Shown here piece after piece: positions 1-64,000 of a DNA stretch of 64,000 nucleotides. Where the stretch lies: NCBI GenBank assembly GCA_964589935.1, contig CAZPVD010000009.1, forward strand, positions 88,969-152,968. The letters are read 5' to 3'. The notes under the pieces were generated by a model. The model did no database searches, was not told the DNA's origin, and saw nothing but the letters and a program-made list of their open reading frames with translations. Made by a program: the position numbers and the translations under genes. The stretch comes from an uncultured Verrucomicrobiota bacterium. GTDB lineage: Bacteria; Verrucomicrobiota; Verrucomicrobiia; Limisphaerales; VHCN01. How positions within the stretch are numbered: the stretch's first letter is position 1; each line of letters begins with the position of its first letter.

Positions 1-118
1 CGCACACTCTACCCCGACATGGCCGAGGAAATCCTCAGCCTCACCGGCGAGGGACACTCCGAACCGCAGCCTTCCGTCCAAGTGGATGGCACTGCCGGGA
101 AATAATTCCAGCCGGCGC

Positions 119-1729
119 TCACTGCTGTTTCTTTTTTGCCGGCAATGGCTCGTGCGCCTGCTTGCCGGCTTTCCAGATGTCCGGCTCGACGGTGTTCTTC
201 TGCGGCACGCCGGGCGTGCTGCGTCCCTCGGCAACATATTTTTCCAGCAGCTTCGTCAAGCGCTCGACGACTTCGGGATTTTTGTCCTGCACGTTGTTTT
301 TCTCACCGATGTCGTAGCGTAAATCGTAAAGCTGCACGAGAGGCAGCCTGCTCGTGTCTGCCACACCGGGACGCGGCGCGCTCCAGCCGCCGGAGCCCGG
401 GCAGAGTTCAAATTTCCACGTGCCTTGCCGGATTGAGAACGAGCCGTTGATCGAATGATGCACGACGGCTTCGCGCAGCGGCTTGGTGTCCTTGCCGAGC
501 AGCGCGGGTAGGATGCTCACGCTGTCTTCGCCCGCGTTGTCGGGCAGTTTCACGCCGAGGATGTCCGCAACCGTCGCCATGAGGTCGGTGAGGCAGATGA
601 GCTGGTCGCTGCGCGAGTGCGGCGCAACGTGCCCCGGCCAGCGCGCGATGAACGGAATGCGATGTCCGCCGTCGAAAATGTCCGCCTTGTGCCCGCGAAA
701 GGCGTGGCTCGGATTGTGTCCCTTCGCCAGCAGCGCCGGGAAGTCGGCGTTGGGCGAGCAGCCGTTGTCGCTGGTGAAGATGAGCAGGGTGTTCTCAGAA
801 AGGCCCGAGTTGTCGAGCGCCGCCATCACTTCGCCGAGCGTCGCGTCCACTTGCATCACGAAGTCAGCGTAAGGGTTGATGCCGCTTTTGCCCTGCCATT
901 CCTTCGTCGGCAGGATCGGCGTGTGCGGCGCGTTGAGCGGCAGATAGAGGAAGAACGGTTTGCCGGCCTTCGCGTCCGCGGCGCGTTGCGAAATGTATTC
1001 GACGGCCTTGCGCGTGAGCGTCGGCAGCACATCCATCGCCTCGAACTCCGGCGCGGCCGGGCCTTCGCGTGTGAAGCCGGTCGGCTTGCCGAGCATCATG
1101 GAAAACTTTTTGTCCACGGTCGGCGCAACGGTGACGCGGTCATTTTCGATGAACGTGTAGGGCACCATGTCGAGCGACGCGCTGATGCCGAAGTAATAAT
1201 CGAAGCCGACGCTCGTCGGGCCATTGGCGATGCGCTGCATATAATCCACGTTCTTCACCTGCGCGGGCGTCTCGATGTTGAGTTCGCTCACGTCTTTGCC
1301 GGGCAACTTCACCCAGTCCATGCCGAGGTGCCATTTGCCGATGGCGCCGGTGTGATAGCCGTGTTGCTTGAGCAGCGATGCGACCGTGAGGCGGCCCGGT
1401 TCGATGAGGCGCGGGCTGAGGCCGCCGAGCACGCCGGACTGCAGGCGCGAGCGCCAGTTGTAACGGCCCGTCATGATGCCGTAGCGCGTCGGCGAACAGA
1501 CGGAGGAACTGGAATGTGCGTCGTGAAAGATCATTCCCTGCGCGGCGAGCCGGTCCATGTTCGGCGTCGCAATTTTTCCGTCGGGATTGAGCGCCTTCAC
1601 GTCGCCGTAGCCGAGGTCGTCGCAGAGGACATAAACAATGTTGGGCTTGGACGCCGCGTGGAGGGCAGGGGAGGCGAAAGCCAGCAATGACGTGGCGACC
1701 AGAAGGGATTTCAAGACGGTGTTTTTCAT
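119..1729 (-). CDS. Arylsulfatase, formylglycine type, secreted
   Basis: Signal peptide MKNTVLKSLLVATSLLAFASPALHAAS. Sulfatase signature CSPTRYGIMTGRY (C-x-P-x-R). ILCDDLGYGD N-terminal metal-binding motif. Start chosen at the internal M (MKNTVL) of the 545-aa ORF. The 5' end overlaps the HK stop by about 10 nt, which suggests co-transcription. Confidence 0.88.
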   Translation of the reverse strand: MKNTVLKSLLVATSLLAFASPALHAASKPNIVYVLCDDLGYGDVKALNPDGKIATPNMDRLAAQGMIFHDAHSSSSVCSPTRYGIMTGRYNWRSRLQSGVLGGLSPRLIEPGRLTVASLLKQHGYHTGAIGKWHLGMDWVKLPGKDVSELNIETPAQVKNVDYMQRIANGPTSVGFDYYFGISASLDMVPYTFIENDRVTVAPTVDKKFSMMLGKPTGFTREGPAAPEFEAMDVLPTLTRKAVEYISQRAADAKAGKPFFLYLPLNAPHTPILPTKEWQGKSGINPYADFVMQVDATLGEVMAALDNSGLSENTLLIFTSDNGCSPNADFPALLAKGHNPSHAFRGHKADIFDGGHRIPFIARWPGHVAPHSRSDQLICLTDLMATVADILGVKLPDNAGEDSVSILPALLGKDTKPLREAVVHHSINGSFSIRQGTWKFELCPGSGGWSAPRPGVADTSRLPLVQLYDLRYDIGEKNNVQDKNPEVVERLTKLLEKYVAEGRSTPGVPQKNTVEPDIWKAGKQAHEPLPAKKKQQ

Positions 1730-1745
1730 GGTGCGAGGCGGCAGC

Positions 1746-3332
1746 CTAGCAACCATGCAGTCGGATGTCCACTTGCAGTCCCGACGGCTGGCGGTTGTGC
1801 GCCGAGACGGTGCCCTGGCACGCCTCGACGCACGTCTTCACGATCGCGAGACCGAGGCCGATGCCGCCCGTGTCGCGGCTGCGCGACGCCTCAAGACGGT
1901 AAAACGGATCGAAGATTTGTCGCAGCGCCTTGTCCGGCACGCCGGGACCGCTGTCCGAAACACTGAAAACAATATCCTCGCCCTCGCGTCGCGCGGTGAT
2001 TGCAATCGGCCCGGCCTTCGTGCCGGCGTAGCGGACGGCATTGCGCACGAGGTTCGCAACGCCGCGCGCGAGCAGCTCCGGGTCGGCCATCGCGCGCAAC
2101 GACGGATCCACTTGCACGTGGACATTTGGCATTTCGTTCGCCTCGCGGTTCACGACGCGTCGCGCGAGCTCGGCGAGTTCGACGGGCCGCAGCCGCGTTT
2201 CCTTGGGCTTGAGGCTGGCCTTTGAAAACGCGAGCAACTCGTGCACGAGCGAGGACATCTCCTGGATTTCCTCGCGCAGTTGCTCGACATGCGCGTGCTG
2301 CGATTCGCCGGCGCGTTCCTCAAGAATGCCGAGCGCCATCTGGATGCGCGCGATGGGCGCGCACAGCTCGTGCGCCACGTCGCCGAGGAAGCGCTTCTGC
2401 CCCTTGACCTGCGCGTCGAGGCGCGCGGCCATCCGGTTGATGGACTGGCCGAGGTCACCCAACTCGTCGCGGCGTGTGTCATCCACCCGGCCGTCGAACT
2501 GCCCGTCCGCAATCTCATGCGCGGCGGATTGCGCGCGGCGGACTGTTCTCGTGATGCCGCGCACAAACGGAAGCCAGAACAGCGCGGACACGAGCGCCGC
2601 ACCACCGCCGAGAATCAGCCACGGCTTCGGATCGAACAGCAGCCCGCCGACTCGAATCGAATCCGACGCGATGAGCAGCGCGACCGGCTGGCGCGAGCCG
2701 GGACCCGCAAGCACCGGCACGCGCAGGCCGATCCAGTAGCGCACGGGGTTCGTGGAGCGCACGACAAACTTCGGATAATGCAAGCGGGGTGGAACGCCTT
2801 GATCCTTGCCCTCGCCTCCGCGCGGCGGGCCAAAATCATCCGGGCCGTCCCGGCGCGGCGGACGGTCTTCATCGAATGGCGGTCCTCCGCCACGACGAGG
2901 CGGCGGACCGTCGCGGAAATCGGGAGAGCCATCAAACTGCGGACGTTTTCGTTCCTCCGGCGGTGGGCCATTGGGTCCAGGCGGCGCGCCGGCGGGGCGC
3001 TTGTTGATTTCTTTTTCCACTTCTTCCGGCAGCGCACAGCGCGTGCCCGCGATCTGCGCGCCATCCGGGCGATACATCAGGAAATCCGCGCCATACCGCG
3101 CGCTGTAGCGCGCGAGCAACCGCTCCCAGTCCTCGGGTGGCGAGGCGCGCAGTTCGGTCACGAGGACTTCGGTGAGCGCCTCGATTCGGTCCTGCGCGGC
3201 GCCGAGCAGGATTGAACTGAAGCCCAGCCGGAACTGCTGCGCGACAAAGACCCAGCCCAGCACGACAAGAAGCAGCAGGTTCAAAAAAAACCAACCGAGT
3301 ATTTTTGCGAAGAGCGGAAAGCGTGGCTTCAT
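1746..3332 (-). CDS. Two-component sensor histidine kinase (CpxA/BaeS-like, HAMP-HisKA-HATPase)
   Basis: Two TM segments flank a periplasmic region containing a 70-aa Pro/Gly/Arg-rich stretch. H-box HELCAPIARIQ. C-terminal G-boxes (GGIGLGLAIVK). 4-nt ATGA overlap with the upstream RR gene. Confidence 0.9.
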   Translation of the reverse strand: MKPRFPLFAKILGWFFLNLLLLVVLGWVFVAQQFRLGFSSILLGAAQDRIEALTEVLVTELRASPPEDWERLLARYSARYGADFLMYRPDGAQIAGTRCALPEEVEKEINKRPAGAPPGPNGPPPEERKRPQFDGSPDFRDGPPPRRGGGPPFDEDRPPRRDGPDDFGPPRGGEGKDQGVPPRLHYPKFVVRSTNPVRYWIGLRVPVLAGPGSRQPVALLIASDSIRVGGLLFDPKPWLILGGGAALVSALFWLPFVRGITRTVRRAQSAAHEIADGQFDGRVDDTRRDELGDLGQSINRMAARLDAQVKGQKRFLGDVAHELCAPIARIQMALGILEERAGESQHAHVEQLREEIQEMSSLVHELLAFSKASLKPKETRLRPVELAELARRVVNREANEMPNVHVQVDPSLRAMADPELLARGVANLVRNAVRYAGTKAGPIAITARREGEDIVFSVSDSGPGVPDKALRQIFDPFYRLEASRSRDTGGIGLGLAIVKTCVEACQGTVSAHNRQPSGLQVDIRLHGC

Positions 3333-4219
3333 GCGTCGTCGGGATTGATGAGCATGTAGCCCGCGCTGCGGAGCGTGCGGATGAAGCGCGGGTTCTTCGG
3401 CTCGTCGCCGAGCTTCTTGCGCAACGCGGAGATGTGAACGTCAATCGAGCGGTCGAACACGTCGTAGTTCCGGTCGCGCACCTCGTCGAGCAACTGCTCG
3501 CGCGTCCGCACGCGACCGCGCGCGCGGGCGAGCGAGAGCAGCAGGTCGAACTCAACCGGCGTGAGGTTCAGCGGCTGGTCACCAAGCACGGCTGTGCGCG
3601 TGTTTGGGTTGACGCGCAGCGGGCCGACGACGGCCTCGGGTTCGCCACCGTCGCTGGGAGAATCTTTTGTCGCCGCGGTGAGCGTCGAGCGGCGCGTGAC
3701 AGCGCGCAGGCGCGCGAGCAGTTCGCGCGTGGAAAAAGTTTTCGGCAGATAATCGTCCGCGCCGATTTCGAGGCCGACGATGCGGTCGGCCTCCTCGCCG
3801 CGGCCGGTGAGCATGAGCACGGGCACGTCGGACTTGTGGCGGATTTGCTTGAGCGCCTCGAAGCCGTCGAGGCCGGGCATCATTACGTCGAGGATGATCG
3901 CGTGCCACGGCTCGGAGGTCGCGCGCGCGACGCCGTCCGCGCCGGTGTGGACCATCTCGACGGCGTAGCCGAGCGGCGTGAGATAATCTCGGATGAGCCG
4001 GCAGAGTTTTTTGTCGTCGTCCACGACGAGGATGCGCGTGGACGCCTGTGGCGTTGCAGCGGCGGACGGAGAGGAAAGTTGTCGTGGCGCGGACATTGGA
4101 TTTTCGTGGGCGATCTTCGCAGAATCGGGCGCGTTTGGGAACACCGGCTTCGCCGCCGCTTCGGGCGCGGGCGGCTTGCGGTTTCTTTTTCCAACCGTGA
4201 AGAGCGAGTGCAGGTTCAT
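3329..4219 (-). CDS. OmpR-family response regulator (REC + winged-helix)
   Basis: ILVVDDD...ILDVMMPGLDG...LTGRGEE...DDYLPKTF receiver motifs. C-terminal trans_reg_C (RFIRTLRSAGYML). Has an about 65-aa low-complexity N-terminal extension. Start set at MNLHSL; the ORF could extend to 4309. Confidence 0.85.
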   Translation of the reverse strand: MNLHSLFTVGKRNRKPPAPEAAAKPVFPNAPDSAKIAHENPMSAPRQLSSPSAAATPQASTRILVVDDDKKLCRLIRDYLTPLGYAVEMVHTGADGVARATSEPWHAIILDVMMPGLDGFEALKQIRHKSDVPVLMLTGRGEEADRIVGLEIGADDYLPKTFSTRELLARLRAVTRRSTLTAATKDSPSDGGEPEAVVGPLRVNPNTRTAVLGDQPLNLTPVEFDLLLSLARARGRVRTREQLLDEVRDRNYDVFDRSIDVHISALRKKLGDEPKNPRFIRTLRSAGYMLINPDDA

Positions 4220-4366
4220 GGGCGGAGCCGTCGGGCGAGTTTTCGCGCACTGGAATTCTTCAGCATGGCCGCAATGTAACGACTCGCGACGGGCGGCAGG
4301 CCAGAACATTTACCTCTGCTTAACAATTTCTTCCGCCCTCGAAATAATCTCTTAACAGGCGCGGCG
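4220..4366. promoter_or_regulatory. Divergent promoter region between the TCS operon and the RR-YHYH operon, with direct repeats CTTAACA (x2, about 33 nt apart)
   Basis: Intergenic sequence ...tctgCTTAACAatttcttccgccctcgaaataatctCTTAACAggcg... seen directly. It may be an OmpR-type direct-repeat binding site. No -35/-10 could be assigned with confidence. Confidence 0.3.
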
Positions 4367-4825
4367 TTGAATGTGGCCATGAAAGCTGAATTCAATTCTT
4401 CAAGCCGCCGCTGGCTGGTGGTGGATGACGAGCTCATAATCGCGGAAATGACGGCCCAGCTTCTGCGCCGTCTGAACCGTTCGGTGGAGGTGGTGCCCTT
4501 CAGCAACCCCGTGGAAGCATTGCGCGCCTTCGAGGCGGATCCCGAGTCGGTCGAGATGGTGCTTACCGACTGCAACATGCCGGAGCTGGACGGCATCAAA
4601 TTGACCCGCCTCATCCGGTCGCGCGGGCTGGGCACGAAGGTCGTTCTCATGAGCGCCGATTTTCCCGACTTGACCACGGATGAAATGCGATGGCTTGGAT
4701 TTTCTGCTGCGCTGGCGAAACCCTTTTCACTCGCCGACATTGAAACAGTTCTCCGGTCGGTGCTTTCTTTGGCGCCTCAACCCGACTTCGTGACGGACGG
4801 ACGTCTTCAACTTCAATCCGCATAA
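4367..4825 (+). CDS. Single-domain response regulator (CheY-like receiver), paralog A
   Basis: RRWLVVDDE...VLTDCNMPELDG...ALAKPF; no output domain. Ends 7 nt upstream of the YHYH gene. Paralogous to 8614..9060. Confidence 0.8.
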   Translation: MNVAMKAEFNSSSRRWLVVDDELIIAEMTAQLLRRLNRSVEVVPFSNPVEALRAFEADPESVEMVLTDCNMPELDGIKLTRLIRSRGLGTKVVLMSADFPDLTTDEMRWLGFSAALAKPFSLADIETVLRSVLSLAPQPDFVTDGRLQLQSA

Positions 4826-4832
4826 ATTTTTC

Positions 4833-6602
4833 ATGCGCCTTGCACCTTTTTTATTTCCGAATCGGCCTGTAGCGCTGGTCGTGCTGTTCGGGATGACGTT
4901 CACCGCCGCGGCGCAGACCACTGACCCGCGCGTCGCTTCGTGGCTCACCACTTACTCCGGCAAATACGCGCGCATCTACGGGACCGACGCCGACAAGACT
5001 TCCGGCGCGGCCGTCACCACATGGAGCAACGGCACGCAGACGCAGTCGTTGCCCGCCTACTGCGGCATCCAGGAGGTTTCGTATTCGACGGACTGGGTTT
5101 ATTTCCGCTCAACGGGACTCGGCAGCCACGTCATGGGGCCGTGGTATCTGAACGCCGGCCGCACGACTATTTTTCCGAACCTGCCGAAAAACACGGCGAC
5201 GTTCTACCGCATCCCGCGAAATCCAACCGTGCCTGTGACAAAGACGCTCACGGGCCTCGGTGCCATCGGCTATTTCGTGGACGGCGTGGCGATGTTCGAC
5301 AGCCGCGATGGTTATGTTTGGACAGGCACCACCGAGTCCGGCATGGGCACCGGCTACTGGAATCGCGATGCTTACGTGAACGAAAGCATCACGTTCGATC
5401 CTGGCTACGCGCATCAGGAGAACACCGGCACGCATCATTATCACGCGAACCCCATCGCGTTGCGCTACCTGCTTGGCGACAACGTCACGTTCAACTCTTC
5501 GACGAAGACTTACTCCGAGAATGCCGCCGCGCCGACGAAGCACTCGCCCGTTCTCGGCTGGGTGCGCGACGGTTATCCAGTCTATGGGCCTTACGGCTAC
5601 GCGAGCGCGATGAACTCCAACAGCGGCGTGCGGCGCATGGTCAGCGGTTACGTTGTGCGCAATGGCCAGAACGGCACGCAAAACCTCACCACCGCCGGGC
5701 GCACGACGATTCCGCAATGGGCCGTGCGCGCTTACAGCGTGTCCGCCAGCCAAAGCGGGCCGAGTGTCTCGACCACGTATCCGCTCGGTCGCTACATGGA
5801 GGACAACGATTACCTCGGCGACCTCGGCAAGACGCAGGGCACGGACTTCGACCTCGACGAATATAACGGCCGCTTTTGCGTGACGCCGGAATTTCCCGGC
5901 GGCACTTACGCTTACTTCGTCGCCATCAACGCCAGCGGCATTCCTGTGTTTCCCTACAACATCGGCCGCGCCTTTTACGGCAACCCCACCGGCGCGATGG
6001 TCGCCTCGCTCACCGAAACAGTGACGACGAATTTTGTTGGCGGTGCAAGCTCGCCCCTCACGGTCAATTCAACCGCAGTCAGCGGCGGCACGGTCACGCT
6101 TGTATGGAGTTCTGTTGAAGGCGGCAGCTACCGCGTTGAATCCGCCTCGGCGCTCACGAACTGGACAACGAAGGTTGCGAGCGTCAGCGCGGCGACCAAC
6201 GCCGTCGCAACGCAATCCGCCACGAGCACGAGCGGCACGAAAGAATTCTACCGCGTCGCCCTTACCGCCGTCGCCAGCTATGACACCGCAGGCAGCGGCG
6301 GTGGCGGTGGCGGCGGCGGCACGAGCGCCGTTGCGCCGGGAGGCAGCGCGAGCCGCGGCACATCAGTCACGGTGACCATCACGCTTCCGACTTCGCCGCC
6401 GCAGCCACCGGCGAATCTCGTGCCGACCAGCGTCACGCTTGCGGGCACGATCACCGGCACCGCCATTTCGCGACCGAGCGCCGGCACGGTGCAGGCCACC
6501 TTTGTGATCCCTTCGAATGCGTCCACTGGCGCGCAAAACGTCGTGGTCGTGTTCAGCCCCGCGCCGACCTACACGCTGACGGGAGGCTTCACGATCAATT
6601 GA
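4833..6602 (+). CDS. Secreted YHYH-motif protein (PF14240-like) with C-terminal FN3/Ig-like domains and a poly-Gly linker
   Basis: Signal peptide. Motif NTGTHHYHANP. FN3-like segment (LTVNSTAVSGGTVTLVWSSVEGGSYRVESASALTNW). GGGGGGGG run. C-terminal beta-rich Ig-like domain. Family assignment is from motif memory, not a search. Confidence 0.7.
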   Translation: MRLAPFLFPNRPVALVVLFGMTFTAAAQTTDPRVASWLTTYSGKYARIYGTDADKTSGAAVTTWSNGTQTQSLPAYCGIQEVSYSTDWVYFRSTGLGSHVMGPWYLNAGRTTIFPNLPKNTATFYRIPRNPTVPVTKTLTGLGAIGYFVDGVAMFDSRDGYVWTGTTESGMGTGYWNRDAYVNESITFDPGYAHQENTGTHHYHANPIALRYLLGDNVTFNSSTKTYSENAAAPTKHSPVLGWVRDGYPVYGPYGYASAMNSNSGVRRMVSGYVVRNGQNGTQNLTTAGRTTIPQWAVRAYSVSASQSGPSVSTTYPLGRYMEDNDYLGDLGKTQGTDFDLDEYNGRFCVTPEFPGGTYAYFVAINASGIPVFPYNIGRAFYGNPTGAMVASLTETVTTNFVGGASSPLTVNSTAVSGGTVTLVWSSVEGGSYRVESASALTNWTTKVASVSAATNAVATQSATSTSGTKEFYRVALTAVASYDTAGSGGGGGGGGTSAVAPGGSASRGTSVTVTITLPTSPPQPPANLVPTSVTLAGTITGTAISRPSAGTVQATFVIPSNASTGAQNVVVVFSPAPTYTLTGGFTIN

Positions 6603-6625
6603 TCCGCCGCCGAAGCCGCGCCCCA

Positions 6626-8536
6626 ATGAAACCAATTTCAAATCACAAGCAACGGTTTGCGCGGGCGCGCGCCGCCGGAGCGCTGTGTGCGGGGCTTTTC
6701 TTCGTCGCGGTCAATACGAGTGTTGCAGTTACGCTGAATGTCCGCGTCGCTGCCCGCTTCAACGACGCGCCACTCGTGCTTGATTCACTCGTTAACACGA
6801 CCGCGGCGGGACAGGCCGTTTCCGTGACGCGGTTGGATTTTCTGTTGTCAAACTTTGCCCTGCATGAAGCCGGCGGCGGTTGGACGGAGCGCACCAACAC
6901 GTTTGCCTATGTCAGCGTGCGCGAGGGGCGGACGACGTTTTCCGTGGAGAATGTTCCAGCGGGAAGTTACGACCGCATCCGTTTTCACGTCGGGCTAGAA
7001 CCCGCGATCAATCACAGCGACCCCGCGAAGTTTCCCGCCGCGCATCCGCTCAACGCCGTCTTGAACGGCCTGCATTGGAATTGGCAGGGTGGCTACGTGT
7101 TTCTCGCGATGGAGGGCCGCTGGCGCCTGCCGGACGGCTCGCTGGGCGGCTACTCTCACCACATCGCGAATGACGCGCGACTGATGACTGTGTCGCTGCC
7201 CGTCGCTCTCTCGCTGCCCCGCGATGCCGCGCTCGATCTGGCCTTGCACGTGGATCGCATCTGGAGCGGCAAGTCCGCGATCAAACTCAGCCCTGAAGCC
7301 GTCTCGACGCATTCACGCGAAGGCGACGTGCTCGCGGCGCAACTGGCTGAGAACATTCAGGCCGCATTCGCCGTCGGCGTTGCCGAGCCGCGCGTCGCGG
7401 GAAAGTCAGACGAGCCATTTGAGTTTCGTCCGCCGCCGCCCCGGTTCGGAAGACCTCCGCCACTTCCGCCACCGTTCGCGCGGGAACGCGAACCGAGCGT
7501 TGCGTTGCCCAAAGGCACGACGCCTTATCGCCTGACGTTCGGGCGGCAGTTTCCAATTCCCGATTTGCCGCGCGACAATCCGCTGACGGAGCAAGGCGTC
7601 GCGCTCGGGCGACAGTTGTTCAACGATCCGATCCTTTCGATCAACGGCAAGCAATCATGCTCGTCGTGCCATCAAGCGGACGCGGCTTTCACCGACAAGG
7701 GTCGCGCCGCGAGCCTCGGTGCCGAGGGACAGGCCGGAACGCGCAACGCGATGCCGCTCTTCAACCTCGCGTGGAACCGCTCGTTTTTCTGGGACGGTCG
7801 CGCACGCACGCTGCGCGAGCAGGTGCTCATGCCGATCCAAAATCCCATCGAGATGCACGAATCGCTGACGAACGTGGTAAGAAAGCTTGAAAACTCAGCG
7901 TCAAAAAACTCCACAAATTATCCCGCGCTCTTTGCGCGCGCGTTCGGCTCGCAAGAGATCGCGGCCGAGCGCATCGCAATGGCGCTGGAGCAATTTCTCG
8001 TCACGCTCGTCAGCGACGATTCCAGGTTCGACCGCGTGATGCAGGGACGCGAGCAGCCGAGCGAGGATGAGCGTCGCGGCTTCGAGCTGTTCAACACCGA
8101 ATTCGATCCGCGGCGAGGCTTGTTTGGCGCGGATTGTTTTCACTGTCACGGCGGACCGTTCTTCACCAACCACCGTTTCGCCAACAACGGCCTCGATGCG
8201 GAGCCGCGCGACACGGGCCGGCTTGAAGTGACCAAGAATGAGCATGACCGTGGGCTGTTCGCCGTGCCGTCATTGCGCAACGTGGCGTTGACCGCGCCCT
8301 ATATGCACGACGGACGCTTCAAGACGCTCGAAGAAGTCGTCGAGCACTACAGCACCGGTGTGCGGCGCAGCGCGACGCTCGACCCGAACCTCGCGAAGCA
8401 TCCCGTGCAGGGTCTCCAGCTTTCCGTGGAGGACAAGCGCGCTCTCATGGCGTTCTTGCGCATGCTCACGGACGAATCGCTGTCGCAACGCAACATGGCG
8501 AAGTCCGATCCTGATTTCCGCTCCAGTGGGCGGTAG
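6626..8536 (+). CDS. Fusion protein: N-terminal domain of unknown function (about 300 aa) + C-terminal di-heme cytochrome c peroxidase (CCP/MauG family)
   Basis: Two CxxCH heme motifs (CSSCHQAD; CFHCHGGPFF). CCP-like FNDPILS, PSLRNVALTAPYMHDG. Pro-rich linker FEFRPPPPRFGRPPPLPPPF. Signal peptide. The 4-nt overlap (ATGA) is with the long ORF-track start at 6599; the annotated start 6626 lies 24 nt downstream of the upstream stop. Confidence 0.8.
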   Translation: MKPISNHKQRFARARAAGALCAGLFFVAVNTSVAVTLNVRVAARFNDAPLVLDSLVNTTAAGQAVSVTRLDFLLSNFALHEAGGGWTERTNTFAYVSVREGRTTFSVENVPAGSYDRIRFHVGLEPAINHSDPAKFPAAHPLNAVLNGLHWNWQGGYVFLAMEGRWRLPDGSLGGYSHHIANDARLMTVSLPVALSLPRDAALDLALHVDRIWSGKSAIKLSPEAVSTHSREGDVLAAQLAENIQAAFAVGVAEPRVAGKSDEPFEFRPPPPRFGRPPPLPPPFAREREPSVALPKGTTPYRLTFGRQFPIPDLPRDNPLTEQGVALGRQLFNDPILSINGKQSCSSCHQADAAFTDKGRAASLGAEGQAGTRNAMPLFNLAWNRSFFWDGRARTLREQVLMPIQNPIEMHESLTNVVRKLENSASKNSTNYPALFARAFGSQEIAAERIAMALEQFLVTLVSDDSRFDRVMQGREQPSEDERRGFELFNTEFDPRRGLFGADCFHCHGGPFFTNHRFANNGLDAEPRDTGRLEVTKNEHDRGLFAVPSLRNVALTAPYMHDGRFKTLEEVVEHYSTGVRRSATLDPNLAKHPVQGLQLSVEDKRALMAFLRMLTDESLSQRNMAKSDPDFRSSGR

Positions 8537-8539
8537 GCG

Positions 8540-8576
8540 GGCTGGTGTGAAAGTTGTGTGTCCACCGGCCCGCCTG
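8540..8576 (+). terminator. Hairpin immediately after the CCP-fusion stop (GCGGGCTGGTG...CCACCGGCCCGC)
   Basis: Imperfect inverted repeat seen in the sequence, followed by an A/T-poor tail. Could be a partial terminator or an mRNA processing site. Confidence 0.3.
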
Positions 8577-8613
8577 AACCTTTGATGACAATGCGCAATC
8601 AACAAAACAAATC

Positions 8614-9060
8614 ATGAGTGCACCGTTTTACACCGAACCCACACGGCGCTGGATGGTCGTGGACGACGAAGAGACTTACCTGCAAATCATGGTGCTGGTT
8701 CTGGAATGTCTTGGCGGCGCCGAAGTCCGCGGGTTCACCTCGCCTCGTGCGGCACTGGAGGCGCTCGCCGAGGCGCCGGGTGAATTTGAACTCATCGTGA
8801 CCGACCGTCGAATGCCGGAGATTGACGGCCTCGAATTCGCGCAGCTCATCCGCGCGTGGGTGCCGGATGCAAAGGTCATTCTCGCCACAGCGGATTGTTC
8901 CGGTCTGTCAGACGAACTAGCGCGGCGGCTCGGCCTTTCTGCGGTCCTGGCAAAACCCTTCAAGCCGGGCGCTCTCGAAACGGCTGTCCGCGCCGCACTC
9001 GCGGAGCGGGCCGGAGACGGTTACGCTGCCCGGAACAGCACTCTGGCTTGCGCGGCATAA
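8614..9060 (+). CDS. Single-domain response regulator (CheY-like receiver), paralog B
   Basis: RRWMVVDDE...IVTDRRMPEIDG...VLAKPF. Alignable over its full length with 4367..4825. Confidence 0.8.
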   Translation: MSAPFYTEPTRRWMVVDDEETYLQIMVLVLECLGGAEVRGFTSPRAALEALAEAPGEFELIVTDRRMPEIDGLEFAQLIRAWVPDAKVILATADCSGLSDELARRLGLSAVLAKPFKPGALETAVRAALAERAGDGYAARNSTLACAA

Positions 9061-9095
9061 CCGGGACAAATGGGCTAACAGCGACCGAAATCACA

Positions 9096-11102
9096 ATGAA
9101 CCTCATCAGCAAATCGTGCCCCTCTCTGTCCGCAACCGCACAACGGAACGGCGGCCTCGCGCTCCTCATCGCAACAGCCATCACGGGACTAACTCATTTT
9201 GCGGAGGCACACGTCATCGGCGACGCCGCACATGATGGCCGCGAAGCATCTTATGACTTCAACGTGCGCCCGCCGACGCGGGTTCTTCTGCGCGCTCCCG
9301 CCGATGGTTCGGTGATTCTTGCCCGAAGCAACGATTCCGATGATGACGGGCGTTCCGCAGGCGCGTGTGGCGCTCCTGCGATCAAGGCCGATGTGATGGC
9401 AAAGGCGTTTGCCGCATTCGCGCCGCGCGTGAAGACGCACTACGACGAAAGGTATCTCTTTGTCGAATCCGACGGCTTGCCCACGCACAACATGATGGTG
9501 GGCATCCGCAACTGGCAGCAGCAGGTGCCGCTGCCGCAGGCGTATCGCGGTGGGAACGCCTTTCGCCTTCCGCTTGAGCCGGTGCTCGCGGCGAACCCCG
9601 TGTTGGCGCGGAACAACCTTTTCCGCGGCGCGATTGCGCTGGCCGTGAACGGTGTGCCGATTTTCAACGCGCTCAATAATCGTGGCGAGGATTCGTTCAA
9701 GATCGGCGAACTCGACCAGTGGGGCGGCCACTGCGGGCGCGCGGACGATTATCATTATCACGCTGCGCCGCTCCACTTGCAGGAAGCGGCCGGCGCAGGG
9801 CGGCCCATCGCGTTTGCGCTCGACGGTTTTCCGATTTACGGGCTGACCGAGCCGGACGGCGCGCCGGTCGCGAAACTCGACGAACTCAACGGCCACTTCG
9901 ATAAAATCGGAAACTATCACTACCACGGCACGAAGGAATATCCCTATATCAACGGCGGCCTGCGCGGCGAAGTCACCGTGCGCGACGGTCAGGTGGACCC
10001 GCAGCCGCATGCACAGCCGGTTCGCGCGGCGGGCCAACCGTTGCGCGGCGCGGTCATCACAGATTTTTCCTCACCGTCACCGGACCGGCATCGCCTCATC
10101 TACGCGCTGAACGGGCGGACGCACACGATTGATTACGCTGTGGCGGACGGAGCAGTTTCGTTCGCATTCGACGGCGGCGCGGGCCAGACGTTTGCGCAAA
10201 ACACAGAGCAGCGAAGCACGGAGCGGCCGCTCGACCCGTTGTATGTCCGGCCGCAATTTGCCGCGGCAACGGCGGGCACGAATCAGGTTTCCATCACCGT
10301 CGAGGGGGAGTTTCGCGTGATTCGAGCGAACGGTTTGCCCGATCACGTGACGGGCCAGTTCCCCGGACGCAACAACCCGAACCGCATTTCGGCGCAGAGC
10401 TACGACTTCCGTGTGCCACTCAAGCCGCAAGTCGCTGCGAAAACGACCGCGCTCGGAATGTATCCGTTCGGCGTGGCGGTCAACGGCGTGGTGTTCGACC
10501 CCGGCGCGGCGGAGTGGTGGCGCGGCGACCGCGACTGGCAATACGAGCCGCTCTTTCTCGAAGGCAGACTCGGCGCGGACCAGAGCAACGCGCACGTCCA
10601 GCCGACCGGTGCGTATCACTATCATGCCATCCCGACGGCGTTGCTTGACAGGCTCACCGGCGGCAGGCCCATGCCCGCGCTCCTCGGCTGGGCGGCGGAC
10701 GGCTTTCCGATTTACTGCCCGTGGGATTACAGCGACGCGAAGAGCACGAACAGCGTGCTGAAGAAAATGAAATCATCCTACCGCGTGAAACAGGGCGTGC
10801 GATCCGGCGGCCCCGGCGGAAAATACGACGGCACGTTCCTCGCCGATTTTCAATACGTCGCCGGCTCGGGCGATCTCGACGAATGCAACGGCCGTTTCGG
10901 CATCACACGCGAATTTCCCGAAGGCACGTATCATTACATTCTGACCGAGGACTGGCCGTTCATCCCGCGGTTGTTTCGGGGCACGCCGAGTTCGAGCTTC
11001 TTCCGCCACGGTCCGCCGGGCGGACAGCGTTTCGGCGGGCCGGGTGGACCCAAAGGCCCGCCGTCGAAGGGGTTTCCACCGCCGCGTCCGTTCAATCCGT
11101 GA
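9096..11102 (+). CDS. Secreted protein with three to four YHYH repeats (PF14240-like) and a Pro/Gly-rich C-terminal tail
   Basis: DYHYHAAP, NYHYHGTKEYPY, AYHYHAIP, GTYHYILTED. Signal/anchor MNLISKSCPSLSATAQRNGGLALLIATAITGL. Tail GPPGGQRFGGPGGPKGPPSKGFPPPRPFNP. The start was moved from the 8856 ORF start to an internal ATG because the upstream part overlaps the RR gene. Confidence 0.7.
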   Translation: MNLISKSCPSLSATAQRNGGLALLIATAITGLTHFAEAHVIGDAAHDGREASYDFNVRPPTRVLLRAPADGSVILARSNDSDDDGRSAGACGAPAIKADVMAKAFAAFAPRVKTHYDERYLFVESDGLPTHNMMVGIRNWQQQVPLPQAYRGGNAFRLPLEPVLAANPVLARNNLFRGAIALAVNGVPIFNALNNRGEDSFKIGELDQWGGHCGRADDYHYHAAPLHLQEAAGAGRPIAFALDGFPIYGLTEPDGAPVAKLDELNGHFDKIGNYHYHGTKEYPYINGGLRGEVTVRDGQVDPQPHAQPVRAAGQPLRGAVITDFSSPSPDRHRLIYALNGRTHTIDYAVADGAVSFAFDGGAGQTFAQNTEQRSTERPLDPLYVRPQFAAATAGTNQVSITVEGEFRVIRANGLPDHVTGQFPGRNNPNRISAQSYDFRVPLKPQVAAKTTALGMYPFGVAVNGVVFDPGAAEWWRGDRDWQYEPLFLEGRLGADQSNAHVQPTGAYHYHAIPTALLDRLTGGRPMPALLGWAADGFPIYCPWDYSDAKSTNSVLKKMKSSYRVKQGVRSGGPGGKYDGTFLADFQYVAGSGDLDECNGRFGITREFPEGTYHYILTEDWPFIPRLFRGTPSSSFFRHGPPGGQRFGGPGGPKGPPSKGFPPPRPFNP

Positions 11103-11232
11103 GGTCGCGGCTCGTCTGACTTCGGCGAAACAAATCGAACCTTGCCCGTTCACCAGGAGCGGGAGTAAATGTGCCGCGACGCGCGTAGAGCCGCGCACTG
11201 TGGAAAGGCGTTCACGCGGGATATGATGGGTT

Positions 11233-12864
11233 ATGGACGACGTGACTCTTCCGAGAGATCCGAATCAGCCGCAGGCCGCGCCTGCGGTTCCCGTTGCGGG
11301 CGCGACTCCCGATAGTGCTGGCGGCGAGGGGAGGTCCGGCACGTTTGGGCGCGACCTTTCCGGCGCGACGCTTGGAGATTACCGGCTCGTGCGGAAAATT
11401 GCCGAGGGTGGGATGGGCGAAGTTTATGAGGCCATTCAACTCAACCTCGACCGGCGGGTCGCGTTGAAGCTCGTCACCGACCGCTTTGCGTCGCAGTCGC
11501 AGTTTCTCGTCCGCTTCGAGCGCGAGGCCAAGGCCGCGGCGGCGCTGAACCATCCGAACATCGTCCAGGTTTATGACTTCGGGAAGGCGGAGGGACTGTT
11601 CTACCTCGTGATGGAATTCGTGGACGGCGTGGATTTGGCCGAATACGTGAAGGGCCGCGGAAAACTTTCCGTCACCGAGGCGCTGGGGTTTATCGAGCAG
11701 GCGGCCCGTGGCCTGAACGCAGCCGCCGCGCAGGCGATCATCCATCGCGACGTCAAGCCCGCGAATCTCCTGCTCACCAACGACGGCATCGTCAAGGTGT
11801 CCGACCTTGGTCTTGCGAAAAAGCTCACCGACGAGTCCGAAGTGACGATGACGAGTGCCTGTCTGGGTTCGCCGCACTTCCTTGCGCCCGAGCAGGCCGC
11901 CGACGCGCGCCGCGTGGATCATCGCGCCGACATTTATTCGCTGGGCATCACGCTGTTGTTTCTGCTCACGGGCAAACATCCGTTCGACGGCGGTTCGGCC
12001 CTCACTGTGCTGCTCGCGCACGCGCAGAAGCCGCTGCCGACGGGCGCGGAACTCGGCGTGGCTTTGCCGGACGCGGTCGAATCGCTGATCCGCCGAATGT
12101 CGGCGAAAAATCCAGAAGATCGCTATCAGGATTACGCCTCGCTGTTCGCCGACGTGGCGCGCGTGAAAGCGGGCTTTGAGCCTGCCGAGAAGTTCGCGGC
12201 GACACCCGCTGCAAATCAGCGCCGCCACAAGTTGAAAGTGGCGCTTGCTTCGGTCGCAGGTGTCGCCGTCGCGGGAGCGTTGATTTCGATGTTCTGGCCG
12301 AAACCGCCGCTGCCGGCAAACCAGCCACAGCAATCCGCGCCGGTTGATCGTCGATTTGATGGAGGGCAGCCATTCGGGAGGCGTCCGGGCCCGGATCAAT
12401 TCGATGACCCACCCGGTTTTCAGGGCGGCAAGGAAGGGCCACCGGGACGCAGGCCGATGCGCCTGCCGTTTCCGCCGCCGCCGCAGAAGGAATTCAACCC
12501 GCTTCCCGACGGGCCGATTCCGGCCATGATTGCGATGGCCGACCGATACGCCGCGACGAACGCGCAGGAGTGCGTCAAAATCATTGACCGCTACTTTCAA
12601 ATCCAGCACAAGGCCGCGGGCACACAGTGGGAGGAGGAGATTGACAGGAAGCTGTCGCTCGCGATCGAAGCGCACAAAAAAGCGACGCAAGAGATCATCA
12701 ACAACCTGCAAGCCCGCATGACGAGATTCCTGCGCGAAAACAAGCCGCAAGATGCCTTCGATGTCTGGCGGGAATTCCCGACACGTCTGCGGACACCTGA
12801 AGCCGACCAGCAGATCGGGCAAATCCTCCAGCGCGAGCTGCCTCCAGAGTTCCAGCCGAATTAG
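11233..12864 (+). CDS. Eukaryotic-type Ser/Thr protein kinase with a single TM and a periplasmic Pro-rich/helical tail
   Basis: GxGxxG-like loop (EGGMGEVYEA), VALK, HRDVKPANLL, DLG, APE motifs. TM VALASVAGVAVAGALISMFW. Then RRFDGGQPFGRRPGPDQFDDPPGF... Confidence 0.88.
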   Translation: MDDVTLPRDPNQPQAAPAVPVAGATPDSAGGEGRSGTFGRDLSGATLGDYRLVRKIAEGGMGEVYEAIQLNLDRRVALKLVTDRFASQSQFLVRFEREAKAAAALNHPNIVQVYDFGKAEGLFYLVMEFVDGVDLAEYVKGRGKLSVTEALGFIEQAARGLNAAAAQAIIHRDVKPANLLLTNDGIVKVSDLGLAKKLTDESEVTMTSACLGSPHFLAPEQAADARRVDHRADIYSLGITLLFLLTGKHPFDGGSALTVLLAHAQKPLPTGAELGVALPDAVESLIRRMSAKNPEDRYQDYASLFADVARVKAGFEPAEKFAATPAANQRRHKLKVALASVAGVAVAGALISMFWPKPPLPANQPQQSAPVDRRFDGGQPFGRRPGPDQFDDPPGFQGGKEGPPGRRPMRLPFPPPPQKEFNPLPDGPIPAMIAMADRYAATNAQECVKIIDRYFQIQHKAAGTQWEEEIDRKLSLAIEAHKKATQEIINNLQARMTRFLRENKPQDAFDVWREFPTRLRTPEADQQIGQILQRELPPEFQPN

Positions 12865-12896
12865 CGGATTGACCCACGGAGCGCCTGCCTGCTGGC

Positions 12897-13676
12897 TTAC
12901 TTGAGTGACTTCGGCGGTTTTATGGATGGAGGCGGCTCCTTTGCTTTTGCCTGCGCGGCCGTCCATCGCGATTCCCAATCTGCCCACGATGAAGCCCACG
13001 CTTCACCAGCGAAATTTTTCCTCGCCGTCGGAAGGAGTTCTTCGAACGCCTTAAGTTCGTGCTGAGAAGTTTTCTTGTCGCCCCACTTCAGCGCGGATTC
13101 GAGGAGGTTCAGCCGGTTCTCAGGAAAATCCGGCGCGACTTCGACAGCCTTCGTCAAATACATGCGGGCCTTGCTTCTGCTGCCGACGCTCGCGGGCCAG
13201 CCGGGCGCGTCGCGATAGAGCAGGCCGAGGCAGCGATCCGGGCCGGCGTGATCAAAGGCGGCGTCGAGTTCGCGCGTGAGTTTGAACTGCCGCTCCATGT
13301 CATCCACGAGCGGCAGAGCGCCAAGCATCTTGGTGCGCGCGAGCTGGCCAAGATTCATTGCTAGATAATAGTGTCCGGCAGCGAGTTTCGGCTCACGGGT
13401 AAGGAGCGGACGGCACGCGCCGATGCCCTCGACCGCGAGCGTGGCGCGCTGCGTGTCGTTGGCCGCGAATTCCGCCCGGTCGAAGCACGCTCGTCCAAAC
13501 TGCCACGCAGCCTCGGCGTTGTTCGTGTCCGCGAGAAAGCGCACGCGCGCCTGCTGGTAGCTTTTTTCGGCAAAGGCGATGAATTGAGCCGGGCCGGCGG
13601 GCGTCTGGGTTTGCGCCTGAATTGCAGCAACACCCGCCGCGAGCATGGCCGCGGCCAGCACGCAAAACCGCCTCAT
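12897..13676 (-). CDS. Secreted TPR-like repeat protein
   Basis: Signal peptide MRRFCVLAAAMLAAGVAAIQA. Helical repeat composition (AEAAWQFGRACFDRAEF; HYYLAMNLGQLA). No enzymatic motifs. Confidence 0.55.
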   Translation of the reverse strand: MRRFCVLAAAMLAAGVAAIQAQTQTPAGPAQFIAFAEKSYQQARVRFLADTNNAEAAWQFGRACFDRAEFAANDTQRATLAVEGIGACRPLLTREPKLAAGHYYLAMNLGQLARTKMLGALPLVDDMERQFKLTRELDAAFDHAGPDRCLGLLYRDAPGWPASVGSRSKARMYLTKAVEVAPDFPENRLNLLESALKWGDKKTSQHELKAFEELLPTARKNFAGEAWASSWADWESRWTAAQAKAKEPPPSIKPPKSLK

Positions 13677-13727
13677 TGGCGGGGAATTATGTGTTGCCAT
13701 GAGATTGTTCATCCCTATAGTGGCCAA

Positions 13728-13931
13728 GTGCGATTGAATCGGTTACAAGTTTTGCTGGCAATCCTCGTGTTCGCCCTCGTGGCGGGGACGGGTTGCGGCG
13801 GCTTTAGCACAAGTCAGTCCGTGTCTCCGGCGATGTTCTTTATACCGGGCCTGCGGATTCAAAACGTCCCCCGTCCACCCGCCCCGATCACACCCGTATC
13901 CGCCCCCGCAGGCGAACCGGTTCAGTCCTGA
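13728..13931 (+). CDS. Possible small secreted/lipoprotein ORF (about 67 aa) immediately upstream of hpnH
   Basis: Candidate GTG start. Hydrophobic N-terminus LQVLLAILVFALVAGTGC followed by a Pro-rich tail. Part of the 13371..13931 track ORF. Weak evidence; coding potential not verified. Confidence 0.25.
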   Translation: MRLNRLQVLLAILVFALVAGTGCGGFSTSQSVSPAMFFIPGLRIQNVPRPPAPITPVSAPAGEPVQS

Positions 13932-13945
13932 TTCAACTTTCAACT

Positions 13946-15373
13946 ATGCGCTTCCCCCTTGCGCTGACGGTCAAAATCGCCCGTCACATCATCAAACACA
14001 AACTTCGCAAGACGCCGAAGTTTGCCATGGTTTTGCAGCTCGAACCGTTGCACACGTGCAACCTAACCTGCACCGGCTGCGGACGCATCCGCGAATACTC
14101 CACTTCGCTCAAGGACATGGTGCCGTTGGAGCAGTGCCTCGCCGCCGCGCAGGATTGCGATGCGCCGATGGTCTCGATTTGCGGCGGTGAGCCGCTGATT
14201 TATCCGAAGATTGAGGAGCTGGTCGCCGGGCTGCGCGAGCAGGGCCGCATTATTTACATCTGCACGAACGCAATGTTCATGCGGAAGAAGATGCGCGACT
14301 ACATGGCCGCCGTCTTCACGCCGGAGATGGAAGCGAAGCTCCAGCAGCTCGTCGCCGAGAAGCTCGTCACCGAGAAAGAAGCCGAGGCCATCCGCAACGC
14401 CGATGCCGCCGCGAAGGCGAAAGTCGTCATCAAGCCCAGCAAGTGGATGTATTGGAATGTCCATGTGGACGGCTTGGAATACACGCACGACCTCATCGTC
14501 GAGCGCGAGGGCGTCTTCAAGGAATGCGTCGCCGCCATCAAGATGGCGAAGATTCTCGGTTACCAGACTGCGACGAACACGACCGTTTACAAGGAGACCG
14601 ACGTGCAGGAGATCGAGGACATGTTCAAGTTCCTCTCCTCGCTCGACGTGGACGGCCACACGATTTCCCCCGGCTACGACTACGACGCCGCGAAGAAGGA
14701 CATGGTCAAGCGCCTCGGTCGCGACCCGAAGGAATTCTTCCTCACGCGCGACATGACGCGCGCGAAGTTTAAGGACATCGAGAAGTGGGGCAAGGCATTC
14801 ACCATCTTCGGCACGCCGGTTTATCAGGAGTTCCTCGCCGGCAAACGCGAGCTGACCTGCACCGCGTGGGCCATCCCGACTTACAACGTGAAGGGCTGGA
14901 AAGCGCCGTGCTATCTGATGACCGACGGCCATTACCCGACCTACGCCGAGATGCTCGGCACCGTGAAGTGGGAGAAATACGGCGTGGTGGACGGCATCGC
15001 GCGCGACTCGCGCTGCGAGCATTGCATGGTCCATTGCGGCTACGATCCCAGCGGGGCGTTGAGCACCAAGCCGCGCGACACGTGGATCAACATGAAATAC
15101 AACTTTGGCGCGAAGCCGAAGCCGTATGCCGCCAGCGCCGACTTGGAGAAACGCGCGTTCAACGGCGTGACCATCGGCAAAGGCCACCTCGCCGAGGCCA
15201 AGGCTGCCATCAACCCCGCCGCCAGCGCGCGCGGTGCCTTTTCCCGCAAGGAAGAAGAACACGACCACGCTCCCGCCACAGGCGGCTCGTGCGGCTCTGG
15301 TGACACTTCCCAACGCGACGATTTGATCGCGAAAATTCGTGACGCGAAGAAGATTGAAGTGAAGGCCGAGTAG
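13946..15373 (+). CDS. hpnH: Adenosylhopane synthase, radical SAM (HpnH), with an internal insertion and C-terminal extension
   Basis: CNLTCTGCGRI radical-SAM motif. N-terminus (KFAMVLQLEPLHTCNL...PMVSICGGEPL...YICTNA) closely matches remembered HpnH sequences. At 475 aa it is about 90 aa longer than typical HpnH. Confidence 0.75.
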   Translation: MRFPLALTVKIARHIIKHKLRKTPKFAMVLQLEPLHTCNLTCTGCGRIREYSTSLKDMVPLEQCLAAAQDCDAPMVSICGGEPLIYPKIEELVAGLREQGRIIYICTNAMFMRKKMRDYMAAVFTPEMEAKLQQLVAEKLVTEKEAEAIRNADAAAKAKVVIKPSKWMYWNVHVDGLEYTHDLIVEREGVFKECVAAIKMAKILGYQTATNTTVYKETDVQEIEDMFKFLSSLDVDGHTISPGYDYDAAKKDMVKRLGRDPKEFFLTRDMTRAKFKDIEKWGKAFTIFGTPVYQEFLAGKRELTCTAWAIPTYNVKGWKAPCYLMTDGHYPTYAEMLGTVKWEKYGVVDGIARDSRCEHCMVHCGYDPSGALSTKPRDTWINMKYNFGAKPKPYAASADLEKRAFNGVTIGKGHLAEAKAAINPAASARGAFSRKEEEHDHAPATGGSCGSGDTSQRDDLIAKIRDAKKIEVKAE

Positions 15374-15407
15374 TCAACCTTCACGACGCGGTTTCCCCAA
15401 ACGAGCA

Positions 15408-16883
15408 ATGAGCAAAACACTGTTTCTTTCACCGCCGTCCTTCGACGGATTCGATGGCGGCGCTGGCGCGCGCTATCAGGCCCGGCGCGAAGTCACGAGC
15501 TACTGGTATCCGACCTGGCTCGCGCAACCCGCCGCCCTCGTGCCCGGCAGCAAACTCCTCGATTGCCCGCCGCACCACATTGACATGCCGCAGTGCCTCG
15601 CCATCGCGAAGGACTTCGACCACGTCATCATCAACACCAGCACGCCGTCGCTGAAAAACGACTGCAAGGTCGCCGAGGCCATCAAGCAGCAGAAGCCCGC
15701 CACCAAGATCGGCTTCGTCGGCGCGCACACGATGGTGCTGCCCGCCGAGACGCTCAAGGCCTCGTGGGCGATTGACTGGGTCGGCCGCAAGGAGTTCGAC
15801 TTCACCTGCAAGGAGGTCGCCGAGGGCCGTGACCTCGCGACCATTGCCGGCCTTTCCTACAAGGACGCCGACGGCAAGATCAAACACAACCCCGAGCGCG
15901 AGATGATCGCGAACATGGACACGCTTCCGTGGGTTGCCGACGTTTACAAGCGCGACCTACAGATCGAGAAGTATTTCATCGGCTACCTCCAGCATCCCTA
16001 CGTGAGCATGTATACGGGGCGCGGCTGTCCGGCGCAGTGCAGCTTCTGCCTCTGGCCGCAGACCATCGGCGGGCACAAATATCGCGTCCGCTCCGCCGAC
16101 AACGTCGCCGCCGAGATGGCCTACATGAAGAAAATCTTCCCGCAGGTGAAGGAATTCTTCTTCGATGACGACACCTTCACCGCGAACCTCCCGCGCGCCC
16201 GCGAGATCGCGAAGAAACTCGGTCCGCTCGGCGTGAACTGGAGCTGCAACAGCCGCGCCAACCTCGACTACGACACCATCAAGAGTTTCAAGGACAACGG
16301 CCTGCGCCTCTTTCTCGTCGGCTACGAGAGCGGCAACGACGAGACCCTCACGCGCATCAAGAAGGGCGTCACCACCGCCGAGATGCGCCGCTTCACCAAG
16401 GACTGCCACAAGGCCGGCGTCGTCATCCACGGCACCTTCATCCTCGGCCTGCCTGTTGAGACGCGCGAGACCATCGAGCAGACCATCCGCTTCGCGCAGG
16501 AGCTGGACGTCTTCTCCCTGCAGGTCAGCCTCGCCGCGCCGTATCCGGGCACGGAACTTTACGACCAGGCCAAGATGAATGGCTGGTTCACCAAGAAGGA
16601 CAAGACCGACCTCGTCGAGGGCGACGGCTTCCAGCAGAGCACGCTCGAATATCCCGGCCTGAACAAGGACGAGATTTTCGCGTCACTCGAGGAGTTCTAC
16701 CACCGCTACTACTTCAACAAGTTCGGCAGGCTCCTCATCCCGCGCGGCCCCTCGTGGCGCATCTTCAAGTCCATGCTCCAAGACAAGGATGTCTTCGTGC
16801 GCCGCTGCCGCGAAGGCTTTGAGTTCTTCAAGAGCCTGCGCCAGCGCAACGACGACCTCGCCGCGCAAAAAGCCGCCGCGTAA
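15408..16883 (+). CDS. hpnJ: B12-binding radical SAM protein, hopanoid-associated (HpnJ-like)
   Basis: N-terminal B12-binding region (LFLSPPSFDGFDGGAGARYQARREVTSYWYPTWLAQPAA). Radical SAM YTGRGCPAQCSFCLWPQ. Sits immediately downstream of hpnH. Symbol assigned from context plus remembered similarity. Confidence 0.6.
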   Translation: MSKTLFLSPPSFDGFDGGAGARYQARREVTSYWYPTWLAQPAALVPGSKLLDCPPHHIDMPQCLAIAKDFDHVIINTSTPSLKNDCKVAEAIKQQKPATKIGFVGAHTMVLPAETLKASWAIDWVGRKEFDFTCKEVAEGRDLATIAGLSYKDADGKIKHNPEREMIANMDTLPWVADVYKRDLQIEKYFIGYLQHPYVSMYTGRGCPAQCSFCLWPQTIGGHKYRVRSADNVAAEMAYMKKIFPQVKEFFFDDDTFTANLPRAREIAKKLGPLGVNWSCNSRANLDYDTIKSFKDNGLRLFLVGYESGNDETLTRIKKGVTTAEMRRFTKDCHKAGVVIHGTFILGLPVETRETIEQTIRFAQELDVFSLQVSLAAPYPGTELYDQAKMNGWFTKKDKTDLVEGDGFQQSTLEYPGLNKDEIFASLEEFYHRYYFNKFGRLLIPRGPSWRIFKSMLQDKDVFVRRCREGFEFFKSLRQRNDDLAAQKAAA

Positions 16884-16884
16884 T

Positions 16885-17643
16885 TCACCACACGCCGAGT
16901 TCAGTCAACTGGCGCGTCGCGGTGCCGGTCCAGTCGCGGTTCGCCGCAGGGCTGGCCGGGCTTGGATGTAAAATCCTCCCGAAGCGGACATCCGCGCCGT
17001 TCAGCGCGAGCCGCGCGCGTTTCTCGGCAAAATCCCCCACGCCAATCAGCCATTGCGGTTTCAGCGCGGCGACGACGGCGCGCAGGTGTTCATCGCAGGC
17101 AGCGAAGAGGCGCGTGGATTCATTGGAGGCGAATTTGTCCGGCGTGAGGTTGCGCCCGCCTTCATCCGTGAAGGCAAGCGGGCAGAAGTTAGCAACGTAG
17201 TGTCCGGCGAAGAATTTCTCCGGCGAGCCGAAGCGCTGCGCGAACAGTCCCCACAGGCGGCGCCCGCTGACCTCCGAGCGCGTGCAGGAGAAGCCCTCGA
17301 CGGGGCGCTTGGGATGCGTGTGTTTTGGTGATGCGACGAGCGTGTAAATGCCCATCCAGTCGCGCACAGCGGCGACCTCGCCGAAGGGCACGCCGGTCTG
17401 CGCCATGCCGAACGGGCCGGGATTCATGCCGAGAAAGACGACGCGTTTGCGCGTGCCGCCAAACTTGCGCAGATACTGCTCGTGCGCGGCCCACGCGTAG
17501 TCGAGCGGGTTGTAGATGCACGCGACGGGCAGCGCGAACTTCAGTTCGTTCACCGTCTTGGACAGGTGCTTCGCGGCGCGCAGCAGCGCTTCGGTCGGGT
17601 CGCTCATTCGCGAAAGCGTAGCGGCGTGGAAGGCTGGCGTCAC
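16885..17643 (-). CDS. SMUG1-family uracil-DNA glycosylase (UDG family 3)
   Basis: GMNPGPFGMAQTGVPFG motif is characteristic of SMUG-type UDG. C-terminal HPSPASP-like motif region. Start may be the internal MSDPTE (17607). Confidence 0.7.
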   Translation of the reverse strand: MTPAFHAATLSRMSDPTEALLRAAKHLSKTVNELKFALPVACIYNPLDYAWAAHEQYLRKFGGTRKRVVFLGMNPGPFGMAQTGVPFGEVAAVRDWMGIYTLVASPKHTHPKRPVEGFSCTRSEVSGRRLWGLFAQRFGSPEKFFAGHYVANFCPLAFTDEGGRNLTPDKFASNESTRLFAACDEHLRAVVAALKPQWLIGVGDFAEKRARLALNGADVRFGRILHPSPASPAANRDWTGTATRQLTELGVW

Positions 17644-17693
17644 GCCTCACGCTGTTTCTTTCATCGCGCCGGTTTTGTGCTTAGGATGCGCGC

Positions 17694-18806
17694 ATGATTT
17701 CCCGGCGTGCTGCAATGCGATTGCTCGGCGGCGCGGTGTTGTCCTGCGTGACGGCCCGCGCGGTCGCGCCGGCGCTGATCGAGGAAGTCCGCGTGTCGCA
17801 AGATGGGAAAGGCTTCGTGCTCGTGCCGTCGGAAAAGCCGTTCACGCCGTGGGGCTTCAACTACGATCATGACGAGAAGGGGCGTCTGATCGAGGATTAT
17901 TGGGACGCGGAGTGGGAGAAGGTTTCCGAGGACTTCCACGAGATGCGCGACCTCGGCGCGAACGTCGTGCGCGTGCATTTGCAGTTCGGCAGGTTCATGC
18001 GCGCCGCCGACACGCCGAATCCTGACGCGCTGCGGCAGCTCGCGCGGCTCGTGAACCTTTGCGAGAAGCTCAACCTCCACCTCGATCTCACCGGCCTCGG
18101 CTGCTACCACAAGGCCGACGTGCCCGTGTGGTATGACGCGCTCGACGAGCGCGCGCGGTGGACGGCGCAGGCGAAATTCTGGGAGGCCATCGCGCTGCGC
18201 TGCGCGAACAGCCCGGCGATCTTCTGCTACGACCTGATGAACGAGCCGGTCGTCGCCGGCGCGCCGCGCGGGGCAGGGGACTGGCTTGGGCCGCCGTTTG
18301 CCGGGAAGCACTTCGTTCAATGCATCACGCTTGACGCCGCCGGACGCGAACCGCATGCCGTCGCGCGCGAATGGATTCGCACGCTTTCCGCAGCCATTCG
18401 CAGCCGCGACAAAGCTCACCTCATCACGGTTGGCCTCGTGGACTGGAGCCTTGACCGGCCCGGCCTGCGCAGCGGTTTCGTTCCGGACAAGATCGTTGGC
18501 GACCTCGATTTTCTCTGCGTGCATCAATACCCGAACAAGGGCGAAGTCGCGAAGGCGCTCGATACGCTGCGCGGTTTCGTGGTCGGCAAGCCGGTGGTGA
18601 TCGAGGAGACCTTTCCGCTGCGCTGTTCGATGGGCGAGTTCGGGGAATTTATCAACGGTTCACGCAAACACGCGTCCGGCTGGATTGGCTTCTACTGGGG
18701 CGCGACACCGGCGGAATTGCGGAAGTCGAAGGAGATTTCCGCCGCGTTCATGCTGCGCTGGCTGGAGTATTTCGAGAAGCACAAGCCGGCCGTATCCCCG
18801 CAGTAA
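17694..18806 (+). CDS. Glycoside hydrolase, GH5-like TIM barrel, Tat/Sec-secreted
   Basis: MISRRAAMRLLGGAVL twin-Arg-like signal. Conserved NEP acid/base motif (LMNEPVV). Typical GH5 spacing with a second Glu region (VIEETF). Confidence 0.6.
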   Translation: MISRRAAMRLLGGAVLSCVTARAVAPALIEEVRVSQDGKGFVLVPSEKPFTPWGFNYDHDEKGRLIEDYWDAEWEKVSEDFHEMRDLGANVVRVHLQFGRFMRAADTPNPDALRQLARLVNLCEKLNLHLDLTGLGCYHKADVPVWYDALDERARWTAQAKFWEAIALRCANSPAIFCYDLMNEPVVAGAPRGAGDWLGPPFAGKHFVQCITLDAAGREPHAVAREWIRTLSAAIRSRDKAHLITVGLVDWSLDRPGLRSGFVPDKIVGDLDFLCVHQYPNKGEVAKALDTLRGFVVGKPVVIEETFPLRCSMGEFGEFINGSRKHASGWIGFYWGATPAELRKSKEISAAFMLRWLEYFEKHKPAVSPQ

Positions 18807-18922
18807 AGCGCTCCAATGTCGAAGATTTTTGCAACACCGCTTGACAAGCCGCGTGCATGTGCGATGAGCAACACGCAACGGCCGGTGCGTTAACCCGGCC
18901 GGAAGCATCAGTGAGGTTCGAC

Positions 18923-20408
18923 ATGATTCACTTGCCAGCACCGATGCGCGCCATTCGACATTGCGCGCCAGTTCTTCTGTTCCTGTTGATTGCGAACTCC
19001 GTGTGCGCGATGGACACGCTCGCCGCGATCAAGCAGCGCGGCGTGCTCAAGTGGGGCGCGGACGCCGAGGGCGGCGCACCGTATGTCTTTCCCGATCCGC
19101 AGCGGCCAGAGAAATACACTGGCTTCGAGTTTGACCTCGCCGAGGCGCTTGCCGCGAAGCTTGGCGTGAAGGCGCAGTTGGTGCAGAACAGTTGGGACCA
19201 GCTCGTGCCCGCGCTGAACCGCGGCAACTTCGACATCATCCTGAACGGCCTCGAACTGACGCCTGAAAATCAGCGGCAGAACGCGATGACGCGGCCTTAC
19301 TTTGCCTATTCGCAGCAGATCGTCACGCGCACGGAAGCTGAAGGGCTGCTGAAGCTGGAGGATTTGAAAGGCCGCAAGACCGGCGTGCTGTCGTCGTCCG
19401 TTGCGCAACGGCTCGTGGAGAAAATGGGCGGCAGTGACGTGAAGATTTATCCCGGCAACGTCGAGTCGTTCCGCGACTTGAAGGCCGGACGCATTGACGC
19501 CGTGGTGCTCGATCTGCCCATCGCGGTTTTCTATGCGAAGCCCGATGCGGAGTTGAAGTTCTCAGGCACGCCGTTTGCGCCGGGGTTTTACGGCATCGGC
19601 GTCCGCTCGGACGACAAGACCCTGCTGACCGCGCTGAACACCGCCATCGGGGAACTCGCCGCCGACCACACGCTCGAAAACATCTACCGCAAATACGGCC
19701 TTTGGGACGAGAGCCAGGAGCGTTTGAAAGATTACAAGCCGGAGGCGGCGTCGCAGTCGCAGCAGGTCTCGACGTTGCGCGAATGGCCGAAGTATCTGCC
19801 GCTGCTGCTGCGCGGCGCGGTCACGACGATCGAGCTGTCGCTGATTTCGATGCTGCTCGCCGTGGTCGTCGGCCTCGTGCTCGCACTCGGCCGGCTTTAC
19901 GGCATCGCGCCCGTGCGCTGGTTCTGCATCAGCTACATCGAGGTCGTGCGCGGCACGCCGCTGTTGATCCAGCTTTACCTGATTTACTACGGCCTGCCGA
20001 ACATCGGCATCCGCTTCGAAGCCTTCACCGCCGCGGTGCTGGGGCTTGGCTTGAACTACGCCGCGAACGAGGCGGAAAATTACCGCGCGGGCATCCAAGC
20101 CGTCCCGCGTGGCCAGATGGAGGCCGCGCTCGCGCTGGGCCTTACGCGCGCACAGGCCTTGCGGCGCATCATCATGCCGCAGGCGTTCCGGCTCGTCATC
20201 CCGCCGATGAACAACGACTTCATCGCGATGTTCAAGGACTCGTCCATCGTATCCGTCATCACGATGGTCGAGTTGACGAAAGTGTATGGGATGCTCGCGA
20301 TGTCCACCTACGATTACATCGGCCTGGGACTGATGACGGCTGGGATTTATTTCGCGTTGAGCTACCCGGCCTCGATTTTTGCGAACCGTCTCGAACAACA
20401 GTTGCGCC

Positions 20409-20422
<14 letters not shown>
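18923..20422 (+). CDS. Polar amino acid ABC transporter, fused substrate-binding domain + permease
   Basis: N-terminal SBP family-3 fold sequence ([15 protein letters not shown]...). C-terminal His/Gln-type permease with EAA loop ([28 protein letters not shown]). Confidence 0.8.
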
Positions 20423-21161
<739 letters not shown>

Positions 21162-21211
21162 CGCGTTCCTCCACGCTTGCCACTCACGCGGCTTTCCCCA
21201 ATCCTCCGCGC

Positions 21212-22279
21212 GTGCAACTTGCCTTTCGCCGCTTTCATTGCGCTCTCGCGCATAAATGGGCCATTGCAAGCAGGCTTGGCCCCGGCGGCAGCGGCGGCAC
21301 GGATACGTTTGAGGTCGCGCTCGTCGAGCTGCGCGACACAGACGGCACGCTTGGTCTCGGCGAAGCAGCGCCCTCGACGCGCTACGCGGAAAATGTGGAC
21401 TCGTGCATCGCGTTCCTCGAACGAGTGGATGCGCGGAAACTTTCCTTCGACGACGTTCCGGGCAGCATGGCGTATCTCGGCGCGCTTTCGCCGGGCGACT
21501 TCGCGCCAAAGTGCGCGCTGAACGTCGCGTTGCTTGACGGCGCGGCGCGGCGCGCGGGCAAGCGCGTTTGTGATTTTCTTGGTCTGGGTTTCGACGAGGG
21601 AGTTCACGTCACGTCGTTCAGCATTGGGATTGATTCGCCGGAAATCATCCGCGAGAAGGTGCTGGCTGCGGAAAACTATCCCGTGCTCAAGCTCAAGGTC
21701 GGCGTGCCCGGGGACCGCGAGAATCTGAAGGCGCTGCGCGAGGCCGCACCGACGAAGCGCGTGCGCGTGGATGCGAACGAAGGCTGGGCCACGAAGGAGG
21801 AGGCGCTGCGCAATCTCGAATGGCTTGCAAGCGATCCGCACATCGAGTTCTGTGAGCAGCCGATGCACGCGGACACGCCCGCCGCGGATTTCAAGTGGCT
21901 CAAGGCGCGCACGCCGTTGCCCATCATGGCTGACGAGTCGTATCGCTCCGCGCAGGACGCCGCGTTGTGCACCGAGTGCTTTCATGCGGTGAACGTGAAG
22001 CTTGTGAAGACCGGCGGCATCACCGGCGCGCACGACGCGCTCGTGGTCGCGCGCAAGGTCGGCCTCAAGACGATGATCGGCTGCATGATCGAGACAAGCG
22101 TGCTTATCACCGCCGCGGCGCATCTCGCGGAGCTGACGGACTACCTCGACATTGACGGCAACCTGCTCATCACGAACGACCCGTTTCAGGGCGCAACCGC
22201 GGAGAAGGGCGTCATCTCGCTTGCAGCCGCGCCAGAGCAGGTCGGGCTAGGAGTAAAGGCTTGCTTGAAAAGTTATTGA
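21212..22279 (+). CDS. Enolase-superfamily protein (dipeptide epimerase / MR-MLE-like)
   Basis: KLKVG, VDANEGW, DE..S metal-ligand spacing. N-terminal capping domain pattern. Confidence 0.7.
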   Translation: MQLAFRRFHCALAHKWAIASRLGPGGSGGTDTFEVALVELRDTDGTLGLGEAAPSTRYAENVDSCIAFLERVDARKLSFDDVPGSMAYLGALSPGDFAPKCALNVALLDGAARRAGKRVCDFLGLGFDEGVHVTSFSIGIDSPEIIREKVLAAENYPVLKLKVGVPGDRENLKALREAAPTKRVRVDANEGWATKEEALRNLEWLASDPHIEFCEQPMHADTPAADFKWLKARTPLPIMADESYRSAQDAALCTECFHAVNVKLVKTGGITGAHDALVVARKVGLKTMIGCMIETSVLITAAAHLAELTDYLDIDGNLLITNDPFQGATAEKGVISLAAAPEQVGLGVKACLKSY

Positions 22280-22339
22280 CATTCCAAGGCATAATCTTTA
22301 CGGGGTGAACACAATCTCTCTGATGAAAGGTTTTTTGGG

Positions 22340-23164
22340 ATGAATGCGTATGTTTATATCTTAGGAACAAGGCGCTCGTGGAAGTATTCCGGAAAATTTA
22401 ACAAGTCGGGTGCCTTTACGTTGATCGAGTTGCTCGTCGTTATTGCAATCATCGCAATTTTGGCCGGCCTTCTGTTGCCTGTGCTTGCCGCGGCGAAAGA
22501 GAAGGGAAAGCTGGCTAAGTGTGTTTCAAATCTTCGCCAGTTCGGCGTCGCCCATTCCGTTTACGCTGACGACAACAGCGAAGTCGTCTTGGAAACCGTC
22601 AATAACGGAGCAGGCGGTGCCTGGCGCGGTCCCGGAGTGATCAATCTGGCCCGCCAGCCAGGCGGTGATTACCTCTGTTTTCAAGTTTTTTCCAACTATG
22701 TAATTGGGGTTCAACCGCCGGCGGGTCCTGGCACAACATGGGATGTCAATGGAGTTTGGTGGTGTCCAAGCATGCCAAAGGCATCGGCCGCAATTGTGCA
22801 GGCTAATGTCAATGGGTTCGGATGGTTTATTACGTCTTACGCTTATTTTGGTCGGGTTGATCGCTGGGCAAACTCAGCCACCCAGCCTACAAACTTGACA
22901 GAGCGATCACTCGCCCCAGACCGTTTGCTGATGCAAGATCACCTGAGCAACAACAGCGGCAATTTATGGGCATACTGCCACGGCAAGATGGCAGGCGTGC
23001 TGACAGATCCTGGCCCGCCCAAGTTTTCTGGTGTGAACCAGCTTTGGGGTGATGGAAGCGTTGCTTGGAAGTCAGTTTCGAAATTCGATGTTCCCAAAAT
23101 GGTTGCACAGAATCCATCCATCGGTTTTGTTAAAGCTAATTTCCCTCAGGCGACTTTTTACTAA
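22340..23164 (+). CDS. Prepilin-type N-terminal cleavage/methylation domain protein (DUF1559, H-X9-DG pseudopilin-like)
   Basis: [24 protein letters not shown] class III signal. DUF1559-like C-terminus ([10 protein letters not shown]). Gene GC is markedly lower (about 50%) than its surroundings. Confidence 0.8.
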
Positions 23165-23333
23165 TCGCTTTCTACCTTTCGATCGGACAATCATGTCTGG
23201 CGCATTGAACTTTTACAAGCGCTCGGCAAGGAAGACTTGATTGCCACTTCCCTGTTGTGCCCGGACCTTCTGTCGTTAACATTCCCTTAGCTCGACTGAA
23301 CAGGCTTTGGCCCCATTGCGTCCATTCCACCCG

Positions 23334-26303
23334 ATGAAACAGGCTGGCTCCATCTTCGCCGCTGCGATGGCGGTTGCGGTCGCCGCATTGCCCGCGCGGG
23401 CGGCGGATACCGCCAAGGATTCCGCGGAAGGACTGGAGTTCTTCGAGAAGAAGATTCGCCCGCTGCTCGCCGACACCTGCTACGAGTGTCACGGCGAGCA
23501 GAAGCACAAGGGCGGACTGCGGCTCGACTCGCGCGAGGGCTGGGCCAAGGGCGGCGACAGCGGCCCCGCGCTCGTGCCGGGCGACGTGGAGGCGAGCCGG
23601 CTCATCATCGCCGTGCGCTACCGCGACAAGGAATTTCAGATGCCGCCGAAGAAACGCCTCACCGACGAGCAGGTCGCGGATTTGGAAAAGTGGGTGAAGC
23701 TCGGCGCGCCCGATCCGCGCACCGACACGCCCGGTGTTGTAAAGAAAGGGCCGATCAACATCGAGGAAGGCCGCAAACATTGGGCGTATCAGTTGCCGAA
23801 GAAACCGCAGTTGCCGCCGGTGAAGGATGCCGCGTGGCCGCGCAACGATATTGACCGCTTCATTCTCGCAAAACTGGAGGAGAAAAAACTCAAGCCCGTC
23901 GCTGATGCGGACCCGCAGACGCTCGTGCGGCGGATTTACTTTGACCTGGTCGGCCTGCCGCCGACACCGGAACAAGTGGACGAGTTCATGCGTGACAGTC
24001 GCTCGCCACTCGGTGATCGGCAGTCGGCGGTGGCAAAGCTCGTGGACCGCCTGCTCGCTTCGCCGCAATTTGGCGAGCGTTGGGGGCGGCACTGGCTCGA
24101 TGTGGCGCGCTACGCGGAGTCGGTCACGCTGCGAGGATTCATCTTCAAGGAGGCGTGGCGTTATCGTGATTACGTCATCACGGCCTTCAACGACGACCTT
24201 CCTTACGACCGGTTCGTGCGCGAGCAGGTTGCGGGCGATTTGCTCCCTGCGGCGACACCTGCCGAACACGCGCGCCAGATGACCGCGACGACGTTCCTCG
24301 CGATGGGCAACAACAACTTCGAGGAGCAGGACAAGAAGCAGCTCGAAATGGACGTGGTGGACGAGCAGCTCGATGTCATCAGCAAGGCGTTCCTCGCGCA
24401 GACCGTCACGTGCGCGCGCTGCCACGACCACAAATTCGATCCCATCCCGACCCGTGATTACTACGCGCTTGCTGGCATTCTCAAGAACTCGCGCCTGCTC
24501 AACCACGCGAACGTCTCGACGTGGGTCGAGATGCCGTTGCCGCTGGCACCGGACGACGAGGCGCCTTACGCGAAGCACGACGCGGCCGTCGCCGCGTTGA
24601 CTGCGCGCATCAAGGACGCGAAGGACGCCGCCGCGAAACTGGCCGCGGCTTCACCGAACAGCGCCGTGACCAAGCCCGGCGCACTCGCAGTGAAGGACCT
24701 TCCCGGAATCGTTGTGGACGACGCGCAGGCGAAACTGGTCGGCGCGTGGAAGAAGTCGCAGTTCTCGGGGAATTACATTGGCGACGGCTACGTGTATGAA
24801 AGCGGCGGGCCGGGCGCGGAAAAGACGGCGACGTTCCAGCCTGAGCTTGCGCGCGCCGGCAAATACGAGGTGCGCCTGGCCTACATCCCGCACACGAACC
24901 GCGCGACCAACACGCACGTGACCATCTTCAGCGCGGACGGCGAGAAGACCGTTCAGGTGAACCAGCGCACGACGCCGCCGATTGACGGACGTTTTGTATC
25001 GCTCGGTCAGCATCGCTTTGAGGCCAATGGACAGGGCTTCGTCATTGTCTCGACCGACGGCGCGAAGGGCGGCGTGGTCGTGGCCGACGCGGTGCAATTT
25101 CTGCCGACGGACTCGCTCGACGCGCCAGTCGCCATCGCAAAACCGGACGACGCGGCAAGGTTCACCAGCGATGCCGCGAAAAAATCTCCCGACTCGAAGG
25201 CGAAGCTTTCAGCCGCCGAGAAAAAAGCCGCGGCGAAAGCCGCGAAGACCGAGGACGTGAAAAAGCTGGAAGACGAGTTGAAGAAACTCACCGAGTCCGG
25301 CCCAAAACGCCCGATGGTGATGACCGTCAAGGAAGAGCCGGAGGTTGGCGACATCCCGGTGCACATCCGCGGCAGCGTGCATAACCTCGGCGAGAAAGCC
25401 CCGCGTGGTTTCCTGCAAGTGGCAAGTTACGGGAAACTATCGGTGATTTCCAGCAAGGAAAGCGGACGGCGCGAACTCGGCGAATGGCTTGCGAGCCGCG
25501 ACAATCCGCTCGCTGCGCGCGTGATGGCCAACCGATGTTGGCACTGGCTGTTCGGCGTCGGCCTCGTGCGCACGACGGACAACTTCGGCACGACCGGCGA
25601 GGCACCGTCGCATCCAGAGCTGCTTGATTATCTCGCGGTGAAGTTCATGGATGATGGTTGGTCGGTGAAGAAGCTCGTCCGCGAGGTGATGCTTTCGCGG
25701 GTTTATCAGCTTGCTTTGGCGAACGATGAAAAATCCGCTGCCGCCGATCCGGAGAACCGCTTGCTCTGGCGCTCGAACCGCCGTCGGCTCGACGGCGAGT
25801 GCATCCGCGACACGATGCTGCTCGTGAGCGGGAAGCTCAACCTCGAACGCGGTGGCGCCACGCTCAAGCCCGGCACGGCGTCGGACTACAACTACAAACA
25901 CACCGACACGCGCCGCAGTGTGTATGAGCCAATGCTTCGCAACGCGCTGCCGGAAGTCCTCGAGGCGTTTGATCTGGCGGACCCGAGCATGGTCACCGGC
26001 CGGCGTAACGTAAGCACCGTCGCCCCGCAGGCCCTGCTCATGATGAACCATCCCTTTGCCATTGAGCAGGCGAAGTCGGCCGCACGCCGCGTGCTCGCAG
26101 AAACCGCTGACGATGCGGCCCGAATCGAGCGCGCCTATCGGCTTGCACTTGGCCGTCCACCGACGGAAGCCGAGAAAAAGCTGGCGCTAAGTTACGTGGG
26201 CTTGCCCGCTGACGGCAAGGAACTGGAAGGTCGCCAACTCGACGCGTGGGCGCAGTTTTTCCAGGCGCTGTTTGCGAGCGTGGATTTCCGTTACTTGAAC
26301 TGA
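23334..26303 (+). CDS. PSCyt1/DUF1549/DUF1553 family secreted protein (Planctomycete cytochrome-C-domain protein)
   Basis: CYECHGEQKHKGGLRLD PSCyt motif. DUF1549 region. C-terminal DUF1553. Large, about 990 aa. Confidence 0.75.
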   Translation: MKQAGSIFAAAMAVAVAALPARAADTAKDSAEGLEFFEKKIRPLLADTCYECHGEQKHKGGLRLDSREGWAKGGDSGPALVPGDVEASRLIIAVRYRDKEFQMPPKKRLTDEQVADLEKWVKLGAPDPRTDTPGVVKKGPINIEEGRKHWAYQLPKKPQLPPVKDAAWPRNDIDRFILAKLEEKKLKPVADADPQTLVRRIYFDLVGLPPTPEQVDEFMRDSRSPLGDRQSAVAKLVDRLLASPQFGERWGRHWLDVARYAESVTLRGFIFKEAWRYRDYVITAFNDDLPYDRFVREQVAGDLLPAATPAEHARQMTATTFLAMGNNNFEEQDKKQLEMDVVDEQLDVISKAFLAQTVTCARCHDHKFDPIPTRDYYALAGILKNSRLLNHANVSTWVEMPLPLAPDDEAPYAKHDAAVAALTARIKDAKDAAAKLAAASPNSAVTKPGALAVKDLPGIVVDDAQAKLVGAWKKSQFSGNYIGDGYVYESGGPGAEKTATFQPELARAGKYEVRLAYIPHTNRATNTHVTIFSADGEKTVQVNQRTTPPIDGRFVSLGQHRFEANGQGFVIVSTDGAKGGVVVADAVQFLPTDSLDAPVAIAKPDDAARFTSDAAKKSPDSKAKLSAAEKKAAAKAAKTEDVKKLEDELKKLTESGPKRPMVMTVKEEPEVGDIPVHIRGSVHNLGEKAPRGFLQVASYGKLSVISSKESGRRELGEWLASRDNPLAARVMANRCWHWLFGVGLVRTTDNFGTTGEAPSHPELLDYLAVKFMDDGWSVKKLVREVMLSRVYQLALANDEKSAAADPENRLLWRSNRRRLDGECIRDTMLLVSGKLNLERGGATLKPGTASDYNYKHTDTRRSVYEPMLRNALPEVLEAFDLADPSMVTGRRNVSTVAPQALLMMNHPFAIEQAKSAARRVLAETADDAARIERAYRLALGRPPTEAEKKLALSYVGLPADGKELEGRQLDAWAQFFQALFASVDFRYLN

Positions 26304-26356
26304 AGCCTTTTGACGCTACAGTGCGTCCAACACAGCGGCGCTGATTTTGTTGAGCC

Positions 26357-27787
26357 ATGTTTGAACCATCCTTTCTCACCCGCCGGCAGGCGTTGAAGTC
26401 CGCCGCGTGCGGCTTCGGCTATCTCGCACTTGCCGGTCTGGCCGCTGACCGCGCGCGCGCCACGACCGATCCGCTTGCGCCGAAGTTGCCGCATTTCAAG
26501 CCGCGCGCCAAGCGCGTCATCTTTCTTTTCATGCAGGGCGGCGTGAGCCACGTGGATTCCTTCGATCACAAACCGCTGCTCGACGAAAAGGACGGCCAGC
26601 TCATGGGCTTCGATGACGCGCGCAAGATCGCCAATTCGGGCAAGCGCGAAGCGTCCTCGCAGCGCGTGATGAAATCGCTCTGGAAATTCGCGCAGCACGG
26701 CCAGTCCGGCCTGTGGGGCAGCGAGCTGTTCCCGGAGATGTGCAAGCACGTGGACGACCTCACGTTCCTTCACTCCGTCACGACCGAGGGCATCGCGCAC
26801 GGGCCGGCCACGCTCTTCCTGCACTGCGGCGCGACGCAATTCATCCGGCCCTCGATGGGTTCGTGGATCACCTACGGCCTCGGCACGGAGAACGCGAACC
26901 TGCCGGCCTTCGTCACGATTTCACCGAGTGCGGGCAACGGCGGCGCACGCAACTACGGCAACGCCTTTCTTCCGTCTGTTTATCAGGGCACCGCGCTGGG
27001 CAAGGCCGGCGCGCCCGCGAGCGAAGCGACCATCCGCAACCTCGCCAACCCGCAGTTGAAGGGCGCGGAGCAGCGACGGCAGTTCGATTTGCTGCAGGCG
27101 ATGAACGCGGAGCAGTTGAAGCGCAGCCTTGGCGACAACGAGCTGGAGGCGGTCATCAACTCCTACGAGCTTGCGTGGCGCATGCAGGGCAGCGCGCCGG
27201 ACGTGCTTGATTTGTCGAAGGAAACCGACGCGACGAAGCAGCTCTACGGCATCGGCGAGGCGAAGACGGACAACTTCGGACGCCAGTGCCTCATGGCGCG
27301 GCGGCTGTGCGAGGCGGGCGTGCGCTATATCCAGGTGACTTACGGTGACAACACGGCCAATCCCGCGTGGGACCAGCACTCGAATATGCCGAAGCACAAG
27401 GACCACGCGCTTGCCTGCGACAAACCCATCGCCGGACTGCTCGCGGACTTGAAGCAGCGCGGCTTGCTCGAAGACACCATCGTCTGGTGGGGCGGCGAGT
27501 TTGGCCGCACGCCTTACGCCGAGAAGAACGGCACGGGCCGCGATCACAATCCCGGCGGTTTCACCGTGTGGCTTGCGGGCGGCGGCTTCAAGCCCGGCAC
27601 GGGTTTCGGAGCGACCGACGAATGGGGCCATCTCGCCGTCGAGGACAAGATTCACATGCACGACCTGCACGCGACGATTCTTCATCAACTCGGCCTCGAC
27701 CACGAGAAGCTCACCTACCGTTACGACGGCCGGCCTTTCCGCCTCACTGACGTGCATGGGCACGTGGTGAAGGAAATCATTGCCTAA
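26357..27787 (+). CDS. DUF1501 family protein (sulfatase-like, Tat-exported)
   Basis: Tat signal TRRQALKSAACGF. DUF1501 hallmark regions (WWGGEFGRTP, GRDHNP). Confidence 0.8.
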   Translation: MFEPSFLTRRQALKSAACGFGYLALAGLAADRARATTDPLAPKLPHFKPRAKRVIFLFMQGGVSHVDSFDHKPLLDEKDGQLMGFDDARKIANSGKREASSQRVMKSLWKFAQHGQSGLWGSELFPEMCKHVDDLTFLHSVTTEGIAHGPATLFLHCGATQFIRPSMGSWITYGLGTENANLPAFVTISPSAGNGGARNYGNAFLPSVYQGTALGKAGAPASEATIRNLANPQLKGAEQRRQFDLLQAMNAEQLKRSLGDNELEAVINSYELAWRMQGSAPDVLDLSKETDATKQLYGIGEAKTDNFGRQCLMARRLCEAGVRYIQVTYGDNTANPAWDQHSNMPKHKDHALACDKPIAGLLADLKQRGLLEDTIVWWGGEFGRTPYAEKNGTGRDHNPGGFTVWLAGGGFKPGTGFGATDEWGHLAVEDKIHMHDLHATILHQLGLDHEKLTYRYDGRPFRLTDVHGHVVKEIIA

Positions 27788-27797
27788 AGAATTCGGC

Positions 27798-27865
27798 GGG
27801 ACGAGTTATGCGAGTCCCACGCTAATTCGTGGCGGATGCAGATGAGGACTCGCAAAGCTCGTCCC
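27798..27865. terminator. Bidirectional nested-hairpin terminator between the convergent DUF1501 and NHL-repeat genes
   Basis: GGGACGAG...GCGAGTCC...GGACTCGC...CTCGTCCC double stem seen directly between the stop codons at 27787 and 27877. Confidence 0.45.
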
Positions 27866-27876
27866 TCCGAACGAAA

Positions 27877-30800
27877 CTACGGCTCGACCAAGCGCAGCCG
27901 GTAGAATTGCAACCCTGAAGCGGAGTTGGTGAGCTGTGCGTCCGCGCCGCTGCCGGTGATGTTTGTCGAGAGAGGCGACCAGTTGCCAAGCGAGGAGCTG
28001 CCTTCCAGCACGTAGCGTTTGTTAGCGACCGTGGGCCAGCGGAGCGTCACGCCCGTGGGCCGCCCACCGATGTCGGTCAGGAGTTGCGGTGCGAGTCTCA
28101 GAGATTGCGACGGGTCAAGCGGGTTGATGCCCGCGCGGAGTTTCACCCAGTTCGGCATGCCGTCCCCGACCGGATCGCTCATCGGCAGGGCGCGCGAGTC
28201 GAAGAGTGAACCAAACCAGCGCAGACGCCACTGGTCTGGAAGCCCGTCGCCGAACGATGACGTGGAACGGTCGGTGATCGTCACAAGCCCGGGCTGCATT
28301 CGGCGCGGGAGAAGCCCGAGGCCGTTGGGCGAGCCGGAGACGTGGTCGAAACGCACGAGGTATGACGCGTCCGCGGGCGCGTTTGCCGGCAGCGTGATGA
28401 GCAGGTTGCCGAAGAGCGTGTTGCCCGCTGGGATGCCGGGTGCGGTGTCGTTGAGCCACACGCCGAACCAAGCGTCGGGCGTCGGGTTGCCGGACTGGAA
28501 CGGGTTCCCGATGGCGCCAGACTGAAGAAGGTTGAATTGGACCGGCTGCGTGATTACCGGCGAGCCGTCGAGCGGTTGCACGCGCAGGCGCAGCATGAGA
28601 ACGCGCAAGGGATAGGGGCCGAAAAGCTGCACGTTGACGGGCACGGTTACAATCGGCCCGGTGCGAACGGCGTCACCGGCGGAGAAGATCATCAACGGCG
28701 GATCGGTGTTCGCCGAAGTCGTCAGCGGCCTCACCTGCTCGATCGCGGGCAACTGCATCCCGAAGGTCGGCTTGGGCAGATTGTTGGTCGTGACCGCGTT
28801 GGTGCGGAAACCGTTCGTCCAGTATCGGACATACCATGTCGAATACGGATTGAGCGAGCGGCGCAGCGTGACAAACACGTCGTCCACGTTGATCTCGCCG
28901 TCACCCATCGTGACGTTGTCAATGTTTCCGCTCGACGCATTAAGCATGTTGTTGGTCGTGCCGTTCGAGGAATCCATCGCGTCGAAGAAATCGCTGCCCA
29001 CGGGCGGGATGTTCACCTGATAGACGGCGGCGTTGAATGTCTGCGACGCGTCGTCAATCGTCAGCGTGCCGTCGCCAAAGTCGCCCGCATTGAACCAGCG
29101 GAAGTTCGACACGTCACCGACAAGATAGGGCTTGATGTTGACCGTGACTTTCTTGACCGAGTTGATCGGGCCTGTGGTCAGCGAGCCGTTCGTGGGCGCG
29201 GCGATGTTCACTCCGCCCGAGAGGTTCGTCTGAGCCGTGGCGTTAAAGACCTGGATGCGATACGTCATGCCCGTGGAGGCGGTTGCGGGAATCTGGAAGC
29301 CGAAGCCGCCAGCGATCACGCTGCCGCCGTCCTCAAGGAACTGGTTGATGTGCGCTTGCGAAAACTTGATGAGATCCTGCGCGAGCGTGTTGTAGAGGTT
29401 GGTGCGACCGACGGTTTCAAGCCACGCCACGCTGAGGACATTGACGTTTGTGTCGAGGAAGACAGCGTTGGTGAAGGTGGGAACAATGTTTGTCCTGACG
29501 CTGAAGTCCGTGGTGTTCGTGAAATAATTCGTGACGAACGAGAACGCAAACGACGGCGGAATCTTCTCGAAGAACGTAGGGTTGCTCGGAATGGGCCGCT
29601 GTAGCATGGAGGAATAGGTGAGAGGTGGTGTGCCTCCGCTGGACGTGATGGGAGGCGAACCGGTGTCGTTCGTTGCCGCCATCGAGAAGCCCAGCGAATA
29701 CATTTTCTGCCCGGGAATCAGCGTAAGCGTGACCGGCGCGAAGAACGTCTGCCCCGGCGCACCGATGAAATCGGTCGAGCCTTCGCCGCTTTCGAAGCCG
29801 AACGTGATGAGGTTCGCCGTCAGATTGCTGTTCATGTTGACGGTGCCGCCGCCGTTTCCGCTGCCGCTGGGCGCCTGCGGCACGAAGCTCGAGCCCGTCA
29901 CGGTGCGCAGCAGATGCCACGCGGCCTCGGTGACGAAGATGTTTGTCCCGCCGGAGTTGATTGTCACACCAAGCGGCTCGCGCGCCGCAGCGGGCGCTGC
30001 GCCGTCAACCCATCCGGCGAGCAACGCTGGATTCGCATTTGGCGCATCCACCCACTGGTTCGTGCCGACTCCGTAAAGCGTGCTGACCGTGCCTTGCGGC
30101 GACACGACGCGCACGCGGTGGTTGAGCCGGTCGCAGACGATGAGGCTACCGTCCGGGGCGCGCACCATCTGGTGAGGGGTGTTGAACAGGGCATCAGCCG
30201 CGAGACCGTCTTTATAGCCCGCCGCGGCGCTGCCGGCTATCAGGTTCGTCGTATTGGCGACGGGGTTTAGGTTGACGATCGCGTTGCCGCTGACGATGGC
30301 GATGGAGTTGGTGGCAAGCACGGCGACGCCGAGGGGCGACACAAGATTCGTGGCGAGCACGGCGACACCGCCCATGCTGGCGTTGGTGACGCGCTTGAGG
30401 GTGCCGCCCAGCTCCGTGACGATAAGGTTGGTGTTCGCATCGAGCGCGAGCGCCGTGGGCATAGTTAGCGCAGTCGTGTTCGTCAGGAGGATGCTGCCGG
30501 CGGAATCGTATTTGCGGAGCGTGCCGTCGCCTTGCGTCAGCACATAAAGGTTGTTGGCCGCATCCACGGCGACCGCGATGGGACCGCTGAGGCCGGTGAC
30601 GATCGTGGAAGTGAAGCTGTTCGTCAGGCCGACGTTGGAAACCTTGCGGACGGCCTTGTTGCCGAAGTCGGCCATGTAAAGGTTGCCGGCATTGTCGAGC
30701 GCGACGCCGTAGGGAACATTGAACTGTGCGAGCTTAAACGTGTTCCCATCCGCGGAGCCGGACGCGTTGTTGGTCGCAAGCGGGAAGCTTTTTGGCCCGC

Positions 30801-30939
30801 CGCCAAGCGTGCGCACGGTGGTTTGGGCGGATGCCGCGGCCGCGAATGCCAGCGCGACACAGGCCGCAACGCGATTGAGCCAGGCTCGCTGGACCGCATT
30901 CGCCCCCCGTTTCACGCTGTGGCGCGCTTTGGTTTTCAT
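27877..30939 (-). CDS. Giant secreted NHL-repeat (beta-propeller) protein with a C-terminal beta-rich region
   Basis: Signal peptide. Repeated NLYMADFGNKAVRKV, YGVALDNAGNLYMAD-type NHL motifs. Long Thr/Asn-rich beta region. Co-directional with and downstream of pilQ. Confidence 0.65.
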   Translation of the reverse strand: MKTKARHSVKRGANAVQRAWLNRVAACVALAFAAAASAQTTVRTLGGGPKSFPLATNNASGSADGNTFKLAQFNVPYGVALDNAGNLYMADFGNKAVRKVSNVGLTNSFTSTIVTGLSGPIAVAVDAANNLYVLTQGDGTLRKYDSAGSILLTNTTALTMPTALALDANTNLIVTELGGTLKRVTNASMGGVAVLATNLVSPLGVAVLATNSIAIVSGNAIVNLNPVANTTNLIAGSAAAGYKDGLAADALFNTPHQMVRAPDGSLIVCDRLNHRVRVVSPQGTVSTLYGVGTNQWVDAPNANPALLAGWVDGAAPAAAREPLGVTINSGGTNIFVTEAAWHLLRTVTGSSFVPQAPSGSGNGGGTVNMNSNLTANLITFGFESGEGSTDFIGAPGQTFFAPVTLTLIPGQKMYSLGFSMAATNDTGSPPITSSGGTPPLTYSSMLQRPIPSNPTFFEKIPPSFAFSFVTNYFTNTTDFSVRTNIVPTFTNAVFLDTNVNVLSVAWLETVGRTNLYNTLAQDLIKFSQAHINQFLEDGGSVIAGGFGFQIPATASTGMTYRIQVFNATAQTNLSGGVNIAAPTNGSLTTGPINSVKKVTVNIKPYLVGDVSNFRWFNAGDFGDGTLTIDDASQTFNAAVYQVNIPPVGSDFFDAMDSSNGTTNNMLNASSGNIDNVTMGDGEINVDDVFVTLRRSLNPYSTWYVRYWTNGFRTNAVTTNNLPKPTFGMQLPAIEQVRPLTTSANTDPPLMIFSAGDAVRTGPIVTVPVNVQLFGPYPLRVLMLRLRVQPLDGSPVITQPVQFNLLQSGAIGNPFQSGNPTPDAWFGVWLNDTAPGIPAGNTLFGNLLITLPANAPADASYLVRFDHVSGSPNGLGLLPRRMQPGLVTITDRSTSSFGDGLPDQWRLRWFGSLFDSRALPMSDPVGDGMPNWVKLRAGINPLDPSQSLRLAPQLLTDIGGRPTGVTLRWPTVANKRYVLEGSSSLGNWSPLSTNITGSGADAQLTNSASGLQFYRLRLVEP

Positions 30940-30969
30940 GGCTTGATGCGTGTTGGGATTCGTGCGGCG

Positions 30970-32595
30970 TTACTTCTTTTCCTTGCCGAATTGCGCGGGC
31001 TTGCCGCTGTCCCACGCATTGTCTTCCACGTCGGGTTTGTAAGGCACCTTTGTCTTGAGGAACTGAGTGCCGGAATTGGGGAATTCGGAACCGAGGAAGT
31101 CGGGCTCTGAGGGCTGCATGTGATAGGCTTCGACGAGGGTGGGCGTGACGAAGATGACGAGGTTCTGCTTGGAGCGGCTCTTGTCCTCATGTCGGAACAA
31201 CAGGCCGAGGCCCGGGATGTCGCCCAACAGGGGAACCTTCGTATAGGCCTTGGTTGAGGTGTTGTTGATGAGGCCGCCCATGACGAGCGTGTCTCCGCTG
31301 GGAACAATCACCTGCGTTTCGATGCGGCGGATGGAGTAGATGTTGGCGACATTGGCTTGGCCGTTGATGGTCTGATTGTCCTTGCCGTCAATGTTCGAAA
31401 CCTCAGGCACGACCTTGAGCTGGACGCGGTTGTCGGGAGTGATGCGCGGCGTGACTTCAAGGATTGTGCCGAGGTTGGTGTAGGTGATGGTCGCGCCGGC
31501 GGGGACGTTCGCGGCGCCAGGCGTGATCTGAAAGATGGGGAATGCGCGCGTGACGGAGAGCTTCGCGGTCTGGCCATCCATCATCACCGTGCGCGGCGTG
31601 GCGAGAAGATCCGTGTCGGTGTCCGTATTGAGGAAGGAAAGCACCGCGTTGACGCCGTCGGCGTTGAGGAATCCGATGGCGGGGACGAAGCCGTTGAGCG
31701 TGTTCGCGTTGAACCCGCCTGTGCCGATGGCGGTGGTGAGAGAACTTGAGCTTGTGGACTGGGGTGTGGTGGTGGAGCTGACCGTCGCGCCGCTAGGCAA
31801 CGTCGTCGTAGTAGTCACGGGCGTGCCGGGAATCGTCGTGGTTGTCGTGCCTCCGATCCGGCCGTTGCCGAAGGAGAGGTTCTGGTTTTGCAATGTGCCA
31901 CTCCAGTCAATGCCTTTCAATGTGTGCGGGTTGCGGCTGGTTTCCATGATGCGGGCCTCGATGAGCACCTGCTTGAGCGGGCCGTCGAGTTTTTCGATCA
32001 GTTCGTTGATGGACTCCCAATCTTTTTCCGTGGCGGAGATGACGAGCTGGCCGGTGCGAAGGTCCGGCGTGGCCTTGACGCGAGTGGAGACGAACGCCGG
32101 CAGAAGGGTGGCCATGTTCGTGGGACTGCTGTTCTTGAGCTGGATAACTTTTGTCACGAGCGGCTCGGCCTGGGTGGTGTCCTTGGTGGTGATGCGGACC
32201 GTTTTTGTCTTCGGGTCCGGGATCATCATCAAGTTGTAATTGTTGAGGATGGCGTCGAGCGCCTGCTGCGGGGTGACCTGCGTCATGCGGAACGCGGGAA
32301 TGCGAACCGGCTCGACTCCGGTCTTGCCGTCGGCGCTCACGCCGGCGGTGAGCTTGGGGTCGAAGAGCACGTTGATCTCCGCGCGCAGGGCGAGGCTTTT
32401 GACCACGGTGATCAGGTCGCTGTCGTCATAGGCGATGTCGGCCAGTTCGTCGGGTTTGGGTTGCGCGGGCTTGGCCGGTTCAGCGGGCGGCTTGGGCACC
32501 TCGGCCTTGCGCGGAGGTTGCGTCTGGGTTTGCGCGCGGGCGAGCGGCGCGGCCAGCATGGCGGCGAGCAACAGAAGGGCGGTTTTTGTTTTCAT
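30970..32595 (-). CDS. pilQ: Type IV pilus secretin PilQ
   Basis: Signal peptide. N-terminal AMIN-like/Pro-rich region. C-terminal secretin domain (VVPSGDTLVMGGLI...VPLLGDIPGLGLLFR...NLVIFVTPT). Operon context with pilMNOP. Confidence 0.85.
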   Translation of the reverse strand: MKTKTALLLLAAMLAAPLARAQTQTQPPRKAEVPKPPAEPAKPAQPKPDELADIAYDDSDLITVVKSLALRAEINVLFDPKLTAGVSADGKTGVEPVRIPAFRMTQVTPQQALDAILNNYNLMMIPDPKTKTVRITTKDTTQAEPLVTKVIQLKNSSPTNMATLLPAFVSTRVKATPDLRTGQLVISATEKDWESINELIEKLDGPLKQVLIEARIMETSRNPHTLKGIDWSGTLQNQNLSFGNGRIGGTTTTTIPGTPVTTTTTLPSGATVSSTTTPQSTSSSSLTTAIGTGGFNANTLNGFVPAIGFLNADGVNAVLSFLNTDTDTDLLATPRTVMMDGQTAKLSVTRAFPIFQITPGAANVPAGATITYTNLGTILEVTPRITPDNRVQLKVVPEVSNIDGKDNQTINGQANVANIYSIRRIETQVIVPSGDTLVMGGLINNTSTKAYTKVPLLGDIPGLGLLFRHEDKSRSKQNLVIFVTPTLVEAYHMQPSEPDFLGSEFPNSGTQFLKTKVPYKPDVEDNAWDSGKPAQFGKEKK

Positions 32596-32652
32596 GCGCG
32601 GTTCGGTTTGTGTCCGGGGACACGGTTGAATTCGATGGGCGCGGGCTTCGGG

Positions 32653-33225
32653 TCAAAGATCGGATCGGAGCTTGAGTTCGCGTTTTTCTTTTTCGCCTTC
32701 CACTTGGATGATGACGGAATGGTCCTTGACCTCGATGCAATGCACGCGCGCCACGCCGTTGGGCACGCGCACGGTCAGCGTGTCGCCTGCGAAGAAGTCG
32801 TAGGAATGGGTGCCCGTGTGAATGACGGCGGAGCGCTTTTTGCCGATGATGACGGCCTTGACGCTGAACTGGTCCGTGGCGGGCAGAGCCTCGCCCTGCT
32901 GGGGCGGTCGTATCACGGGCGGGTTGACAACCGTGTTCGTCGTCACGGTTACGGTCGGCGAAACTTCCACCGGTGTCGTGACCGCCGCCTGCGGACGGAG
33001 CCGGGTGGAAAGCGGAAAGAACGGATCCTTGCTCACGCCGATTTCATAGTGGAAGACAGACTTGGGGATTTCCACTTTCTTGGGCGGCGCGTTCGTCCCT
33101 GGCGCTGGCACGGTTTTGGGCGGCGCGTTCGTGGCCGCGGCGCCATCGGCGCGGTTCGCACCTGCGAAACCCGCGAGCAACAGCGCGAAGCAGCAACAGC
33201 ACGAAAGTTGTTTGGCGAAGGTCAT
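32653..33225 (-). CDS. pilP: Pilus assembly lipoprotein PilP
   Basis: Signal peptide/lipoprotein-like N-terminus. C-terminal PilP beta domain pattern (VIIGKKRSAVIHTG...GDTLTV...VHCIEVKDHSVIIQ). Operon position. Confidence 0.6.
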   Translation of the reverse strand: MTFAKQLSCCCCFALLLAGFAGANRADGAAATNAPPKTVPAPGTNAPPKKVEIPKSVFHYEIGVSKDPFFPLSTRLRPQAAVTTPVEVSPTVTVTTNTVVNPPVIRPPQQGEALPATDQFSVKAVIIGKKRSAVIHTGTHSYDFFAGDTLTVRVPNGVARVHCIEVKDHSVIIQVEGEKEKRELKLRSDL

Positions 33226-33815
33226 CGCTTGTCAGGAGGAGGTTTGATCAACGCGACGATTTCGAGCGAGAAATTCAACTTCTCCGGGTTGGCAGCCTGG
33301 GTCGCGTCCACCGGCGTCAGTTCAATATTTTGCACGCGGATGTGCGGGAAGGCGTTTTCGAAGCCCGCCAGAAACCGTCCCAGATCGTGGTAATACGCCA
33401 GGCCGCTGATTTTGTAGAGGCACGATTTGTAGGGGAAATCGGGCAGGATGCCGACCTTGACCTCCTCCGCGGTCGAGTAGTTCGGAACGTCCACGCCGCT
33501 GTAAGTGCCGGTGGATTTGAACCCGATGATAAGCGTGCGGATCCACACGTTGGTGTCGCCGGATACCATCTTGTCCTCGATCTCGGAGAGCTTGCGTTGC
33601 GCCTCTTCGAGTTCTGCCTGGGCCTGCGGCGCCTGGACAACGAGCCTCTTGGCATCCTGCTCGCGTTTTTGGGTCTCTTCAATCTTGTTCAGCAGGCCGG
33701 CATGTTTGGCTTGGAGCGGCTTGATGCCGAAAAACCAGATCGCCACCAGCGCGGCCACGCCGACAAAGGCGACCGTGCCAATCTGCTGCTTTTTTTCTTT
33801 GGTGAGCGCGGCCAT
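33222..33815 (-). CDS. pilO: Pilus assembly protein PilO
   Basis: Single N-terminal TM. Coiled-coil then periplasmic domain. Position between pilN and pilP. 4-nt overlaps. Confidence 0.65.
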   Translation of the reverse strand: MAALTKEKKQQIGTVAFVGVAALVAIWFFGIKPLQAKHAGLLNKIEETQKREQDAKRLVVQAPQAQAELEEAQRKLSEIEDKMVSGDTNVWIRTLIIGFKSTGTYSGVDVPNYSTAEEVKVGILPDFPYKSCLYKISGLAYYHDLGRFLAGFENAFPHIRVQNIELTPVDATQAANPEKLNFSLEIVALIKPPPDKR

Positions 33816-33817
33816 TC

Positions 33818-34480
33818 TTAGTAACGCACCTTTTCCGGGAACAAGGATTCGAGGGTGAACCTGAAGTAGTTCGTCCCACCCTCGATGATCGGCGGCGAAA
33901 AATTCTTGAAACTCACATTGTTCTCGTTGGTCTGGATGGTGAGGAAAACGGGATCGCTGACCAGCTTCTGCTTGAAGAGGATGAAATGCTCGTCCTCGAG
34001 CCGGCCAAAATCCCGCCCCTCGATGGTGAGCTTGACCTGCTCCGCGACACTCGCCCGTTTGCCGGGTTTCTTGGGGTCGCTCGATTTTTCCGCGGCCGTG
34101 GCGGTGTAACGGTGGTCGGCCTTGACGCGTGTGAGCTGGATGTTGGGCGAAATGGCGCGTTGAAGCACGTCAAGCTGAGGCGCCCAGAGGAAACGGTTCG
34201 TGGCCAGCGTGATGAGCGCGTCCATTTTTCGGTCCACACGCCCGATGTCCGCGAGGTTCGTGCGCGTGACCCCCGCCTGTTTTTCGAGTTGCTTCAACGC
34301 GGTTTCGATGTCGTTGAGTTCCTTCGTGGCTGCGCTGACTTTCAGGTAGAGCGACCCCGCCCACAATCCCATCATCACGGCCAGCAGCACGGCCACGAGC
34401 GCCGCACGCTTGGCTGGATCGCGCCTGCGCGCCTCTTCCTCGGCCTGCTGCTCGGCCAGTAGATTGATGCGAATGGGCAT
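33818..34480 (-). CDS. pilN: Pilus assembly protein PilN
   Basis: N-terminal INLL motif. Single TM. Coiled-coil periplasmic domain. Operon position. Confidence 0.7.
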   Translation of the reverse strand: MPIRINLLAEQQAEEEARRRDPAKRAALVAVLLAVMMGLWAGSLYLKVSAATKELNDIETALKQLEKQAGVTRTNLADIGRVDRKMDALITLATNRFLWAPQLDVLQRAISPNIQLTRVKADHRYTATAAEKSSDPKKPGKRASVAEQVKLTIEGRDFGRLEDEHFILFKQKLVSDPVFLTIQTNENNVSFKNFSPPIIEGGTNYFRFTLESLFPEKVRY

Positions 34481-34483
34481 GGT

Positions 34484-35542
34484 CTAAAAGCCCGCCATTG
34501 CCGCGCCAACGGCGACGGCAAGCTGGGGCGCGACGTTCTCGACGTCGGCAAGCTGGTGCGCCGGCAGCGCCAGCGTGAGGAAGCTTGTCGGGTTCCACGC
34601 CTGGCAGGGCACCATCAACTCGGTTTGCAGCGCCTGCACGATGGCATTGTTGCGCGCCGAGCCGCCGCTGAAAAAAACTTGGCTCACCGACTTGTCGAGC
34701 TGGTGGTCAACGAAGTCAATCGAGGCCCGCAGCTCGCGGCCGAGCGGCACGAGGATCGCCTGCGCGGCGGACTCAACCTCGGGCGTCATGGCGACCTTGC
34801 TGTTCTCCGCCTCGTCGGGCGTGACGCCGAGGGACTCGGCGAGGCTTGCCGTGAGCCGTTGCGCGCCAAACGACACCACGCGGCTGAGCATGAGCTGGCC
34901 GGTTTGCAGGACGCTGATCGTTGTGTTCCGATAGCCGATGTCCACCAGCGCCACCACCTCGTGCGAAAACATTTCCGGCATGGCCACCTCAAACGCATTG
35001 GCAGGCCCGACATAACTCAACGTGATCTGGTCGGCGACCACGCCGGCTGCCTTTACTGCGGCCTGTAGTTCGTCCACAAAGGCTTTCCGCGCGATGCCGA
35101 TGACCACGCGCGTCTTGGCCACACCCTTGGTTGGCTCTTTGCCGATGTCGCGGGACAGCAGCAGATGACAGTCGAAGAGGGAATCCGCCAGGTCCTGCTG
35201 CACATAATTCTTCCCGCTGAACCGCAGCACGGCGCGCAGTTCATCCACGGGCACGAGCGGCATTTCGGCGAAGCGCAATTCCGAGTCGGTCACACCGATG
35301 GCAAGGCTGACCTGCTTCACACGCGAACCAAGCGCGTTGAGAACCTGCTTGAGATGTTCGGCGAGGACTTCTTTCGACGGGGCTTTCTCCCCCTGCGGGG
35401 CATCCACGCACGCATAACTCAGAAATTTGTAACCGCCCCCGGAGCGCTGCACGTGCACCGCCTTGGTGACCCGCGAACCCAGATCAACCGCCACGACCTG
35501 ATCGCGTTTGCGCCGGCCATTGCTGACAAAGGGCAAGCCCAT
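34484..35542 (-). CDS. pilM: Type IV pilus assembly ATPase-like protein PilM (actin fold)
   Basis: VVAVDLGSRVTKAV...Actin/FtsA-like fold sequence. First gene of the pilMNOPQ operon. Confidence 0.8.
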   Translation of the reverse strand: MGLPFVSNGRRKRDQVVAVDLGSRVTKAVHVQRSGGGYKFLSYACVDAPQGEKAPSKEVLAEHLKQVLNALGSRVKQVSLAIGVTDSELRFAEMPLVPVDELRAVLRFSGKNYVQQDLADSLFDCHLLLSRDIGKEPTKGVAKTRVVIGIARKAFVDELQAAVKAAGVVADQITLSYVGPANAFEVAMPEMFSHEVVALVDIGYRNTTISVLQTGQLMLSRVVSFGAQRLTASLAESLGVTPDEAENSKVAMTPEVESAAQAILVPLGRELRASIDFVDHQLDKSVSQVFFSGGSARNNAIVQALQTELMVPCQAWNPTSFLTLALPAHQLADVENVAPQLAVAVGAAMAGF

Positions 35543-35615
35543 GTTTCCGCCGTCTATAACTCATCTCGGGGGGGTGAAGCAAGCCGCAATGTCACCGTAA
35601 AAATCCGTAACCTCC

Positions 35616-35638
35616 TGTCTCGCCTGAACTTCGAGACA
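35616..35638 (-). terminator. Rho-independent terminator candidate for mutS (stem TGTCTCG/CGAGACA)
   Basis: Hairpin 4 nt downstream of the mutS stop, followed on the minus strand by a GGATTTTTACGG U-rich tract. Overlaps the pilM promoter region. Confidence 0.5.
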
Positions 35639-35642
35639 AGAA

Positions 35643-38276
<2,634 letters not shown>

Positions 38277-38445
38277 GCGGCGAGACGGTAACGGGGAAAG
38301 CGCGGCCGGTCGAAAAAAATTTCCACCGCGAAACAAACCCGCCGATTTATTCACAAACCCCTCGCTATCGGCGCACAATCTGTGATGGTGGTGCTGTTTA
38401 AGAAACCATCCGCGCCTCACGCGCCTTGAAAGAGGGTGATTACGT

Positions 38446-38517
38446 CATGGCTGCAAAGAAAAAATCCGCACCGAAAAAAGTCGCCGCAAAGAAGTCCGGC
38501 GCAAAAAAGAAAAAGTA
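38446..38517 (+). CDS. 23-codon lysine/alanine-rich micro-ORF (MAAKKKSAPKKVAAKKSGAKKKK)
   Basis: AGAGGG Shine-Dalgarno 12 nt upstream of the ATG. Clean ORF ending in TAA. Histone-H1/HU-tail-like composition. Not in the supplied track because it is under 60 aa. Confidence 0.4.
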
Positions 38518-38598
38518 AGTGAGCTTCCATCCCGGGATGGCGGGCCGCGATTCAATTCGGGGCTTCCATCCCGGTTGCTTTTTATCTTTCCTTCCCGC

Positions 38599-39312
38599 AT
38601 GGCCACGCTCGTCTTCGACATCGAGACTTCACGCCTGCCACGCGAGACCTTCGACGAGGCGCAGCAGGAATACCTTTTCCGCGAGGCCGAGAAGCTCCCC
38701 GAAGCCGACCGCGAAGCGAAGCGCGCCGAGATCGAGCGCCTCTTCAACCTCTGGCCCCTCACCGCGCAGGTCGTCTGCATCGCCATGCTCAACGCCGACT
38801 CCGCGCGCGGCCAGGTACTCTTCCTCGCCGAGGATTACGACGAGACCGCCGAGGCCGGGCCGGTCGAGTTCATGCCCTGCGCGGATGAAGTCGAGCTGCT
38901 CACCGCGTTCTGGGACGCCGCGAAGCACTACAATCAAGTCGTCACCTTCAATGGGCGCGGCTTCGACGTGCCGTTTTTGTATCTGCGTTCGGCGGTGCTC
39001 AACGTGCCCATCTCGCGCAAGGACTGGCTCGGCTACCGCTACGCCATCGAGCCGCACTGCGACCTCGCCGAGCAGCTCACCTTCTACGGCGTGAGCGGGC
39101 GCGACGGCGCGGCGCGCAAGTTCAACCTCGACTTCTACTGCAAGGCCTTCGGCATCGAATCCCCAAAGGCGCAAGGCGTCACCGGCATGGACGTGACCGA
39201 CCTGCTGCGCGCGGGGAAGTTCAAGGACATCGCCGACTACTGCCTGCGCGACGTGCAAGCCACCGTGCTGCTCCACAAAATCTGGAAAGACCGCCTCGCC
39301 GGGGTCAAGTAG
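38599..39312 (+). CDS. RNase H-like 3'-5' exonuclease (PolB exonuclease-domain-like, COG3298-type)
   Basis: DEDD-type motifs FDIETS, FNGRGFDVPFL, YCLRD. 238 aa. Confidence 0.7.
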   Translation: MATLVFDIETSRLPRETFDEAQQEYLFREAEKLPEADREAKRAEIERLFNLWPLTAQVVCIAMLNADSARGQVLFLAEDYDETAEAGPVEFMPCADEVELLTAFWDAAKHYNQVVTFNGRGFDVPFLYLRSAVLNVPISRKDWLGYRYAIEPHCDLAEQLTFYGVSGRDGAARKFNLDFYCKAFGIESPKAQGVTGMDVTDLLRAGKFKDIADYCLRDVQATVLLHKIWKDRLAGVK

Positions 39313-39332
39313 CAGCCGACGGCAAAGCCGCC

Positions 39333-39728
39333 TTGCATGAGGGCGGGGCATTCCCTAAATTGAGTCCGGTGAAGCTGCATTTTGAAAACCTGCCGCCCTC
39401 GCTCGCAGGCCAGCGTGAGACACTGGCGCGCTGCCTCGAAGCCATGAACGCCGCCCAGCCGCTGCGCAAGGTCATCCTCTTCGGCTCCCACGCGCGCGGC
39501 GAGGCCCGCCCGGACAGCGACGTGGATTTGTGCCTCGTGGCCGACGGGGCGGAGCGGCAATACGACACGGCGACGACATGGCTGCGGGCCGTCTTTGATT
39601 TGCGCCCCAAGCCGTCGTTCACGCTCATTCCCGTCACCCCCGGCCGACTACGGGAAAAGCAGGCCATCGGTGATTATTTCTTCAAGACCGTTCTCGAGGA
39701 AGGAGTCCTGATTGCCGCGGAAAACTGA
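39333..39728 (+). CDS. Nucleotidyltransferase (MNT) component of an MNT/HEPN toxin-antitoxin pair
   Basis: FGSHARGEARPDSDVDL = G-S-x9-D-x-D minimal nucleotidyltransferase motif. Overlaps the HEPN gene by 17 nt. The true start may be an internal GTG/ATG. Confidence 0.75.
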   Translation: MHEGGAFPKLSPVKLHFENLPPSLAGQRETLARCLEAMNAAQPLRKVILFGSHARGEARPDSDVDLCLVADGAERQYDTATTWLRAVFDLRPKPSFTLIPVTPGRLREKQAIGDYFFKTVLEEGVLIAAEN

Positions 39729-40113
39729 CAGCAGCAATCCGGCGGACTGGCTCCGCATTGTCGAGTCCGACTTGGAACTGCTCCGGCAGGGCGTCGCGCA
39801 CGAATGGAGCTTCAACCTCTGTCGCAGCAAACTCGCCGAGACACTGGAGAAAATCATCAAGGCAGAATTGATCCGTCTCGGCTGGCCGTTGGAAAAGACA
39901 CACGACCTCGTCCGCCTGCACGACTGCATGGTCGAGTGGAAGTCCGATCTTGAGGCGCTCGCCGCGCCCATCTGCCTCGCGCTCGCGCAAGCCTACTTCT
40001 CCGACCGTTACCCCGGCTTCGATTTGGAAGCCCCGGACTGGCCGAAGTTGCGTGGCCAGCTTCAGCAGGTGGAGAACCTGCTTGCCGCCGTCCAAGCCCG
40101 CCTCGCCCGCTAA
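39712..40113 (+). CDS. HEPN domain protein (partner of MNT)
   Basis: PF05168-like pattern ...AETLEKIIKAELIRLG...KTHDLVRLHD. Size 133 aa. Operon overlap with the MNT gene. Confidence 0.7.
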   Translation: MPRKTDSSNPADWLRIVESDLELLRQGVAHEWSFNLCRSKLAETLEKIIKAELIRLGWPLEKTHDLVRLHDCMVEWKSDLEALAAPICLALAQAYFSDRYPGFDLEAPDWPKLRGQLQQVENLLAAVQARLAR

Positions 40114-40128
40114 ACTAGGAAAGACCCT

Positions 40129-40476
40129 ATGAAAAAATACAACCACCTGACAGCAGTCGCCGTTCTTACACTTGGATTGACGCTCACATTGTTTTCAGCC
40201 GACAGGCCTGCCGATGTTGAGAATGCTTTGCGAAACAGTTCGCATGAACGGTTCAAGTCCCAAGTGTTGAAAGTAATTTCAGCGAAGGATGGCGATGCGC
40301 AGTTTCGAGCTTACATCGTTAAGTGGAAAGATCAGGAAGTGATCGTTAGTGACCCTCTTGTGAAGAGCGATCACCAAGTCGGGGATACTATTACAGTTCT
40401 AGTAATAAATCTTCCGTCTCCTGCCGGAAGGCCTGGGCCGCGACTTTTGAATTTTAGTATTGTCCCGCAGTTCTGA
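40129..40476 (+). CDS. Small secreted hypothetical protein encoded by a low-GC gene
   Basis: Signal peptide MKKYNHLTAVAVLTLGLTLTLFSA. Gene GC about 47% against about 64% for the surroundings. No recognisable domain. Confidence 0.5.
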   Translation: MKKYNHLTAVAVLTLGLTLTLFSADRPADVENALRNSSHERFKSQVLKVISAKDGDAQFRAYIVKWKDQEVIVSDPLVKSDHQVGDTITVLVINLPSPAGRPGPRLLNFSIVPQF

Positions 40477-40605
40477 GCATCCATTTCTGGATTCTTCCCA
40501 GCGTTTTCTCCCTCACACTTTCCCTCTCTCGCAAGGCGATGGCCGGGGTGAAGGGGAACGGTTCCGCCACGAACATCGCCGCGTCGTGAGCCGAAGCGCT
40601 GGTCG

Positions 40606-42363
40606 CTAGAGGCGCCGCTTCTCTTTCACCCACTCGTTGACGGAGCGTTCCAAAATATCCAGCGGCACGGCGCCGTTGCGCAGGACGATGTCGTGGAATT
40701 CTCGCACGTCGAACTTCGCGCCTAGTTCCCTCGCCGCGCGGGCGCGGAGTTCCTTGAGCTTGAGTTCACCGATCTTGTAGGCGAGCGCCTGGCCGGGCCA
40801 ACTGATGTAGCGGTCTATCTCGTTGATGATGTCGTTCTCCTGCTTGGCGGCGTTGTCCTTGAAGTAGTCAATCGCGCGCTGCCGGTCCCATTGCATCGAG
40901 TGGATGCCGGTGTCCACGACGAGGCGGACGGCGCGCCACATTTCGTAGGTGAGCTGGCCGAACTTGGCGTAAGGGTCGTCGTAGAGGCCCATCTCCTCGC
41001 CGAGTGATTCGGAGTAAAGTCCCCAGCCCTCGACGAACGCCGTGTAGCCGCCGTGACGGCGGAACTGCGGCAGCTCGCCCTGTTCCTGCGCGAGGGCGAT
41101 TTGCAGGTGATGGCCGGGCACGGACTCGTGGAGCGAGAGCGCCATCATCTCCCACTTGGGCCGCGTCTCGGGGCGGTAGAGGTTCACGAAGAAGCTCCCC
41201 GCGCGCGAGCCGTCCGCCGCGGGCGGTCGGTAGTAGGCCGTCGTCGTGTCGGGCGCGATGTTGTCGGGGATCGGCTCGACGCCGTAGGGCGTGCGCGGCA
41301 GCGTGCGGAAAACTTTCACGAGCAATGGATCAATGCGCTTGCTCATCGCGCGGTAGCCGTCGAGCAATTCTTGAGGCGACTTGTAATAGAATTGCGGGTC
41401 GCCGCGCAGGAAGGTGAAGAATTCTGCGAGGGAGCCTTTGAAGCCGGCTTTGTCCTTGATGGCGAGCATCTCGGCGCGGATGCGCGCGACTTCCTTCAAG
41501 CCCAGCTCGTGAATCTCGCGCGGCGTGAGCGCAGTGGTCGTGAACTTGCGCGCCTCGAACGCGTAGAGCTTCTCGCCGTCGGGCATCTGCCAGCAGCCGA
41601 CGTGGTCAAAGCACGCGGGCAGATAATCCTTCGTGAAGAATTCGTGGAACTGCCGGTAGGCGGGCACGACGCGTTGAGTGATGACTTCCCGCGCGGCGGC
41701 GCGAAGGCGGGTTCGGTCCGCTTCGGGAATGGAGTTCGGAATGTTTGCGAACGGTTTGTAGAACGGGCTTTTCTCCGCGTCGCCGACGATCTGCTTTTCA
41801 ATCTGCGCAGGCACGCGCTGCATGACGATTTTTGGCTGGACCATGCGGACGCGGATGCCTTCTCGCATGAGCGCGGTGGTTTGCTCGACGTAGCGGGGCA
41901 GGGCACGGAGGCGCGCGAGCCAGTCCTCGAAATCCTTCACGGTGTCGAAGCGGAGGCTGTCGGCGAGTTCATCCTCGGTCTGGATGCCGCCGCGCTGGTT
42001 GAGCGGCACGAGATGCCAGCGGAACGGGTGCGCCTCGATGGACTGCGCATATTGCTTCTCGAACAAGTCGAAGTTGAGTTGCTCGGCCAGCGGCAGCGCC
42101 TTGCGATCAATCTTCCTGAGCCGCGCGAGCACGTCTTGATCGTGGCGATGCGCGGCCTCGATGACTGCAAGCGAGAGATCGGGCCACTGGTCGTTCCAGC
42201 GGCGGTCGCCGAGTTCGGATGCCCACGTTGGATTGTGCTGCATCGTGTATTCCCACTCGGTGTCGAAGAGGGAGTGAAGCGCGCGCGTGGCGGAGTTGGT
42301 TGCGGAAGTTGCGGGGAATGCGAACGCGGCAGAGAGCAGGACAACAAGCAGAAATGGATTCAT
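40606..42363 (-). CDS. DUF885 family protein (putative secreted metallopeptidase-like)
   Basis: Signal peptide [29 protein letters not shown] motif region typical of DUF885. About 585 aa. Confidence 0.65.
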
Positions 42364-42428
42364 GTCGTTAAAGTTTTCCGTCCTCCATTCCTCGACCAAC
42401 AAGGCCGAGGACGATTTCAACGAATCCG

Positions 42429-43799
42429 TCACGCGGGCTTGTGGGCCAGCACGACTTCGAGGCCTTCGCGGGCGGCTTCGACTTCGAGCATTGCGCCGTG
42501 CATGACGGCGAGTTCGCGCGCCCAGTCGGCCATCTTGGTCACGTGCGCGTCATCGTGGTCGGGATCGTGGTGGAAGAGGAAGAGTTTCTTCACGTTGGCG
42601 ACGACGGCGAGGGCGACCACGTCGTCCACGCAGCCGTGGCCCCAGCCGACGTGGGCCTTGTATTCGGCGGCGTCGTATTGCGCGTCCATCACGAGCACGT
42701 CGGCGTCGCGGATGAACTCGATGAGCTTTTCGTCCTGCTGCTGGGCGTAGCTGAGGTTGTCGTAGGATTGCGCGGCCATGGCGCCCGGTGTGGTGCGGAG
42801 GCGTGAATAAGGCTCGTTGTCGGGAAGGTAGCAGACGGAGCCGCCGCTGGTTTCGAGTCGGTAGCCCATGCAGATGCCGGGATGGTTGAGGAAGGTGGCC
42901 TTGACCTTCACCGCGCCGATGTTGAACTCCATGTTCTTGATTTCCTCGACGTGGAGGTGACTTGGCATCTGCTGCATGGAGATGGGGAAGTAGGGGCTTT
43001 CCATCTGGCTCGACAGCGTTGCGGAAAGGCCGTGGGTCGCGCCCTCGTAGCCGATGATTCGCACCTTGTTCTTCGGCGAATAGGCGGGGATGAAAAACGG
43101 GAAGCCCTGGATGTGGTCCCAGTGCGTGTGCGAGATGAGCACGGTGACGTGAATGGGCGTGTCCTTGAATTCCTTGATGAGCATGCGTCCGAGCTGGCGG
43201 ATGCCCGTGCCGGCGTCGAGGATGATGATTTCGCCATCGGCGCGGACTTCGAGGCACGAGGTGTTGCCGCCGTATTGCAGCGTGTCCGGCCCAGGCATCG
43301 GCAGAGAACCGCGCACTCCCCAGAAGCGCACCGTCGGCGGGCGGCCGAGTTGATAAACCATTGGCTCGATTTCCGTGTCACTGTGACGCGGCTGCTTCTT
43401 CAACTCATCCCGTCCCATTCGGAAGTAAGCCGTGTCGGCGCCGATCTTGTCGAGCAGGGTGAAAAGCTCGGCGGGCTTGAAGGGCTTGACGAGGTATTCG
43501 TCCGCGCCGGCTTCGAGCGCGTTGTTGCGGTCGGTCGAGTAGCTGCTGCTGCCGGTGACGATGATCTTGGTGCGGGGAAGCACGTCGCGGCGGGACTGGA
43601 TGGCGCGGCAGACCTGGAAGCCGTTGAAGCGCGGCATCAGCACTTCGCAGACGACGACGTCCGGGCTTTTTTCAACGGCGAGCCGCACGCCATCTTCGCC
43701 GCCGCGCGTGTAATACACGGCCCACCCGGCTTCCTTGAGCGGCTGGGAAAGCGCGACTGACAGCGCTCCATCATCATCAATCAGGAGGATGCTCTTCAT
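42429..43799 (-). CDS. Receiver domain fused to MBL-fold metallo-hydrolase, paralog 1 (Glu at the phospho-acceptor position)
   Basis: REC: ILLIDDD...[13 protein letters not shown] (E where D is expected)...YLVKPF. MBL: [13 protein letters not shown] (HxHxDH), C-terminal HHDPDHDD. 42-nt tract identical to paralog 2. Confidence 0.8.
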
Positions 43800-43873
43800 C
43801 CCTGAGAGGGCTGCGGCGGACGATGGCAATTTCCACTTGGAATGACAAGCTGGAAGCGGACGGGGACTTTACC

Positions 43874-45217
43874 CTAGGCCGCCACCGTTGGCGCGGGCGC
43901 GTGAAGCAGCACTTCGAGGCCCTCGCGCGCAGCCTCGACAATCAAGTCGCTGCCGGCGGTCTGAACCAGTTCGCGTGCGCGTCCGACGAGACGCGAAATG
44001 TGCGCGTCGTCGTGACCGGGATCGTGGTGGAAAAGGTAGAGACGCTTCACCTTCGCTGCGAGCGCGAGCGCCACGCTGTCCTCCATGCAACTGTGTCCCC
44101 AGCCGACGTGGTCGAGGTATTCCTTCTCGTCGTATTGCGCGTCGAGAACAAGCACATCCACGTTCTCGATGAACTTCCGCAGCTTTTCATCCTCGTGCTT
44201 GGCGAAGTTCATCGCCTCGGTGTTGTCTGTATTTTCGTTGCCTTTCGAGTGCAGGCGCATCCGCGTGAAGGACTCGTGGTCCGGGATGAAGCCGAGCGAG
44301 CCGCGCGACGTGTTGATCCGGTAGCCGACGCAGATGCCGGGATGGTTCACAAACATCGTGGACACCTCGACGCGGCCGATGTGGAACGATTGCGAGCGCA
44401 GTTCCTCGAACGTGATGTTGCCGGGCATCTCCCACAGGCCGATGGGGAAATACGAGCGCGCCATCTGCCCGGCGAGCGCGTTTTCGAGGCCCTGTTGCGT
44501 GCCCTCGTAGCCATACACGCGCAGGCGGTTGTGCTGGTTGTAGGCGGGGCTGAAAAACGGGAAGCCCTGGATGTGGTCCCAGTGCGTGTGCGTGACAAGC
44601 AGGCTGACGTTGATGGCGCGGTCCTTGAACTCCTGCGCCAACTGCATCCCCAGCACGCGAATGCCTGAGCCGGCGTCGAGAACGATGAGTTCGTCGTCCG
44701 CGCGCACTTCGACGCACGTCGTGTTGCCGCCGTAAAAAACCGTTCCCGGCCCCGGCGTTGGAATCGAACCGCGCACGCCCCAGAACTTGAGCTTGTTCCG
44801 CCGCGTGAAGACCGTCGAGCCGCCCTCGGCCGCGGGCACGGGCTGCGGCGTGAAGTTCTCCACCGGCTCCAGCCGCTCGATGAGCTCTTTTGCGTTGATG
44901 GGCTTGACGAGATATTCGTCCGCGCCCGCCTCGAACGCGTTCAGCCGGTCGGTTGCGTAATCACGGCTGGAAACCACGACGATGAAGGTCTTCGGCAGCA
45001 GGCTGCGCTTCTCGCGCAGCGCGCGGCAGACTTGGAAGCCGTTGCAGCGCGGCATGAGCAGGTCGCACAGCACCACGCCCGGCTGCTTCTCCAGCGCCAT
45101 CGCGATGCCCCGGTCGCCGTCCTCCGCCTCATGCACCGTCCAGCCCGCGTCACGAAACGCGCGACCCACAACCGTGCGGATGATGGGGTCATCGTCAATG
45201 AGGAGGATGCTGCGCAT
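43874..45217 (-). CDS. Receiver domain fused to MBL-fold metallo-hydrolase, paralog 2 (canonical Asp acceptor)
   Basis: REC: ILLIDDD...VVLCDLLMPRCNG...YLVKP. MBL: [21 protein letters not shown]. Tandem with paralog 1 with a 74-nt gap. Confidence 0.8.
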   Translation of the reverse strand: MRSILLIDDDPIIRTVVGRAFRDAGWTVHEAEDGDRGIAMALEKQPGVVLCDLLMPRCNGFQVCRALREKRSLLPKTFIVVVSSRDYATDRLNAFEAGADEYLVKPINAKELIERLEPVENFTPQPVPAAEGGSTVFTRRNKLKFWGVRGSIPTPGPGTVFYGGNTTCVEVRADDELIVLDAGSGIRVLGMQLAQEFKDRAINVSLLVTHTHWDHIQGFPFFSPAYNQHNRLRVYGYEGTQQGLENALAGQMARSYFPIGLWEMPGNITFEELRSQSFHIGRVEVSTMFVNHPGICVGYRINTSRGSLGFIPDHESFTRMRLHSKGNENTDNTEAMNFAKHEDEKLRKFIENVDVLVLDAQYDEKEYLDHVGWGHSCMEDSVALALAAKVKRLYLFHHDPGHDDAHISRLVGRARELVQTAGSDLIVEAAREGLEVLLHAPAPTVAA

Positions 45218-45338
45218 TCCGTGGGGCGAGTCTCGCAACTTTCCGCGAAAACACAAGCGCGGCGTGAACGCGCCTGTGGCATTGACTTTTCACCCGCAAG
45301 CGCGGAACTTCCGCACAAGCCCGAACCAAGCTCCGCCT

Positions 45339-46256
45339 ATGAAAACTCTGCTTCCCTCCGCGCTGGCCTTCGTCGCCGCGCTCTCACTGCAATCAAACAT
45401 CGCCGCGCAGGATCGCGCCGAGCCGCGCTCGCGCGACGCGAACACGCAGCGTGATGAAAAACCGCGCGCCGAGGAGCCGCGCCGTCGCGATGGCGGCGAG
45501 CGTGAGGCGCAAGTCGCGAAGCTGCGCGCCCAGCTCGAAGAACTCGCCGCCGCCGGCAAGTTCGACGAAGCCGCCGAGGTCAAACGCCGCATCGCCGAGC
45601 TGACTGAACGCCGCGCGCCTGATGCGGGTGGAGACAATCCTGAAATCGCCCAGCTCCAGAAGAAACTTCATGAGCTGGTTGAACAGCAGCGCTTCGACGA
45701 GGCCGCGCAGGTCAAGCGCCGGATCGAGGAGATCGCCGGCGCACGCGGCCAGCACGCCGAGCAGCGCGGCGGCGACCGTGTCGCCCAACGCGGCGGTGAA
45801 CGCGGTGACAATACCGAGGCCCGGCTACAAGCGATGATGGCCCAAGCCGAGAAGCTTCGCGCCGCCGGTCAAAATGAAGAAGCCGAGCGTATCATGCGCG
45901 ACGCGGGCGAACTCAAGCGACAGCTTGCCGATCCGCGTGGACGCGGCGAAAGAGCCGAACGAGGCGACAACCCGGAAGCTCGCCTTCAGGCGATGATGGC
46001 CCAGGCAGAGAAACTTCGCGCCGCTGGTCAGAACGAGGAAGCCGACCGCATCGTGCGTGAAGTGGGCGAAGCCAAACGCCAGCTCACAGAGCGCCGCGAA
46101 CGCGTGGCGGGAGACGGGCGTGTCGCCGAACGTCCGGGCCGCGACCCCCGCGCCGACGAAGTGTTCGCCAACATCAAGGAACTTCGCGCCGAGTTGAACG
46201 AACTTCGCCAGGCCGTTGCGGAACTGAAACGGCAGCTCGACGAAAAGAAGAAGTAG
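45339..46256 (+). CDS. Secreted coiled-coil repeat protein with UvrB/UvrC (UVR)-like motifs
   Basis: Signal peptide MKTLLPSALAFVAALSLQSNIAAQ. Four repeats of the FDEAAEVKRRIAEL / NEEAERIMRDAGELKRQL type. Highly charged E/R/A-rich. The supplied ORF (44982..) extends upstream into the REC-MBL gene and was trimmed. Confidence 0.6.
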   Translation: MKTLLPSALAFVAALSLQSNIAAQDRAEPRSRDANTQRDEKPRAEEPRRRDGGEREAQVAKLRAQLEELAAAGKFDEAAEVKRRIAELTERRAPDAGGDNPEIAQLQKKLHELVEQQRFDEAAQVKRRIEEIAGARGQHAEQRGGDRVAQRGGERGDNTEARLQAMMAQAEKLRAAGQNEEAERIMRDAGELKRQLADPRGRGERAERGDNPEARLQAMMAQAEKLRAAGQNEEADRIVREVGEAKRQLTERRERVAGDGRVAERPGRDPRADEVFANIKELRAELNELRQAVAELKRQLDEKKK

Positions 46257-46264
46257 CTCCGCGC

Positions 46265-46288
46265 CGTGCGGCGGTCTGTGACCGCACG
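46265..46288 (+). terminator. Hairpin (GTGCGG...CCGCAC) after the UVR-repeat gene
   Basis: Inverted repeat 8 nt after the stop codon. Weak T tract. Confidence 0.3.
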
Positions 46289-46460
46289 CAGTTTGAGTTC
46301 AATCCGTCGCGTTGCGCGGCCCGGCTGATTCAACGAAACCGCATCAGGTTCCACGGCGTCATTTCCTCTGCTGTGCATCGGAAAGAGTTTGCAACTTTTT
46401 CTGTGCGCGGTGTGTGGTTAATCTGTCCGTGAATTCTGACAAACAAAAGGAAACCTGTAT

Positions 46461-47027
46461 ATGACGATGGCATATGTGTTGACGTGGGTTGTGTGCATCA
46501 TCGCGGCGATGCTCATGTTCTTGGCCTACTGGCTTGCGGCCGCCGCGCTGGGTCCCAATGTCGTGGCGCGTGCCGCCGCGCAGTATCGCCGGCCCGTGCG
46601 GCTCACGCTGCTCGGCCTGCTCATGGTAGTGCCGCTCGTGCTGCTTGGCATCGGCTGCCTCAAGCTCAACAACCCGTTCTTCGTCATAATCGGCATCGGC
46701 TTGCTGGCGTTTCCGGTCATCGTCGGAATGATTGGCTCGGCGGGCCTGTGCCAGCGCATCGGCTCCGGCCTCGGCGCCCCGGCGGATGACGCGCAGCCGT
46801 GGCGTCGCGTGCTACGCGGTGGCACGGTGCTTGTGCTCACGTTTTTGCTGCCGTTATTCGGTTGGGTTGCGCTCACGGTCTGGACGCTCGTGAGCGGATT
46901 TGCCGCCGCGATGCTTTCCTTCCGCGCGCCGAAACCGGATTCCAGCGTCACTCGGACCGTGCCCGCGCAGGCGCCGGTTTCCGCTGTCCAGCCGCCGCCC
47001 ATCATCGCGACGCAATCCGCGGCCTGA
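46461..47027 (+). CDS. Integral membrane protein (4 predicted TM), function unknown
   Basis: Four hydrophobic segments. The stop overlaps the DUF1800 start (ATGA). Confidence 0.55.
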   Translation: MTMAYVLTWVVCIIAAMLMFLAYWLAAAALGPNVVARAAAQYRRPVRLTLLGLLMVVPLVLLGIGCLKLNNPFFVIIGIGLLAFPVIVGMIGSAGLCQRIGSGLGAPADDAQPWRRVLRGGTVLVLTFLLPLFGWVALTVWTLVSGFAAAMLSFRAPKPDSSVTRTVPAQAPVSAVQPPPIIATQSAA

Positions 47028-48553
47028 TGCAACTTTCCCGCCGCCATTTCCTGCACGCCGGCACCGGTGCGGCGCTCGCCGCCGCAGTCGGGTGCGACGT
47101 GCCGAAACCGCTGGAGCCGCTGACGAAGGCGATCCTCCCGCCGCAGCGTCCGTCCGCGAAAGGGCCGTTCACCCCGCCGTGCTCGGAGGAAATTGACGCC
47201 GTTTCGCACGTGCTGAACCGCTTCACGTTTGGCGCGCGGCCCGGCGATTACGAGCGCGTGCGAAAACTCGGAACAACACCGGAAGACGCGGCGCATGTTT
47301 TTTTTGAGAAGCAACTTCATCCCGACCGCATCGCGGACGAGTTCGCCGAGTGGCAGGTGAAGAGTTTCGAGACGTTGAGCGAGCCGGTCGGCGAACTCTT
47401 CGAATACGAGGGCAAGGTGCTGCTGGACGAGTTGCAGCGCGCGACGATCCTGCGCGCGATTCACAGCGAGCGGCAGCTCTACGAGGTGATGGTTCATTTT
47501 TGGAGCGACCACTTCAACATTGATCCGAGCAAGGCCGACTGCCGCTGGCTCAAGACCGCCGATGACCGAGACGTGATTCGCGCGCACGCGCTTGGCAATT
47601 TCGCCGAGATGCTTCGCGCCAGCGCGCTCAGCCCCGCGATGCTCTGGTATCTCGATGGCCGCGCAAATCAAAAGGCGAAAGCCACCGACCGGCCCAACGA
47701 AAATTACGCTCGCGAACTGCTCGAACTCCACACGCTCGGCGTCCACGGCGGCTACTCGCAAAAGGACGTGATGGAGGTCGCGCGCTGTCTCACGGGCTGG
47801 ACCGTGCGCAGTGTGCATCCGCGCCAGTTCGACCTCGGCAAGGTGGAGTTCAACGCCAAGTTGCACGACAAAGGCGCGAAGGTCGTGCTCGGCCGCGACA
47901 TTCCCGCGTGGCCGGCGAAACTTTCCGCCGAGGAACAGATCAAGCGCGGCGAATGGGAGTTGGACCGCGTCCTCGAAATCGCCATGCAGCATCCGGCCAC
48001 GGCAAAGCACATCGCGACGAAACTCTGCCGCCGCTTCATCGCCGACCAACCGCCACAAAACGCCGTGGACAAAGTCGCGTCGGCATTTACCGGCAGCGAC
48101 GGTGACATCCGCACGACGCTGTGCGCGCTGTTCGACACGCCGGAGTTTTGGGCCGCGCGCGGCACGAAGCTCAAGCGGCCGTTTCACTTCATCGCCTCCA
48201 CGCTGCGCGCGACGGGCGCGGAGACGGATGCGCCGCATCATCTCATCAACGTCCTGCTGCGCATGGGCCACGCGCCGTTCACGTATCCGACGCCGGACGG
48301 TTTTCCCGAGGAAGCCTCGCCGTGGCTTGGCACGATGTTGTGGCGCTGGAACTTTGCCGTCGAACTCTGCGAAGGCGGCGTGAAGAACGCGCGCGTGGAC
48401 ACGGCGGAATTGAAGAAGGCGCACAATGGCGACGAGGGCCTGATGGCGCACCTGCTTGGCCGCAAGCCGACCGCCGCCGAGATCGAGTGCTATCACGAAA
48501 GTGGCGCGGGCCTTCCGCTGATGCTTTCATCTCCGACGTTCCAGAGGTGCTGA
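47027..48553 (+). CDS. DUF1800 family protein (Tat-exported)
   Basis: MQLSRRHFLHAGTGAALAAAVG twin-Arg signal. DUF1800 core (LWYLDGRANQKAKATDRPNENYARELLELHTLG). Confidence 0.75.
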   Translation: MQLSRRHFLHAGTGAALAAAVGCDVPKPLEPLTKAILPPQRPSAKGPFTPPCSEEIDAVSHVLNRFTFGARPGDYERVRKLGTTPEDAAHVFFEKQLHPDRIADEFAEWQVKSFETLSEPVGELFEYEGKVLLDELQRATILRAIHSERQLYEVMVHFWSDHFNIDPSKADCRWLKTADDRDVIRAHALGNFAEMLRASALSPAMLWYLDGRANQKAKATDRPNENYARELLELHTLGVHGGYSQKDVMEVARCLTGWTVRSVHPRQFDLGKVEFNAKLHDKGAKVVLGRDIPAWPAKLSAEEQIKRGEWELDRVLEIAMQHPATAKHIATKLCRRFIADQPPQNAVDKVASAFTGSDGDIRTTLCALFDTPEFWAARGTKLKRPFHFIASTLRATGAETDAPHHLINVLLRMGHAPFTYPTPDGFPEEASPWLGTMLWRWNFAVELCEGGVKNARVDTAELKKAHNGDEGLMAHLLGRKPTAAEIECYHESGAGLPLMLSSPTFQRC

Positions 48554-48554
48554 C

Positions 48555-49682
48555 ATGGATGCGAAGCTCCAGACTTTCATCTCCGGCAATGGCGACGAGC
48601 GCCGCACGCTGGTTGTCGTGTTCCTGCGCGGCGGCGCGGACGGGCTGAACATGGTCGCGCCGGTCGAGGACGACGGCTATCACAAGGCGCGCCCGCGCAT
48701 CGCGCTCAACTCGGCGAACGCGGTCAAGCTCGACGGCTTCTTCGCGCTCAATCCGCTGCTCAAGGAACTCAAGCCGCTTTACGACGACGGCACGCTCGGC
48801 ATCGTTCACGCCGCCGGCTCGGAGGATTCGACGCGCTCGCATTTTGAGGCGCAAGATTTGATGGAGCACGGCGGCATCGTTGCCGGCGGCTGGCTCGGGC
48901 GTTTTCTTCGCTACAAAACTCCTGCGGCGGGAAGCGCGTTGTCGGCCATCGCGCTTGGCCGCGCGCTGCCGGAGAGTTTGCGCGGCGCGCCGAACGTCAC
49001 GGTGCTGCGGTCGCTCGCGGATTTTTCGTTCGGTCGCGATTCGGGCCGGATGCAGCGCGGGCTGGAAAAACTTTACGCGGCGCAGAACGACTTCCTTGCC
49101 GCGGCGGGTCGCGACACGCTCGCGGCGTTGCGTCGCATCGAGAAGCTGCGCGAGACGCCATACCGGCCCGAACACGACGCGGTGTATGAACGCAGTGAGT
49201 TTGGCGATGGCCTGCGCCAGATCGCGCAACTCATCAAGGCGCGCGTCGGTCTCGAAGCGGCCACGCTCGATTTGTCCGGGTGGGACTCGCACTTCCAGCA
49301 AAGCTCGGTCATGGACCCGCGCATGGTTCAGCTCGCGCGCGGTCTGGCGGCGTTTACGCGCGACCTCGGCCCGGCGCTCGAAACGGTGAGCGTGGTGGTG
49401 ATGACGGAGTTTGGCAGGCGCTTTTTCGAGAACTCTTCGTTCGGCACCGATCACGGGCGCGGAAGCGTGATGTTCGTGTTCGGCGGCGACATCAAGGGCG
49501 GGCGAGTGCTCGGCCAGTGGCCCGGCCTGACGAACGACGTGCTCGAAGGCCCCGGCGACCTGCCTGTGACGACGAACTATCGCGACGTGCTCGCACCCAT
49601 CGTTTCGCGCCACGGCGGCGGCGATGTGCTCGCGCGAATTTTCCCCGATTACCAACTCAAGCCGCTCGCGTTGCATGGTTGA
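48555..49682 (+). CDS. DUF1501 family protein (second copy; partner of DUF1800)
   Basis: LVVVFLRGGADGLNMV, DSHF..., TEFGRR, TDHG motifs. Immediately follows the DUF1800 gene. Confidence 0.75.
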   Translation: MDAKLQTFISGNGDERRTLVVVFLRGGADGLNMVAPVEDDGYHKARPRIALNSANAVKLDGFFALNPLLKELKPLYDDGTLGIVHAAGSEDSTRSHFEAQDLMEHGGIVAGGWLGRFLRYKTPAAGSALSAIALGRALPESLRGAPNVTVLRSLADFSFGRDSGRMQRGLEKLYAAQNDFLAAAGRDTLAALRRIEKLRETPYRPEHDAVYERSEFGDGLRQIAQLIKARVGLEAATLDLSGWDSHFQQSSVMDPRMVQLARGLAAFTRDLGPALETVSVVVMTEFGRRFFENSSFGTDHGRGSVMFVFGGDIKGGRVLGQWPGLTNDVLEGPGDLPVTTNYRDVLAPIVSRHGGGDVLARIFPDYQLKPLALHG

Positions 49683-49787
49683 GCTGAGGTGATTTCGCTT
49701 GAACGCGGCGGCGCGGCACGATAGCCAAGGGGCAGTTCATTCATCCAAAAGCGATGTCTTGTCCCAGTTGATCCATTTCCGCACGCC

Positions 49788-50447
49788 ATGAAAATTCGCT
49801 CCGCACTCCTCTCTGCGTTCGCCGTCGTGCTGCTGACCGCGGCCTCCGCCCGCGCGCAGATCGAGATGAACACGCCGTGGTATCTGACCGTGGACGCCGC
49901 GCCGGCGTGGATGGACGGCCTGACGGCGCAGGCGAGCGGCGCGATTGCGGCGAGCCAGCACCAGAGCTTCAAGATGGGCGCGCGGCTCGGCGCAACCGTG
50001 GGCTACAACTTCAACGAGTGGTTCGCGACGGAATTCGAGACCGGATACATTTACAACCCGCTGTGGGACGCCGACGCGAGCGGCGACCGCGCGCGGTTGC
50101 ACCGGATTCCTTTCATCTTCAACGCCGTTGCCGCGTGGCGCAATGACACGATCTTCACGCCCTACATCGGCGTCGGCATCGGCGGCATGGCGACGTTTTT
50201 TGACGGCAACTACGACATCGGCGGCACGCGATTGACCGGCTCGGACGCGAGTGTGGACCTCGCGTATCAGGGCTTCGTCGGCATCAGGACCGCCGTGTGC
50301 GAGTGCATGGACTTGAACCTCGCCTACAAAATCACCGGCACGCTCGGCCCCGATTTCCAGCTCGGCTCGCCGCTTGGCGCTGCGCGGCTGAGGCTCGGCG
50401 ACACTCTTACGCACTCGATCTCACTCGGGTTGAGCTACTACTTCTAA
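49788..50447 (+). CDS. Small outer-membrane beta-barrel protein (OmpW/OmpA-like porin family)
   Basis: Signal peptide. Alternating amphipathic beta strands. C-terminal LSYYF (aromatic terminal residue). Confidence 0.6.
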   Translation: MKIRSALLSAFAVVLLTAASARAQIEMNTPWYLTVDAAPAWMDGLTAQASGAIAASQHQSFKMGARLGATVGYNFNEWFATEFETGYIYNPLWDADASGDRARLHRIPFIFNAVAAWRNDTIFTPYIGVGIGGMATFFDGNYDIGGTRLTGSDASVDLAYQGFVGIRTAVCECMDLNLAYKITGTLGPDFQLGSPLGAARLRLGDTLTHSISLGLSYYF

Positions 50448-50528
50448 AACGTCGCGTCTGTTCTGCGGCGGAACTTGATTTGTCTCGTGTAACATGAGCG
50501 CATTCGTGCGCGTCTGCCACACACACGC

Positions 50529-52001
50529 ATGAAGCCTTTTCAAATTGCGCGCCTGTTTTCCGCCGCCGCTCACTCGACCTTCGCTGCGACGCTCGTGCTT
50601 GCGGCAATTTTATCGCCGCGCATTGTTTGCGGAGCGGATGCAAAGGCAGCCAGGCCGAACATTCTTTTCATACTCGCCGACGACATGGGCTGGGCCGATC
50701 CCAGCTATCACGGCAGTGAAATCAAGACGCCGAACCTCGACAAGCTCGCCGCGTCCGGCGCGAAGCTGGAGCAGTTCTACGTGCAGCCCGTCTGCTCGCC
50801 GACGCGCGCGTCATTGATGACCGGCCGCTATCCGATGCGCCACGGCCTGCAAGTCGGCGTCGTGCGGCCGTGGGCGCAATACGGCCTGCCGCTCGACGAG
50901 CGCACGCTGCCGCAGGCGCTGCGCGAGGCCGGCTACGAGACGGCCATTTGTGGCAAGTGGCACCTCGGTCACTTCGACCCGGCCTATCTGCCGACGGCGC
51001 GCGGCTTCGACCACCAATACGGCCACTACAACGGTGCGATTGATTACTTCACGCACATCCGCGACGGCGGCTTCGACTGGCACCGCGATGACAAGGTCAG
51101 CCGCGACGAGGGCTACAGCACTTTTCTCGTCGCGAAGGAAGTCGTTCGCCTGCTGAACGCGCATGACGCGAGCAAGCCGTTTTTCTTTTACGTGCCGTTC
51201 AACGCCGTCCACGAGCCGCATCAGGTGCCGCCGAAATACAAGGAGCCTTACTCAGACTTGAAGGAGCCGCGCCGCACTTACGCCGGCATGGTCGCCGCGA
51301 TGGATGAGTCCATCGGCGAAATGATCGCCGCGCTCGATGCGCGCGATTTGCGCAAAAGCACTCTCATTATTTTCAGCAGCGACAACGGCGGGCCGCAGCC
51401 CGGCGTCGTGACGAGCAACGGCCAGTATCGCGCCGGCAAGGGCACGCTCTACGAGGGCGGCGTGCGCGTGTGCGCGTTCGTGACGTGGGAGGGCCGCATC
51501 AAACCCGGCAGCGTCGTCAACGCGCCGCTGCACATGGTGGACTGGTATCCGACGCTGCTGAAGCTCGCCGGAGCTTCGCTCGACCAGTCGCATCCGCTCG
51601 ACGGGCGCGACGCGTGGCCCGCCATCACGGAGGGCAAGCCCACGCCGCACGAGGACATTTTGCACAACGTCACGCCGGGCGGAGGCGCGATCCGCGTCGG
51701 TGATTGGAAGCTGGTTCTCAACGGTCAGCAACGCGACACCGGCGGCGGCGTTGGCGAAGAACTTCCAGTTGCGAAAAAAGGCAAGAAAGCCGCCGCTGCT
51801 GATGACGGGAAAGGGCGTGTCGAACTCTTCAACATCGCGAACGATCCCTATGAGAAAACCAACCTTGCCGCGCAGCAGCCGGACAAGGTGAAGGAACTCC
51901 GCGCCCGCCTCGACGGTTATGCGAAGGCCGCCGTCCCGCCCAAATCAGCGCCGAAAGCCGCGGGTTTTCAGTCGCCGAAAGTTTGGGGCGAGAAGGATTA
52001 G
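50529..52001 (+). CDS. Arylsulfatase, formylglycine type
   Basis: ILADDMGWAD, CSPTRASLMTGRYP, GKWHLG. Confidence 0.88.
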   Translation: MKPFQIARLFSAAAHSTFAATLVLAAILSPRIVCGADAKAARPNILFILADDMGWADPSYHGSEIKTPNLDKLAASGAKLEQFYVQPVCSPTRASLMTGRYPMRHGLQVGVVRPWAQYGLPLDERTLPQALREAGYETAICGKWHLGHFDPAYLPTARGFDHQYGHYNGAIDYFTHIRDGGFDWHRDDKVSRDEGYSTFLVAKEVVRLLNAHDASKPFFFYVPFNAVHEPHQVPPKYKEPYSDLKEPRRTYAGMVAAMDESIGEMIAALDARDLRKSTLIIFSSDNGGPQPGVVTSNGQYRAGKGTLYEGGVRVCAFVTWEGRIKPGSVVNAPLHMVDWYPTLLKLAGASLDQSHPLDGRDAWPAITEGKPTPHEDILHNVTPGGGAIRVGDWKLVLNGQQRDTGGGVGEELPVAKKGKKAAAADDGKGRVELFNIANDPYEKTNLAAQQPDKVKELRARLDGYAKAAVPPKSAPKAAGFQSPKVWGEKD

Positions 52002-52047
52002 TTTTCTGTAGCGGCGGCTTGTGAGCGTCGCATTTTTTTGAACTCAG

Positions 52048-52977
52048 TTACGGCAGCGCGGTCTTCAACAATCCGTTTCGCCGCATCCACACTTCGCACG
52101 GTTTCGGCCAGTCCGTTACCGGCGCTTCCGCGACGTGCCGCAAACCGTAGCCGTGGCCGCCGGTGTCAAATACATGAAGCTCGGCCGGGACGCCGGCCTT
52201 CTTCATCGCGAGGAAGAGTTGCACGCTGTTGTCCACCTTGATCGGGTCGTTGTAGGCGTGGACGAAAAACGTCGGCGGCAGTTCCTTCGTCACCACGATG
52301 TCGGGCTTGAGCTGGCCGGTCTTGTCGTCCACAAAATACGCCGGATACACGAGCACCGCGAAATCCGGGCGGCAGGAAAGTTTGTCCGTGTCATCCGCGC
52401 CGGCGTATTGCCGCTCGCCATTCTTGATCGTGGTGAAACCTGCGGTCGCGCCGCCGGCGGAGAAGCCGAGCACGCCGAGGCGTTTCGCGTCGAGGCTCCA
52501 CTCGGACGCCTTGCTGCGCGCGAGGCTCAACGCCCGTTGCGTGTCCTGCACAGGCGCAAGCCACGGCGGCGATTGCTTTCCGGTCGGCACGCGGTATTTC
52601 ACGACGATGCCGGTGACGCCGATGGAGTTGAGCCACTCGGCGACCTCGGTGCCTTCGAGGTCCCACGCGAGGATGCTGAAGCCGCCGCCGGGGCAGATGA
52701 CAACCGCGGTGCCGTTGCGCTTTTCCTTCGGCGGCAGGAACACGTGCGCCTGCGGCGTCGCGACGTTGCCGAGCTTGATGATGCGCCGGCCCGCGATGAG
52801 CCGGTCGGTGGGCTTGGTGAAATCCTGCTCCGGCCCGACATTCATCGGCTCGCCCGGCGGCTTGTCCGGCCACAGGTTGAGAACGTGACTCGGCTCGGCG
52901 GCGCGGCCTGTGAGGCACGCGGCGAGCGCGAACAAGGGAAAAAGTTCCCTTGAAAGAAAGCGGCGTGATTGCATCAA
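52048..52977 (-). CDS. Secreted alpha/beta-hydrolase (esterase/lipase-like)
   Basis: Signal peptide. HGGGF-like PGGGFSILAW oxyanion region. GFSAGG nucleophile elbow. C-terminal His region. Confidence 0.65.
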   Translation of the reverse strand: MMQSRRFLSRELFPLFALAACLTGRAAEPSHVLNLWPDKPPGEPMNVGPEQDFTKPTDRLIAGRRIIKLGNVATPQAHVFLPPKEKRNGTAVVICPGGGFSILAWDLEGTEVAEWLNSIGVTGIVVKYRVPTGKQSPPWLAPVQDTQRALSLARSKASEWSLDAKRLGVLGFSAGGATAGFTTIKNGERQYAGADDTDKLSCRPDFAVLVYPAYFVDDKTGQLKPDIVVTKELPPTFFVHAYNDPIKVDNSVQLFLAMKKAGVPAELHVFDTGGHGYGLRHVAEAPVTDWPKPCEVWMRRNGLLKTALP

Positions 52978-53060
52978 CGAGTCGTGCCCGATTTTTTCGC
53001 GGAAGGCGATGAAAAGTTTTTGACGTGCGCGGCTTCGCGCTTTGCTATGATCCGTTTCAA

Positions 53061-54542
53061 ATGAAGCCTTTTGCTCGCATCACGGCGGTTTGGATCGCTT
53101 TGTTCCTGTTCGTTTCGATTTCATTCGCCGCGGACAGGCCGAACGTGCTGTTCATCGCGATTGACGACCAGAACGACTGGATCGGCTGTCTCGGCGGGCA
53201 TCCGCTCGTCAAGACGCCGCACATTGACCGGCTCGCGCGGCGCGGCACGCTGTTCACGAGCGCGCACTGCCAGGCACCGTTGTGCAATCCGTCGCGGTCG
53301 AGCTTGCTCACGGGACTGCGGCCGTCGTCCACGGGCATCTACGGCTTGCAGCCGGGCATCCGCGACGTTGAACAGACGAAGAACCACGTCACGCTGCCGC
53401 AGACGTTCACGAGCGCGGGCTACCACACGTTCACGTGCGGAAAAATTTATCACGACGGCTCGATCAAGCCGAAGGACCGCGCGCCAGAGTTCAACATGTG
53501 GGGGCCGGCACCGGGGATGCCCAAGCCGCCGCAGAAATTTGTCATCACGCCAATGGGCAACCATCCCGGTGTGGACTGGGGAATCTTTCCCGAAAATGAC
53601 GAGGACCAGGCCGACTGGAAAATCGCATCTGCGGCCATCGGAGCGTTGCAGAGCGCGCCGAAGGACAAGCCCTTTTTCATCGCGTGCGGTTTCCGCCTGC
53701 CGCACGTGCCGTGCTATGCGTCGAAAAAGTGGTTCGACCTCTATCCCGACGACGAGCGCGTGCTGCCTCGCGTGAAGGATGACGACCGCGACGACACACC
53801 TCGCTTCTCGTGGTATCTCCACTGGTATCTGCCGGAGCCGCGGCTGAAATTTCTCCGCGAGAACAGGCAGTGGATTCCGCTGACGCGCGCGTATCTCGCC
53901 TGCACGAGTTTCATGGACAGCCAGGTGGGCCGCGTGCTCGACGCGCTCGACGCGACGGGCCGCGCGGAGGACACGCTCGTCGTGCTCTGGAGCGACCACG
54001 GCTGGCATCTCGGCGAAAAACTCATCACGGGCAAGAACACCTTGTGGGAACGCTCGACGCGCGTGCCGCTCATCTTCGCCGGGCCGGGCGTTGCGAAGAA
54101 TGCGAAGTGCGCGCGCACGGTGGAGTTGCTCGACATTTTCCCCACGCTGCTCGAACTCGGCGGATTTCCCGCGCGAAACGATCTCGAAGGCCACAGCCTT
54201 GTGTCTCTTTTGAAAAATGCAAACGCACCGTGGCAGTGGCCGGCCATCACGACGCACAATCAGGGAAATCATACGATTCGCACCGAGAAGTGGCGCTACA
54301 TCCGTTACGCCGATGGTTCCGAGGAACTTTACGACGAGGTTGCCGACCCGAACGAGTGGACAAACATCGCCGGCAATCCAAAGTTCGCCAATGTGAAGCG
54401 TGACCTCGCGATGTGGCTGCCGAAGATTGACAAGCCGCCCGTGCCCAACAGCGCTCAACGCATCCTCACTTACGATCCGAAGACCGGCGAGGTGAACTGG
54501 GAAGGCAAGCGCGTGGGCGCGAACGATCCCATCCCGGATTGA
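53061..54542 (+). CDS. Sulfatase (formylglycine type)
   Basis: FIAIDDQNDW, CNPSRSSLLTG (C-x-P-x-R), GKIYH. Confidence 0.85.
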   Translation: MKPFARITAVWIALFLFVSISFAADRPNVLFIAIDDQNDWIGCLGGHPLVKTPHIDRLARRGTLFTSAHCQAPLCNPSRSSLLTGLRPSSTGIYGLQPGIRDVEQTKNHVTLPQTFTSAGYHTFTCGKIYHDGSIKPKDRAPEFNMWGPAPGMPKPPQKFVITPMGNHPGVDWGIFPENDEDQADWKIASAAIGALQSAPKDKPFFIACGFRLPHVPCYASKKWFDLYPDDERVLPRVKDDDRDDTPRFSWYLHWYLPEPRLKFLRENRQWIPLTRAYLACTSFMDSQVGRVLDALDATGRAEDTLVVLWSDHGWHLGEKLITGKNTLWERSTRVPLIFAGPGVAKNAKCARTVELLDIFPTLLELGGFPARNDLEGHSLVSLLKNANAPWQWPAITTHNQGNHTIRTEKWRYIRYADGSEELYDEVADPNEWTNIAGNPKFANVKRDLAMWLPKIDKPPVPNSAQRILTYDPKTGEVNWEGKRVGANDPIPD

Positions 54543-54560
54543 GCGGTCATTTCTGCCTTA

Positions 54561-55070
54561 TCACGCCGACGTCTGTGGTTGTTTTTTCGGCGGCGCGGGA
54601 GTTGTGGCGTTTTGTTTCAAAGGTCCGAAGTTTCCCTGTTCGCAGCAGTGCACGAAGGTTTCCGTGACTGACTTGAGTTCCCCCCAGCGGGCGCGAATGG
54701 CCTTCGCCTCCGTTTGCGTGATGTGGTTGTCCGACGCGGCTTGTGCGATGACCGCAAGCATGTCGGCAAATTCCTGCACGATTGCGTTCGTCGCCGGGAT
54801 GAGAAAATCCGGGTGCGCGTGCGTGGTCTTGGGATTGCGGATGAAGAAGCCGCCGGCCTGCTCGCAAATCCACTGCACGAGGCGCGGGTCGTTTGTGCAT
54901 CGCACGAGTGCGGCAACGCGGTCGAGCGGGTTGGCCGAGCCGCTGACGCGCGCGCCGTCGGACGCCTCGGCCCATTTGTAAATCATCGAGAGCGAGAGAT
55001 TCAGATCAGTCGCGATCTGTTTGGCGTTGGAATCGCGGATGACTTCGCGGAGCAGTTCGTGGGATTGCAT
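54561..55070 (-). CDS. Putative HTH DNA-binding regulator (phage CII-like helix-turn-helix)
   Basis: AKQIATDLNLSLSMIYKWAE HTH-like segment near the N-terminus. Divergent from the NfeD-flotillin pair. Weak family assignment. Confidence 0.35.
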   Translation of the reverse strand: MQSHELLREVIRDSNAKQIATDLNLSLSMIYKWAEASDGARVSGSANPLDRVAALVRCTNDPRLVQWICEQAGGFFIRNPKTTHAHPDFLIPATNAIVQEFADMLAVIAQAASDNHITQTEAKAIRARWGELKSVTETFVHCCEQGNFGPLKQNATTPAPPKKQPQTSA

Positions 55071-55338
55071 GGGCGCAGACTAGCAGGGCATGACGTGGAG
55101 ACAATCACAGACAAGCCCGATGAAATTATTCGCAACCTGTGACACGGCGTCCGTGTTCATGCGTGAATGGCGGCGTTACAAATCCGGCGCGACATTGTAA
55201 GTGCCGGGCCCATGTCGGAGTGGTTAACTCACCGGCGATTCAGTGTAGCTGAAAAATATGGAAGCGATGATGCGGTGCCTTTCCGACTTGCTTGAATCCC
55301 TATGCAGCCACTAACCTGTCGCCACACGGCGAGGCCTT

Positions 55339-55896
55339 ATGGACAAAGTCATCTACCTAATCTGTCTTGGGTCGGGATTCTTCCTACTGGTGATGATGGC
55401 GTTCCTCGGCCACTTCATGGGCGGCGGCCACGGGCACGACATCGGCAGCCACGGCCACGCCGAGTCGGGAGCGGATGGAAGCGATGGCGGCGGAGTCTCG
55501 GCGTTCAGTCCCACGGTCATCGCGGCGTTCGTGATGTCCTTCGGTGGGATTGGTTACATCCTCACGTTCTTTCAGGCGACGCGGAACCCGGCCATCGGCG
55601 CTCCGATTTCCGCGGTGGGCGCGCTTGGGCTTGCGGCGGTGCTCGTGTGGTCGCTGCGTCAGGTTTTCAGTCACACGCAAAGTTCCAGCGAATCGCAGGT
55701 GGCCACGCTTGCCGGCACGATCGCGAACGTCATCACTCCCATTCCGGAGAACGGCGTCGGCGAAATCGCCTACGTCCAGGGCGGCACGCGCTACACTGCG
55801 CCGGCCCGCACGGAGGACGGCCAGCCGGTGCCGACCGGCCGCACCGTGCGCATCACCCGCGTCGTCGGCGCGCAATTTTATGTGAAGCCAGACTGA
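55339..55896 (+). CDS. NfeD-like membrane protein (short form, partner of flotillin)
   Basis: N-terminal TMs. His/Gly-rich loop HFMGGGHGHDIGSHGHAESG. C-terminal OB-fold-like beta domain (GRTVRITRVVGAQFYVKP). Upstream of an SPFH gene. Confidence 0.65.
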   Translation: MDKVIYLICLGSGFFLLVMMAFLGHFMGGGHGHDIGSHGHAESGADGSDGGGVSAFSPTVIAAFVMSFGGIGYILTFFQATRNPAIGAPISAVGALGLAAVLVWSLRQVFSHTQSSSESQVATLAGTIANVITPIPENGVGEIAYVQGGTRYTAPARTEDGQPVPTGRTVRITRVVGAQFYVKPD

Positions 55897-55951
55897 ATGC
55901 CCGTTCCTGCGCCGTCCACCTTTTCATCAACAAACCCAACACACTCGAACC

Positions 55952-57481
55952 ATGAACCTCCATCCATTCCTTGCGCAACAAGGGCCGCTCAACAGCGTCG
56001 CCATCGCAGTCATTGTCGCGGTGGTCGTCGTCGGCTTTCTCATCATCTTCGCGATCTTCGCCAGCCGCTACACCAAGGTTGGCCCGAACGAGGTGCTCAT
56101 CATTTCGGGCCGCAAGCGCCGCGTCGTTGACCCGGACGGCGTCACGCGCGAGGTGGGCTTCCGCGTCGTCAAGGGCGGCGGCAAGTTCGTTTGGCCGGTG
56201 TTCGAGAAGGTGGACGTGCTCTCGCTCGAACTGCTCACCATTGATGTGCAGACGCCGGAAGTTTACACGAGCAAAGGCGTGCCGGTGAAGGTGGACGGTG
56301 TCGCGCAGATCAAGATCAAGGGTGACGACGTTTCCATCGCGACCGCTGCGGAACAGTTCCTCAGCAAGACCGCCGACGAAATCAAAAGCGTCGCCATGCA
56401 GACACTGGAAGGCCATTTGCGCGCGATCCTCGGCACGATGAGCGTCGAGGAAATTTACCAGAACCGCGACGCCTTTGCCTCGAAGGTGCAGGAGGTCGCC
56501 GCCGGCGACATGGCCAACATGGGGCTGCCCATCGTCAGCTTCACCATCCGCGACATCCGCGACACGCAGGGCTACCTCGATGCGCTCGGCAAGCCGCGCA
56601 TCGCCCAAGTCAAGCGCGACGCCATCATCGCCCAGGCCGAGGCCGATCGCGATTCTCAGATCCGCTCCTCACAGGCGACGCAGGCCGGACAGGAAGCCAA
56701 GTTTGCCGCCGACTCGAAAATCGCCGAGGCGCAGCGCGATTATCAGTCCAACGTCGCGCAATACCAGGCGACGGTGAACCAGAAGAAAGCCGAGGCCGAC
56801 CTCGCCTACGACTTGCAGAAATACAAGACCGGCCAGCTCGTGAAGGCCGAGGAAGTGCAGGTCGAGATTGTCGCCAAGCAGAAGCAGATCGAGTTGCAAC
56901 AACAGGAAATCCTCCGCAAGCAGCGCGAACTCGAGGCGAACGTCCAGAAGCCAGCCGATGCCGAACGCTACAAGGTCGAGACGCTGGCGAACGCTAGAAA
57001 GTTCCAGTTGGAAACCGAAGCCGCCGGCACCGCGTCCGCCGCGAAGGCGACGGGCTTCGCGAACGCGGACGTTGCGAAGGCCACGGGCCTTGCTGAAGCC
57101 GAGGCGAACAAGGCGCGCGGTCTTGCCGAGGCCGCGATCATCGAGGCGCAGGGCAAGGCCACCGCCTCCGCGATGCAGCAGAAGGCTGAGTCCTTCAAGC
57201 AATACAACGAGGCCGCCGTCATCGAGATGCTCGTGCGCATTCTGCCCGAGCTGGCTGGAAAAATTTCCGAGCCGCTCTCGAAGACCGAGAAGATCGTCAT
57301 CATCAACTCTGGCAACGGCCCCGGCGGCGGCGCGAGCAAGCTCACCGGCGACGTGACGCAGATCATCAGCCAGCTCCCGCCCGTGCTGGAGAGCCTGACC
57401 GGCATCAAGTTCGAGAAACTGCTTGAGCAAGTCCCCGCGCTCAAGAAGGCGATGGAAAAGGACGAAGGCGGAGCCAGGTAA
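55952..57481 (+). CDS. Flotillin-like SPFH/band-7 protein (FloT/YuaG-type)
   Basis: N-terminal membrane anchor. SPFH domain. Long EA-repeat-like coiled-coil (AEAQ, AKAT repeats). About 509 aa. Confidence 0.85.
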   Translation: MNLHPFLAQQGPLNSVAIAVIVAVVVVGFLIIFAIFASRYTKVGPNEVLIISGRKRRVVDPDGVTREVGFRVVKGGGKFVWPVFEKVDVLSLELLTIDVQTPEVYTSKGVPVKVDGVAQIKIKGDDVSIATAAEQFLSKTADEIKSVAMQTLEGHLRAILGTMSVEEIYQNRDAFASKVQEVAAGDMANMGLPIVSFTIRDIRDTQGYLDALGKPRIAQVKRDAIIAQAEADRDSQIRSSQATQAGQEAKFAADSKIAEAQRDYQSNVAQYQATVNQKKAEADLAYDLQKYKTGQLVKAEEVQVEIVAKQKQIELQQQEILRKQRELEANVQKPADAERYKVETLANARKFQLETEAAGTASAAKATGFANADVAKATGLAEAEANKARGLAEAAIIEAQGKATASAMQQKAESFKQYNEAAVIEMLVRILPELAGKISEPLSKTEKIVIINSGNGPGGGASKLTGDVTQIISQLPPVLESLTGIKFEKLLEQVPALKKAMEKDEGGAR

Positions 57482-57512
57482 TTTACGATTTACGATATGC
57501 GATTTACGCGCC
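57482..57512. repeat. Heptamer direct repeats ATTTACG (x3, one degenerate) downstream of the flotillin gene
   Basis: aATTTACGATTTACGATATGCGATTTACGcgcc seen directly. AT-rich island in a GC-rich context. Confidence 0.5.
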
Positions 57513-57550
57513 GGCCAGCGTAACGAGCAAACTGTCGGAACCATGAACTT

Positions 57551-57880
57551 ATGACGCGCGAGGAATTGGTCAAAAAGGCAAAACGCCAGTTGGAGTATGA
57601 GCGGCGGATGATACTGCCACTCCTGCCCATGTTCGTCTTAATCATGCTGCCAGCCTTCATCGGGCCTGAGCGCTGGAACAAATCTGTCTGCATTGTTTTG
57701 CTCTGCGTCTTGGGTGCTCTTGGCGTGCTGGCGATTGTTGGAGCGTTTCAAACGAAAAACCGCCGGCTTGAATGCCCAACGTGCAAGCGCACTCTTCAAA
57801 GTGGACTGCTGACTGCGGCAATCTCTTCCGGACGATGTGGAAGCTGCGGGTCTGTCATTGTGGAAGATTGGAACAAATAG
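57551..57880 (+). CDS. Small membrane protein with C-terminal zinc-ribbon (CPTC...CGSC)
   Basis: Two TM helices then CPTCKRT...CGSCGS. Gene GC about 52% (lower than neighbours). Confidence 0.5.
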   Translation: MTREELVKKAKRQLEYERRMILPLLPMFVLIMLPAFIGPERWNKSVCIVLLCVLGALGVLAIVGAFQTKNRRLECPTCKRTLQSGLLTAAISSGRCGSCGSVIVEDWNK

Positions 57881-57883
57881 CCG

Positions 57884-58918
57884 GTGCGCCTCCTCGAAGC
57901 CATCCTCGATGCGAACCAGCGGCTCGGTGCCGACCGCAAGGCGCCGCTGCTCGACACGGCGCAGTTCGGCGACGCGCTGCCGCTCGCGGCGCTCACGTGC
58001 ATTGACGCGCGGCTGAACAAGCTCATCCCCGAGGTGCTTGGCGTGCCGGAGGAGCAGTTCATCTGGCTGCGCAACGCGGGCAACATCATCTTCGGCCACA
58101 CCAGCGCGATGATGCGCTCGCTCGCGCTGGCCTGCGCCATCAAGGGTGGCAGGGAAATCGCCGTCATCGGCCACACCGACTGCCTCGTGTGCAAGTCCAC
58201 CGTGCTCGCGCTCACGGACAAACTCAAGGCGCTCGGCGTCGAGCGCGCGAAGCTGCCGAACGACTTGGTCGAGTTCTTCGGCCTGTTCGCCAGCGAGCGG
58301 CAGAACGTGATGAAGGCCTGCGAGACGATTCGCACCAGCCCGCTCATCGGCTCGCGCGTGCCCGTTCACGGCCTCATGGTGGACATCACGACCGGCAAGC
58401 TCGAATGGATCGTCAATGGCTACACGACCACCGCCGCCGGTTCCGAGGTGCATCTGCACGCGGGCCTCGGCGGGAAGGAACTCGTGGACATGAAGTTTGA
58501 CCTGCCGCAATTCCAGATCGGCGAGATGAAGTTCCCCGAAGTGAAAATCGGCGGTGTCGAGCTGAAACTGGAGACAAAGCCGGAGCAGATCGGATCGGTT
58601 GTTGCGAAACCTGCCGAGACAAAACCCGCTGAAACCGCGCCGGTCGAATGGAAGCCATCCGATACGAAGCGTGCCGAGGAACGGCAGCCCGCGCTCTCGT
58701 TGCACACGGCCATCAACAAGGCGCTCAAGTATCGGATCATCGGCACGGACGGAAAACAATACGGCCCCGTTTCCGGATCAAAGCTGCTGGAATGGCTCGC
58801 CGATGACCGCATCGGCGGCGAGACGCCTGTGCAGGTCGAAGGAGGGAAGCTCTGGCAGAAACTCAACCAACTCGCCTCCGCCGCGTCGCGCAAAGACAAG
58901 CCGCCACCGCTGAAATGA
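57884..58918 (+). CDS. Beta-carbonic-anhydrase-like protein with C-terminal GYF-like (DUF4339) extension
   Basis: CIDARL (Cys-Asp-Arg) and GHTDCLV (His..Cys) zinc-ligand motifs. C-terminal KYRIIGTDGKQYGPVSGSKLLEWL resembles GYF/DUF4339. Confidence 0.55.
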   Translation: MRLLEAILDANQRLGADRKAPLLDTAQFGDALPLAALTCIDARLNKLIPEVLGVPEEQFIWLRNAGNIIFGHTSAMMRSLALACAIKGGREIAVIGHTDCLVCKSTVLALTDKLKALGVERAKLPNDLVEFFGLFASERQNVMKACETIRTSPLIGSRVPVHGLMVDITTGKLEWIVNGYTTTAAGSEVHLHAGLGGKELVDMKFDLPQFQIGEMKFPEVKIGGVELKLETKPEQIGSVVAKPAETKPAETAPVEWKPSDTKRAEERQPALSLHTAINKALKYRIIGTDGKQYGPVSGSKLLEWLADDRIGGETPVQVEGGKLWQKLNQLASAASRKDKPPPLK

Positions 58919-58924
58919 GGCGAA

Positions 58925-61543
58925 TTATGCCGGCGGCTGTTCCTCGGCGGCATTTTCCTCGCTGATGACGGGAGCGATGGCCTGGAGTTTGTCACCCTCG
59001 GCAAGGTTCACGAGTTTCACGCCCATTGTGTTGCGGCCCGCTTCGCGGATGCCCTGAACAGGAATCCGCACCATCTGGCCGCCGGCGGTGATGAGCATGA
59101 TTTCGTCCGCATCGCGCACAGTGAGCGCACCGACGACCGCGCCGGTCTTGTCGCCGGTCTTCATGGTGATGATGCCCTTGCCGCCGCGCGACTGGACGCG
59201 GTATTCGTCGAACGCGGTGCGCTTGCCGATGCCGTTCTCGCCCGCAACGAGCAGCGTGGCGTCTGGCACGACGATGGCGGCCGCGACGACCGCATCGGTT
59301 TTCTCCAAGCTGATGCCTTTCACGCCGCCGGCGGGGCGGCCCATCGAGCGCACGTCCTCCTCGCTGAAGCGGATGCTCTGGCCGTCGTGCGTGATGAGGA
59401 CGATTTCGTTCCGGCCGGTGGTGAGCTTGACATCAATGAGCGTGTCGCCCGGCTCGATGCCGATGGCGATGATGCCGCCCTTGCGGACGTTGGCGAATTC
59501 GTTGAGCGAGGTTTTCTTCACCGTGCCCTGCTGCGTGGTGAAGAAGAGTTCGCCGGACTGCTGCCAGGTGATGTCCTGCTTGTTTGCGTCGGTCTTGGAA
59601 AGGATGCGGATCATCGCGGCGACTTTTTCCCCGGCCTTCAATTCGAGGAAGTTCGCGATGCTGCGGCCCTTGGATGCGCGGCCCATGTCGGGAATCTCGT
59701 GCACGCGCTCGACATACACGCGGCCGGTGTTCGTGAAGAACATCAGGTAATCGTGCGTGCTCGCGGTGAAAAGGTGCTCGATGAAATCCGAATCCTCCGG
59801 CGTGTCGCCCTCGCGCGTGGCCATGCCGATGACGCCCTTGCCGCCGCGGCGCTGCGCGCGGTAGGCGCTGACGGCGGTGCGCTTGATGAGGCCGGCGTGC
59901 GTGAGCGTGATGATGACGCCCTCGTTGGCGATGAGGTCCTCGATGGCGATCTCGCCCTCGTCGGGGACGATCTCGGTCATGCGCGGCGTGGCGTGCTTTT
60001 CCTTGATGGCCTTCAACTCGGCCTTGATGATCGTCATCACGCGCGTTTCCTTCGCGAGGATATCGAGAAGGTCCTTGATGGTCGCAAGGAGGGCCTTGTA
60101 TTCAGCCTCGACCTTGTCAATTTCAAGGCCCGTAAGTTGATAAAGGCGGAGGTCGAGGATGGCGTCCACCTGGCGTTCACCTAGACCGTAGCGTCCCGCA
60201 GTGAGACGCGCCTCGTCGCGAAGAAGAATACCCCATGACTCAATCTGCGCGCGGCTCCACTCGAAGGCGAGGAGCTTCACACGCGCTTCGTCGCGGTTCT
60301 TGCTGCTGCGGATGATGTGGATGAACTCGTCGAGGTTCGCGAGCGCGACGAGGTAGCCTTCGAGCAGTTCGGCGCGTTCCTCGGCCTTGCGCAACTCGAA
60401 GCGCGTGCGGCGCAGGATGACTTCGCGCCGGTGCTCGATGTAGCACTGGATGATTTCCTTGAGGTTGAGCGTCTTGGGCTTGCCGTGATCAATGGCGAGC
60501 GCGTTGACGCTGAAGGAAACTTCGAGCTGCGTGTGCTGGTAGAGGTTGTTGATGACGACCTTGGGCAGCGCGTCGCGCTTCAGCTCGATCACGAGGCGGC
60601 AGTGCTCGTCCGACTCGTTGCGCATCGCGGAGATGTCCGTGATGATCTTCTGGTTGACGAGGTCGGCGATGCTCGATTCGAGCGCCGCGCGATTCACGTT
60701 GAAGGGGATCTCGGTGATGACGAGCTGCTCGCGGTTGCCCTTGAGTTCCTCGCTGCCGATTTTGCCGCGCAGCTTGATGGAGCCGCGCCCGGTCTCGAAA
60801 TAATTCTTGATGCCCTCGATGCCGCAGATGAAACCACCGGTCGGGAAGTCCGGGCCTTTGATGAATTTCATCAGGCCCGCGACGGTGATGGCCGGGTTGT
60901 CAATCTGCGCGCAGATGCCGTCAACGATTTCACCGAGGTTGTGCGGCGGCATGTTCGTGGCCATGCCGACCGCGATGCCGGTGCCGCCGTTGACGAGGAG
61001 GTTCGGAAACGCGGCGGGGAAAACCGTCGGCTCGGTGAGGCGCTCGTCGTAGTTCGGAACGAAGTCCACTGTGTCCTTCTCCATGTCGAGCATGAGCGCC
61101 GCGCCCAGGTGTGTGAGGCGTGCCTCGGTGTAACGCATCGCGGCGGGCGGGTCGTCCTCGACGGAGCCGAAGTTGCCCTTACCATCCACGAGCCGCTCGC
61201 GCATGGCCCAAGGCTGCGCCATGTGGACGAGCGTTGGGTAGATGACGGCCTCGCCGTGCGGGTGGTAGTTGCCAGAGGTGTCACCGCAAATTTTCGCGCA
61301 CTTGATGTGCTTGCGTCCGGGGAACAGCGACAGGTTCTCCATCGCATAGAGGATGCGGCGCTGCGAGGGCTTGAGTCCGTCGCGCACGTCAGGCAGCGCG
61401 CGAGAGATGATGACCGACATCGAATAGTCGAGGAACGAGGCCTTGATCTCCTCGGCGACGTTGATCTTGGTGATTTTCTCGCCCTGCGTGTAGGCGGAGC
61501 CGGGCTGTTGTGGCGGAGTGGTGGAATCTTTTTCGTCGGGCAT
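58925..61543 (-). CDS. gyrA: DNA gyrase subunit A
   Basis: YAMENLSL...NYHPHGEAVIYPTLVHMAQPW active-site region. GyrA box QRRGGKG. 872 aa. Confidence 0.95.
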   Translation of the reverse strand: MPDEKDSTTPPQQPGSAYTQGEKITKINVAEEIKASFLDYSMSVIISRALPDVRDGLKPSQRRILYAMENLSLFPGRKHIKCAKICGDTSGNYHPHGEAVIYPTLVHMAQPWAMRERLVDGKGNFGSVEDDPPAAMRYTEARLTHLGAALMLDMEKDTVDFVPNYDERLTEPTVFPAAFPNLLVNGGTGIAVGMATNMPPHNLGEIVDGICAQIDNPAITVAGLMKFIKGPDFPTGGFICGIEGIKNYFETGRGSIKLRGKIGSEELKGNREQLVITEIPFNVNRAALESSIADLVNQKIITDISAMRNESDEHCRLVIELKRDALPKVVINNLYQHTQLEVSFSVNALAIDHGKPKTLNLKEIIQCYIEHRREVILRRTRFELRKAEERAELLEGYLVALANLDEFIHIIRSSKNRDEARVKLLAFEWSRAQIESWGILLRDEARLTAGRYGLGERQVDAILDLRLYQLTGLEIDKVEAEYKALLATIKDLLDILAKETRVMTIIKAELKAIKEKHATPRMTEIVPDEGEIAIEDLIANEGVIITLTHAGLIKRTAVSAYRAQRRGGKGVIGMATREGDTPEDSDFIEHLFTASTHDYLMFFTNTGRVYVERVHEIPDMGRASKGRSIANFLELKAGEKVAAMIRILSKTDANKQDITWQQSGELFFTTQQGTVKKTSLNEFANVRKGGIIAIGIEPGDTLIDVKLTTGRNEIVLITHDGQSIRFSEEDVRSMGRPAGGVKGISLEKTDAVVAAAIVVPDATLLVAGENGIGKRTAFDEYRVQSRGGKGIITMKTGDKTGAVVGALTVRDADEIMLITAGGQMVRIPVQGIREAGRNTMGVKLVNLAEGDKLQAIAPVISEENAAEEQPPA

Positions 61544-61546
61544 GGG

Positions 61547-61993
61547 TCAATTCTTGATGATCTGGGAAAGCTCTTCTGGAAAACACGCCACGCCGATGCG
61601 TTGCGCCGCGGCGCGCAGCTTTCCATCCGTGGTGCACAACGGCCCCCTCGGGTGGATCAACGCCGTCGCAAGATGAAGGGCATCGAGCGACCGCAGCGCA
61701 ACGTCCGGATGGCAGGTCTTCAGCAGTCCGGCGGCGCGTTCCACGACTGATGAATTAAGTGGATGAAGGTGCAGCAGTTTGCCCTCGTGCATGGACTCGA
61801 AGCGGGTCAGGGCGAGTTTCCGTTCAGCCACGGAAACCCACCCCGACCGCTCTTTCATCAAGATCGCCGAGCACACTTCTGCCAGCGCCAGCTCGGAAGT
61901 CCACAACTCGTGCCCGACGATGTGCGTGTTGAACCAACCCGAGTCGTCCTCGCGGACGAGCAACTTGACGATGATGGCGCTGTCCAGATACAT
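61547..61993 (-). CDS. PIN-domain toxin (VapC-like)
   Basis: MYLDSAIIVKLL...acidic residues D4, E..., D... typical of PIN. 148 aa. Immediately downstream of the antitoxin. Confidence 0.7.
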   Translation of the reverse strand: MYLDSAIIVKLLVREDDSGWFNTHIVGHELWTSELALAEVCSAILMKERSGWVSVAERKLALTRFESMHEGKLLHLHPLNSSVVERAAGLLKTCHPDVALRSLDALHLATALIHPRGPLCTTDGKLRAAAQRIGVACFPEELSQIIKN

Positions 61994-61995
61994 CG

Positions 61996-62322
61996 TCAGG
62001 GTCGCGAATCCCGCTCGGCACGGATCAGTTCCTCGGCGGACGGCCCCCGATGAATAGGCTGCCGGAGCAGGAACTCACCCATGCCCTCGAAAACTTTCCG
62101 AGGTTTGGATGGCGCGATGCTGACAAGTCGCGCCTTGGGCTGGCCGTCGCTCGTGATGGTCAGTTCGCGCCCCGTTGCCACCCACTCGAGCAAGGCCGAG
62201 AGATGAGCCTTTGCGTCGCGGACAGTGACGATGCGCCCCCACGTCGCGTCCGCGCTTTCGCGGAGAACCGACGGCTCGGCGCGCTTGCTTATCTTGTAAA
62301 TCACTGGCTTCTTCGTTTTCAT
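61996..62322 (-). CDS. Phd/YefM-type antitoxin (VapB-like)
   Basis: RIVTVRDAKAHLSALLEWVATGRELTITSDGQPKARLVSIA matches the Phd/YefM fold pattern. Start chosen at MKTKK. Confidence 0.65.
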   Translation of the reverse strand: MKTKKPVIYKISKRAEPSVLRESADATWGRIVTVRDAKAHLSALLEWVATGRELTITSDGQPKARLVSIAPSKPRKVFEGMGEFLLRQPIHRGPSAEELIRAERDSRP

Positions 62323-62330
62323 GCGAACAA

Positions 62331-62350
62331 TGTAGTCACATGTGACTACA
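62331..62350. promoter_or_regulatory. Perfect 20-bp palindrome TGTAGTCACATGTGACTACA between the gyrB stop and the antitoxin start (putative TA operator)
   Basis: Seen directly. Lies 9-28 nt upstream of the antitoxin ATG. Confidence 0.55.
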
Positions 62351-62365
62351 CGCGTCAAGCTCTAT

Positions 62366-64000
<1,635 letters not shown>

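Follow-up and report, generated by a model that had tools for sequence, protein, structure and literature searches.

A verrucomicrobial locus with a fused MbnP/MbnH pair beside an exported YHYH protein and a neighbouring two-component system

The locus at the beginning of the window (the whole 64-kb stretch of DNA that was analysed) raises the question of which of its genes make up a conserved unit. An earlier note had described a two-component system next to a duplicated module, in which a stand-alone response regulator (RR) precedes a gene for a secreted YHYH-motif protein, around a fusion of an unknown domain to a di-haem peroxidase. We found all eight Pfam-annotated ORFs where that note had placed them and in the same order, and the gene calls of a public protein collection matched the starts of RR-A (ATG at 4379, 148 aa), RR-B and YHYH-2 (668 aa). 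The plus-strand intergenic gaps measured 7, 23, 77 and 35 nt; only the 24 nt given earlier for the gap at the peroxidase start had to be corrected. The families proposed for a Pfam check (PF14240, PF03150 and PF00072) were all assigned at the locus, and PF20243 in addition.

The supposedly unknown domain is MbnP. The gene at 6626–8536 (plus strand) encodes a signal peptide, PF20243 (1.7e-28) and PF03150 (CCP_MauG; 3.5e-55). The MbnP domain (∼nt 6731–7267) carries WNW at aa 151–153 and is followed by a Pro-rich linker, and the di-haem MbnH domain (∼nt 7592–8536) has CSSCH at aa 345 and CFHCH at aa 504. For the MbnH half, the top NCBIfam match was TIGR04039 MbnH (3e-70) and the best PDB match was 6E1C (MbnH; 2.7e-48), while the MbnP profile matched 7L6G in an alignment that pairs their WxW motifs. 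Fused copies are widespread in Verrucomicrobiota, and two CxxCH motifs together with WxW were present in 120/120 copies listed. Since the fused domain is MbnP, the core of the locus belongs to the described MbnP/MbnH pair.

MbnP binds copper at a site that depends on a kynurenine, which MbnH makes from a tryptophan (PMC11951088, PMC3621798). The locus shares with the pair of Methylosinus trichosporium OB3b (7L6G, 6E1C; TIGR04052/TIGR04039, the 'metallo-mystery pair') a MauG-like di-haem enzyme of the periplasm and a partner with the WxW motif. Here, however, the two form one polypeptide, and both halves scored below the NCBIfam equivalog cut-offs (237 versus 363 bits for MbnH, 41 versus 140 bits for MbnP). 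Leu-His precedes WxW in 107/120 fused proteins, as opposed to Met-Ala in the solved MbnP, and therefore the metal site may differ. Methanobactin genes and a TonB-dependent MbnT are absent from the neighbourhood, where YHYH is the constant neighbour. MopE/CorA are secreted or surface copper-binding proteins with a kynurenine ligand, encoded beside a MauG-like di-haem enzyme (PMC3621798, PMC11951088). They and their di-haem peroxidase partners (CorB) in methanotrophs thus resemble the present arrangement, but their folds differ from that of MbnP, the locus is not a known methanotroph locus and no sequence similarity to MopE/CorA was detected at it. MauG, which oxidises Trp residues of pre-methylamine dehydrogenase in TTQ biogenesis, is a di-haem enzyme of the same superfamily (structure matches ∼1e-28; TIGR03791 at 1e-52, below its cut-off); in contrast to that system, MADH subunits are missing here and the substrate domain, MbnP, is covalently attached.

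We conclude that the conserved unit is YHYH-1 followed by MbnP::MbnH, and not an RR followed by a YHYH gene. Among 40 loci of Verrucomicrobiota with fused MbnP::MbnH, an orthologue of YHYH-1 immediately precedes the fusion in 25, and MbnP::MbnH lies directly downstream of four of five independently sampled YHYH-1 orthologues. The link between YHYH and the haem peroxidase, already pointed out earlier, is therefore real and strongly conserved. In six loci lacking YHYH-1 (L031, L032, L035, L037, L045 and L046), the ORF after MbnP::MbnH is large and belongs in each case to one homologous cluster, and in L037, L045 and L046 Pfam placed this ORF in the glyoxal/galactose-oxidase-like (copper radical oxidase) family, with a di-haem domain. 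Cys-type sulfatases are fused to YHYH-1 in three relatives, in both domain orders and with the YHYH and CxPxR motifs all kept. In L005, L018 and L085, sulfatase genes are also part of the same operon as the pair. As the genome is sulfatase-rich, with three sulfatases in the 64 kb, plain adjacency is weak evidence and the fusions alone count.

YHYH-1 (4833–6602, plus strand; PF14240, 139 bits) is exported and consists of a YHYH core (∼aa 30–395) and two C-terminal Ig-like (FN3/IPT) β-sandwich domains; this 580-aa architecture and the MbnP::MbnH neighbour set its subfamily apart from other PF14240 proteins, with which it shares the domain, the invariant His triad and Asp. YHYH-2 (9096–11102, plus strand), also exported, has two PF14240 domains (276 bits) and is a fusion of two different subfamilies: the N half (∼aa 100–375) is 55–67% identical to ∼370-aa proteins, and the C half (∼aa 396–638), which precedes a Pro/Gly-rich tail, is 71–73% identical to P0005/6/8. 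This two-domain form is kept in a close relative, L174. Downstream of YHYH-2 lies a gene for a membrane Ser/Thr protein kinase (11233–12864, plus strand; PF00069), a conserved neighbour of YHYH-2-type genes found in the same position in L085, L016, L048, L054 and L174; C-type YHYH genes also adjoin Pkinase genes in L002 and L004. YHYH orthologues remain 55–82% identical over wide taxonomic distances, and one invariant His/Asp/Tyr set is common to three subfamilies, with the His residues arranged as H-x7-H-x-H and flanked by invariant Tyr residues (Y203, Y359 and Y361). The core gave no fold match among solved structures, so no particular chemistry is supported. The earlier view that the family has no assigned function is upheld, and we know of no YHYH domain protein whose function has been demonstrated. 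PF14240 proteins, including phage tail-associated versions, have been predicted to be Zn-dependent hydrolases (PMC7824862), and we found no statement on YHYH function in the literature beyond that prediction.

Could YHYH-1 itself be the substrate of the MauG-like MbnH? In that case MbnH would oxidise or cross-link Tyr, Trp or His residues of YHYH-1 to give a protein-derived cofactor, much as MauG does in methylamine dehydrogenase, with MbnP as a tethered docking or copper module. The tight, conserved gene pairing with short gaps or overlaps is consistent with this, as are the flanking Tyr residues and the position of MbnH in the MauG branch, which modifies partner proteins. The glyoxal/galactose-oxidase-family partner of other lineages, with its own di-haem domain, points the same way; enzymes of that family have a protein-derived Tyr-Cys cofactor. 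However, the fused MbnP is already a known substrate, and YHYH subfamilies with the same invariant residues mostly lack an MbnH neighbour, which indicates that the core motif is independent of MbnH. We consider this explanation quite unlikely.

The two stand-alone receivers were analysed in the same way. RR-A (4379–4825, plus strand; PF00072) is the first gene behind a conserved candidate promoter, and RR-B (8614–9060, plus strand; PF00072) belongs to a small family found downstream of MbnP::MbnH. They are paralogues, as had been claimed (37–39% identity over ∼126 residues, E 3e-25), and mutual closest relatives within the set compared; compared with the receiver domain of the OmpR-type RR, they are 28% identical. 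The phospho-acceptor residues DD/D/S-T/K are intact in both. As each receiver gene lies 7 or 35 nt ahead of a YHYH gene, the earlier note took the unit for a duplicated module; on such a model each receiver would control, or act with, the YHYH protein encoded next to it, under a phosphorelay. Among the relatives, an RR-B homologue precedes a YHYH-2-type gene in L088, and in L011 the two genes are adjacent in reverse order. Against this, the YHYH proteins are exported and the receivers remain in the cytoplasm, and a small RR was ahead of YHYH-1 in none of the 33 related loci whose upstream sequence extends for 5 kb or more. RR-A was seen between promoter and YHYH-1 in the window only, a position specific to the window's lineage, and L088 is the sole further locus with RR before YHYH. 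RR-B-like receivers were downstream of MbnP::MbnH in 4/44 relatives, and in three of four cases (L008, L017 and L021, with L011 the exception) the small RR follows MbnP::MbnH rather than a YHYH gene. An RR-profile search recovered 80 metagenomic loci, one of them with a YHYH gene. Moreover, YHYH-1 and YHYH-2 are 28% identical and come from different subfamilies, hence they are not copies of one module. The module model is thus hardly credible; RR-A and RR-B are local add-ons outside any conserved module.

The signalling genes proper are on the minus strand, in an RR–kinase–sulfatase operon. The response regulator (3329–4096, ORF open to 4309; PF00072 and PF00486) is of the OmpR family and probably starts at Met72 (position 4096; 255 aa), orthologues being 216–291 aa long. 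The sensor kinase (1746–3332) has two TM segments and a periplasmic region into which a stretch rich in Pro, Gly, Arg and Asp is inserted, followed by HAMP, HisKA and HATPase_c domains; its orthologues in L016, L054, L085 and L088 matched at 1e-128 to 1e-151. The last gene overlaps the kinase stop by 11 nt and encodes a Cys-type sulfatase (119–1756; PF00884, 170 bits) with a CSPTR formylglycine motif and a signal peptide, and the sulfatase–kinase–RR order recurs in L016 (2e-262) and L085. The divergent OmpR/kinase pair was present in 12/33 related loci. Pfam detected neither a receiver nor an HPt domain in the kinase, which is therefore orthodox, and the locus as a whole has neither a hybrid kinase nor an HPt domain; this argues for two-component control and against the phosphorelay put forward earlier. 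The broader proposal of a two-component system flanking exported, probably metal-related proteins is supported.

One may ask whether this system simply serves copper acquisition or homeostasis, with a CopRS/CusRS-like sensor and with YHYH-1 and YHYH-2 scavenging or buffering copper and exchanging it with kynurenine-MbnP, but catalysing nothing. In favour of this, MbnP binds copper, other bacteria carry MbnPH pairs in their copper operons, the His residues of YHYH form the invariant motif H-x7-H-x-H, and a heavy-metal sensor kinase family was among the kinase's NCBIfam matches, all of which fell below cut-off. Yet the conservation of YHYH over 300–580 residues, with ∼20 invariant positions, is more typical of an enzyme, and neither the sulfatase fusions nor the occurrence in phage tail proteins would be expected of a metal buffer. 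The sensor domain of the kinase is not enriched in His, Met or Cys. The classical copper genes (CopA, CusCBA/F, TonB-dependent MbnT, Sco and PCuAC) were all absent beside the pair in the annotated loci, which also weighs against the reading that we favour below. We regard such a role as unlikely. In it, YHYH-1 and YHYH-2 would be secreted or periplasmic copper binders comparable to MopE/CorA or to CopC-type proteins.

A candidate promoter/operator for the plus-strand genes lies at 4309–4357 and is a conserved tripartite direct-repeat motif. Repeat 1 (TTTACC, 4309–4314) and repeat 2 (TTAACA, 4320–4325, the −35 element) start 11 bp apart; 17 nt separate the latter from AATAAT (4343–4348, −10), and CTTAACA follows at 4351–4357. 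It is the only sigma-70-like site in positions 1–13000, and the pattern TTTACN{6,7}TTWACA occurred once in the 64 kb (0.00 expected). The motif is kept in seven related loci, at the equivalent place upstream of YHYH-1 in L085, L016, L054, L170, L171 and, twice, L088, in L171 with no adjacent two-component system. Operators of the pho-box type, direct repeats that overlap the −35 element, are known from OmpR/PhoB-family systems, which the divergent RR–kinase operon and the spacing of the predicted half-sites resemble. Directly 3′ of the MbnP::MbnH stop codon is a strong GC-rich hairpin (8532–8580, plus strand; −32.8 kcal/mol, z = −3.4, 0/200 shuffles as stable). It lacks a U-tract; in this position, with the core pair on one side and RR-B/YHYH-2 on the other, it may attenuate transcription or stabilise the transcript.

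Another explanation is an envelope-stress, peroxide or Ca2+ regulon, in which the kinase senses the envelope or divalent cations, MbnH is mainly a periplasmic peroxidase, and YHYH, EF-hand proteins and sulfatases are co-regulated for envelope or glycan processing with no hand-over of metal. The kinase's top families are of the CpxA/BaeS envelope-sensor type, and in L088 the same promoter motif precedes genes for EF-hand proteins, which in other loci are found downstream. In addition, many YHYH proteins are fused to EF-hands, and Planctomycetes without MbnPH have YHYH beside OmpR/kinase pairs and sulfatases. However, such a regulon leaves unexplained both the covalent MbnP–MbnH fusion in all the verrucomicrobial copies listed and the strict adjacency of YHYH-1 and MbnP::MbnH, and we judge it very unlikely. 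EF-hand proteins in the regulon, and YHYH fused elsewhere to EF-hands or PEBP, point to Ca2+ or anions as much as to copper.

We favour, tentatively and at a little less than an even chance, a two-component-regulated operon for exported metalloproteins, whose core is the ∼580-aa secreted YHYH-1 followed by MbnP fused to MbnH, and which would work in five steps. The kinase would sense a periplasmic cue and phosphorylate the OmpR-type regulator. The regulator is predicted to bind the conserved direct repeats TTTAC-N6-TTAACA...TTAACA overlapping −35, and would drive RR-A–YHYH-1–MbnP::MbnH with read-through past the hairpin into RR-B–YHYH-2. After Sec export, by analogy with the characterised Methylosinus pair, di-haem MbnH would oxidise a Trp of the WxW motif in the tethered MbnP to kynurenine, creating a copper site. 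MbnP::MbnH would then supply accessory metal (copper) functions to a neighbouring exported enzyme, in a partnership that synteny and gene fusions show; this enzyme would be the glyoxal-oxidase-like protein in other lineages and, here, YHYH-1, with a putative metal centre of invariant His/Asp/Tyr residues, working with Cys-type sulfatases. Finally, in the least secure step, RR-A and RR-B, as paralogous receivers specific to the lineage and expressed from the same transcript(s), would most likely be phosphate sinks or modulate the kinase by feedback. Stand-alone receivers such as CheY1 of Sinorhizobium are phosphate sinks, likewise CheY-like with intact acceptor sites, but RR-A and RR-B have their genes within the target operon and not beside those for chemotaxis. 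The α-1 residues of RR-A and RR-B differ from those of the OmpR-type RR, which makes a kinase shared by all three less certain.

The locus holds a verrucomicrobial form of the known copper-binding pair MbnP/MbnH, joined here in a single exported protein. Its sequence suggests that this protein is coupled to an uncharacterised, secreted YHYH metalloprotein, and that the neighbouring two-component regulator may control both.

An ORF map, together with Pfam and NCBIfam scans, bore out the gene layout that the earlier note had described. On the minus strand, we found an OmpR-type response regulator (3329-4309(-), with translation probably beginning at 4096), an orthodox kinase of HAMP/HisKA/HATPase architecture (1746-3332(-)) and a sulfatase with the formylglycine motif CSPTR (119-1756(-)), with mutual overlaps of 4 and 11 nt. 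The plus strand carries the receiver gene RR-A (4379-4825(+)), YHYH-1 (4833-6602(+)), a 636-aa fusion protein (6626-8536(+)), a second receiver gene, RR-B (8614-9060(+)), and YHYH-2 (9096-11102(+)), separated by 7, 23, 77 and 35 nt. The gene starts match the existing gene calls of a public protein collection. RR-A and RR-B are cytoplasmic, and all the other operon products have an N-terminal signal-peptide-like sequence.

The N-terminal half of the fusion, an "unknown domain" in the earlier note, was identified as MbnP (PF20243, 1.7e-28, scoring 100.2 bits where the Pfam cut-off is 27). Its C-terminal counterpart is a di-haem enzyme of the MbnH/MauG type (PF03150, 3.5e-55, 187 bits) whose haem c motifs are CSSCH (aa 345) and CFHCH (aa 504); the closest solved homologue of this half in a PDB search was MbnH (6E1C, 2.7e-48). 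A profile made from the MbnP half and 17 stand-alone MbnPs picked up the solved MbnP, 7L6G, with the WNW motifs aligned. In the window protein this WxW motif is W151-N-W153; both Trp residues were invariant in the alignment with the 17 stand-alone proteins, and the motif is kept in 120/120 fused homologues listed. Among the putative His and Met copper ligands of the solved protein, the His of the NHS motif is conserved in the fused MbnP half when aligned with 7L6G and homologues. In the characterised pair, a Trp of the WxW motif is converted to kynurenine by MbnH, which is required for copper binding (PMC11951088; background on MbnP/MbnH-type pairs in PMC3621798).

The scores against the NCBIfam equivalogs were lower. 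The stricter MbnP model, TIGR04052, gave 41 bits and did not reach its cut-off of 140, and the top NCBIfam match of the fusion, TIGR04039 ("MbnH family"), gave 237 bits, below its cut-off of 363. The Met located two residues ahead of WxW in 7L6G is replaced in the window protein by Leu, which is followed by a conserved His; Leu-His precedes WxW in 107 of the 120 fused sequences listed, as against Met-Ala in the solved MbnP. Because of the unreached equivalog thresholds and this difference ahead of WxW, the fused MbnP::MbnH proteins form a divergent subfamily and are not orthologues of the methanotroph proteins. The locus also differs from the Mbn operon in having neither MbnA/MbnB/MbnC nor the TonB-dependent MbnT: we obtained no Pfam matches to any of them among the scanned ORF proteins of window 1-26 kb, nor were there any among the Pfam matches in the annotated related loci.

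Both the MbnP and MbnH domains are present in all 120 homologues listed, several of which carry the NCBI name "MbnP family protein". We recovered the fusion in 49 genome loci, nearly all from Verrucomicrobiota MAGs; in the Bacteroidota loci, MbnP and MbnH are separate genes and YHYH is absent. Related loci (L numbers, from other genomes and metagenomes) were scanned with the window's proteins, the denominators being the loci with enough flanking sequence. Of 40 loci, 25 have a YHYH-1 orthologue (E values from 1e-116 to 1e-251) as the gene immediately upstream of the fusion, and a divergent OmpR/HK pair was found in 12 of 33. Sampling in the reverse direction, we observed that MbnP::MbnH immediately follows YHYH-1 in four of five orthologues on long contigs. 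From the locus scans and the reverse sampling, we therefore concluded that YHYH-1 and MbnP::MbnH, usually accompanied by a two-component system, make up the conserved unit.

The pairing of a stand-alone receiver with a following YHYH gene, which the earlier note had taken for a duplicated module, did not hold as the conserved unit. None of 33 relatives has the small receiver upstream, and only 4 of 44 have it downstream of the fusion (L008, L011, L017, L021); a single metagenomic locus, L088, has a receiver gene of the RR-B type in front of a YHYH gene of the YHYH-2 type. Five loci have a gene of ∼330 aa related to the N half of YHYH-2 downstream of the fusion. The closest relative, L085, with a YHYH-1 that is 82% identical, has the order sulfatase-HK-RR, then divergently YHYH-1, MbnP::MbnH, sulfatase, YHYH (337 aa) and Ser/Thr kinase, without small receivers. 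Many of the outer syntenic genes in related loci (BamA, DnaB, TopA, ThiE) were rejected as functional partners, being housekeeping genes that reflect genome relatedness. Just past the window's locus, a pair of neighbouring radical-SAM genes lies at 13946-16883(+), of which one has DUF3463 and the other a B12-binding domain; another close relative, L174, is syntenic up to the start of the first, and its contig ends inside that gene.

The two YHYH genes are not duplicated copies. Both proteins belong to PF14240 (139 bits for YHYH-1; 276 bits across the two domains of YHYH-2), the motif being HHYH in YHYH-1 and present as two YHYH copies in YHYH-2, but they are only 28% identical and fall in separate subfamilies. 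The YHYH-1 family comprises full-length proteins of ∼580 aa whose members are 56-82% identical, and YHYH-2 is a rare protein in which two other subfamilies are joined. The N half of YHYH-2 shares 55-67% identity with widespread ∼370-aa proteins that frequently carry PEBP or EF-hand fusions, and the C half shares 71-73% identity with proteins encoded beside Ser/Thr kinase, FHA and metallo-beta-lactamase-fold genes. Across the three subfamilies, we found D189, H194, H202-Y-H204, D246, D342/N345, Y359, Y361 and the near-invariant H99 to be fully or almost fully conserved, a set of residues that has the appearance of a metal-centre signature. The phage literature likewise predicts a metal centre in YHYH (PMC7824862). 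A single-sequence search returned ∼1,800 YHYH clusters (50% identity), and the family is also reported from diatoms and jumbo phages.

The gene after YHYH-2 encodes a Ser/Thr kinase, in the window as well as in L085, L016, L048, L054 and L174. The window copy (11233-12864) encodes a membrane protein, and such kinases recur beside YHYH-2-type and C-type YHYH genes. In L016, L048, L054 and L085 the kinase is followed by a PQQ_2 beta-propeller, and in the first three also by a multihaem cytochrome and a porin-like gene; in L002 and L004, FHA and Lactamase_B_2 genes accompany the YHYH-adjacent kinase. Elsewhere in the window, at 42429-43829(-), a response-regulator receiver is fused to a metallo-beta-lactamase-fold (Lactamase_B_2) domain. 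Genes of the YHYH-2 N type also adjoin OmpR/HK pairs with no MbnPH neighbour, at L169:8001-11329 (Telmatocola sphagniphila CP074694) and L167:4984-12603; in L167 the order is YHYH::PEBP, sulfatase and metallophosphoesterase, with overlapping stops and starts. The kinases beside both genes have Pro-rich sensor loops. Stretches rich in Pro/Gly/Arg/Asp that resemble each other (RDGPPP, FGRPPP, GPPGG) occur in the window in the periplasmic loop of the histidine kinase (2778-3035(-)), the MbnP-MbnH linker (7400-7510(+)), the YHYH-2 tail (10970-11102(+)) and the extracytoplasmic part of the Ser/Thr kinase (12350-12510(+)).

In the terminator and promoter scans the overall counts were at background level, and among the matches only the site at 4320-4348 is meaningful because of its conservation. 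This is the sole sigma-70-like site within 13 kb, located 31 nt upstream of the RR-A start and within three direct repeats, TTTACC at 4309, TTAACA at 4320 and TTAACA at 4352. The second repeat forms the -35 element and begins 11 bp after the start of the first, and the third lies just past the -10 element AATAAT. The pattern TTTACN{6,7}TTWACA occurs once in the 64 kb, with none expected by chance. The tripartite repeat is also found upstream of YHYH-1 in L085, L016, L054, L170 and L171, and in two copies in L088, one of which precedes an EF-hand protein. OmpR/PhoB-family regulators usually bind direct repeats with 11-bp spacing that overlap the -35 element. As the repeats have this layout, we infer that the adjacent OmpR-type regulator drives the promoter at 4309-4357.

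In the intergenic regions of L008, L011, L017, L088 (4850-4990) and L172, another conserved motif, ACCTTAAG..GATGAAGA and CTTAAGGTT..GTAAGGT, replaces the TTTAC/TTAACA repeats and marks a second subclade of loci, which implies a second TCS-operator pairing for the same gene set. In the window, RR-A intervenes between the conserved promoter and YHYH-1, which makes it an insertion specific to this lineage, with which the putative regulated operon begins. Right after the stop codon of the fusion, a very stable hairpin at 8532-8580 (-32.8 kcal/mol, z = -3.4), devoid of a U-tract, may partition the transcript ahead of RR-B and YHYH-2.

RR-A and RR-B, each of 148 aa with PF00072 as the sole Pfam domain, are indeed paralogues as the earlier note had claimed: they are 37-39% identical and mutually closest within the set compared. 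Acidic pocket, acceptor Asp, Ser/Thr and Lys are all retained in the two proteins (VVDD, TD, S/T and KPF aligned). Together with the four receivers downstream of MbnP::MbnH in relatives, they form one small family (29-51% identity) with motifs W-[ML]-[IVL]-V-D-D and T-D-x-x-M-P. A metagenome search retrieved mostly generic receivers, the family-like members being those of L087 and L088 only. The proposed phosphorelay did not find support, as the Pfam scan of the eight locus proteins revealed no hybrid kinase and no HPt domain; the kinase has HAMP, HisKA and HATPase_c only. In the simplest role that we can suggest, RR-A and RR-B would be extra phosphoryl acceptors that tune the kinase output as a sink or by feedback, being themselves products of the regulated transcript; against this, the two differ from the OmpR-type regulator in their alpha-1 residues. 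What the earlier note observed was confirmed, and its interpretation was upheld in part.

The gene context gave two telling findings. In three loci, a YHYH-1-type protein is fused to a Cys-type sulfatase beside MbnP::MbnH (L033:6462-9842, L052:6921-9992 and L038:4453-7494(-)), in both domain orders, with the YHYH and CxPxR motifs intact (C-S-P-T-R kept) and a signal peptide. L005, L018 and L085 carry separate sulfatases in the operon of the pair. Since the genome is rich in sulfatases, with three in the 64-kb window, the fusions alone carry real weight. Elsewhere in the window, the segments 23307-27787(+) and 50529-54542(+) encode, as is typical of PVC genomes, a PSCyt1/PSCyt2/PSD1 protein and its DUF1501 partner, besides two further sulfatases.

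In six loci free of YHYH-1 (L031, L032, L035, L037, L045, L046), a large protein of one homologous cluster follows MbnP::MbnH. Pfam scans of three of them (L037:4610-9649, L045:11663-16705, L046:5025-9671) detected a glyoxal/galactose-oxidase-like Kelch region, PKD/PA14 and a C-terminal CCP_MauG/RoxA-like di-haem domain; that of L032 (11602-20541) was assigned by cluster. The glyoxal/galactose-oxidase-like domain belongs to the copper radical oxidase family. Taken together, the sulfatase fusions and the oxidase-like gene in place of YHYH-1 suggest that MbnP::MbnH serves an exported metalloenzyme encoded next to it as an accessory module.

Three observations speak against a purely copper-centred reading. 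We found no classical copper genes near the pair in the annotated loci, EF-hand proteins are recurrent in the regulon, and Planctomycetes without MbnPH have YHYH genes beside OmpR/HK pairs and sulfatases. The identity of these planctomycetal two-component systems to that of the window is just 30-39%, too low for a claim of orthology. Secreted EF-hand proteins are encoded downstream of the pair at L088:9622-10263, L015:11757-12467 (and family c3) and L085:15869-16588, and numerous YHYH proteins from other contexts carry an EF-hand or PEBP fusion.

The accessory-module reading could be taken further, to a proposal that we hold to be rather improbable: YHYH would be a new exported, perhaps copper-dependent, metalloenzyme family and MbnP::MbnH its dedicated periplasmic device for metal insertion or cofactor maturation. 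If so, the YHYH-1-sulfatase fusions would mean joint action on sulfated substrates. Alternatively, and more radically, YHYH-1 would be a periplasmic sulfatase maturase, an alternative route to formylglycine, which would parallel the substrate-maturase fusion of MbnP::MbnH.

The core of the locus is a variant of the MbnP/MbnH system, fused, paired with YHYH and putatively controlled by a two-component system; in this genome it is supplemented by a two-domain YHYH fusion and by the paralogous receivers RR-A and RR-B. In the accessible literature, the primary MbnPH papers standing outside that scope, we found no link of YHYH (PF14240) with MbnP/MbnH, no YHYH/MbnP::MbnH partnership, no such sulfatase fusions and no account of the conserved operator. 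To our knowledge, the biochemistry of MbnP/MbnH comes from one methanotroph only, and we know of no function for YHYH. The conserved, co-regulated pair of YHYH-1 and MbnP::MbnH offers a concrete experimental handle on what MbnPH does physiologically and on what YHYH is for, through the three sulfatase fusions, the cuproenzyme-like replacement in other lineages, the promoter motif and the putative cognate two-component system. Verrucomicrobiota are major degraders of sulfated glycans. If the neighbouring enzymes are indeed clients of MbnP::MbnH, the phylum would have a periplasmic route of metallation or maturation that is new.

Follow-up and report, generated by a model that had tools for sequence, protein, structure and literature searches.

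Linkers in TonB, TolA and RcsF, the last a sensor of envelope stress, are a familiar case, from proteins of envelope signalling and force transduction, in which length outweighs sequence. They are extracytoplasmic, Pro-rich, charged and disordered or PPII-like, and the segments considered here are alike in these respects (for papers on such linkers, see PMC12204202, PMC7098700 and PMC9907809). The latter, however, form a loop in a sensor domain, the stalk of a kinase, an interdomain linker of an enzyme and free C-terminal tails; they combine Pro, Gly and Arg with Asp and Phe where TonB has Glu-Pro and Lys-Pro repeats; and several proteins of a single gene cluster, unrelated to one another, have them. 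The TonB and TolA linkers span the periplasm, a property ascribed here to none of the segments.

A second precedent is EnvZ, in which a periplasmic polyproline motif binds the modulator MzrA; the motif serves protein–protein interaction and co-evolves with the small accessory protein (Motz & Jung 2018, PMC6023141). What the two cases have in common is an OmpR-family histidine kinase (HK) with a polyproline element on its periplasmic side. EnvZ carries VVPPA, one short motif of a folded domain; the HK loop here, by contrast, is hypervariable and predicted to be disordered, and no gene for an accessory protein is present within the window, the whole 64-kb stretch of DNA analysed. A third comparison is the CpxA–CpxR–CpxP envelope stress system. 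Among solved structures, CpxA (4BIU) is the best match to the HK core (E 1.6e-35), the periplasmic sensor is PAS-like, the response regulator (RR) is nearest to CpxR, and one member of the HK family has a divergent gene for an LTXXQ (CpxP/Spy family) protein, as in the Cpx system. The NCBIfam CpxA and CpxR equivalogs are the top matches, but the scores fall far under their cut-offs (HK, 192 bits where 486 are required; RR, 200 bits where 341 are required), and the divergent operon encodes YHYH and MbnP–MbnH proteins rather than CpxP. To our knowledge, the CpxA of Escherichia coli has no Pro-rich loop.

CutF is a small DUF2946 protein with a C-terminal Pro-rich peptide that stalls ribosomes, and this stalling opens a stem-loop that covers the following ribosome-binding site (10.1101/2025.02.05.636593). 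One host protein here, YHYH2, is likewise predicted to be secreted, with a PPP run near its C-terminus, a metal-related envelope context and a position upstream of another gene, but it is a 668-aa two-domain enzyme, and no stem-loop of the CutF type was found by RNA folding at its junction with the Ser/Thr kinase (STK) gene, where folding equals that of shuffled sequences (z 0.03). Eukaryotic sticker-and-spacer regions of the RGG/FG type unite Gly/Pro spacers, Arg and an aromatic residue (Phe) with mixed charge, and their composition is conserved free of alignment. The segments may resemble them in these respects but are bacterial, periplasmic, much richer in Pro and short (40–80 aa).

The cluster is a conserved verrucomicrobial envelope module of a CpxA/CpxR-like two-component system, YHYH proteins, which are predicted metallo-hydrolases, and an MbnP–MbnH fusion (Table 1). 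Synteny of the two-component pair is kept in three other loci (L014, L053 and L086), the YHYH1–MbnP-CCP core is present in many Verrucomicrobiota loci, and the full divergent gene set recurs in L014 and L053. The STK and small secreted EF-hand proteins are optional members, and other genomes add small secreted proteins of the EF-hand or LTXXQ type to the module.

Table 1. Coordinates in the window of the gene cluster, the four segments and the peptides used for the sequence check
Feature	Position	Strand	Remarks
CpxA-like HK and OmpR/CpxR-like RR	1746..4309	-	Pfam; divergent from YHYH/MbnP-CCP operon
HK loop, disordered Pro/Gly/Arg-rich polyampholyte (predicted), aa 111-187	2772..3002	-	inserted in PAS-like periplasmic sensor domain; HK gene 1746-3332
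HK quoted peptide, aa 131-170	2823-2942	-	sequence check
Divergent gene set: receiver-only RR, YHYH1, MbnP-CCP fusion, receiver-only RR, YHYH2, STK	4367..12864	+	conserved context of the segments
MbnP-CCP Pro/Arg/Phe-rich linker stretch, aa 264-304	7388..7510	+	between MbnP and dihaem peroxidase (MbnH/CCP) domains; gene 6599-8536
MbnP-CCP quoted peptide, aa 274-293	7418-7477	+	sequence check
YHYH2 Pro/Gly-rich C-terminal tail (last 41 aa)	10977..11099	+	two-domain YHYH protein; ORF 8856-11102, likely start 9096
YHYH2 quoted peptide, aa 719-748	11010-11099	+	sequence check
STK juxtamembrane extracytoplasmic Pro-rich stalk, aa 356-428	12298..12516	+	STK gene 11233-12864
STK quoted piece 1, aa 373-396	12349-12420	+	sequence check
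STK quoted piece 2, aa 402-417	12436-12483	+	sequence check

A sequence-only reading of this DNA had quoted peptides from four neighbouring proteins, and every one is found in the window sequence. The clustering it reported is real: when some 50 likely genes of the window (20,000 aa) were scanned with a sliding frame of 25 aa (P+G+R at least 15, P at least 5), these four proteins were the only matches. Exported proteins of several domains are otherwise plentiful in the window (sulfatases, PSCyt/PSD1, DUF1501, NHL, secretin and an OMP barrel). Each stretch is predicted on the periplasmic side, charge–hydropathy calls all four disordered, and the segments are thus predicted to be extracytoplasmic and intrinsically disordered. 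PPII-prone runs of Pro, Gly, and Arg intermixed and in balance with Asp/Glu make up their common grammar, in which Phe, usually adjoining a charged residue or Gly, is almost the sole hydrophobic residue. They are polyampholytes sharing composition as a module-wide style, independent instances and not copies of a motif.

The HK loop lies between transmembrane (TM) stretches 11–29 and 239–257 in a hydrophobicity scan. In the AF2 model, pLDDT is 43–64 across residues 111–187, bounded by a helix (103–110) and a strand (189–194), and the rest of the PAS-like domain is confident; FCR is 0.35 and NCPR ~0. All 199 HK homologues were compared at this position, where the loop varies from 0 to 215 aa (median 45) and the pooled composition is 24% Pro, 13% Arg and 13% Gly. 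It is a family-wide disordered insertion with a loose ‘GPPP-R-x-G’ grammar: in 171 homologous loops PP (z 12), GPP (z 9.7) and DF (z 4.1) exceed the expectation from composition, as does PP[RP][RDEN][GD] (53 observed, 13 expected, z 10.6). Three members of this family (HK-A) carry an EF-hand-containing insert inside the same loop, and EF-hand and LTXXQ proteins encoded beside HK-A genes bear P/G/R tails.

The STK stalk follows a single TM (336–354) and precedes a conserved helical C-terminal domain; a low-confidence single-sequence AF2 model gives coil and then helices. In five orthologues the stalk is 71–98 aa long with 22–30% Pro, and the sequences are unrelated. The end coordinate given earlier for this region, 12463, truncates the second STK piece. 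In the fusion protein, Pfam places MbnP at residues 45–223 and CCP_MauG at 332–485, and the linker lies after an N-terminal hydrophobic anchor (28–46). The aligned linker region has 72 aa in the window against ~49 aa in most of 54 orthologues, owing to an insertion of ~23 aa, EPFEFRPPPPRFGRPPPLPPPF, found in none of the 54; being unique to this lineage, it may be neutral. The YHYH2 tail comes after the last YHYH domain and is kept in four orthologues (L014, L053, L047 and L010); its start, ‘GTPDSSFFRHGPGP.RFG’, is semi-conserved, and the rest, rich in G and P, varies. The likely N-terminus of this protein (MNLISKS...) has a hydrophobic stretch resembling a signal peptide; the hydrophobicity scan, applied to the ORF of 748 aa, which is longer, did not pick it out.

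In a comparison of 84 related loci whose GC exceeds 52%, segments of this kind occur in 27 of 116 proteins of the cluster families, in none of 158 other exported proteins and in one of the remaining 304 (Fisher p ~1e-11, a statistic inflated by shared ancestry among the loci). This cluster specificity, with presence and position kept in orthologues, bears out the claim that the recurrence is not coincidence. Sequence turns over, but presence, position and length are conserved, and the segments are ancient features of their host proteins. Homologous loci of low-GC Bacteroidota are devoid of such segments, and genome composition therefore probably shapes which residues they use. Segments of different families resemble each other more when they share a genome than when they do not (permutation p 0.028), which could stem from mutational bias instead of co-evolution.

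The absence from Bacteroidota, the encoding of P, G and R by GC-rich codons, the variability in length and sequence and the restriction of the MbnP-CCP insertion to one lineage would all suit a neutral by-product, that is, unconstrained low complexity with no function, to which a GC-rich bias of mutation or slippage during replication gave its shape. This is nevertheless improbable. Ala is depleted (3.1% against 11%), Asp is retained and Phe enriched (8.3% against 4.3%) with L, I, V, M, W and Y nearly absent (OR 10.8, p 6e-10), and synonymous codons have a lower GC content than is usual in the genome (GAT 62% against 27%, CGC 36% against 67%), which excludes the GC-rich codon bias that had been offered as a trivial cause. 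Neither tandem nor direct DNA repeats were found in the segments, which also occur in loci of 54–58% GC, stay in place across distances of 40–55% identity, spare the other exported proteins of the same DNA and have a k-mer grammar beyond composition. A discrete short linear motif common to sensors and enzymes, whether for docking, sorting or ligand mimicry, had been the favoured view and is now largely refuted; we consider it very improbable. The strict FDG..F..RRPGP..FD(D/E) pattern, described as recurring, occurs once, in the window STK, among 1,225 proteins (1,026 come from the window and the loci, and 199 are the HK homologues), and Smith–Waterman scores between the four segments are no better than those of composition-preserving shuffles (z -0.2 to 1.6). 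Bare ‘FDG’ is found in 70 of the 1,026 proteins, cytoplasmic domains included, is not enriched in the 171 HK-A loops (3 observed, 2.1 expected) and is not kept in four STK orthologues. What speaks for a motif is that ‘FDG then P[GP]P within 8 residues’ picks out six of the 1,026 proteins, all sensors of this locus type (the window HK and STK and four orthologues of HK-B, a second sensor family), a limitation that arises because Pro-rich loops are confined to sensors. The HK-B loop profile ‘PPFDGPPPDQFPDD’ also scores the window HK loop over shuffles (p 0.02), but this is non-significant after four tests, and the other three segments give p 0.14–0.22.

Translational control, in which polyproline runs stall ribosomes, the four proteins depend on EF-P for their expression and the run at the end of YHYH2 could govern the downstream kinase gene, draws on the CutF precedent (10.1101/2025.02.05.636593), on the nine of 13 PPP motifs of the window that fall in these proteins, on the YHYH2 PPP five residues from the stop codon, likewise in L014 and L053, and on polyproline motifs in the majority of the HKs of E. 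coli (PMC6023141). It is extremely improbable: the junction RNA folds no more stably than shuffled sequences, YHYH2 is a large enzyme and no small leader peptide, stalling at the EnvZ motif barely changed protein level according to the same study, and the Gly/Arg/Phe/Asp composition and extracytoplasmic restriction are left unexplained. Purely passive spacers, which like those of TonB, TolA and RcsF would be entropic linkers or rulers and would neither share a partner nor touch one another, fit the STK stalk, kept in length under free sequence drift, the position of the MbnP-CCP stretch between two domains and the absence of a positional motif. They are doubtful as a full account, for two of the four segments are not linkers (the YHYH2 tail is free and the HK loop is closed within one domain), tails of the same style end the EF-hand and LTXXQ partner proteins, and neither the enrichment of Phe with other hydrophobics nearly absent nor its preference for charged or Gly neighbours is necessary in a spacer. 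The best explanation, and one that stands an even chance of being right, is that the segments are disordered P/G/R-rich periplasmic polyampholytes acting as tethers or loops with weak multivalent contacts in one module. As extended, flexible elements, to judge from their anatomy, they would give reach: the stalk would raise the STK sensor domain off the membrane, the linker would keep the two MbnP-CCP domains apart, and the HK loop would project from the PAS-like domain in the connector following its first two strands. Since loops and free tails connect nothing, the segments probably also form weak, multivalent electrostatic and Arg–Phe contacts, which would keep the periplasmic enzymes, accessory proteins and sensors of the module near each other or near an envelope polymer.

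In the HK-B family, found at the same locus type, the Pro-rich loop occupies another place in the topology, and no homology is detectable between its sensor domain and that of the window-type HK (hhalign probability 1.2%); this unrelated family has therefore gained its loop independently. A periplasmic loop rich in Pro is likewise present in yet another type of HK, in locus L084, so that such loops may be general to verrucomicrobial periplasmic sensors and not tied to the module.

Between 1.7 and 13.7 kb, the Pfam-annotated genes of the window form a cluster in which four neighbouring proteins carry segments rich in Pro, Gly and Arg: the periplasmic loop of the histidine kinase (HK), the linker of the MbnP-dihaem peroxidase fusion (MbnP-CCP), the C-terminal tail of the second YHYH protein (YHYH2) and the stalk of the Ser/Thr kinase (STK).

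Genes of the cluster, with positions in the window
Gene	Position	Strand	Remark
HK, CpxA-like histidine kinase	1746-3332	-	
OmpR/CpxR-like regulator	3329-4309	-	
Receiver-only regulator	4367-4825	+	divergent from HK and the OmpR/CpxR-like regulator
YHYH1, YHYH protein	4833-6602	+	
MbnP-CCP, MbnP-dihaem peroxidase (MbnH-like) fusion	6599-8536	+	
Second receiver-only regulator	8614-9060	+	
YHYH2, two-domain YHYH protein	8856/9096-11102	+	
STK, Ser/Thr kinase	11233-12864	+	
BstC-like TPR protein	12897-13727	-	NCBIfam match under cut-off

The response-regulator ORF has ~90 aa ahead of its receiver domain (the Pfam receiver begins at residue 93), and translation probably begins further downstream than the first in-frame start codon. 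On the strand opposite the STK gene, a 595-aa ORF (11212-12999, minus strand) exceeds that gene in length but was rejected as a high-GC artefact; it misled simple longest-ORF gene calling, as also happened in the related loci L014 and L047. Another type of low-complexity linker occurs in the C-terminal part of YHYH1, where a (GGC)10 run (6291-6320) encodes the eight-Gly stretch SGGGGGGGGT.

All four peptides quoted in the sequence-only reading are present in the encoded proteins, at residues 131-170 of the HK, 274-293 of MbnP-CCP, 719-748 of YHYH2, and 373-396 and 402-417 of the STK. Because hydrophobicity places transmembrane helices at residues 11-29 and 239-257 of the HK and a single helix at 336-354 of the STK, the segments of both kinases are predicted to be extracytoplasmic. 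An N-terminal hydrophobic anchor (residues 28-46) precedes the MbnP-CCP linker, and the likely N-terminus of YHYH2 (MNLISKS...) holds a hydrophobic stretch that resembles a signal peptide, although it was not flagged by the hydrophobicity scan of the longer 748-aa ORF. When the window's ~50 likely genes (20,000 aa) were scanned for 25-residue windows with P+G+R of at least 15 and P of at least 5, only these four proteins matched, and the clustering is real. Many other exported or envelope proteins of the window lack such segments in the same scan, among them four sulfatases, a PSCyt/PSD1 protein, DUF1501 and DUF1800 proteins, a 1,020-aa NHL protein, the secretin, pilus parts and an OMP barrel. 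The segments consist of 30% P, 16% G, 12% R, 7% D and 8% F, against 6, 8, 7, 6 and 4%, respectively, in the window proteome. By charge-hydropathy all four count as disordered, the HK loop has an AF2 pLDDT of 43-64, and the STK stalk is a coil in a low-confidence AF2 model (mean pLDDT 53) made without an alignment. The segments are thus extracytoplasmic by predicted topology and predicted to lack a fixed structure.

A scan of a genome collection with the MbnP-CCP protein gave 80 loci, the best in Pedosphaera-like and other Verrucomicrobiota (44-58% identity) and the next in Bacteroidota. In tblastn searches with the window proteins, the conserved core consists of the HK and response regulator divergent from YHYH1 and MbnP-CCP, after which a receiver, a YHYH2-like protein and the STK may follow; the full gene set with the same HK family is found in L014 and L053. 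The cluster of a YHYH gene followed by the MbnP-MbnH fusion is conserved in Verrucomicrobiota (window 4833-11102; L004-L051, L053 and L086), usually adjoins a two-component system of the OmpR type that is transcribed divergently; a small secreted protein with tandem EF-hands is often encoded downstream. YHYH proteins are predicted metal-dependent hydrolases (PMC7824862), and the literature search on them found nothing beyond this prediction.

Across these loci the presence, position and length of the segments are conserved while their sequence turns over. The HK loop is P/G/R-rich at the same place in L014 and L053, and the YHYH2 tail is kept in L014, L053 and L010, with a shorter version in L047. 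The start of this tail, 'GTPDSSFFRHGPGP.RFG', is semi-conserved and is the only family-specific conserved stretch among the segments examined in orthologues. STK orthologues were obtained solely via syntenic loci; a word-indexed protein search with the extracytoplasmic region (aa 330-543) gave zero matches. Their stalks (L014, L053, L047 and L007) have similar length and Pro content and unrelated sequence, with 0-1 Phe against six in the window, so the Phe richness is specific to the window lineage. The aligned MbnP-CCP linker is 72 aa long in the window against ~49 aa in most of 54 orthologues, and the ~23-aa insertion, EPFEFRPPPPRFGRPPPLPPPF, has no counterpart in any of them. Low complexity with strong residue bias, one mark of biased disordered regions, is seen in the segments; another, position and bias kept while sequence and length vary, is seen in the HK loop, STK stalk and YHYH2 tail and, among the 54 orthologues, not in the MbnP-CCP insertion.

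The segments are specific to the module, by which we mean the CpxA/CpxR-like system with the YHYH and MbnP-CCP proteins and, optionally, the STK and small secreted EF-hand proteins. The same scan of 1,025 called proteins from 84 sequences yielded 33 segments, 32 of which are in HKs of the loci, the STK, YHYH proteins, a CCP variant or small secreted proteins with tandem EF-hands, whose genes lie downstream of MbnP-CCP; the remaining one is in translation factor IF-2 of L005. In sequences with GC above 0.52, segments occur in 27 of 116 module-family proteins, 0 of 158 other predicted exported or membrane proteins and 1 of the 304 remaining (Fisher p ~1e-11, stable at looser thresholds, although the kinship of the loci inflates the statistic). 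This enrichment spans at least five unrelated protein families, and segments of different families resemble each other more within than between genomes (permutation p 0.028). In other lineages, similar segments occur elsewhere: a stand-alone CCP (L055, 8703-9983) has the C-terminal tail 'PPPREGGPFAFDPPPPPPPRR'. In L033 (2672-5008), a YHYH1 protein has a ~120-aa internal region rich in Gly, Pro, Phe and Arg.

The nearest solved relative of the HK core is CpxA (PDB 4BIU, E 1.6e-35). CpxA and CpxR are also the top NCBIfam matches of the kinase (192 bits against a cut-off of 486) and the regulator (200 against 341), neither of which reaches the equivalog score. The AF2 model from a 26-sequence alignment confidently shows a PAS-like periplasmic domain (helices 38-80, strands 83-95, helix 103-110, strands 189-223), broken by the low-pLDDT residues 111-187. 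In 199 members of this kinase family, HK-A (49 word-search homologues and 150 representatives of an exhaustive profile search), the loop at this position is 0-215 residues long, with a median of 45 and the window protein ranking 25th, and has a pooled composition of P 24, R 13, G 13, A 6.5, E 6, D 5, L 5 and F 3%. Comparison of k-mer counts in 171 of these loops with within-loop shuffles reveals a local grammar that exceeds composition: PP (z 12), GPP (z 9.7), PPP (z 8) and PP[RP][RDEN][GD] (53 observed, 13 expected, z 10.6) are strongly enriched, as to a lesser extent are DF (z 4.1), [RD]F (z 3.5) and F[GRD] (z 3.2). The window loop, a well-mixed polyampholyte (FCR 0.35, net charge ~0), obeys this grammar in 'DGPPPRRG' and 'RPPRRDG'.

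Small periplasmic proteins with P/G/R tails are encoded divergently from other HK-A members: an EF-hand-like protein in L001, EF-hand-like and other small proteins in L084, and an LTXXQ/CpxP-family protein beside the HK-A gene P0028 in L085. The window has no such CpxP-like divergent gene, and in other homologues its position is occupied by EF-hand proteins or by a YHYH/MbnP-CCP operon, the two being joined in L086 as an EF-hand - YHYH - MbnP-CCP operon. A six-frame search found no EF-hand protein in the window. Three HK-A representatives (P0134, P0168 and P0114) have loop inserts of 180-215 aa, in which helical segments are accompanied in each case by a canonical EF-hand loop sequence, e.g. 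ADTNRDGQLNLAEL. The scores are weak (Pfam EF-hand_5 E 2e-4 for P0168; blastp to stand-alone proteins E 0.003-0.05), and the inserts look like an accessory EF-hand protein fused into the sensor.

Most YHYH/MbnP-CCP loci have a different sensor family, HK-B. Its Pro-rich loop, in which 'PPFDGPPPDQFPDD' is partly conserved in close relatives, differs in topological position from that of HK-A, and homology between the sensors was rejected as the reason that both carry loops, there being none detectable between their periplasmic domains (hhalign probability 1.2%). Pro-rich segments have been gained repeatedly and independently in unrelated sensor domains.

The sequence-only reading had suggested for the four proteins a common short linear motif, FDG..F..RRPGP..FD(D/E), and such a true shared motif is largely refuted. 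Smith-Waterman comparison of all six segment pairs with 1,000 composition-preserving shuffles shows no excess similarity (z -0.2 to 1.6). The pattern FDG-x(2,4)-F-x(0,3)-RR-x-GP matches one protein, the STK itself, among 1,225 (1,026 from the window and related loci, plus the 199 HK homologues), and the 'FDG...FDD' of the STK is missing from its orthologues in L014, L053, L047 and L007. FDG was also rejected as a motif core: it is unenriched in the 171 HK-A loops (3 observed, 2.1 expected) and common in unrelated contexts (70 of the 1,026 proteins), and it recurs even in cytoplasmic parts of the window HK and STK, their kinase and HAMP domains. A profile of the HK-B loop, scored against shuffles, gives p 0.02 for the window HK loop, suggestive at most, and 0.22, 0.14 and 0.17 for the other segments; a hidden common motif was rejected on this basis as not robust. 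The original observation therefore stands for the four clustered stretches and falls for the motif, and of its interpretation the module-specific recurrence survives.

Nor is this recurrence the trivial product of GC-rich codon bias that had been allowed for. Ala, which GC pressure favours more than any other residue and which is the commonest in the window, is depleted 3.5-fold in the segments (3.1 against 11%), whereas Phe, with its TTY codons, rises to 8.3 from 4.3% as L, I, V, M, W and Y nearly disappear (19 Phe against 11 others, OR 10.8, p 6e-10). Among synonymous codons, the segments choose GC-rich ones less often than is normal for the genome (GAT 62 against 27%, CGC 36 against 67%, GGC 44 against 70%), with GAT, CGT, GGA, CCA and TTT over-used. 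Neutral GC-driven drift is contradicted both by this composition and by the confinement of segments to module families among exported proteins. DNA slippage was rejected as their origin, as TRF and direct-repeat searches found merely weak 14-20 nt chance matches.

As to function, we infer that the segments would act as extended flexible tethers or loops, and that they probably form weak multivalent contacts as well, of the charge and Arg-Phe type, among the module's periplasmic parts or with the envelope. A rival reading is that they are passive spacers only; contacts in addition are probable because one of the four segments is a closed loop and another a free tail, and because partner proteins have similar tails. 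Polyproline-dependent translational control of the four proteins would fit the location in them of 9 of the 13 PPP motifs of the window, that of YHYH2 lying five residues ahead of the stop codon, but no RBS-masking structure follows YHYH2 (intergenic RNA fold z 0.03 against shuffles). A CutF-like attenuator downstream of YHYH2 was rejected on the same fold and on terminator and promoter scans, both at shuffle level. Beyond tethers and contacts, there is a slim chance that the P/G/R(+F/D) segments constitute an interaction code of a Cpx-like envelope-stress module with the sensor loop as a built-in pseudo-client. The loop would then resemble the disordered tails that are found on the periplasmic proteins controlled or sensed by the system (EF-hand, LTXXQ and YHYH proteins); signalling would proceed as these segments compete or co-assemble, perhaps under the influence of Ca2+, ionic strength, or the capacity of prolyl isomerases and proteases, and the rare kinases with an EF-hand module inside the loop would be a fused form of the same partnership.

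To our knowledge, bacterial periplasmic disordered regions have received little study, and work on sensor kinases usually centres on their folded domains. Among the nearest known cases are the Pro-rich linkers of TonB and TolA, the disordered linker of RcsF and the CutF stalling peptide. CutF and YHYH2 are both Pro-rich near the C-terminus, but YHYH2 is not a DUF2946 protein and lacks the RBS-masking RNA fold. A further near case is EnvZ, whose periplasmic polyproline motif is needed for MzrA binding (PMC6023141); a literature search found no other paper on Pro-rich loops in periplasmic sensor domains. These cases include no description of one style of disorder that recurs from sensors to enzymes to accessory proteins within one conserved cluster. 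Here, a single compositional style marks the periplasmic parts of an entire cluster, with its two kinds of sensor kinase, Ser/Thr kinase, secreted enzymes and small Ca-binding proteins. Should the segments mediate contacts, they would be a tractable way into signal perception by a Verrucomicrobiota Cpx-like system and to the organization of the unexplained YHYH and MbnP-MbnH proteins. If they do not, they are still a useful worked example: a 'motif' that strikes the eye in Pro-rich sequence can consist of nothing but composition, and such composition need not be a GC artefact.

Several other features of the window may be recorded. The BstC-like gene, related to a sterol transporter outer-membrane protein, adjoins genes for a radical-SAM/DUF3463 protein and a B12-binding radical-SAM enzyme (12897-16883); HpnH, a hopanoid enzyme, has the same radical-SAM/DUF3463 pair of domains, and the three genes may be a hopanoid- or sterol-lipid-related group. 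A beta-carbonic anhydrase (57884-58918) has a C-terminal GYF_2 domain (Pfam 24.0 bits, just under the 25.8 cut-off); eukaryotic GYF domains bind Pro-rich peptides. Two paralogous genes side by side (42429-45256) each encode a receiver with a metallo-beta-lactamase-fold domain. A PIN toxin/Phd-YefM antitoxin pair (61547-62358) lies between gyrA and gyrB (58925-63868), and a nucleotidyltransferase/HEPN pair is found at 39333-40113.

Follow-up and report, generated by a model that had tools for sequence, protein, structure and literature searches.

The window, by which I mean the whole stretch of 64,000 nt analysed here, comes from an uncultured bacterium of the Verrucomicrobiota. The features considered in this study are listed in Table 1. 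At their centre is a single continuous frame on the + strand that begins at 6599 (TTG) or 6626 (ATG) and ends at 8536. A database protein, P0001, matches the product of the ATG start at every residue. The TTG start shares bases with the stop codon of the YHYH gene before it (TTGA), and the two genes are separated by 23 nt if translation begins at the ATG and overlap by 4 nt if it begins at the TTG.

Both large genes that flank the frame carry the PF14240 (YHYH) domain, in agreement with the original prediction, which had noticed His-rich YHYH proteins next to the gene. In the protein encoded upstream, a signal peptide is followed by the YHYH core and, at the C-terminal end, by two Ig/FN3-like domains (AF2 pLDDT 82.7). 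Proteins of this family have been predicted to be Zn hydrolases (PMC7824862). A YHYH gene on the same strand lies directly upstream of the fused gene (as I will call the central frame and its homologues, for reasons given below) in 24 of 40 loci, and this upstream partner was confirmed independently, by gene calls with Pfam annotation, in further loci. The fused gene of Pedosphaera parvula has no YHYH neighbour. Downstream of the fused gene, homologues of the second YHYH protein are found in L007, L012, L044 and L050, homologues of the receiver gene in L004, L007, L013 and L017, and homologues of the Ser/Thr kinase in L004, L012, L044 and L050.

The receiver gene at the upstream end is the putative first gene of an operon, and a promoter-like site is found before it at 4320-4348, though this is weak evidence. 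The divergent two-component system is made up of a HAMP/HisKA histidine kinase (1746-3332) and an OmpR-family regulator (3329-4309), both on the - strand. Its best NCBIfam matches are to CpxA/CpxR, BaeS and heavy-metal sensor families, all with scores below cut-off, and on those scores an assignment to a copper-sensing family failed. A kinase/regulator pair is divergent from the YHYH and fused genes in about 14 loci, and in L081 and L083 as well. Pfam annotation of the neighbouring genes at positions 119-16883 and of ten larger ORFs from the rest of the window brought up no classical copper genes (CopC/D, PCuAC, Sco, TonB-dependent transporter) and no methanobactin genes (MbnA/B/C, MbnT); a methanobactin operon, considered for the locus, was rejected for want of such genes.

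Table 1. Features of the window around the fused gene. Positions are those of the window; aa numbers are counted from the ATG at 6626.
Feature	Position	Strand	Basis or remark
Divergent two-component system	1746..4309	-	Pfam
Stand-alone receiver-domain protein (CheY-like)	4367..4825	+	PF00072
YHYH-domain protein 1, 589 aa	4833..6602	+	PF14240 E 3e-40, one domain
Fused MbnP-MbnH gene	6626..8536	+	636 aa from ATG; ORF list, both Pfam domains
Predicted Sec signal peptide MKPISNHKQRFARARAAGALCAGLFFVAVNTSVA	6626..6727	+	Positively charged start, then hydrophobic helix
MbnP-fold domain, Cys-less variant	6731..7375	+	aa ~36-250
WxW motif W151-N-W153	7076..7084	+	Aligned to W-N-W of 7L6G
His179, predicted copper ligand	7160..7162	+	Invariant in 118 fused homologues
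His229 in invariant S-T-H-S-R motif	7310..7312	+	MAFFT and HHalign agree
Disordered Pro-rich interdomain linker	7388..7525	+	Low pLDDT
MauG-type di-haem domain, closest to MbnH	7541..8488	+	aa ~306-621
First haem motif C345-S-S-C348-H349	7658..7672	+	Invariant
Inter-haem W389 and distal-pocket Q399, P403, E409	7790..7852	+	Alignment to MauG
Second haem motif C504-F-H-C507-H508, six-coordinate haem	8135..8149	+	Invariant
Tyr575, predicted axial ligand of six-coordinate haem	8348..8350	+	MauG-type signature; Met in peroxidases
Second stand-alone receiver-domain protein, between fused gene and YHYH protein 2	8614..9060	+	PF00072
YHYH-domain protein 2, 668 aa, tandem YHYH domains	9096..11102	+	PF14240 E 9e-83, more than one stretch
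Ser/Thr protein kinase downstream of YHYH protein 2	11233..12864	+	PF00069

The protein runs from a signal peptide through an N-terminal domain and a disordered Pro-rich linker to a di-haem C-terminal domain. AF2 places a helix at aa 7-27, within the predicted signal peptide, and attachment of c-type haem requires export. Besides one Cys in the signal peptide, the protein has just the four Cys that bind haem; CxxCH occurs exactly twice, as CSSCH (aa 345-349) and as CFHCH (aa 504-508). The Pro-rich linker that had been foreseen between the two halves is present (PRVAGKSDEPFEFRPPPPRFGRPPPLPPPFAREREPS..., aa ~255-300), with pLDDT below 50 at aa 259-286 in the AF2 model. It varies among homologues in both length and composition (26-69 aa in the aligned segment), and the domain envelopes are 2-31 aa apart in most other genomes. 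The N-terminal half contains WNWQGGYVFLAMEGRW at aa 151-166 (nt 7076-7123) and HVDRIW at aa 208-213. The motif that the original prediction quoted from this half is the WxW motif of the MbnP family.

The C-terminal half has the CCP_MauG fold with two c-type haem motifs, as had been claimed for it (PF03150, 187 bits). Its best NCBIfam match is the MbnH family TIGR04039, at 237 bits (under the curated equivalog cut-off of 362.85), with MauG behind at 179 bits. Within the PDB, MbnH 6E1C (36-39% identity) is the best match both by sequence and by Foldseek, and MauG is also among the top. A gapless alignment of residues 385-411 with MauG 89-115 pairs W389 with Trp93, Q399 with Gln103, P403 with Pro107 and E409 with Glu113; Tyr575 falls opposite Tyr294 of MauG and the Tyr in the 'IDIY' motif of MbnH. 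Both CxxCH motifs and all five of these residues are invariant in the 118 fused homologues, Tyr575 in the separately encoded forms as well. The haem at C345xxCH is predicted to be five-coordinate and reactive with peroxide. In MauG, a connection has been drawn between the bis-Fe(IV) state and both the haem with the Tyr ligand and the Trp between the haems (PMC6405878).

Much of this would also be expected of a plain periplasmic cytochrome c peroxidase that detoxifies H2O2 and carries the N-terminal beta-sandwich as an accessory domain. The CCP_MauG domain retains the family-wide Gln, Pro, Glu and Trp, and its core fold, haem motifs, inter-haem Trp and distal pocket are those of canonical di-haem peroxidases (N. 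europaea 1IQC, P. aeruginosa 1EB7). Similarity to a bona fide peroxidase is substantial (1IQC, E 1e-43), and BthA, which is Tyr-ligated, still turns over H2O2 (PMC6405878). However, the canonical enzymes, which reduce H2O2 with small redox-protein donors, have no MbnP domain, and their electron-transfer haem is His/Met-ligated, whereas Tyr stands at the Met-ligand position throughout the present family. The alignment with the N. europaea peroxidase ends with T257 opposite H574; the next position, which in the peroxidase is that of the Met258 ligand, is Tyr575. MbnH and MauG are the best matches by family and by structure, and the N-terminal domain is, as described below, homologous to MbnP specifically, its substrate motif being invariant. 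I therefore consider a plain peroxidase very unlikely.

MauG, which oxidises Trp of its substrate protein, pre-methylamine dehydrogenase, via bis-Fe(IV), is a di-haem enzyme of the kind predicted here, and its Tyr294, Trp93, Gln103, Pro107 and Glu113 all have equivalents in the window protein. It differs in generating a tryptophan tryptophylquinone cofactor, whereas the reaction here would lead to kynurenine within a copper site. The surface Trp199 of MauG has no equivalent (Ala502 is found instead, two residues before the second CxxCH), and the presumed substrate of the window protein is tethered to the enzyme.

That presumed substrate is the N-terminal half. It has the MbnP fold (PDB 7L6G) and matches the Pfam family MbnP (PF20243) at E 1.7e-28 and 100.3 bits (cut-off 27), aa 36-214 aligning with HMM positions 3-177 of 189. 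HHalign of the fused N-terminal domains against a canonical MbnP profile gives a probability of 99.5% (E 3e-21). At the level of the single structure the match is more distant: a phmmer search of the PDB with the N-terminal domain alone gives a marginal match to 7L6G (E 0.21), the N-domain profile matches it at E 6e-5 over part of the domain, and identity is about 20%. The MbnP equivalog TIGR04052 ('four-Cys motif protein') scores 41.1 bits, under its curated cut-off of 140. The proposal of an MbnP-MbnH-like pair within one polypeptide is thus borne out by PF20243 on the N-terminal side and by TIGR04039, the best NCBIfam match, on the C-terminal side. The comparison with TIGR04052 and TIGR04039 that had been suggested as a check gave a mixed answer: TIGR04039 is indeed the best family, but both halves fall under the equivalog cut-offs (41 vs 140 and 237 vs 363). 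The N-terminal domain did not turn out to belong to an unrelated family, nor does the CCP half want for MbnH-clade signatures.

The mature N-terminal domain is without any Cys, whereas canonical MbnPs have four conserved ones. The two columns in which canonical MbnPs conserve Met, a copper ligand in 7L6G, are occupied by Leu149 (Leu in 32/33 fused proteins) and His229 (His in 33/33). Having neither the four-Cys motif nor Met where canonical members conserve it, the domain represents a divergent MbnP subfamily. What has been conserved can be observed directly: W151, W153, E163, His179 and His229 are invariant in the 118 fused homologues, and W151 is invariant also among Bacteroidota and canonical MbnPs. 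His179 shares a column with a His that never varies in canonical MbnPs ('vHlGS') and is found in 7L6G too, which makes it a candidate copper ligand. Both MAFFT and HHalign match His229 to the Met that canonical MbnPs conserve in a 'G-C-M' motif; it is a candidate for the third ligand. In MbnP the copper ligands are His, Met, Kyn and water, and the Kyn (Kyn174) derives from a WxW Trp and is installed by MbnH (PMC11951088). W151 is the predicted site of the corresponding oxidation of Trp to kynurenine, and the replaced Met columns suggest a Kyn/His/His site.

With no four Cys and no Met in either canonical column, the metal site, and even the metal, may differ from that of MbnP. An imidazole in place of a soft thioether ligand alters metal preference. 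Conceivably, then, the N-terminal domain does acquire its kynurenine, but the resulting Kyn/His/His site takes up another metal, or a metal in another oxidation state (Cu(II), Zn or Fe), or it serves redox or sensing instead of carrying Cu(I). The loss of the ligands just described would fit, as would the absence of copper genes from the annotated neighbourhood, the presence of YHYH neighbours that are predicted Zn hydrolases (PMC7824862), and the richness of the locus in signalling genes (two CheY-like receivers, the two-component system and the Ser/Thr kinase). According to published accounts, however, MopE* and CorA bind copper with two His and Kyn (PMC11951088; PMC3423442, PMC3912023). Because these copper sites consist of exactly two His and Kyn, the exchange of Met for His is fully compatible with copper, and I judge a site for another metal or purpose to be improbable. 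The likeness of these methanotroph proteins to the window protein extends beyond the predicted ligand set to a di-haem peroxidase-like gene that adjoins theirs (CorB in the case of CorA) (PMC3621798, PMC11951088). They differ in that they are unrelated to MbnP in fold and sequence, are surface-associated or secreted, and are unfused. The variant ligand set, with His for Met and no disulfides, suggests convergence of the MbnP fold on a site of the MopE*/CorA type.

One of the nearest known counterparts is the 'metallo-mystery pair' MbnP/MbnH of Methylosinus trichosporium OB3b (7L6G and 6E1C; TIGR04052/TIGR04039). It resembles the window protein in its order (P then H), in the WxW motif and conserved His of MbnP, in the two CxxCH motifs, Tyr ligand and inter-haem Trp of MbnH, and in periplasmic location, which for the window protein is predicted. 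The differences are that the OB3b proteins are two polypeptides and the window protein is one, that the latter has lost the four-Cys motif and has its Met columns replaced (Leu149, His229), and that its halves do not reach the NCBIfam equivalog cut-offs. The setting differs too, since the annotated genes of the window include no methanobactin operon or TonB-dependent transporter and do include those for YHYH proteins, CheY-like receivers and a two-component system.

The original prediction held a fused form beside YHYH proteins to be unusual. On the contrary, fusion is the standard arrangement across the Verrucomicrobiota, with the YHYH gene upstream at the frequency given above. Both Pfam domains are present in all 120 of the best 120 protein clusters, and 48 of the best 80 genomic loci, from independent genomes, have one uninterrupted two-domain ORF, with short linkers of variable length. 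The fused genes form a single Verrucomicrobiota clade in an NJ tree and are found also in the isolates Chthoniobacter flavus and Pedosphaera parvula. Related Bacteroidota (e.g., L049, L051, L053-L080) have the mbnP-like and mbnH-like genes adjacent and in the same order, with few bases between them. Their products (35-55% identical to the window protein in the best tblastn segment) share with it the Cys-less MbnP subfamily, His in the 229 column (23 of 28 members) and a di-haem partner with the same catalytic residues. They differ, besides being encoded by two genes, in often having a further MbnH-like paralogue without the Trp between the haems, in keeping a Met two residues before WxW, and in having no YHYH neighbour.

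Separate genes in the Bacteroidota might raise the suspicion that the fusion is an artefact, created from two genes by assembly, frameshift or gene calling, and two other loci could be read in the same way: L052, where the ORFs are separate and overlap, and L045, where an implausibly long stop-free frame contains both YHYH and the fusion. The comparative data refute this. The window has one continuous frame, and the same fusion is found in the 48 independent genomes, the two isolates among them, in every one of the 120 clusters, and in genes that make up one clade. A frameshift was rejected because the ORFs of the 48 genomes are uninterrupted. An artefact has, in my estimation, practically no probability. 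Neither is the fusion a new kind of system. NCBI already names such proteins 'MbnP family protein', and the architecture is present in public annotation, unremarked; full-text literature searches found no description of a fused MbnP-MbnH.

The window protein is probably a Sec-exported periplasmic copper-binding domain of the MbnP type, flexibly tethered to its own MauG-type maturase (MbnH), and its most likely function is that of a self-maturing periplasmic copper-binding protein. Whereas the identity of the domains, their fold, the conservation of residues, the fusion and the synteny have been demonstrated above, the steps that follow are inferred from homology to MauG and to MbnH and MbnP of M. 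trichosporium; they concern the loading of haem, the formation of kynurenine, the binding of copper and the part that the fusion plays in the cell. Once the protein has been exported, c-type haems would be attached at both C345xxCH and C504xxCH. H2O2 would react with the five-coordinate haem (His349; distal Gln399, Pro403 and Glu409), resulting in a bis-Fe(IV) state shared via Trp389 with the His508/Tyr575 haem. The target of this oxidant in the tethered MbnP domain would be Trp151, which comes first in the WxW motif and would become kynurenine, either in cis or between protomers. The kynurenine and His179 would provide a Cu(I) site, in which His229 appears in place of the canonical Met to give a Kyn/His/His site such as that of MopE* and CorA. 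A single event in the lineage of the Verrucomicrobiota probably gave rise to the fusion, out of neighbouring mbnP and mbnH genes. It would act in an operon with the YHYH proteins (predicted metal-dependent hydrolases) and the CheY-like receivers, beside a dedicated two-component system, and it probably handles periplasmic copper for these proteins or together with them.

The company of YHYH genes allows a different assignment of the substrate. The main substrate of the di-haem domain could be the co-encoded YHYH protein or proteins, whose Trp or Tyr would be oxidised or which would supply or use peroxide, and the MbnP-like domain would then be there for docking or for delivering metal. The synteny is close and has been conserved (24/40 loci, with the 23-nt gap or 4-nt overlap in the window), it extends to unfused pairs, which have a YHYH gene beside them in L052 and L077, and in L045 the stop-free frame spans YHYH and the fusion. 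The YHYH proteins have invariant His, Tyr and Trp and a low-confidence loop beside the HYH motif, and the targets of MauG-type enzymes are separate proteins. Yet the upstream YHYH gene is absent from 16 of the 40 fused loci, including that of the cultured P. parvula, and the WxW Trp, His179 and His229 of the fused N-terminal domain are invariant and are therefore best explained if that domain is itself matured. I regard a YHYH protein as unlikely to be the main substrate.

Self-maturation could be part of something larger. The YHYH and fused genes together might constitute an unrecognised periplasmic metal module of the Verrucomicrobiota, in which the self-matured site loads, regulates or oxidises YHYH metalloproteins, with giant galactose-oxidase-like partners in some lineages and under control of a Cpx/Bae-like system. 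I offer this tentatively, its probability being low though appreciable. If it is true, a way into the function of the widespread YHYH family (PF14240) opens up for the first time, and the MbnH-MbnP reaction complex could be trapped in a protein in which enzyme and substrate are naturally fused.

MbnH and MbnP were defined as a system recently, and their docking, the formation of kynurenine and their physiological role are still open (PMC11951088). By Rosetta-stone logic, the occurrence of a natural fusion throughout a phylum confirms that the MbnP and MbnH parts act on one another. It also offers a 1:1 tethered complex of enzyme and substrate for structural and mechanistic work, with C. flavus and P. 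parvula as cultured carriers, and the conserved pairing with YHYH is a testable lead on a domain family without known function. As to the wider setting of the locus, a mobile element or plasmid was considered and rejected, since the surrounding genes are ordinary chromosomal genes of the PVC type.

The fusion gene is a single open frame on the forward strand, beginning at 6599 (TTG) or 6626 (ATG) and ending at 8536. The ATG form encodes 636 amino acids and is identical to a protein already in the database (P0001). Its N-terminus resembles a signal peptide (positive charges ahead of a hydrophobic helix spanning aa 7-27), and its cysteines are confined to four that bind haem and one in this leader-like segment. 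The motifs, the Pro-rich segment and the two CxxCH sites quoted in the original prediction are all present. The alternative TTG start (6599-6602) overlaps, as TTGA, the TGA stop of the upstream YHYH gene (YHYH-1), an arrangement through which translation of the two genes could be coupled; the ATG annotated as the start comes 27 nt later.

Positions of features within the fusion protein and in the surrounding window (aa numbering is that of the protein concerned)
Feature	Position	Strand	Remark
WxW-containing motif of fusion	aa 151-166	+	WNWQGGYVFLAMEGRW
HVDRIW of fusion	aa 208-213	+	
Pro-rich segment of fusion	aa ~255-300 (7388-7525)	+	linker; low-complexity segment
Haem motif CSSCH of fusion	aa 345	+	
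Haem motif CFHCH of fusion	aa 504	+	
Kinase	1746-3332	-	low-complexity segment in periplasmic loop, aa ~105-175
Receiver-domain gene	4367-4825	+	interleaved with YHYH genes
YHYH-1	4833-6602	+	PF14240
Receiver-domain gene	8614-9060	+	interleaved with YHYH genes
YHYH-2	9096-11102	+	PF14240; low-complexity segment in C-terminal tail
Ser/Thr kinase	11233-12864		low-complexity segment, aa ~385-425
BstC-like gene (sterol transporter outer-membrane protein)	within 12897-16883		weak, 94 bits vs cut-off 350
Radical-SAM/DUF3463 gene	within 12897-16883		
B12-binding radical-SAM gene	within 12897-16883		
PSCyt1/PSCyt2/PSD1 + DUF1501 pair	23307-27787		typical PVC-superphylum gene pair
1020-aa NHL-repeat protein and secretin	after 23307-27787, within 23307-32595		

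The N-terminal half matches the Pfam MbnP family (PF20243) with an E-value of 1.7e-28 (100.3 bits, the gathering score being 27), and HHalign pairs a profile built from 33 fused N-domains with one of nine canonical MbnPs at 99.5% probability (E 3e-21). The C-terminal half matches CCP_MauG (Pfam, E 3.4e-55), and its closest sequence in the PDB is MbnH (6E1C, E 2.7e-48), which is also the first Foldseek match to the fusion model, MauG coming next. The proposed comparison with NCBIfam models gave matches to both: a weak one to the MbnP equivalog TIGR04052 over the WxW region (41 bits vs a cut-off of 140) and, for the C-terminal half, MbnH (TIGR04039) as top family at 237 bits, under its cut-off of 363, with MauG second at 179 bits. 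The AlphaFold2 model of the whole protein, made from an alignment of 118 fused homologues, has a mean pLDDT of 83.5 and a pTM of 0.81; the N-domain, which had been singled out for modelling, is mostly above 90, with disorder seen only across the linker, aa 259-286, and in a few loops. The N-domain thus belongs to no unrelated family and the peroxidase half carries MbnH signatures, so the feature is real and was rightly interpreted as an MbnP-like domain and an MbnH-like di-haem domain in one polypeptide.

Fused proteins of this kind are abundant, and public databases already annotate them under a family name. A protein search with the fusion found 2192 clusters (E <= 1e-5); both Pfam domains are present in all of the best 120, several of which their sources name "MbnP family protein" or "cytochrome c peroxidase". 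At least 596 stretches of species-representative genomes encode a relative, and among the best 80 of these loci 48 have one uninterrupted two-domain frame with a short, variable linker. These 48 are almost all labelled Verrucomicrobiota, one of them being from Chthoniobacter flavus Ellin428. A fused gene is present as well in the isolate Pedosphaera parvula Ellin514. In the Bacteroidota loci and one Sumerlaeota locus among the same 80, the MbnP-like and MbnH-like parts are encoded by two genes that follow each other in the same order with a few bases between them. Neighbour-joining of the di-haem domains groups the fused genes in one clade, except for a single gene truncated by the end of its contig, a pattern consistent with one fusion event between two adjacent genes. 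An assembly or frameshift artefact, scarcely credible here, is excluded by the 48 uninterrupted frames, the fused isolates and the single clade.

Two variations were seen among these loci. One stop-free frame of 1647 aa (L045:7983-12923) combines MbnP, a CCP_MauG domain cut short ahead of the Tyr-ligand region, YHYH and Sulfatase; it may represent a still larger fusion, or else an artefact of MAG assembly or of a frameshift. Many Bacteroidota loci (L055, L056, L057, L065, L067, L069, L071-L073, L075 and L078) have beside the pair a second MbnH-like paralogue in which the two CxxCH motifs are retained, as is the Tyr ligand, the inter-haem Trp being replaced by Arg in 9 of 12 and by Ser in 2 of 12; BthA likewise has Ser257 at this position (PMC6405878).

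Invariant throughout the 118 fused homologues are, in the C-domain, both CxxCH motifs, W389, Q399, P403, E409, the PYMHDG block and Y575. Trp93, Gln103, Pro107 and Glu113 of MauG align without gaps to W389, Q399, P403 and E409, and its Tyr294 (chain numbering) falls exactly opposite Tyr575, where MbnH also has Tyr. The alignment with the N. europaea peroxidase stops at T257, opposite H574; Tyr575 is the next position, that of the axial ligand Met258. The roles of these MauG residues are reflected in PMC6405878 and in PDB entry titles. The alignments argue for an intact peroxide-reactive haem pocket and a MauG-type His/Tyr haem, and it is quite improbable that the protein is a plain peroxidase.

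The N-domain has its own invariant positions in the same homologues: W151, W153, E163, H179, H229, R231 and D234. W151-N-W153 aligns opposite W-N-W of the MbnP structure 7L6G, and it is reportedly the first Trp of the WxW motif that is converted to kynurenine. In MbnP, Kyn174 comes from a WxW Trp, is installed by MbnH, and binds copper together with His, Met and water (PMC11951088). When fused N-domains were aligned with Bacteroidota stand-alone relatives and canonical MbnPs, W151, W153, E163 and H179 proved common to all three groups. Four Cys and two Met columns are conserved among the canonical MbnPs. The fused family lacks all four Cys, and both Met columns are replaced: the one two residues before WxW reads Leu (Leu149) in 32 of the 33 fused sequences, and the other (the Met of G-C-M) is, by both MAFFT and HHalign, the invariant His229 of S-T-H-S-R. 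The fusion belongs to the known MbnP/MbnH kind, differing from the canonical pair as a Cys-less, His-for-Met variant in one polypeptide. The alignment points to a candidate Kyn/His/His site, the ligand set of MopE* and CorA (PMC11951088), placed instead on an MbnP fold. A literature search covering sources other than the primary MbnP papers returned no description of a fused MbnP-MbnH.

By analogy with these systems, I favour with moderate confidence a periplasmic copper-binding protein that matures itself. The tethered MauG-type domain would oxidise Trp151 to kynurenine with H2O2, and the kynurenine with His179, and probably His229, would make the copper site, every chemical step being carried over by homology. 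That the altered site instead binds another metal, or works as a sensor, is unlikely.

The genomic context is new and conserved. The large flanking genes had been called YHYH proteins, and PF14240 confirms this. In the window the genes of this cluster are tightly packed, with gaps of 7, 23, 77 and 35 nt, or the overlap at the YHYH-1/fusion junction; one promoter-like site, a weak prediction, lies upstream of the first receiver gene. Of the 40 fused loci with at least 2 kb of sequence ahead of the fusion, 24 have a YHYH-1-type gene immediately upstream in the same orientation, and, the best clusters being fused without exception, a fused form beside YHYH genes is not the unusual thing it was supposed to be. 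A histidine kinase and OmpR-type regulator diverge from the YHYH-1-type gene in about 14 loci; the window's two-component system resembles CpxAR, BaeSR and heavy-metal systems, all with NCBIfam scores under cut-off. Genes found repeatedly downstream encode stand-alone receivers, a second YHYH protein and a Ser/Thr kinase, and independent gene calls on two contigs of more than 1 Mb (L081 and L083) repeat the YHYH-fusion layout. Pfam scans of the neighbourhood and the larger window ORFs found no classical copper or methanobactin genes near the fusion.

The sole functional proposal found for YHYH proteins predicts that they are Zn-dependent hydrolases, in which a His triad and an Asp are conserved (PMC7824862). 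In the YHYH-1 alignment H194, H202, H204 and H237 are invariant, plus several Asp, which would be compatible with that prediction. The AlphaFold model is confident except for a loop (aa 185-195, pLDDT <50) that immediately precedes the invariant A-H-Q...H-Y-H motif and may become ordered only when metal binds. It is doubtful that the di-haem domain acts on these neighbours.

Some fused loci depart from this layout. Three without upstream YHYH (L028:9551-17560, L041:9660-14702 and L042:4947-9671) have directly downstream a giant gene encoding 1575-2670 aa, with Glyoxal_oxid_N, Kelch and GO-like_E_set domains (glyoxal-oxidase/galactose-oxidase-like) plus CCP_MauG and RoxA-like cytochrome c domains. 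Such oxidases are copper radical enzymes that make H2O2, and these neighbours give a second, independent hint that copper and peroxide are involved. On the two long verrucomicrobial contigs (L081:11911-12558, L083:12122-12538) the gene immediately after the fusion encodes a small protein with faint EF-hand-like matches, in the position taken in the window by a receiver-domain gene. P. parvula Ellin514 (L082:10001-16839, ABOX02000030.1) has no YHYH gene next to the fusion, after which come four consecutive serpin genes.

Pro/Gly/Arg/Phe-rich low-complexity segments (PPPRFGRPPP, GGQRFGGPGGP, GGQPFGRRPGP and DGPPPRRGGGPPF) recur at four window sites. Since the fusion linker is not conserved in homologues, the recurrence may reflect lineage-specific composition or a shared interaction motif. 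Three lipid-related genes adjoining the cluster, one of which (radical-SAM/DUF3463) presumably resembles the adenosylhopane synthase HpnH, suggest a locus for lipids of the hopanoid or sterol type. The NHL-repeat protein and the secretin, which lie on the minus strand after the PVC pair, coincide with a strongly positive GC skew at 28-34 kb.
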